DNA of 20,303 bases, from contig JBHLLO010000027.1 in the NCBI GenBank assembly GCA_048885535.1, forward strand, positions 19,687-39,989, written 5' to 3'. A program made the position numbers and the translations under genes. The notes beneath the pieces are model-generated. The model did no database searches. It was not told the origin of the DNA and worked only from the letters and a program-made list of their open reading frames with translations. This document shows positions 1-20,303 of this stretch, in pieces; positions within the stretch are counted from its first letter, which is position 1; each line of letters begins with the position of its first letter. This DNA is from Candidatus Hermodarchaeota archaeon (GTDB lineage Archaea; Asgardarchaeota; Lokiarchaeia; Sigyniarchaeales; SOKP01).

Positions 1-2114
1 AGAAAGATTCTAACTTTTGAAGGATTAATTTTGGGATTATTTGAAAAAAGATCCTGAACAATTGATTCATATTTTTTTCCTTTAATAGCTAAACTCCTAT
101 GAAGTGAATTTTGATTTTCATAAATTGGTATGGGAAATGAAAAAGGTCTTTTATGGATGTGTCGGCTAGATTTGATCAATTTTATATTATATGTAAGAAT
201 TTTAGAATTGAGAATTGAAGAGAGATAATATGCTTCATTTAGTAAATCAGTAGAGTAATAATAGTTTTCTGAACTAATGATAACATTTTTTTCTTGATTA
301 TCAATGACTGCTGCTTTAATCATTGAACCACTTGCATTATATACTACAATAAAACGTTTAATATGGCATTGTTTTGTGAGCTTGTTCCAATAATTAAAAT
401 TTGAAAATAAAGTATCAATTTTACTTGTACTTTTTTTATTATTTTGATAGATTTCGTTAAACTCATTGTATAGATTAAATGCTTTTGGATATCTTTTCAG
501 AATTGTTATATTAAATTCAAAATTTTCATTAATAGGTAAAAAAATATCCCGGAATTTTTTTATGTAAAAGGGAATTAAATCAATATTTAAAAATGTTTGA
601 AATATGAATCTTTTTTCTATTTTCCTATCTTTAAATTTAAAAATCCAATTCTTTTTAGCTCGAGATAAAATATCTGGATCTGAGGATAACTCTAAATACT
701 TATCATCAACTTTTTTAATACTAAAAAAGGTCAGAGTTCTTGGAACTAATGTAGCTCCTTGAAAAAACAAATTTTTATATCCACTTTCGGAAAGAGTATT
801 CAGGTTTTTTATCTGTTTTTCGGGAAGTATTACTTTAGCACCATCCTTTTCTAATTTAATAGAATCATATACCGTTGTTTCTTGGAGTTCTAAATTATCA
901 TTGTAAATTTTTGTAGGGATAGGATATTTTTTTGAAAGAGATTCTTCGCTACTTCTCCCATTATATCGTGCTTTAAGACATATATGGTCAACACTAAAAA
1001 AATAATTCTTTGGAAAATCCCAAATCTCTAAACTATCAAAAGTAGAGAATTTTCTGAACTTATAACAATGATCTCCGTTAAGTACGCTTTTTGTAATCAC
1101 AAAGAAGATTTTTCCCCCTATTTTTAAATATTCTCTTGGAATTGCATAAAAGAATATAGTTGCTAATTCAATATGAGTAATATATTGACTTGGAGGTTTT
1201 ATACCTAAAGAATCAGCTAGCTCCCTAATTTTACGTTGGTAATTTTTATTAAAAATATCTTTATATGTAAGCCATGGAGGATTTCCAATGACTAAGTCAA
1301 AAGAGCTCTTCAAATTATAATTATTGTTTTCTAGTTTTAACGGGAACAGTGTATCCATATAATTTATTATAGGTCCCTTTAGTTTTGATTCATTAGGGTT
1401 AAAATAGTCTAAGATAATTAGATTGAGATTAACCTTGGCAGTCAAGGCAGCTATAGGATTAACATCAAATCCATAAATATTATTAATTGCATCAATTTTT
1501 ACATCTCTGGATTGTTTAGAATTTAATATTTTTAACAGGATCTCAACTAAAAATGTGCCGGAACCACATGAGGGATCTAATACTTTTTTCCCTATTTTAT
1601 AAATCTCATTTACCATCATTTTCACTAGATTACTAGAAGTATAGAATTCGCCTAATCGATGTCTAGTTACTGGGATAATAATTTGTTGGTAAAGGTCATG
1701 AAATAAATCTTCATATGAAAAATCAATGTTATCTAGAATTTCATATACCTTCTTAAATGATTTATGAAGCAAAAAATCTTGATGGAAACCTTTAAACTCA
1801 TTAAAATCATCTTTCAACATTTCATAATAATGTTTCTGAGCATTTGGACCTCTTAAACCTCTCAATTTTTTTGTTAGAATTAATCTTAGAATTTGAATAT
1901 AATAGGAGTATTTAATGAATAAATCATAACTAAGTTCAAGACCATATACTTTACGAAATAGAGTTTTAAAACCATTGAACTTCTCTTGTAATTTAAATCC
2001 TTTCTCAACTTTTTTCTTTAAAAGGGGTTCAACTTCCTCTTTATAAATTTGGGAGTTTAATCCAAAAAATTTTACGATATAATCAGAATTAATTACTCTT
2101 TTATTCTCAACCAT
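1..2114 (-). CDS. N6-adenine DNA methyltransferase (N-6 DNA methylase / Eco57I-like MTase with probable C-terminal target-recognition region); 3' end outside the window, >700 aa
   Basis: Absent from the ORF track because there is no stop in the window. Manual translation from ATG 2114 (MVENKRVINSDY...) is open to the left edge. It contains RHRLGEFYT, motif I VLDPSCGSGTFL (~1545-1585), IYGFDVNP, motif IV FDLVIGNPPWLTY (~1262-1300) and C-terminal EAYYLSSILNS. Confidence 0.9.
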   Translation of the reverse strand, partial: MVENKRVINSDYIVKFFGLNSQIYKEEVEPLLKKKVEKGFKLQEKFNGFKTLFRKVYGLELSYDLFIKYSYYIQILRLILTKKLRGLRGPNAQKHYYEMLKDDFNEFKGFHQDFLLHKSFKKVYEILDNIDFSYEDLFHDLYQQIIIPVTRHRLGEFYTSSNLVKMMVNEIYKIGKKVLDPSCGSGTFLVEILLKILNSKQSRDVKIDAINNIYGFDVNPIAALTAKVNLNLIILDYFNPNESKLKGPIINYMDTLFPLKLENNNYNLKSSFDLVIGNPPWLTYKDIFNKNYQRKIRELADSLGIKPPSQYITHIELATIFFYAIPREYLKIGGKIFFVITKSVLNGDHCYKFRKFSTFDSLEIWDFPKNYFFSVDHICLKARYNGRSSEESLSKKYPIPTKIYNDNLELQETTVYDSIKLEKDGAKVILPEKQIKNLNTLSESGYKNLFFQGATLVPRTLTFFSIKKVDDKYLELSSDPDILSRAKKNWIFKFKDRKIEKRFIFQTFLNIDLIPFYIKKFRDIFLPINENFEFNITILKRYPKAFNLYNEFNEIYQNNKKSTSKIDTLFSNFNYWNKLTKQCHIKRFIVVYNASGSMIKAAVIDNQEKNVIISSENYYYSTDLLNEAYYLSSILNSKILTYNIKLIKSSRHIHKRPFSFPIPIYENQNSLHRSLAIKGKKYESIVQDLFSNNPKINPSKVRIF

Positions 2115-2266
2115 CCTCTATCAAATATCCAATCCCAATCGAAACCTTCTTCAGATTTATTTTCAAACTTCTTTCTTTGAGATGAATAACATAAGTTAAA
2201 AGTAGAATTTGACTGCTGGGCTCCATGATTAGAATTCAATTTCTTATAATAACTTTTTCTATTCAT
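2093..2266 (-). CDS. Putative 57-aa small protein with Trp/acidic C-terminus
   Basis: Manual translation ATG 2266 to TAA 2093: MNRKSYYKKLNSNHGAQQSNSTFNLCYSSQRKKFENKSEEGFDWDWIFDRGWLRIKE. It fills the gap between the 179-aa ORF and the MTase, overlaps the MTase start by 22 nt, and has the same orientation as its neighbours. Confidence 0.5.
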   Translation of the reverse strand: MNRKSYYKKLNSNHGAQQSNSTFNLCYSSQRKKFENKSEEGFDWDWIFDRGWLRIKE

Positions 2267-2308
2267 TTTATATTAAACTTCCATTAGATTCAATAATTAA
2301 ATGTAAAA

Positions 2309-2848
2309 TCATTTCCTCATGAATGTTGGCAGCATCATGCTAAAGATTTCTGCAATGCTCCGCAATTTTGTAGTCTCTTTGACTGTAGTTACAATTAATA
2401 TCGATTTCTCTAATTCATCTTTATCTAAAGATCCTCCTGAATAAATAGCTTTCTCTGAATTGAAAACTAATAAATATCTAACATTTGGATTATTTATTAT
2501 GTTTATTCCTTCAGATTGTTTTAAATTATCATATATTTCCTGATAACCTTTTGGGATACTTCCTCTATCATTAATAATCAATAAAATAGGAATTCCTCTT
2601 TTTGCTGTTCTTTTTAACTCCGTAGCATAAAATTTATCTACTTTAGGAGAAACTATATTTAATTGTGAATTTGTCGAATTAATAAATTCAATTAGTTGAT
2701 CATTTAATACATATTTTTTATCTGGACTACCCGATGATACTAAATTTACCATCCCTACAAGAGACAATACTTTACTTTCTAAGTCTTGTACCTGTTTCTT
2801 AAGACTTTTGTTCTCAATCCGAAGCTCAATAAGTCTATTTTCTGACAA
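2309..2848 (-). CDS. Hypothetical protein: N-terminal coiled coil plus degenerate phospholipase D-like fold
   Basis: TTG start. Heptad segment LIELRIENKSLKKQVQDLESKV. PLD-like pattern LIEFINSTNSQLNIVSP...AKRGIPILLIIND...NVRYLLVFNSEKAIYSGGSL, in which the HxKxxxxD/GSxN residues are not retained. Confidence 0.6.
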   Translation of the reverse strand: MSENRLIELRIENKSLKKQVQDLESKVLSLVGMVNLVSSGSPDKKYVLNDQLIEFINSTNSQLNIVSPKVDKFYATELKRTAKRGIPILLIINDRGSIPKGYQEIYDNLKQSEGINIINNPNVRYLLVFNSEKAIYSGGSLDKDELEKSILIVTTVKETTKLRSIAEIFSMMLPTFMRK

Positions 2849-2929
2849 AATTAATCAATACAAAATTTAATTTTATATACTATTTAAAATACTAAATTCT
2901 TATAAATATTTGTTAAAAGAAATTTGGCT

Positions 2930-5512
2930 TTACTTTAATTTTTTCCAAGGTTTTCCGAAAAGCATATAGCTTGAAATAGCTAAGGAACTTTTTAAATCAA
3001 TACTTATACTTCCCTGTGTATCGCTTAAATCCTTGAATTTGTTTTCAACAAGTCTAGCCATTTTATCTGCCATGCAGGTTTGTCGAGCTTTCAGAAGTGA
3101 TATTCCTTGGTTGTTTTTATTAAATAAATTCATATAAAAATTTGCACTAATTTCTTTTGTTTCATCATCAAAAATAGGATAATTCCTTGTTACAATTCCG
3201 GTAATTCGCTCATAATCGAATTGCCTTCCAATTTCTCCTAGAGTACTTGGTGCATTCTTTATTCTATTCCCATCAACATCGTATACTTGGGTATTAAAAA
3301 ATAAAAATGGTTCAATAATATGAGTATTTCTTCTAATTGAATTGTTAATTTCTTTAATAGTGATTATTTGATTGTCATTAGTAATAAAGAAACTATCGTT
3401 TGGATTCCAGGGTGAATAAAAAATATTTCCTACGAAATGAATGATATGATATGGTTCGTTTAACATCTTTGATAGAATAGCATCTTTTGTGGCATTTATC
3501 CCTGCAAGTATAGTAATAGTCTCAACTTCTTCTCTTCTATTAAAGAATTCTGTAATAAAATTTAATTCATTGGCGCCAGCGACAAATGGAAAAATGAGTT
3601 CTTTGTTCTTTTCCGCATCATTCCACTTATATGGGCCTAAAGTATTTATTGAGTCGATTAATAATATATTATACTTGGTTAATTGAGTGGTTTTCTCACC
3701 TTTATCCCCTATGCCATGCTCAAAGGTAACTCCTCCTAAAGGAGGTTCTCCTATTATATATCCTATTGAATATTTCAATAAAAAGAAATTATTATCATAA
3801 ACTAATTCAAAGGGGATTGTCATATGATCTAAAATAAAATAGATTTCAGGGATGAATGTAAGGGTTTTGATTTCAAATTGCCTTAGGAGTGTTCGTAATG
3901 ATTTTGGGAGAAAAATGTATAATATTTTTCCAAATTCCATAAGATCAAAATCATATTTCTTCTCTTCTGTTTCAGAGAATATATCATTATAAATGTCATT
4001 AATTTGAGTATCATTCCAATACTCATTTAAAATTTTTCCATCAATAGTATTACCATCTTGTGCCATCATTCTATAAGAAATTAAACCAGCTTCATTAATT
4101 CTAAAAATAATTTGCTTTATAACAAATTGTTCAATTTCGAAATCAAATGAATCCTCTTCAAAGGAGTAAATATTTTGTCTTAGTGCTTCTGTTTCATGAT
4201 ATAATATAGCTGGATCTAAAATTACGGACCTAAGATTTTTATCTAAATACTGAACAATTTTACGTGCAAGATCATAATCTTTTTCTTCAAACAAAGCACG
4301 ATAGAACATCATCCGCCAAAAATCCCGAGGTTCCAATGAAAAAAACATTGAATTAAATTGCCACAAATAGTTACATGTATAAAAATAATGATATATTTGA
4401 GGGTTAGTTTGAGGTATCTTTAAATGGATATTTAATTTTTCAAGTGATTGTAGAAGGTACTTTTTTTCCTTCATATCAACAAACTTCTTACATGCCTCAA
4501 CCCATAATTCAATTAAAATATTATCATATCCTAAATCTGTTTGAGACATAAATAAATCCTCAAGGAAGTCATAAATTTCAAAAGCTATTTCGAATCTATT
4601 CCGCTTAATCGTAAAATCGATATATTTCCTTATATATGTAACAGCATCACCAAATGATTGGAATTTATTTATCTTTTCGAATAGATTTCTAATAATTATT
4701 GGAATCCAAGAGAACTCTCCAATATTATTCAAATAAGAAATTAAAGCTTCAAGATCTATTAAAATGTCATTAAAATTTCTTTCATTTATCGAAAATCTAC
4801 TTAATTTACTAAATTCGTTCTTTAAGTATCCTGGAAGACGGTTTAACAAAATTTTACTTATTACTTGTACAAATTCTGAAGAATCTCCCATAAGATTATA
4901 TTTGAAGTTAATATTTTCTAAAAAGACATATAAAAATAATTCCCTTTTATTAGGTTCCAATTTGAATAAAGTTCTTCCCAAAATTTCCATACTAAAATGA
5001 AAAAATTCTTGAGGTATGACTGATTTTCTCAAATACATTAATAGAATCTGCAATTCAATTAACTTCTGGAACTCATGTTTCTCAATAACTTTAACACAGA
5101 AGGAATTTATAAATTTAGTGATGCCTGTTTGAGATATGTCCTCTGTTGTAATAAATGACTTTAGAAGAGTCGTCCCAAAGTTATTAAAAAGATAAAAATC
5201 ATCCATCTTTGCTAAAAATGAGAAGAAACGCTTGTAAGCATCAATATATTTGATCATATCAATCTCTACTTTTCCTTCTCTTCTTTGAATTAAAGAGTTA
5301 ATGTACATCCACCAAGAATTTGAGATTATCATCATTAATTGATGCTTCTTTTGAATATCTAACCATTCATTTCTTTCAATCTCATAATAAAGATCAGTTA
5401 ATAACCTATCTGCCCATCTATGGTTACCAGAGTGTAATAAACGCCTAGCTTGTATTACGCTCTGTTGAAAATCCTCTAAAAAATTATCACTTTTTTTCAA
5501 AAGAGTAGCCAT
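2930..5512 (-). CDS. Large alpha-helical (TPR-like) protein with C-terminal CHAT (caspase-like) domain lacking the catalytic dyad
   Basis: C-terminal ~340 aa show CHAT hallmarks: IPFELVY, NATKDAILSKM, YHIIHFVGNI (cf. HFAGHG), FLFFNTQ (cf. VFLNAC), FYMNLF...SLLKARQ, YMLFGKP (cf. FVLYGDP). The N-terminal ~450 aa are amphipathic helical repeats. Confidence 0.75.
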   Translation of the reverse strand: MATLLKKSDNFLEDFQQSVIQARRLLHSGNHRWADRLLTDLYYEIERNEWLDIQKKHQLMMIISNSWWMYINSLIQRREGKVEIDMIKYIDAYKRFFSFLAKMDDFYLFNNFGTTLLKSFITTEDISQTGITKFINSFCVKVIEKHEFQKLIELQILLMYLRKSVIPQEFFHFSMEILGRTLFKLEPNKRELFLYVFLENINFKYNLMGDSSEFVQVISKILLNRLPGYLKNEFSKLSRFSINERNFNDILIDLEALISYLNNIGEFSWIPIIIRNLFEKINKFQSFGDAVTYIRKYIDFTIKRNRFEIAFEIYDFLEDLFMSQTDLGYDNILIELWVEACKKFVDMKEKKYLLQSLEKLNIHLKIPQTNPQIYHYFYTCNYLWQFNSMFFSLEPRDFWRMMFYRALFEEKDYDLARKIVQYLDKNLRSVILDPAILYHETEALRQNIYSFEEDSFDFEIEQFVIKQIIFRINEAGLISYRMMAQDGNTIDGKILNEYWNDTQINDIYNDIFSETEEKKYDFDLMEFGKILYIFLPKSLRTLLRQFEIKTLTFIPEIYFILDHMTIPFELVYDNNFFLLKYSIGYIIGEPPLGGVTFEHGIGDKGEKTTQLTKYNILLIDSINTLGPYKWNDAEKNKELIFPFVAGANELNFITEFFNRREEVETITILAGINATKDAILSKMLNEPYHIIHFVGNIFYSPWNPNDSFFITNDNQIITIKEINNSIRRNTHIIEPFLFFNTQVYDVDGNRIKNAPSTLGEIGRQFDYERITGIVTRNYPIFDDETKEISANFYMNLFNKNNQGISLLKARQTCMADKMARLVENKFKDLSDTQGSISIDLKSSLAISSYMLFGKPWKKLK

Positions 5513-5537
5513 CGTTCTTAACCATTTTTTTTAATTA

Positions 5538-6680
5538 TTATAAATTTGTGTTTTCAATCCACCCTTTGCTTAACTTTTCTTTCATGTACAATATTGATGC
5601 CCCAATCCATGCCATATTTTCTCTTCCAGAAGCGGCAATAACCTTAATTTTTTCTTTCAGTTTCTCTGAGAAATACTTCTTTAATTCAATTTGAATTCTT
5701 TCATCTAACCCAGGTATTAAACTTCCCCCTCCAGATAGGATAATATTAGACACCAATTCCTCCCAATTTTCTCTTTCCCATGTTTTTATCACTTTTGAAA
5801 TTGCTTCTACTAGACTTATATAATCAATATGGGCTAATCTTGGATTGAATAGGGGTTCTGATAATAAAAATCGTTCTAAATTTAATTTTAAATTAGTTCC
5901 GTCTGGAAGGCTAATTATTCTATCATATTTTGTTAATCCTTCTTTTACTCTTTTCTGCTCTTCTTGAGGATTTAAAACACATAAAGATAATTTTTCTTTG
6001 ATTTCTTTTGCGATTGGTTTATCAATATAAATATTTTTAGATGTGCCTATGCGAGTCAAAATTAGATTTAAAAAGTAATTTGTCAATTCTTTTCCTGCAA
6101 TTGGAAAAACATCTCGAGCCATTATATTTGTGAACCCATGAAAAATCGTAGAAATATACGTAGTGGATTCACCCATGTTCACAACAACCCCACTAGCTTT
6201 TTGAAGAGTAGAAAGTATAGCTTGACTTTCATGTAGGAAAAGGAGGGATGGGAACTTTAATACATTGAAAAATAAATATTGCAACTTCGATTTCTCTAAA
6301 TCTGACATGAAAAAGGGAGATAGAATTATTAAGGGTTGCTTAAATTGATACTTTTCATCAATATCCAACTGTTTATAGTAATGCAAAAAGAACTTAAGAA
6401 GAATATTAAAATTTTTTTCCTTTTTAAATTCATGAATTTTTAAAATGTTTTGATACTTTAATGCTTGATGTCCTACCAAATGTAGTATCTGCTCATTTTT
6501 GAAAAATAATTCTTCTAAGCCCTCAATAACATCGGAACTAAATAAATAGTCAGAAACATCGACATATACGCTTGGAGCAATGATATCTGGAAAGTCATCA
6601 CCTGCCCATCCTATTCTTGAAGTAGCAGTCCCAATATCTAGGATTAAAGGAGTTGTTTGGTCTTTTGATTTCGAGGACAT
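5538..6680 (-). CDS. Actin-related protein (divergent Asgard actin-family member)
   Basis: Colinear actin motifs: LILDIGTATSRIGWAGDDFP, ESQAILST, SGVVVNMGESTTYI, IAGKELTNYF, EIKEKL, LPDGTNLKLNLERFLLSEPLFNP, NIILSGGGSLIPGLDERIQIEL, IKVIAASGRENMAWIGASIL; 380 aa. Confidence 0.96.
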   Translation of the reverse strand: MSSKSKDQTTPLILDIGTATSRIGWAGDDFPDIIAPSVYVDVSDYLFSSDVIEGLEELFFKNEQILHLVGHQALKYQNILKIHEFKKEKNFNILLKFFLHYYKQLDIDEKYQFKQPLIILSPFFMSDLEKSKLQYLFFNVLKFPSLLFLHESQAILSTLQKASGVVVNMGESTTYISTIFHGFTNIMARDVFPIAGKELTNYFLNLILTRIGTSKNIYIDKPIAKEIKEKLSLCVLNPQEEQKRVKEGLTKYDRIISLPDGTNLKLNLERFLLSEPLFNPRLAHIDYISLVEAISKVIKTWERENWEELVSNIILSGGGSLIPGLDERIQIELKKYFSEKLKEKIKVIAASGRENMAWIGASILYMKEKLSKGWIENTNL

Positions 6681-6712
6681 AAAATACTTCTCTTAGGAAT
6701 ATAATTAAAAAT

Positions 6713-7444
6713 TTAAGGAGTTCTATGCTGATGCACATACTCATCTGCAAGCCTTTTAAGTTGATATTCTTTAATTTGCAACTCTAACAAGCCTAATACT
6801 TTCTTAAACTCACTAGACATAGATTCAATGTCTACATCTGCATGTTTCTCAACTTCATCGCGCTTTATCTTAAATTGCTCTAAATTAAACTGAATTTTTT
6901 CATGTAATTTATTGATTGAATTAACTAAATCCTCAGTATTTTTTTTTGTTATTTTCCTCATTTTCCTTAGAATTGCTAAAATCGCTGATACCGAATTTTC
7001 CCACATCTCATAACGCTCATTATAACCTTGAAAAATTCCTTCAAAGAATTGAGATAATTTAAAATAGATATTATCTTTTTTAGAAATTGAATCTTGTTTA
7101 ACACTTTTTTCCGACGGAGCTACTTTTTCCTTTTTAATGCTTTCTTTTTCTATTAACCCCTTTTTTTCAGAGATTTTTTCTTTAATTTGACTTTGTTCAG
7201 TTATAGGGATTTCTTCCATCATGTAATCTTCAGCAATTTTCTTTTTTGCTTCATAAGAAAGTTGAGGCTCAATCTTTTTATCAGTTTCCTTAATTACCAC
7301 ATGGCTATCATCTTCTGAGAAAGCTTTAAGTAAACCATGTAAAGCCGTTTCAGTCTTTTTTGAACCTTTTAATGCAATATCAAGAGAATAACTGGAATCC
7401 TTATCTTCTTCCTTTAATTTTTCTTTCTTCTTCTTTTTTCCCAT
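6713..7444 (-). CDS. Hypothetical protein: polybasic N-terminus, charged linker, C-terminal long helices/coiled coil
   Basis: 243-aa ORF starting MGKKKKKEKLKEE, with a K/E-rich middle and an amphipathic helical C-terminal ~120 aa. Spaced 32-36 nt from its neighbours. Confidence 0.8.
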   Translation of the reverse strand: MGKKKKKEKLKEEDKDSSYSLDIALKGSKKTETALHGLLKAFSEDDSHVVIKETDKKIEPQLSYEAKKKIAEDYMMEEIPITEQSQIKEKISEKKGLIEKESIKKEKVAPSEKSVKQDSISKKDNIYFKLSQFFEGIFQGYNERYEMWENSVSAILAILRKMRKITKKNTEDLVNSINKLHEKIQFNLEQFKIKRDEVEKHADVDIESMSSEFKKVLGLLELQIKEYQLKRLADEYVHQHRTP

Positions 7445-7480
7445 TTGAAGTGATCAACATTAACAATTTTTAAAAATATA

Positions 7481-7882
7481 TTACTCTAATGGAAGAACCT
7501 CCACCTTAATGGCTTCTCCTTTTTCTTTCAGAACTTTTTTAAGATCTTCAAGATTCTCTGGACTTTCGGAAATAACAGTCCATTCAGCAGTTTTATCTTT
7601 TTCAATAATTACTGCTTCACTATACATCATACTAAGACCTTGTTCACCAAAAGTGCCAGCAAGCTTTGCTAGTGCTCCTGGAATGTCTTTCATGGTAATT
7701 CTGAGCTTTATTGGACTCTTCTCGTCTGATAAACCTATTGGTGTTATTTTAATTTCTTTATTTTCTGAATCAGCAACTAGCATCAACTGTGAATTTGTTG
7801 TAAGACCTAAACTCTTTCGAATTAACTGAGGGATTACAATTCTGCCTCTATTATCAATTGTGATCACTCTAACTTCTTTCAT
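7481..7882 (-). CDS. AbrB/MazE/SpoVT-type DNA-binding domain fused to an ACT domain
   Basis: N-terminal ITIDNRGRIVIPQLIRKSLGL (AbrB swapped-hairpin signature). C-terminal LRITMKDIPGALAKLAGTFGEQGLSM (ACT signature). Confidence 0.9.
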   Translation of the reverse strand: MKEVRVITIDNRGRIVIPQLIRKSLGLTTNSQLMLVADSENKEIKITPIGLSDEKSPIKLRITMKDIPGALAKLAGTFGEQGLSMMYSEAVIIEKDKTAEWTVISESPENLEDLKKVLKEKGEAIKVEVLPLE

Positions 7883-7928
7883 AGTATCAAGTTTTTGTAA
7901 TTTTAGTTATTATAATTATTAAATTTCG

Positions 7929-7947
7929 AATATAAAAATTTTATATT
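7929..7947. promoter_or_regulatory. Perfect 9-1-9 inverted repeat overlapping a TATA-like element upstream of the AbrB-ACT gene
   Basis: aatataaaa-a-ttttatatt; minus strand reads AAAATTTTTATA, about 50 nt upstream of ATG 7882. All A/T, so chance occurrence is possible. Confidence 0.35.
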
Positions 7948-7971
7948 TAGAAGATGGTAAAGAAGAGATTT

Positions 7972-8003
7972 AAGAAAAAAATTTGATTTGAATAACTTCA
8001 AAT
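7972..8003 (-). terminator. Possible terminator of the biosynthetic cluster
   Basis: atttgaa-taac-ttcaaat hairpin (7986-8003), followed on the minus strand by a T7 tract (7975-7981), about 80-110 nt downstream of the SCP2 stop. Confidence 0.3.
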
Positions 8004-8082
8004 AAATCTATTTAGTTTACTATCTCCTATATAGACACGTGTTTGCTAAACATTCCTAGTATTTTATATTTGACATTTCTAA

Positions 8083-8481
8083 TTATTGAATTGCTTTTGA
8101 ATGAGCTTTTGCATTAAGTGGCAATAGTGGTGCGCATACCATTAGCTTACTGACATCACCTTCAACTTCATATGTTCCAGACATAGTTGCTTGAATAGGG
8201 TCTGATTCTCCAGAATTAACCTTTTTAATTGTTGCAAAATCAGTTTTATGGATGATTTTTGGAGCATCAGGTCCATGATATTGACCCATTCCCCAATCCA
8301 TCTTATCTTTATCGACGAATTGCCAATAACTCATCTCAGGTCTATCAGTTATTTCATATTGAAATACTAATGGTGCGATTGGTTCCAACATCTGTGCTAA
8401 ATCTGGTAGTTCATTATAAGCTTTCATAAAGCGTGCGAGATAATCTTCCCATTCCTCTTTTGTGTCCAATTTTACTTTCAC
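8083..8481 (-). CDS. SCP2 sterol/lipid-binding domain protein
   Basis: LVFQYEITD...KIIHKTDFATIKKVNSGESDPIQATMSGTYEVEGDVSKLM matches the SCP2 GxxDPxxAxxxGxxxVxGD pattern. The annotated GTG is part of a GGAGGTG SD-like motif (8479-8485), so the true start may be TTG 8469, 9 nt downstream of it. Confidence 0.85.
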   Translation of the reverse strand: MKVKLDTKEEWEDYLARFMKAYNELPDLAQMLEPIAPLVFQYEITDRPEMSYWQFVDKDKMDWGMGQYHGPDAPKIIHKTDFATIKKVNSGESDPIQATMSGTYEVEGDVSKLMVCAPLLPLNAKAHSKAIQ

Positions 8482-8552
8482 CTCCTTTAATTTATTTTAT
8501 TTTTATTTGAATGGAATTTTCAAATCCTTTATTTTTGGCTTTTTAAGCCATA

Positions 8553-9725
8553 TCATTTATAAGTTTCAAGTCCAGCTTTGCAACCCATAGCTAAGAAATC
8601 TACCATCTTTCCATTATAATCATTTTCAATCTTATAATAAAGACCATTTTGGGTGAATGTAACCCCCCAAATTGCTTTTTTCGAATCGCTTTGGAGTGGT
8701 GTATTTCTTAGAAAATCTTTTATTAGTGGATGAAAATGTATGGGTACATCTTTTAGATCATCACATGATATCCCAAAACAAAGACGTTCAACTTTTTCTG
8801 AATCCCAACTAAACGTATAATTTAAATGAGCTGCTTTCATACATCCTTCCATTACCTCTTTTGATGCAGACTTAAATCCTAAATCCTCGACAAGCGCTAT
8901 ACAGTTATCATATGTTGCTTTTGGTGGTTGTTTCAGCATGAAATAAATATTAGTAGTTTTATGTAGAAAATCAAATGCAAACAAACTAAATGATGTTAGT
9001 CCATGCTTATTAAAGTATTCTCGATAATTTTTCATGCTTTCTGGTATATATCTCATAGAAAAAATTGGATCAATTGATCCAGGTACAATGAATGGCCAGA
9101 TTTTTGATAATCCCATACTTGCATCTACATCAACTCCATAACCCATCATCTGAAAACTCTCCATAGCTTCAATGATCATATCATGAATTGGATGACCATC
9201 TTTTTCAATTAAGCCTTCTTTAATAGCATTTGTATAAGGATCTGGATTATGTGGCATAAAAAATTCGACATATCTTAGTGCAACATCTCTATATTCGACC
9301 GGTTTTGTCGTAGTTCTAATTGATATGGGTGCTCCAGCAAAGAACTCCCTATATGCTGCGAAAGCCTTTTTAACTGCTTCTTCATTAAAGTTTACTCCTG
9401 TTACTTCACAGATTTTTGCAAAATCTTTAAGCATCTGTTCCAAGTCATTTGTACATTTGAAGTTAGACTTCACCTTAGGTAAGTAAAGATCATAATCTAC
9501 ACCTAATTCTTTAAGATCTGCCATCATAACCGGTTGAAATGCAGTAGGTGTGATTTCAAATAGTGCCACAATGAGATCGATTTCAGCTACTATTTTACCT
9601 TGACGCTCTATGCATTTGTTTTCAGCGCTTTGAAGCAATTGAGGTCCTATAACTGGCCTTACCATTTCTGGCATATTTAAAACTATTTTTTCATAAAGAT
9701 TTTTTACTTCAGGTTCCCATTCCAT
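8553..9725 (-). CDS. Soluble aromatic prenyltransferase (ABBA fold, NphB/CloQ type) with an N-terminal 81-aa DUF2621/PCP_red-like helical module
   Basis: After residue ~90, colinear NphB-like motifs: DPYTNAIKEGLIEKDGHPIHDMI, YGVDVDASMGLSKIWPF, IPESMKNYREYFNKHGL, AFDFLHKTTNIYF, IALVEDLGF, YTFSWDSEKVERLCFGI, WGVTFTQNGLYYKIENDY. No DDxxD motif and no TM helices. Confidence 0.9.
   Translation of the reverse strand: MEWEPEVKNLYEKIVLNMPEMVRPVIGPQLLQSAENKCIERQGKIVAEIDLIVALFEITPTAFQPVMMADLKELGVDYDLYLPKVKSNFKCTNDLEQMLKDFAKICEVTGVNFNEEAVKKAFAAYREFFAGAPISIRTTTKPVEYRDVALRYVEFFMPHNPDPYTNAIKEGLIEKDGHPIHDMIIEAMESFQMMGYGVDVDASMGLSKIWPFIVPGSIDPIFSMRYIPESMKNYREYFNKHGLTSFSLFAFDFLHKTTNIYFMLKQPPKATYDNCIALVEDLGFKSASKEVMEGCMKAAHLNYTFSWDSEKVERLCFGISCDDLKDVPIHFHPLIKDFLRNTPLQSDSKKAIWGVTFTQNGLYYKIENDYNGKMVDFLAMGCKAGLETYK
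9483..9725 (-). repeat. Shared 81-aa N-terminal module, copy 3 (on the prenyltransferase)
   Basis: Ungapped alignment with copies at 12371-12613 and 13751-13993; 22 of 81 positions invariant across all three by manual count. Confidence 0.92.
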
Positions 9726-9780
9726 ACTTTTTTCACTCTTTTTTGTTACCTTACAATTCTCAAAAAAAATTATTTAATAT

Positions 9781-11205
9781 TTATGCTAAATATTTAGCAA
9801 ATTGTAAATTACTTAATTCGGCAAACCCGTCTGGGTTATTAAACCCAAGTCCAGGCATCATCCATCTCGGATTTTTTTTCCCATAATCCCTTACTACTTG
9901 ATAAAGGTCGATATCTTTGATTTTTGGAGAAATATAAAATTTAGGCTTAAGTAAATTTTCTCCTTTCGAAATAATCCCTTCCTCCTCTGCAATTCGCTGA
10001 AGAGGAGTATGTGGATAGATCCTCATTCCAATAAATACAATTACATCTCCATCTCCTTGCCATAAATTCCCTCTATAACTCTCAATAGTCTCTAAGCGAT
10101 CCAGTGACGCTCGAACTGTTTCAAGTGTTTCCCCTGGACCTCCAACAATTATATGAATTAATTGTTCAATTTCTAAATCAACACATTTCTTGGAGGTCTG
10201 AATCGCCTCATCTGGGGATCTGTTTTTATTCATATTTTTTAACATTTCTCTAGATAATGATTCAATACCCGTTGCGAAATGCACTGCACCACTTTCTCTC
10301 ATCAGTGGCATTAAGTCAAGGAACTTCTCACTGGGGACATAATTAGCACCCCATTTTACATCTATTTTATGATTAATAATCTCATTACAGGTTTGCTTGA
10401 CATGATCATAATTCAAATTGAAAATACTGTCAACAATAAAAATATTTTGAATTCCATAATTATTTACTATTAAATCTAATTCCTCCGCTATGTTTTCAGG
10501 CGACCGATAACGAACATTCGAACCTTCAATGTATTTATAGCTACAATAAATACAATTCATTGGACAGCCCCTTTTTGTTTGGATATTTCCCCAGAAAGGC
10601 CCAGATTTATTCAAAGGTTCTATAAGATATGCGTCATTATCAATTATCTCTCGAATTGGAATTGGTAGATCATCTAAATTTTCAACCCTCCATGGTGGAT
10701 TCTGATGAAACTCACCTTTATTGTCTAAGAAACATAGCCCTTTCTTGATAGTTCTAGGGTCTTCATCATTACTAATTTTTTTCAATATCTCTGCGAAAAC
10801 ATATTCTCCATCGCCGATAACACCCAAACTATGGTTCAAATCTCTTAAAATCTCCTCAGCAAATATTGAAAATCCTGCTCCACCTAAAATAATTGGAATA
10901 TATGGTTCTACAAGGTTTTTGATGTATTGAATAATACTTCTCACTGGTAAGTAGAAGAAAAGATTCCCTGGATATGTAGTTGAATCAACATTCCGTATTG
11001 AAATCCCTATTACTTGTGGATTAAAATTATCAATTGTTTTTGAAACATCCTTCTTATAATCATCACTTAACGTTAAATCAAGTAATTTCACATCATGACC
11101 TTGACTAATCAAATAAGATGCTAGATATGCTTCTCCTAGTGGCGGAACCATCACATGAACAATTTCTCGACTTCCAGAAAGTATCAATACTCGCATCATT
11201 CCCAC
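9781..11205 (-). CDS. Cobalamin-dependent radical SAM enzyme (B12-binding + radical SAM), probable methyltransferase
   Basis: B12-binding domain PPLGEAYLASYL...GHDVKLLDL...VIGISIRNVD...IILGGAGFS...GDGE. CxxxCxxC motif in QTKRGCPMNCIYC, then DSIFN, GGPGET, GMRIYPHT. The start may be one of the ATGs just after the GTG. Confidence 0.93.
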   Translation of the reverse strand: MGMMRVLILSGSREIVHVMVPPLGEAYLASYLISQGHDVKLLDLTLSDDYKKDVSKTIDNFNPQVIGISIRNVDSTTYPGNLFFYLPVRSIIQYIKNLVEPYIPIILGGAGFSIFAEEILRDLNHSLGVIGDGEYVFAEILKKISNDEDPRTIKKGLCFLDNKGEFHQNPPWRVENLDDLPIPIREIIDNDAYLIEPLNKSGPFWGNIQTKRGCPMNCIYCSYKYIEGSNVRYRSPENIAEELDLIVNNYGIQNIFIVDSIFNLNYDHVKQTCNEIINHKIDVKWGANYVPSEKFLDLMPLMRESGAVHFATGIESLSREMLKNMNKNRSPDEAIQTSKKCVDLEIEQLIHIIVGGPGETLETVRASLDRLETIESYRGNLWQGDGDVIVFIGMRIYPHTPLQRIAEEEGIISKGENLLKPKFYISPKIKDIDLYQVVRDYGKKNPRWMMPGLGFNNPDGFAELSNLQFAKYLA

Positions 11206-11212
11206 TCAAATC

Positions 11213-12613
11213 TTATTTTAGCAATTCAATTTCTTTTTTATCTAAGGCATTACCTTCATGTTCGTGATCATTTTCATGCCAACAAAAAGGAAATGAACCA
11301 AAAAAGTCTCCAGTTATATATTCTGCAGTAACACGACATCCTCCTCCACAATACTTAAGATGATGGCAAAAAGCACATTTTCCCTTTATCTTTTTTCTAT
11401 CGCGAATATCTTTATAAAGTTGGGAATTCAGTACATCCTCAAAATTATCCTTTAAAGCATTTCCAAGTGTTAACGTAGTAGGATAACCAGCAGGATATAT
11501 TGTTCCATCTATACCTATCCCCATCATCGTTCTACAAGCTAAGCAGCCCACCCCCCATTCAATAGCTGCCATTTCTTTGTCATCTTTAGGTTGCTCCATA
11601 AATGGTACCATATCATAGATTTCATAAGCAGGTAAGGTTCCGGTTTTTCCGTTTCTTATCGTTTCAATAGCGTGTCTATATTTAAAATCATACATTTTTT
11701 TATATTCTTCCTTATCAAGCCCGATCTCATTCCAGAATTGAGCAGCTCGATTTTGTTTAACCACACATCTAAAATATGGTTGTGAACCCCATCTTTCAGA
11801 TAATTCTTTAAGAGCTTCCAATTCATCAATATTTTGTTTCATGACTGTGATTGACGAACATACAAAAATCCCATATTTTAAGCAAAGGTCTATTGCTTTT
11901 TTAGCATACTTTAAGGAATTAGGGAAACCTCTTATCTGATCATTCTTTTCCGAGTCTGCACTGTCAAAACTGACAAATATGTGACTTATATTATTCTCTT
12001 TACACATTTTAACAAACTTTTCGGTAAACTGAACTCCGTTCGTAATGAGAGCATGAATGTAATCTTTTTCCTTACAAAATCTCATAATCTCACCAATATC
12101 TTTACGTAATGTAGGTTCACCACCAAACCAAACAAAACAGGCATGTCTACCTTGTTTCCTTAAACCCGTTTCAATATTTTCTACTATATTACACCATTCA
12201 TCTGTGGATAATTCTACTCGTGGTATTAGATCATCAGCAGCACAGTGAATACATTTTTGATTACATTTATCTGTAAGATACATCGCAAAGTGAATGTTTC
12301 CCGGATGAAACCCTCTTTCTAGTTTCTGCCAGGAAACTTTAAGGCGATCCTTTATATCTTTCAATTCTATATAACGTTCCACATCAATGCCTAGCTTTGT
12401 TAAATCCTCAACCATTACAGGTTTAAAAGCTTCAGGGATAATATCAAAAATCCCTAAAATTACATCATTATCACTAATATAACCACCATTTCGTTCAAGA
12501 CATCTTTTTTTTGCGGCTTCTACGATTAAGGGTTCAACTGATGGTCTAAATCCCTGAGGCATTTGTTCTACTATTCGATTGAATAATATTTGAGTTTCTA
12601 CTTCCCATTCCAT
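11213..12613 (-). CDS. Radical SAM/SPASM protein, paralogue 2, with N-terminal 81-aa shared module
   Basis: TDKCNQKCIHC, FGGEPTLRKD, ITNG, VSFDS...DQIRG; SPASM GCLAC...YPAG...KCAFCHHLKYCGGGCR...PFCW. NirJ/AhbC/AhbD/PqqE-like architecture. Confidence 0.93.
   Translation of the reverse strand: MEWEVETQILFNRIVEQMPQGFRPSVEPLIVEAAKKRCLERNGGYISDNDVILGIFDIIPEAFKPVMVEDLTKLGIDVERYIELKDIKDRLKVSWQKLERGFHPGNIHFAMYLTDKCNQKCIHCAADDLIPRVELSTDEWCNIVENIETGLRKQGRHACFVWFGGEPTLRKDIGEIMRFCKEKDYIHALITNGVQFTEKFVKMCKENNISHIFVSFDSADSEKNDQIRGFPNSLKYAKKAIDLCLKYGIFVCSSITVMKQNIDELEALKELSERWGSQPYFRCVVKQNRAAQFWNEIGLDKEEYKKMYDFKYRHAIETIRNGKTGTLPAYEIYDMVPFMEQPKDDKEMAAIEWGVGCLACRTMMGIGIDGTIYPAGYPTTLTLGNALKDNFEDVLNSQLYKDIRDRKKIKGKCAFCHHLKYCGGGCRVTAEYITGDFFGSFPFCWHENDHEHEGNALDKKEIELLK
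12234..12266. repeat. 33-bp exact direct repeat, also at 13614-13646
   Basis: tcagcagcacagtgaatacatttttgattacat occurs twice, 1380 nt apart, and encodes CNQKCIHCAA in both SPASM paralogues. Confidence 0.9.
12371..12613 (-). repeat. Shared 81-aa N-terminal module, copy 2
   Basis: MEWEVETQILFNRIVEQMPQGFRP...IFDIIPEAFKPVMVEDLTKLGIDVERY aligns without gaps to the other two copies. Confidence 0.92.
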
Positions 12614-12625
12614 TAACTTACACCC

Positions 12626-13993
12626 TTAAGAACAACCTTCATGTTTATGGTCATCTTCGTGCCAACAGAACGGAAGTGCTGCCAAGAAATCTCCTGTTTC
12701 ATTTTCAGCGTGAACTCGGCAACCACCCCCACATAATTCAAGATGGTGACAAGTTGAGCATCTCCCTTTTACCTTTCTGTCCCTAATAGCCTTGAACGTT
12801 TCAGATTCCATTATTTCATTAAAATCTTGTTTGAAGACATTACCCAAGGTTAATTTAGAGGGATAATCACATGGAAAAAAATCTCCATTGACATCAATCC
12901 CTGAAACAGACCGGCATGCTTGACACCCTACCCCCCACTCTAAGGCAGTACGTTCTTCATCAGTGCGAGGACATTCCATAAAAGGTACCATATCATATGT
13001 ATACACTTTATTTAAAAATGAAGCTTCCCCTTTCCTAACTGCTTCAACCACATGCCTATATTTGAAATCATAAAATTGGCGATATTCATCATAATCTAAT
13101 CCAATATCATCCCAGTTTTTGTCTGCTGTTCGTTGTTTAATTACGGCTCTAAAATAAGGTATAGCACCTAAAGTCTCTAATTTCTTTTTAATTTCTTCCA
13201 ATTCATCAAAATTTTCTTTCTGAACGGTTGCCGTACAAATTACTAAGTGCCCATAATCTATAGCCAATTTTATAGCTTTCTCAGCAGCTTCCCCTGCTTT
13301 AGGAACTCCACGAATTTTCGCAGCCTTTTCATGATAAATACTGTCATAACTGATGAATACATGATGCATCTTGGCTTCAGCACAGAGTTTGGCTAAATCT
13401 TCATTGAATAACATACCATTAGTGGAAATGGCTTGGTAATATCCTTTTTCGCCACAATATTTTATTAGATCTGCGAGATCCTTACGAAGAGTTGGTTCTC
13501 CGCCAAACCATATATAGCATCCTCTTCTACCTTGTTTTCTCAATGTTTGTTCCACATTCTCAATTATCTTTATCCATTCCTCTGTGGAAAATTCTGGACG
13601 TTGATCCATTAATTCAGCAGCACAGTGAATACATTTTTGATTACATCTATCAGTTAGATAGACTGTAAAATGATAAACTCCAGGAGCCCACGCACCTCCA
13701 ATTTCATCCCAAGAACGAGCATACTTTTTTCTAATTTCTGATAGTTTTACATATCGCTCGGTATCGATTCCTAATTTCTTCAAATCCTCAATAACAGTAG
13801 GTTGAAATGCATCAGGAGTTATTTCAAATAAAGCAGATAGCAAATCATCTCTACTTACAAAACCAGAGTTCCTAAGTATTGCTGTCTTTTCAGCAGCTTT
13901 ACGTAACATTGGTGCTACAGACATGCGAAAAGCCTCAGGAACCTGCTCTGTAACTTGTTTATATAATTCTTCAATTTCTTCTGTCCAATCCAT
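12626..13993 (-). CDS. Radical SAM/SPASM protein, paralogue 1, with N-terminal 81-aa shared module
   Basis: TDRCNQKCIHC, FGGEPTLRKD, STNG, ISYDS...KIRG; SPASM GCQAC...FPCD...RCSTCHHLELCGGGCR...PFCW. AGAGGT SD-like motif upstream of ATG 13993. Confidence 0.94.
   Translation of the reverse strand: MDWTEEIEELYKQVTEQVPEAFRMSVAPMLRKAAEKTAILRNSGFVSRDDLLSALFEITPDAFQPTVIEDLKKLGIDTERYVKLSEIRKKYARSWDEIGGAWAPGVYHFTVYLTDRCNQKCIHCAAELMDQRPEFSTEEWIKIIENVEQTLRKQGRRGCYIWFGGEPTLRKDLADLIKYCGEKGYYQAISTNGMLFNEDLAKLCAEAKMHHVFISYDSIYHEKAAKIRGVPKAGEAAEKAIKLAIDYGHLVICTATVQKENFDELEEIKKKLETLGAIPYFRAVIKQRTADKNWDDIGLDYDEYRQFYDFKYRHVVEAVRKGEASFLNKVYTYDMVPFMECPRTDEERTALEWGVGCQACRSVSGIDVNGDFFPCDYPSKLTLGNVFKQDFNEIMESETFKAIRDRKVKGRCSTCHHLELCGGGCRVHAENETGDFLAALPFCWHEDDHKHEGCS
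13751..13993 (-). repeat. Shared 81-aa N-terminal module, copy 1
   Basis: MDWTEEIEELYKQVTEQVPEAFRM...LFEITPDAFQPTVIEDLKKLGIDTERY aligns without gaps to the other two copies. Confidence 0.92.
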
Positions 13994-14046
13994 TTTTCTT
14001 TACCTCTTTTTGATTTTAAACTGATATAATATACTTAAATTATCTC

Positions 14047-14058
14047 TATATATAATTT
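14047..14058 (-). promoter_or_regulatory. Candidate archaeal TATA box for the biosynthetic cluster
   Basis: Minus strand AAATTATATATA about 55-65 nt upstream of ATG 13993, leaving room for a leader containing the AGAGGT SD-like motif. Confidence 0.35.
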
Positions 14059-14091
14059 GAAAAGTTAACATAATAACAGGATAGCTTTTAA

Positions 14092-14787
14092 TTATTGGCC
14101 CCCCTCCATTTGAAGATATCTGTTAGAAGTAGATTGTCTATAAAATTTGATTAATAAATGGAAAATCCTAAAAGATTTAAGAAATAGTAGGATACTAGGA
14201 TTCCCAAAGACTTTATGGTATTTCCTAAAAAAATATTTTGGTCTTTTTCTTAGAATTTTATTTTTGAAGTTTTCATTAAAATGAAATTTATAATCCTTCT
14301 CTTTAATCTGAAAAACACTATGATTCTTAATTTGAAAATCGTTATTATTAGGAAGATAATTTAAACTATTATCATGATTAAATAGAATTTCTGAATCTTG
14401 AATTGAAAAGTAAATTAATTCTTTAGATCCAAGAGAATCAACATTCAAGTCCATTAAAACTCGAGAATAAACATTCAAGTATACCTTTTTGACAAAATAA
14501 TGATAAATGCTGGTCTGAATATAACCAATTGCGTTAATTAAAATAACTATGTCAATTAAATGCCCAAGACTAAAGAAGAAAGGTTCGGGCAGGAACCATA
14601 ATAAATTTATCTTGGGTAAAAATGGAATAAAAATAGAACTACCTGAACCAAAATAATCACTAAAGAAAATTGATAGCTCTGAAATATCTCTTAAGAATAA
14701 ATAAAGGAGTGTAACTGGTATACACAGAAAAATGAAAATTAAAATTAAAACCGCCTTTAATTTCTTAAATTTTTTGTCATCCTGCAC
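14092..14787 (-). CDS. Hypothetical membrane protein
   Basis: GTG start with GGAG upstream. Hydrophobic segments AVLILIFIFLCIPVTLLYLFL and FFFSLGHLIDIVILINAIGYI; basic, aromatic-rich C-terminus. No family recognised. Confidence 0.55.
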   Translation of the reverse strand: MQDDKKFKKLKAVLILIFIFLCIPVTLLYLFLRDISELSIFFSDYFGSGSSIFIPFLPKINLLWFLPEPFFFSLGHLIDIVILINAIGYIQTSIYHYFVKKVYLNVYSRVLMDLNVDSLGSKELIYFSIQDSEILFNHDNSLNYLPNNNDFQIKNHSVFQIKEKDYKFHFNENFKNKILRKRPKYFFRKYHKVFGNPSILLFLKSFRIFHLLIKFYRQSTSNRYLQMEGGQ

Positions 14788-14994
14788 GTTCTAATACTCC
14801 ATCTTCTAGTTCTTCGAGCTATGGATTTTCTTGATGTCTCTAAATTTCTTAAGTTGAAAAATTTATTTAGTCAAAAAATTACTCATTTAATTTAAATCTT
14901 ATTTAGAGCTCTGCTAAGTAAAATAATATACATAAAAGTCAAATCTTTAACTTTAAGAGAAAAAGATTTAATTTTTAAAAGAAGAAATTTTGAA

Positions 14995-17169
14995 TTAAAT
15001 CTCATGTTTGTGTGCTTTTAACTTCACTGTCAAATCTCGAGCTCTTTTCGAATACCAAATTAAAAGTTCTCCCGCATCTTCTGGCTCAAAATATTCTCCT
15101 CCACATAGCGATGCTGCTCTAATCATTAGCTCACGATCAGGATTTCCTAACCCCACAATGTAAATAACTACGTTAGGATTCTCGGCAAATAACTTGACAG
15201 CTTTAAAGAAATCGTCACCATCTGTAGGAACCCCATCCGTTAAGAGAACAACCATCGTAGGTTGATCAGGATTCATTTTATCGAATTCTGTTAGAACCTG
15301 ATAAGATTTTGCCATTGCTTGCCCCATATTAGTAGCTTGTCCATAAGCATTTCCTATACGATCCACTATCATGCGAGCGGCATCTTCAAGTACTCCTTTT
15401 TTACCACTGGCGGAATCCATATAAAAGCTATCCATAAAGGGTAAGATCTGAGCCTCATCAGCAAATCGAATGACAGAAACTTTTTCACCAAATCCTCGCC
15501 CTACTTTTTCGCTCAGGAACAACACAGCAGCAAAAGCCGCGGCAATTCTTCTTGGAATATTCACACCTGGTTTGAAATGGACTAGAAATTCCTGAATCTC
15601 TCGTGATTCCATAGCAGCCTTAATCCCTTCAATTGCTGGAGCAATATTAGTAACAAGTACGTCACGCGCCATCATACTTCTGCTGATGTCAATTATCAAA
15701 ATAGCATTAAATGGGATTAAACCTGTTGGGGTCAAGTTAATTGCTGTATTTGGAGTAATTTGAGCAAAGATATCACCTGTTAAATCTGGAACTGTTGATA
15801 ATAAAGAACAAGCAATATTAACTGCGCTCCATCTCAATTTAATTCCTTTGAATATTATATAGTTTGATAACCATCCTTTTAATGAATCTACATTTTGTCG
15901 TGCTGTACTGATTATTTCCCACATGTTTTCTCCACTAATTGGATTAATTCCAAGAGAAACATTTTGTAATGGTATAATTGGTCGTAAATTCTTATATACT
16001 TTGACTTCAAAACTACCAATACCAGAAGCCTCTAAAATCTCACTATCAATTGTAATTGCATTAGAGGGCGTAGCTTCGGAAATCTCAACTTTAGCTGCAC
16101 CTATTGCACCCGTAAGTTCATCTTCAAAGGCTAAAATATCATCTTGCATAATAGATAGTGTATGCTGAGTTCTGGGGCTTACATGGCAATATCCTAAAAG
16201 ATTTGGTTGAGAATGTACTTCAAGCATAATCTCTGATGCCTTTTGTATAGGAGGTTCAGTTGAATAAACTAGAATTTGTTGTGCTTGAATATTTGTATCT
16301 TCTTTAGTGTTTCTACCCATTCGAATCTCATTAGGATTTATCATTGCCTCACTAATTCTCGCGGAACCAGTTGATCGTGTTAATGGATCTTCCCATCCAA
16401 TAAGCATGCCAGTTCCTAATCCTAATTGAAGAACGGTAGAACTACTCAACTGAACTCTTCCGCCTTCAATGTTATTGTCCACAACAGGAGTAAGAATTAT
16501 CCCTCCTTTCTGACTTTGGAGCATGTATATATCAATTCTATTAGGATATTGTTCTGTTGGTGTAACTTGAACACCAAAATCTTGCCCTCCAATCGGTGCC
16601 TGTGTTGGTTGTGGAATCGTTTGAGGAGGAGGTGGTGAAGTTATGGGCGGAGGTGTGGGTGTTAATTGTGGCGTTGGAGCAGGAGTTGGAGCTGGAGGTC
16701 TTGGTTTAGGTTGTGGAGGGGGAACTTGAGTTGGTTGCGGTGGTGGTGCTTGTTGGGGGATTGGTGTTGGAGTTTGATATGGTTGAGGAGGTGGGCTAGA
16801 TTTTTCAGTGGGTGGTGTAGGAAGTGGGGTAAGACCTGGTTGAGTTTGTGGTTTTGGAGGTGAAGTGCTAGGAACTTTTGGTATCTGCAGTTTAGGGGCT
16901 ACTAATCCTGTTTTACTCATAGGTCGTATTATTAATTCTACTCCACTAAATTGCAATTCATCTACAAGGTTCCTGGAAATTTGAGCTGCAAAATCTAATA
17001 CCATATTTGAAATTTCTATTGTCCCAACAACTTTTTTATTATTATCTGGATTTTCTATTTCAACAGATGCTCCATTAGATACACCTAATTTAGTAGCATT
17101 TTCTTGACAAATTACCACCTTGTTAGTGGTATTTTCATTAACATCAACAAAAACTTTTAATTCAGACAT
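14995..17169 (-). CDS. Multidomain protein: three CDC48-N-like double-psi beta-barrel repeats, Pro-rich linker, CDC48 domain-2-like segment, C-terminal vWA domain
   Basis: vWA MIDAS: ILIIDISRSM, ATNMGQAM, VVLLTDGVP, IYIVGLG, ASLCGGEYF. Three repeats of the pattern V.i.....LGv..G..v..Ed......g.v.i.......i.i. About 100 aa of P/Q/T-rich sequence between repeats 1 and 2. Confidence 0.8.
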   Translation of the reverse strand: MSELKVFVDVNENTTNKVVICQENATKLGVSNGASVEIENPDNNKKVVGTIEISNMVLDFAAQISRNLVDELQFSGVELIIRPMSKTGLVAPKLQIPKVPSTSPPKPQTQPGLTPLPTPPTEKSSPPPQPYQTPTPIPQQAPPPQPTQVPPPQPKPRPPAPTPAPTPQLTPTPPPITSPPPPQTIPQPTQAPIGGQDFGVQVTPTEQYPNRIDIYMLQSQKGGIILTPVVDNNIEGGRVQLSSSTVLQLGLGTGMLIGWEDPLTRSTGSARISEAMINPNEIRMGRNTKEDTNIQAQQILVYSTEPPIQKASEIMLEVHSQPNLLGYCHVSPRTQHTLSIMQDDILAFEDELTGAIGAAKVEISEATPSNAITIDSEILEASGIGSFEVKVYKNLRPIIPLQNVSLGINPISGENMWEIISTARQNVDSLKGWLSNYIIFKGIKLRWSAVNIACSLLSTVPDLTGDIFAQITPNTAINLTPTGLIPFNAILIIDISRSMMARDVLVTNIAPAIEGIKAAMESREIQEFLVHFKPGVNIPRRIAAAFAAVLFLSEKVGRGFGEKVSVIRFADEAQILPFMDSFYMDSASGKKGVLEDAARMIVDRIGNAYGQATNMGQAMAKSYQVLTEFDKMNPDQPTMVVLLTDGVPTDGDDFFKAVKLFAENPNVVIYIVGLGNPDRELMIRAASLCGGEYFEPEDAGELLIWYSKRARDLTVKLKAHKHEI
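16595..16900 (-). repeat. Proline-rich low-complexity coding segment
   Basis: PPKPQTQP...SSPPPQP...APPPQPTQVPPPQPKPRPPAPTPAPTP...TPPPITSPPPPQ; visible as a G/T-rich tract on the plus strand. Confidence 0.9.
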
Positions 17170-17265
17170 TCTCCATCATTAAAAATTATTATAATCAGAT
17201 ATAAAAATATGTTTCAACTTAAAGATTTATTAATTATTATAGTCTAAAACTTGAATAACCAAAAA

Positions 17266-17655
17266 TTACACTAATGGGTATCTCTTTGAAATTTCTCCTG
17301 CATAATAACGAAATACAGATACAATCTTGCCTAGATCTTCCACTTTTCGACTTGCCCCCATAAGGAAAAATCTACCGGCTGCACTTAGTATTATAAATGC
17401 ATTTTCCCCTCTTAATACAACCTCTAGTAAATCAGTATAACCTAGAGAATCAATCGCATCCTGTCCGCTTTGCATTACAACAGCACTTAAACTAGAAAAT
17501 AAATCTGGATCTACTTCGTAATCTGGGATGCATGAAAATGCGAGTCTTAAACCATCACGAGTTACAAGGGCAAGAGCTTCCAACTCTGTATATTCCGTTA
17601 TACTTCCAAGGAATTTGGATAAACTATGAGCTTCTTCTGGTGTTAAATCACTCAT
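17266..17655 (-). CDS. Roadblock/LC7 (MglB-like) domain protein
   Basis: LEALALVTRDGLRLA...LFSSLSAVVMQSGQDAIDSLGYTDLLEVVLRGENAFIILSAAG...DLGKI; 129 aa. Confidence 0.92.
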   Translation of the reverse strand: MSDLTPEEAHSLSKFLGSITEYTELEALALVTRDGLRLAFSCIPDYEVDPDLFSSLSAVVMQSGQDAIDSLGYTDLLEVVLRGENAFIILSAAGRFFLMGASRKVEDLGKIVSVFRYYAGEISKRYPLV

Positions 17656-17798
17656 ATCAATGTCTTTGGTTATTTTTTTGAATTAGATATTTTTATTTAA
17701 TTAAATATTAATAAAAAGTTCAACCTTAAAAATTTATATTTCTGTTTCTAATTTAAGAGAAGTGAGAAATTAATAGAAATGAGATTTTAAAAAAGAAT

Positions 17799-18647
17799 CT
17801 ATTTCTTAGTCTCTAATTGAGATTTTATTTGATTTTTTAAAATTTCTTTTTTTGATTTGTATTCTACTTGTAATCCTCCTGGTCCTTCAGATCGCTTTAA
17901 AAATTCAATAGCAAGAATCTTACCGTTTTCTGATAATATCCGAGGTGAGTAATTTTCTGCAAAAAAGATTCCTTCAGGTACAGTGCCAACTTTAGATATT
18001 TCTTTGGTTACCTCCTTTTTTCCTAAGAAAGTTTGAACTTTTTCGACGACTGAATAAGCATGGTTGCCGATAATTATTAGTTCTCTTTCAAAACCATCAG
18101 GAATCTTGATTTCTTCTAATTTTTGCATTATTTGCTCGAAATTGACATGAGTTTCATCTTGCATTAGGGTTGAAAAAGATTCTTGACCAGTATAAAGTGG
18201 ACCCGTATTCTGAGAAGCTCGATCTCGACTTCCTGCAATATTCATACCTTCTGCAGGTTTTGGGATTCCGAAAGGATCCTTTTCTCTTAAAGGATGAACT
18301 GCGGGAGCTGTTTTTACAGGAGGAGGTTCATCAGCTTTTATCTCTTTTGCAATGCCCCCTTCTGTTTTTCCACCTACTAATTTTAAAAATTCTGGTTCCT
18401 CCTCGCCTTCATCTTGAGGTACAACAGCATAGTGCATACCAACTTGACCACGGATTTCTTGGCTTCTTTTTGCTCCAATAAATTTAGATCTCACATTGCT
18501 TTCTATTCCCTTCCAAAGGTACACTTTCCTATACTCATCTGATACAAGGACATAGCATTCATCGGTTTTTAAGATTTCTTTAATTGAACCATCAGTTGAT
18601 ATTTCGGTTGTTGTTCCATCCATATTGATTTTGAAGACTTGTGTCAT
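17799..18647 (-). CDS. Single gelsolin-domain protein with Pro-containing linker and C-terminal domain of unknown function
   Basis: LKTDECYVLVSDEYRKVYLWKGIESNVRSKFIGAKRSQEIR...DEGEEEPEFLKLVG matches a gelsolin repeat. GAGG SD-like motif upstream. Confidence 0.85.
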   Translation of the reverse strand: MTQVFKINMDGTTTEISTDGSIKEILKTDECYVLVSDEYRKVYLWKGIESNVRSKFIGAKRSQEIRGQVGMHYAVVPQDEGEEEPEFLKLVGGKTEGGIAKEIKADEPPPVKTAPAVHPLREKDPFGIPKPAEGMNIAGSRDRASQNTGPLYTGQESFSTLMQDETHVNFEQIMQKLEEIKIPDGFERELIIIGNHAYSVVEKVQTFLGKKEVTKEISKVGTVPEGIFFAENYSPRILSENGKILAIEFLKRSEGPGGLQVEYKSKKEILKNQIKSQLETKK

Positions 18648-18812
18648 TTTTATTCCTCAACCGAGAATCATTCTCAATAAAAAAATAAAGATAATTTTTT
18701 ACTATAATAATAGGTAAAGAATTAATAAATTTTTATCTTCAGATAATTGTTTGTGTAAATTAATTTTCCAACTAGTACGTATTTTTTTTTATTTTTTTGA
18801 TTTCAAGAATAT

Positions 18813-20303
18813 TCAAAATTTTTGTAATGTTAGTAAAGCTGGATCAATGTTTTGAATCATATCCATAGCACTAAACCTTGGACCTACGTTTTCTTTACAA
18901 TATTCACCTAGATATCCATTAAAGAATGCAGCTGAACAAGCAGATTCCAAAACTTTATTATCTGTTGCTAGAAAACATCCACAAAGCCCAGCTAGAACAT
19001 CTCCAGTTCCGCCGATAGACATTTCGGGGCAACCCGTTCGATTAATCTTTAGTTTAACTCCATTAGTAATATAATCGTATGGACCTTTAACTAAAAGTGT
19101 AATTTTTAACTTTTTTGCTGTGTCAAAAATTATTTTTCCTCGTTGTTCAATTTTCTCAAATGAGGGTAAATCGAGATTAGTCATAATTTTAAATTCTCCA
19201 GCATGAGGCGTTAGGATCACATTTTGATTTTTAATCAAATCTAGATGGGTTTTAACCAATTTCAAAGCATCTGCATCAAGGACATAAGGCTTCTTATCTT
19301 TCCTCAAATAATTCAGAATTTGTACCAATAATTCTTCAGTTTCATCTTCTAAGCCTAATCCTGGACCTATTACTAAGGAATTTGACCAATCTATTAGAGA
19401 TTTTAAGTCCTCGAATGCTATTTTTGTTAACCAATCTCCAGGAGTTTGTCTTACGATTAGATTAGGAGAATAACTTCTAATAACATCAGCTATAATCCCT
19501 GGTACATAGGTTATTACTAAATCACAACCAAAATTAATGCAAGTAAGAGATGAATATGCAGGAGCTCCAGAATAATTCTTCGATCCACCAATAACTAAAA
19601 CTCTTCCAAATTGACCTTTATGATAATCTATTTCTCTTACTTTCAATGTTGGCAGTAAATCACCTCGTCCGACAAATATAGTAGCTTCTTGAGGAATACC
19701 TATTGACTTTACCATTAACTCGTTTATATATTCTGTTTTAGGATGCATTCCTCTTTTCATCCTATGAAAAGTAATCACTAAGTCTGCTACAATTGCCTTA
19801 TCTAAGACTTCACCAGTATTTGGATCTAATCCACTTGGTACATCAATTGAAACTACATTAATTTTAAACTGGTTTCTGATTTCATTAATAAAATCTATAA
19901 CAGTAGCAAGCGGTTCCCTAAGTTTCCCCTTAATTCCTGTACCTAAAAGGCCATCAATGATCAACTTAATATTTTTATCTTCTTCTAATAATATTCCAAT
20001 CTTTCCAATATCAGTTGAATCTTTTATAATTTCAATTCTTATTGATAATTCTAAATTATATCTTATTATTTCCCAATTTAATTTTGCCGCTTTGGTGGTA
20101 ATTTTATTAGGATCACCCACTAAAACTACAATACTATTGATCCCAAACGAATTTAAATGACGAGCGACTACGAAACCATCTCCCCCATTATTACCAGTGC
20201 CACAAAAAATTAGAACTTTAGAATGTGAGCCCAAATTATATTTAGTTACAATTTCTGATGCGAATGAATATCCAGCACATTCCATTAAATGACTTTTTGG
20301 AAT
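18813..20303 (-). CDS. nnr: Bifunctional NAD(P)HX epimerase / NAD(P)HX dehydratase (YjeF); 5' end outside the window
   Basis: LMECAG, FCGTGNNGGDGFVVARHL, IIDGLLGTG, SIDVPSG, HKGQFGRVLVIGGSKNYSGAP, VIGPGLG, VLDADAL, ILTPHAGEF, GGTGDVLAG. The frame stays open upstream of Met 20285 to the window edge (IPKSHLMECAG). Confidence 0.97.
   Translation of the reverse strand: MPKSHLMECAGYSFASEIVTKYNLGSHSKVLIFCGTGNNGGDGFVVARHLNSFGINSIVVLVGDPNKITTKAAKLNWEIIRYNLELSIRIEIIKDSTDIGKIGILLEEDKNIKLIIDGLLGTGIKGKLREPLATVIDFINEIRNQFKINVVSIDVPSGLDPNTGEVLDKAIVADLVITFHRMKRGMHPKTEYINELMVKSIGIPQEATIFVGRGDLLPTLKVREIDYHKGQFGRVLVIGGSKNYSGAPAYSSLTCINFGCDLVITYVPGIIADVIRSYSPNLIVRQTPGDWLTKIAFEDLKSLIDWSNSLVIGPGLGLEDETEELLVQILNYLRKDKKPYVLDADALKLVKTHLDLIKNQNVILTPHAGEFKIMTNLDLPSFEKIEQRGKIIFDTAKKLKITLLVKGPYDYITNGVKLKINRTGCPEMSIGGTGDVLAGLCGCFLATDNKVLESACSAAFFNGYLGEYCKENVGPRFSAMDMIQNIDPALLTLQKF

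Follow-up and report, generated by a model that had tools for sequence, protein, structure and literature searches.

PCP_red (Pfam PF08369) forms the C-terminus of light-independent protochlorophyllide reductase (DPOR) subunit B, and it has been solved as the BchB domain of Chlorobium tepidum (2KRU) and is matched by Asr4154 of Nostoc (2L09). DUF2621 (Pfam PF11084) is an uncharacterised family of which we found no mention in a full-text literature search. RiPP recognition elements (RREs, PqqD-like domains) occur both as fusions to unrelated enzymes within a single cluster and as free-standing proteins. By analogy, the Ubi machinery serves as a characterised precedent for an SCP2-organised complex: according to excerpts of PMC6747719, the SCP2 domain of UbiJ both binds intermediates of ubiquinone and organises a complex of several enzymes, UbiT (an SCP2 protein) has the U32 proteins UbiU and UbiV as working partners, and the genes ubiT and ubiU are fused in Zymomonas.

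Here we analysed a window of 20,303 nucleotides from a Candidatus Hermodarchaeota archaeon, in which three enzymes of one minus-strand gene cluster begin with the same small domain, hereafter the module. Radical SAM (rSAM)-SPASM enzyme 1 (12626-13993, 455 aa; Radical_SAM and SPASM) carries module copy 1 as residues 1-84 (13742-13993; profile match E 7.1e-45 at G000:C27:33428-33679), followed by a linker and catalytic part (12626-13741) with Pfam Radical_SAM at residues 112-271 and SPASM at 357-416. Within NCBIfam it comes nearest to NirJ1, AhbD and AhbC, but with 129-138 bits where the cut-offs are 500-650. rSAM-SPASM enzyme 2 (11213-12613, 466 aa; Radical_SAM and SPASM) has module copy 2 as residues 1-84 (12362-12613, profile E 3.9e-46) ahead of its catalytic part (11213-12361). 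It is a full-length paralogue of enzyme 1, with 50% identity across 454 residues and one gap, and thus the whole gene including the module was duplicated, as had been supposed for the two SPASM copies.

The prenyltransferase (8553-9725, 390 aa; PTase_Orf2) carries module copy 3 as residues 1-84 (9474-9725; profile E 5.4e-45, also recovered by BLASTP), and its catalytic part (8553-9473) is an ABBA (Orf2-type) aromatic prenyltransferase matching PTase_Orf2 at residues 94-378 (E 2.6e-50). The solved homologues AmbP1, AmbP3, 4ee6, 1zb6 and CloQ lack the module, since they are 304-335 aa long and align from query residue 93-160 on. Between these genes lies a B12-binding radical SAM enzyme without the module (9781-11205; Pfam B12-binding and Radical_SAM), for which NCBIfam offers TIGR04072 ("lipid biosynthesis B12-binding/radical SAM protein") as the closest model, at 272.8 bits against a cut-off of 360. 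An SCP2-fold lipid-carrier protein (8083-8481, minus strand; Pfam SCP2, 27.7 bits), also without the module here, belongs to a family with 59-85% identity over 105 matches. Directly upstream of the cluster, on the same strand, is a small protein of no known family (14092-14787) with no Pfam match. It is putatively membrane-type, judging from its hydrophobic stretches, and an alignment of 11 homologues from cluster loci limits its conservation to the N-terminal 100 or so residues.

The first 85 residues of both rSAM-SPASM enzymes and the prenyltransferase align without gaps, and the other two copies are 45% and 41% identical to that of enzyme 1. The original prediction described a gapless likeness over 81 aa with 22 invariant positions, and the alignment returns exactly those columns in the three copies: M1, W3, E6, L10, P19, R23, P28, A34, R41, D50, F56, I58, P60, A62, F63, P65, D70, L71, L74, G75, D77 and Y81. 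Window position 9483 is the final base of prenyltransferase codon 81. When the whole prenyltransferase and SPASM enzyme proteins were compared by BLASTP, the sole significant segment was residues 1-82 of both (43% identity, 0 gaps, E=3e-20), with all other segments at E>=14. This likeness is not due to chance.

A profile of the three copies found four sites at E<=1 in the 3.09-Mb genome: the three window copies and a fourth at a second locus (G000:C11), where the module forms the C-terminus of a Peptidase_U32 protein. The same search gave no match in the B12 enzyme or the SCP2 protein, both of which had been described as lacking the module. The module had also been placed on two unrelated enzyme folds; the folds are indeed unrelated, but the U32 protein raises their number to three. 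In relatives the U32-module gene lies within the cluster, and eight Cys are invariant in 17 of 17 sequences of the U32 group. At this genome's second locus a B12-like rSAM gene is directly upstream of the U32-module gene, and at the syntenic G018 locus such a gene precedes a module-only ORF. B12 enzymes and this genome's SCP2 were without the module at every locus examined, and tagging is therefore incomplete.

AlphaFold2, run with a 34-sequence alignment, predicts a compact domain with helices at module residues 5-15, 20-40, 48-58, 61-73 and 79-82 plus a two-residue bridge, with pLDDT 94.4 and pTM 0.84 for the isolated 85-residue module. These five predicted helices agree with the early impression of an all-helical domain unlike a PqqD-type RRE. 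Across the 34 members W3 and P60 alone are invariant and P19, A34, D50 and G75 almost so; no Cys or His is conserved, and nothing in the alignment has the look of a catalytic or cofactor-binding motif. Compared across orthologues, the module trails its attached catalytic part by 0-19 points of identity, which indicates a module under constraint, yet looser than the enzymes. A tree over 89 columns, in which 62 of 121 inner branches are unresolved, groups modules by attached enzyme.

DUF2621 is the top Pfam match of all four copies in the genome. The window copies score 17.4-23.0 bits (copy 1, 23.0) against a cut-off of 27.7, matching positions 57-138 of the 139-position model and lacking its N-terminal 55 or so. 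PCP_red gives them 15.9 bits (copy 1) or no match, with a cut-off of 32.5. The likeness to these two families, noted at the outset, is therefore sub-threshold for the window copies but significant in relatives, with DUF2621 matching 30 of the 34 aligned members (best E 3.4e-12) and PCP_red 10 of 34 (best E 7.1e-7). One domain of the protein P0028 is matched both by PCP_red (28 bits, 414-450) and by the module profile (58.5 bits, 399-477), and the module and PCP_red share the pattern W...P-F-x-R...A-E...R-G...V...D in their first 45 or so residues. The nearest protein-atlas clusters are bacterial, of roughly 85 aa, with DUF2621 on 22-47% of their members. These matches place the module, as a divergent member, in the uncharacterised DUF2621/PCP_red group.

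Like PCP_red, the module is a small helical domain, and its model superposes on 2kru (Z 5.5, rmsd 2.7, 60 of 63 residues) and 2l09 (Z 6.3, rmsd 3.2, 57 of 62 residues). It is about 35 residues longer, with two more helices, and sits on rSAM, prenyltransferase, U32 and SCP2 proteins, whereas PCP_red sits on a nitrogenase-like subunit. In a search of 48,161 chains (not Foldseek), the top structural matches of the model were C-terminal helical lid domains of AAA+ ATPases: BchI 1g8p (Z 8.3, rmsd 2.8, 72 aligned), MCM subunits (Z 7.0-7.9) and the Rpt3 C-domain 2dzn_B (Z 7.2, rmsd 1.7, 57 of 57), values in the range that the search tool calls common for helical models. The likeness is in a helix-strand-helix core that weak histone-fold matches also contain; identity is 8-18%, and unlike these lids the module is not preceded by a P-loop ATPase core.

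In other proteins the module can sit at either terminus or inside the chain, be doubled in tandem or stand alone, and the partners to which it was found fused are rSAM-SPASM, prenyltransferase, U32, SCP2 and LuxC proteins. Among the best 150 matches, 89 were genuine. These comprise 19 U32 proteins, 16 prenyltransferases (two ambiguous with rSAM), eight rSAM-SPASM enzymes, one SCP2 protein, seven proteins with short unidentified extensions and 38 module-only proteins of about 80-105 aa, some perhaps fragments. The 34-sequence profile also yielded 74 longer proteins, every one of which has U32, rSAM/SPASM or PTase_Orf2 domains or is a fragment. The module is N-terminal on the rSAM-SPASM enzymes and most prenyltransferases, and C-terminal on U32 proteins and on the prenyltransferases P0012, P0016, L061 and L065, where it follows hydrophilic linkers of about 30 residues. 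In P0071 it lies internally, between LuxC and rSAM-SPASM parts, and the U32 protein of G010 has tandem modules (371-450 and 468-544). Carrier fusions include P0042 (SCP2-module), P0028 (U32-module-SCP2-module) and G012 (U32-module-SCP2, 683 aa), and open frames of 668-698 aa surround the module in six of 26 positive genomes. These fusions link the module to the carrier named in the original prediction as a possible common partner. In the L064 and L065 clusters it is a third rSAM-SPASM enzyme (506 aa) to which SCP2 is directly fused. Many free-standing copies are bacterial; the single such context recovered (L069, 1.5 kb) holds a Pfam-less protein and a ketopantoate-reductase-like gene, not this cluster. 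The varied arrangements identify the module as an autonomous, mobile domain, and the proposed domain shuffling accounts for its presence on the prenyltransferase.

Across the phylum the module is present in 26 of 301 sampled genomes, and 90 of its 103 copies have another copy within 20 kb. The profile thus finds few partner families in clusters, not the many unrelated, unclustered carriers that would have spoken against a shared role. Within 41 related genomes the module occurs in 15, the cluster's SCP2 family in 10 (all module-positive) and the membrane-type protein in 12 (11 module-positive), co-occurrence that mostly comes from kin either having or lacking one and the same cluster and so is not independent evidence.

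The analysis thus shows a real, mobile domain with a confidently predicted fold, a narrow set of partners and copies that lie close together in the genome. Few partner families, varied placement and clustered copies lead us to favour, tentatively and at rather less than an even chance, a non-catalytic, pathway-specific protein-protein adaptor. PCP_red is the sole characterised relative, and the portions of the DPOR subunit B literature covered state no function for it, so homology gives no lead towards protein binding. The incomplete tagging and the bacterial context outside this cluster also speak against an adaptor.

Alternatively, the module could bind a feature common to the intermediates, such as a head group or a chain of prenyl or alkyl type, or cap the active site in cis or trans, in which case the enzymes would all share recognition of one hydrophobic substrate. 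We regard this as unlikely, though as the likeliest of the alternatives. It draws on the PCP_red kinship described above, on the SCP2 lipid carrier adjoining the cluster's fusion partners, and on BchB, where a helix (residues 398-420) makes contact in trans with the other half's substrate; the excerpts of PMC12022308 that describe this helix do not, however, identify it as the PCP_red domain. Family-wide, no polar or aromatic ligand-type residues are conserved besides W3, D50 and structural Pro, Gly and Ala. Placement at either end of the same prenyltransferase fold, linkers of about 10 to about 30 residues and tandem copies also fit a fixed lid poorly.

A special case of the adaptor, with a different partner, would have the modules dock on a module-less protein other than SCP2, either the 14092-14787 protein or a B12-radical-SAM enzyme, which would give soluble enzymes access to a substrate embedded in the membrane. 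Even distant relatives without this SCP2 family (G026, G027 and G029) have the membrane-type protein alongside their module genes, and the B12-like genes next to the U32-module and module-only ORFs point the same way. The case consists of gene adjacency and co-occurrence among kin, and four module-positive genomes (78-95% complete, or with the cluster cut by a contig end) gave no match to the membrane-type protein; we consider such docking quite unlikely. A generic stabilising or solubility domain, retained by inheritance with no specific partner, is improbable too. No member has a known function, and the pace of change is somewhat higher in the module than in the catalytic domains, but without a specific role it would be difficult to account for independent fusions at varied positions to the same small, clustered protein set, or for the upkeep of the module as a gene of its own.

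The distribution of the module mimics that of RREs, in functional analogy only: both are non-catalytic domains of about 80-90 aa on unrelated enzymes of one cluster and also stand alone. In this reading the module would take the place of a PqqD-type RRE and recognise a leader peptide or protein that the rSAM-SPASM enzymes, the prenyltransferase and others go on to modify. RiPP pathways do include rSAM-SPASM enzymes and prenyltransferases, and NCBIfam gives weak matches to several peptide maturases. Yet there is no Pfam PqqD match even at E<=10, the RRE is a winged helix with a three-stranded beta-sheet whereas the module is predicted to be a helical bundle without such a sheet, and partners of the SCP2, U32 and LuxC/LuxE kinds speak for a lipid-like substrate and not for a peptide. 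No conserved small ORF and no precursor peptide gene turned up between the genes of the window or of five related loci. We consider this reading very improbable. Least credible is an electron-donor docking site or Fe-S assembly helper, the other partner originally suggested: rSAM-SPASM and U32 proteins carry Fe-S clusters and have to be reduced, the latter with their eight invariant Cys, but prenyltransferases and SCP2 carry the module and need no reductant, B12-rSAM enzymes need one and lack the module at the loci examined, and the module has no conserved Cys or His.

For the adaptor, the Ubi machinery is the nearest comparison. Both gene sets combine an SCP2 carrier with U32-family Fe-S proteins, the ubiT-ubiU fusion resembles U32-module-SCP2, and in the excerpts of PMC6747719 an SCP2 protein is proposed as organiser of a complex around a hydrophobic intermediate. 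Those excerpts mention no shared tag domain for Ubi proteins, and the rSAM-SPASM, B12-rSAM and soluble ABBA prenyltransferase enzymes are not Ubi enzymes. The cluster U32 protein, with its eight conserved Cys, is not UbiU or UbiV, an identity ruled out by 18.4 bits against the UbiU cut-off of 440 and by other Cys spacing.

The SCP2 carrier suggests a hydrophobic pathway substrate, and the shared domain suggests that the cluster proteins are held together. In this account the module is a helical domain of the DUF2621/PCP_red group, about 81-85 residues long, that folds on its own and has no catalytic role. Evolution has joined it time and again to soluble members of one accessory cluster, namely the two rSAM-SPASM enzymes, the ABBA prenyltransferase and the U32-type Fe-S protein, and in other genomes to the SCP2 carrier as well. 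As an adaptor, its copies may associate mutually, or each may dock onto a common cluster-encoded partner. The enzymes would thereby be kept beside an SCP2-bound hydrophobic intermediate, which could move from enzyme to enzyme without release.

The cluster comprises five tightly spaced genes on the minus strand, namely rSAM-SPASM enzyme 1 (12626-13993), rSAM-SPASM enzyme 2 (11213-12613), a B12-binding radical SAM enzyme (9781-11205), an Orf2/ABBA aromatic prenyltransferase (8553-9725), and the lipid-carrier protein SCP2 (8083-8481), with gaps of 12, 7, 55, and 71 nt. A conserved membrane-type protein with no Pfam match (14092-14787) lies 98 nt upstream. The module forms the N-terminus of both SPASM enzymes and of the prenyltransferase. 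Residues 1-85 of these three proteins align gap-free at 45% and 41% identity, and the recomputed alignment contains exactly the 22 invariant positions listed in the original prediction. When the whole prenyltransferase was compared with the whole of SPASM enzyme 1 by BLASTP, the sole significant segment was residues 1-82 of both (E = 3e-20). The two SPASM enzymes are paralogous over their full length (50% identity, one gap), in agreement with the proposal that their copies arose by duplication. The prenyltransferase clearly belongs to the Orf2/ABBA family by Pfam. Alignments with its solved homologues AmbP1, AmbP3, 4ee6, 1zb6, and CloQ begin at query residues 93-160, so these enzymes lack the module. 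A single-sequence AlphaFold2 model of the full-length prenyltransferase was unusable (pLDDT 34.6). A promoter/terminator scan of the window is uninformative for this organism because its consensus sites are bacterial while the host is archaeal, and its counts (44 vs 36.3 and 4 vs 3.2 in shuffled sequence) are near expectation.

The cluster is flanked by an actin-family protein (5538-6680, minus strand; Pfam Actin, E 1.7e-48) and a Roadblock/LC7 protein (17266-17655, minus strand). In the related genomes G018 and G010, synteny with the cluster extends to the actin gene, a 243-aa gene, and an AbrB/ACT gene (7481-7882). The minus strand of the window also encodes an N6-DNA-methylase/Eco57I-type protein that continues past the window end (3-2114), an 860-aa CHAT-domain protein (2930-5512), and a bifunctional NAD(P)H-hydrate repair enzyme with YjeF_N and Carb_kinase domains (18813-20285). 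A further minus-strand gene (14995-17169) encodes a protein of 724 aa that has a von Willebrand A domain at its C-terminus and includes a long low-complexity stretch rich in Pro, Thr, and Gln; the GC content here is 0.38-0.41, compared with about 0.30 in the rest of the window.

AlphaFold2, given a 34-sequence alignment, predicted the module to be a compact domain (pLDDT 94.4, pTM 0.84) with helices at residues 5-15, 20-40, 48-58, 61-73, and 79-82. The only other secondary structure is a tiny bridge of residues 2-3 with 44-45, so the earlier impression of an all-helical domain was accurate. Only two positions, W3 and P60, never vary across the family, and P19, A34, D50, and G75 are close to invariant. 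A Foldseek search of the model against the PDB gave no match at E<=0.001. A structure search independent of Foldseek covered 48,161 chains and ranked AAA+ lid domains first, including BchI (1g8p, Z 8.3), MCM subunits (Z about 7-8), and the Rpt3 C-domain (Z 7.2). This is a likeness of fold only (Z 7-8.5). A true AAA+ lid directly follows a P-loop AAA+ core, and since the proteins carrying the module contain neither an AAA+ nor a P-loop domain, that identity is rejected. Of the solved domains of PCP_red type, 2kru aligned over 60/63 residues (Z 5.5, rmsd 2.7) and 2l09 over nearly its whole length (Z 6.3; Foldseek E 0.31, probability 0.93), all values in the common range for helical models. Since the tool rates such Z values as middling for helical models, they describe a fold type and leave kinship unproven. 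A histone fold was also rejected, as neither hmmsearch of solved chains (E 0.066) nor Foldseek matches to H2B chains (E 0.19-0.55, rmsd 7-11 Å) reached significance; we read these matches as a common helix-strand-helix motif only.

DUF2621 (PF11084) is the top Pfam match for every copy in the window's own genome, but always under the gathering cut-off of 27.7 bits. The window copies score 23.0, 20.8, and 17.4 bits, excluding strict membership, and a fourth copy on a Peptidase_U32 protein scores 21.6 bits. Matches run from position 52/57 to 116/138 of the 139-position model, with the window copies corresponding to its C-terminal 82 positions. Because relatives do reach significance (30/34 aligned family members at E<=0.01, best E 3.4e-12), the module is likely homologous to DUF2621. 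PCP_red (PF08369) gave 15.9 bits on rSAM-SPASM enzyme 1 and no match on the other two window copies, under its cut-off of 32.5 bits, so strict membership is again rejected; it matches 10/34 family members at E<=0.01 (best E 7.1e-7). Nor is the module placed like PCP_red, which forms the C-terminal end of the nitrogenase-like B subunit of DPOR; the module's hosts are instead Radical_SAM+SPASM, PTase_Orf2, and Peptidase_U32 proteins. In one database protein, P0028, PCP_red and the module profile both hit the same domain instance, and the nearest neighbours of the module in the protein atlas are bacterial clusters of about 85 aa in which 22-47% of members carry DUF2621. From the relatives' Pfam matches, this doubly recognised domain, and the atlas neighbours, we conclude that the module is a divergent member of a DUF2621/PCP_red superfamily. 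The likeness to both families proposed in the original prediction therefore applies to the wider family, whereas the window copies themselves fall below both cut-offs.

Searching the 3.09-Mb genome with a profile built from the three copies gave four matches. Beyond the window copies, one falls in a 471-aa Peptidase_U32 protein on contig C11, where it makes up the C-terminal ~80 residues; the gene belongs to a second locus of the same pathway (G000:C11:2751-5792, partly covered by locus L004). Immediately upstream of this U32-module gene (C11:2751-4166) is a B12-like radical SAM gene (C11:4320-5792, minus strand; 490 aa). In relatives the U32 gene is found inside the main cluster, with the order U32-SPASM1-SPASM2-B12-PTase-SCP2 in G018 and similar layouts in G015, G012, and G010. 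Because the U32 protein also bears a copy and is in-cluster in relatives, the module is carried by three enzyme folds. The hosts are indeed unrelated, as predicted, but the prediction had counted only two folds. At the G018 locus syntenic to C11, the B12-like gene is followed only by an 83-aa module ORF, 77% identical to the U32 C-terminus, which is either a remnant or a free-standing copy. A U32 protein of G010 carries a tandem pair of modules, and two or three U32 paralogues are adjacent in G012 and at locus L060. Eight Cys are invariant in 17/17 sequences of the U32 group. In the window genome's protein (L004:1498-2913) four form a C-x3-C-x2-C-x2-C motif at residues 333-343, just ahead of the module, and four lie at 76, 182, 186, and 218, which suggests two Fe-S sites.

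We next considered the proteins to which the module is fused. A four-sequence profile gave 433 matches at E<=0.001 among 1.84 billion representative proteins, and partners were read from the best 150. These comprise 89 genuine matches (single domain of at least 45 bits) and 61 large TPR/STAND proteins. Among the 89, 38 are module-only proteins or fragments and 19 are U32 proteins (18 with a C-terminal and one with an internal module). Prenyltransferases carry the module at the N-terminus in 12 cases, plus two ambiguous with rSAM, and at the C-terminus in two. The remainder are seven rSAM-SPASM proteins with an N-terminal module, one LuxC-module-rSAM-SPASM protein (P0071), one SCP2-module protein (P0042), and seven with short unidentified extensions. 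The 1104-aa P0028 has the architecture U32-module-(Alkyl_sulf_C)-SCP2-module. In a separate search for longer proteins, 74/74 had U32, rSAM/SPASM, or PTase_Orf2 domains or were fragments; their source names go no further than 'U32 family peptidase', 'radical SAM protein', or 'hypothetical'. Free-standing forms are all annotated 'hypothetical protein'. Metagenome scans for the genomic context of the bacterial ones yielded nothing in one case and a single 1.5-kb contig in the other.

The 61 remaining proteins (P0008, P0017, P0019, and 58 others) are STAND/TPR_10/TPR_12 proteins matched in up to 12 weak stretches each, at whole-protein E values to 7e-25. A 34-sequence profile matched only 22/61 of them, with no domain above 10.2 bits compared with at least 45 bits for the 89 genuine matches, so they are an artefact of the thin profile. 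No TPR family matched the modules in Pfam, and a TPR identity is rejected. The artefact arises by summing many weak stretches, which calls for caution with thin profiles of helical domains.

The module occurs in 15/41 related genomes. The SCP2 family of the window is present in 10 of the 41, all module-positive, and the membrane-type protein in 12, of which 11 are module-positive. As these genomes are kin, the co-occurrence mainly shows that a single accessory cluster comes and goes as a whole. Distribution across the phylum is patchy: of 301 evenly sampled genomes 26 are positive, mostly from one family (22/68) together with the window's own genome. Another copy lies within 20 kb on the same contig for 90/103 modules in these 26 genomes, and the 13 lone copies are mostly on short contigs. 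Metagenome-assembled genomes make up the nearest public records; their labels are Promethearchaeota, Promethearchaeia, Thorarchaeota, Helarchaeota, and, in one case, Thermoplasmata. In a fast maximum-likelihood tree built from 124 modules over 89 columns, with 62/121 inner branches unresolved, grouping follows the attached enzyme. The three window copies fall in a supported 54-row set of SPASM and prenyltransferase modules, separate from a 70-row set of U32 and free-standing modules, and the branches that have support require fusion to have happened independently several times. In comparisons of orthologues, the module is less conserved than the catalytic part by 0-19 identity points.

The architecture of the cluster also varies. 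In Helarchaeota- and Thermoplasmata-labelled records the module is found at the C-terminal end of the prenyltransferase rather than the N-terminal one, and the Thermoplasmata-labelled record has a SPASM1-type enzyme without it. Several clusters encode a third rSAM-SPASM enzyme, absent from the window, fused directly to a C-terminal SCP2 (503-506 aa; loci L064:12278-13798, L065:6463-7983, and L058:12294-13805). In G012 a 683-aa protein is a U32-module-SCP2 triple fusion (L032:12048-14099), whose C-terminus matches the SCP2-family profile at E 1.5e-73 while Pfam SCP2 is silent at E<=0.01. Open frames of 668-698 aa around the module were found in 6/26 positive genomes, G070, G164, G211, G290, and G299 among them. 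A minimal cluster, at locus L039, contains only SPASM1-module, SCP2, and U32-module genes. In the distant relatives G026 (L071) and G027 (L072), the U32-module gene is accompanied by copies of the membrane-type protein, B12-like rSAM genes, LuxC (acyl-CoA reductase), LuxE (acyl-protein synthetase), a CDP-alcohol phosphatidyltransferase, and a family-2 glycosyltransferase, a neighbourhood resembling those of lipid biosynthesis. Cluster genes at 41-65% identity occur on a Thermoplasmata-labelled chromosome (L065) and an SCP2 at 63% identity in a bacterial-labelled record (P0318, Candidatus Deferrimicrobium sp.); both may reflect horizontal transfer or mis-binning.

We tentatively favor a role for the module as a non-catalytic adaptor, which fits best of the readings considered. 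Its copies would bring the cluster proteins together, and the assembly would be centred on a hydrophobic intermediate held by SCP2. This reading accounts for the autonomous fold, the positional freedom, the variable hydrophilic linkers, and the tandem and free-standing copies, as well as for the fusion to a non-enzymatic carrier, the confinement to one cluster's proteins, and the lack of a cofactor or catalytic signature. By gene-fusion logic SCP2 is a plausible partner, given both the SCP2-module fusions and the direct enzyme-SCP2 fusions that occur as an alternative, though these fusions fit module-module association equally well. Complex prediction for SCP2 (29 rows) and the module (34 rows) reached 0.00 and 0.01, where the mark is 0.32, and counts neither for nor against binding. 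There is precedent in the Ubi proteins. The SCP2 domain of UbiJ organises a multi-enzyme ubiquinone complex, UbiT, itself an SCP2 protein, acts together with UbiU and UbiV of the U32 family, and fusions of ubiT to ubiU occur (PMC6747719). As in the O2-independent hydroxylation system of UbiT, UbiU, and UbiV, the cluster pairs an SCP2 protein with U32 proteins bearing conserved four-Cys Fe-S motifs. No protein of the cluster matches UbiU, UbiV, or UbiT at equivalog level: the U32 protein scores 18.4 bits on UbiU (cut-off 440) and 33.1 on TrhP (cut-off 534), and the SCP2 protein has no NCBIfam hit.

The main rival, a substrate handle or lid, is suggested by the kinship with PCP_red and is doubtful. 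Passages of PMC12022308, PMC4071322, and PMC13474568 between them describe a C-terminal helix of BchB that covers the substrate cavity and a helix acting in trans, but they give the PCP_red domain itself no role. Docking of the module on the membrane-type protein or on a B12 enzyme seems improbable, and it is slightly less probable again that the module has no specific role. The module is very unlikely to be an RRE-like peptide binder, as no conserved small ORF that could encode a peptide precursor was found between the genes of the window or at five related loci. Its predicted unlikeness to a PqqD-type RRE held: no such Pfam family matched at E<=10, and the model lacks the three-stranded sheet of that winged helix, so an RRE/PqqD-like identity is rejected. 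An electron-donor site is the least probable reading; no Cys or His is conserved family-wide in the module.

The SCP2, the U32 proteins, and the LuxC/LuxE neighbours point to a hydrophobic pathway product, which would be a prenylated aromatic compound or a tailored lipid. Among NCBIfam models, AhbD, NirJ, and AhbC come closest to the SPASM enzymes, and TIGR04072 ('lipid biosynthesis') and BzaD to the B12 enzyme, in each case far under the cut-offs. The cluster unites enzyme types whose characterised relatives act oxygen-free on quinones, tetrapyrroles, and lipids. Given the LuxC, LuxE, phosphatidyltransferase, and glycosyltransferase neighbours, the pathway may bear on the making or tailoring of membrane lipids or membrane electron carriers. 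A broader and rather unlikely proposal is that the module is the recognition element of an undescribed carrier-guided, oxygen-independent assembly line of rSAM, B12-rSAM, U32, and prenyltransferase enzymes, making a new prenylated redox cofactor or a tailored membrane lipid in Asgard-type archaea. Every enzyme, and at times SCP2, would be tagged, the tags would join these proteins into one biosynthetic complex, and the module would be the equivalent for a lipid-like molecule of the RRE in peptide pathways.

The use of one accessory domain across several enzymes of a pathway is a known principle, as in RREs and docking domains, and the domain family is already catalogued, if uncharacterised. 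What is new is the fold in a putative adaptor role, the set of partners, and the cluster it marks. In the open full-text literature, we found no paper on DUF2621, no account of the module fusions or of PCP_red with radical SAM, and none on an Asgard aromatic prenyltransferase or on archaeal UbiU/UbiT with radical SAM; PF08369 and PCP_red appear only in unrelated papers. If the module is an assembly tag, this would be the first functional hypothesis for the widespread, uncharacterised DUF2621/PCP_red group. The tag would then also serve as a simple marker by which pathway members could be picked out in genomes, as RREs do for peptide natural products, and as a practical handle through which the pathway complex could be pulled down.
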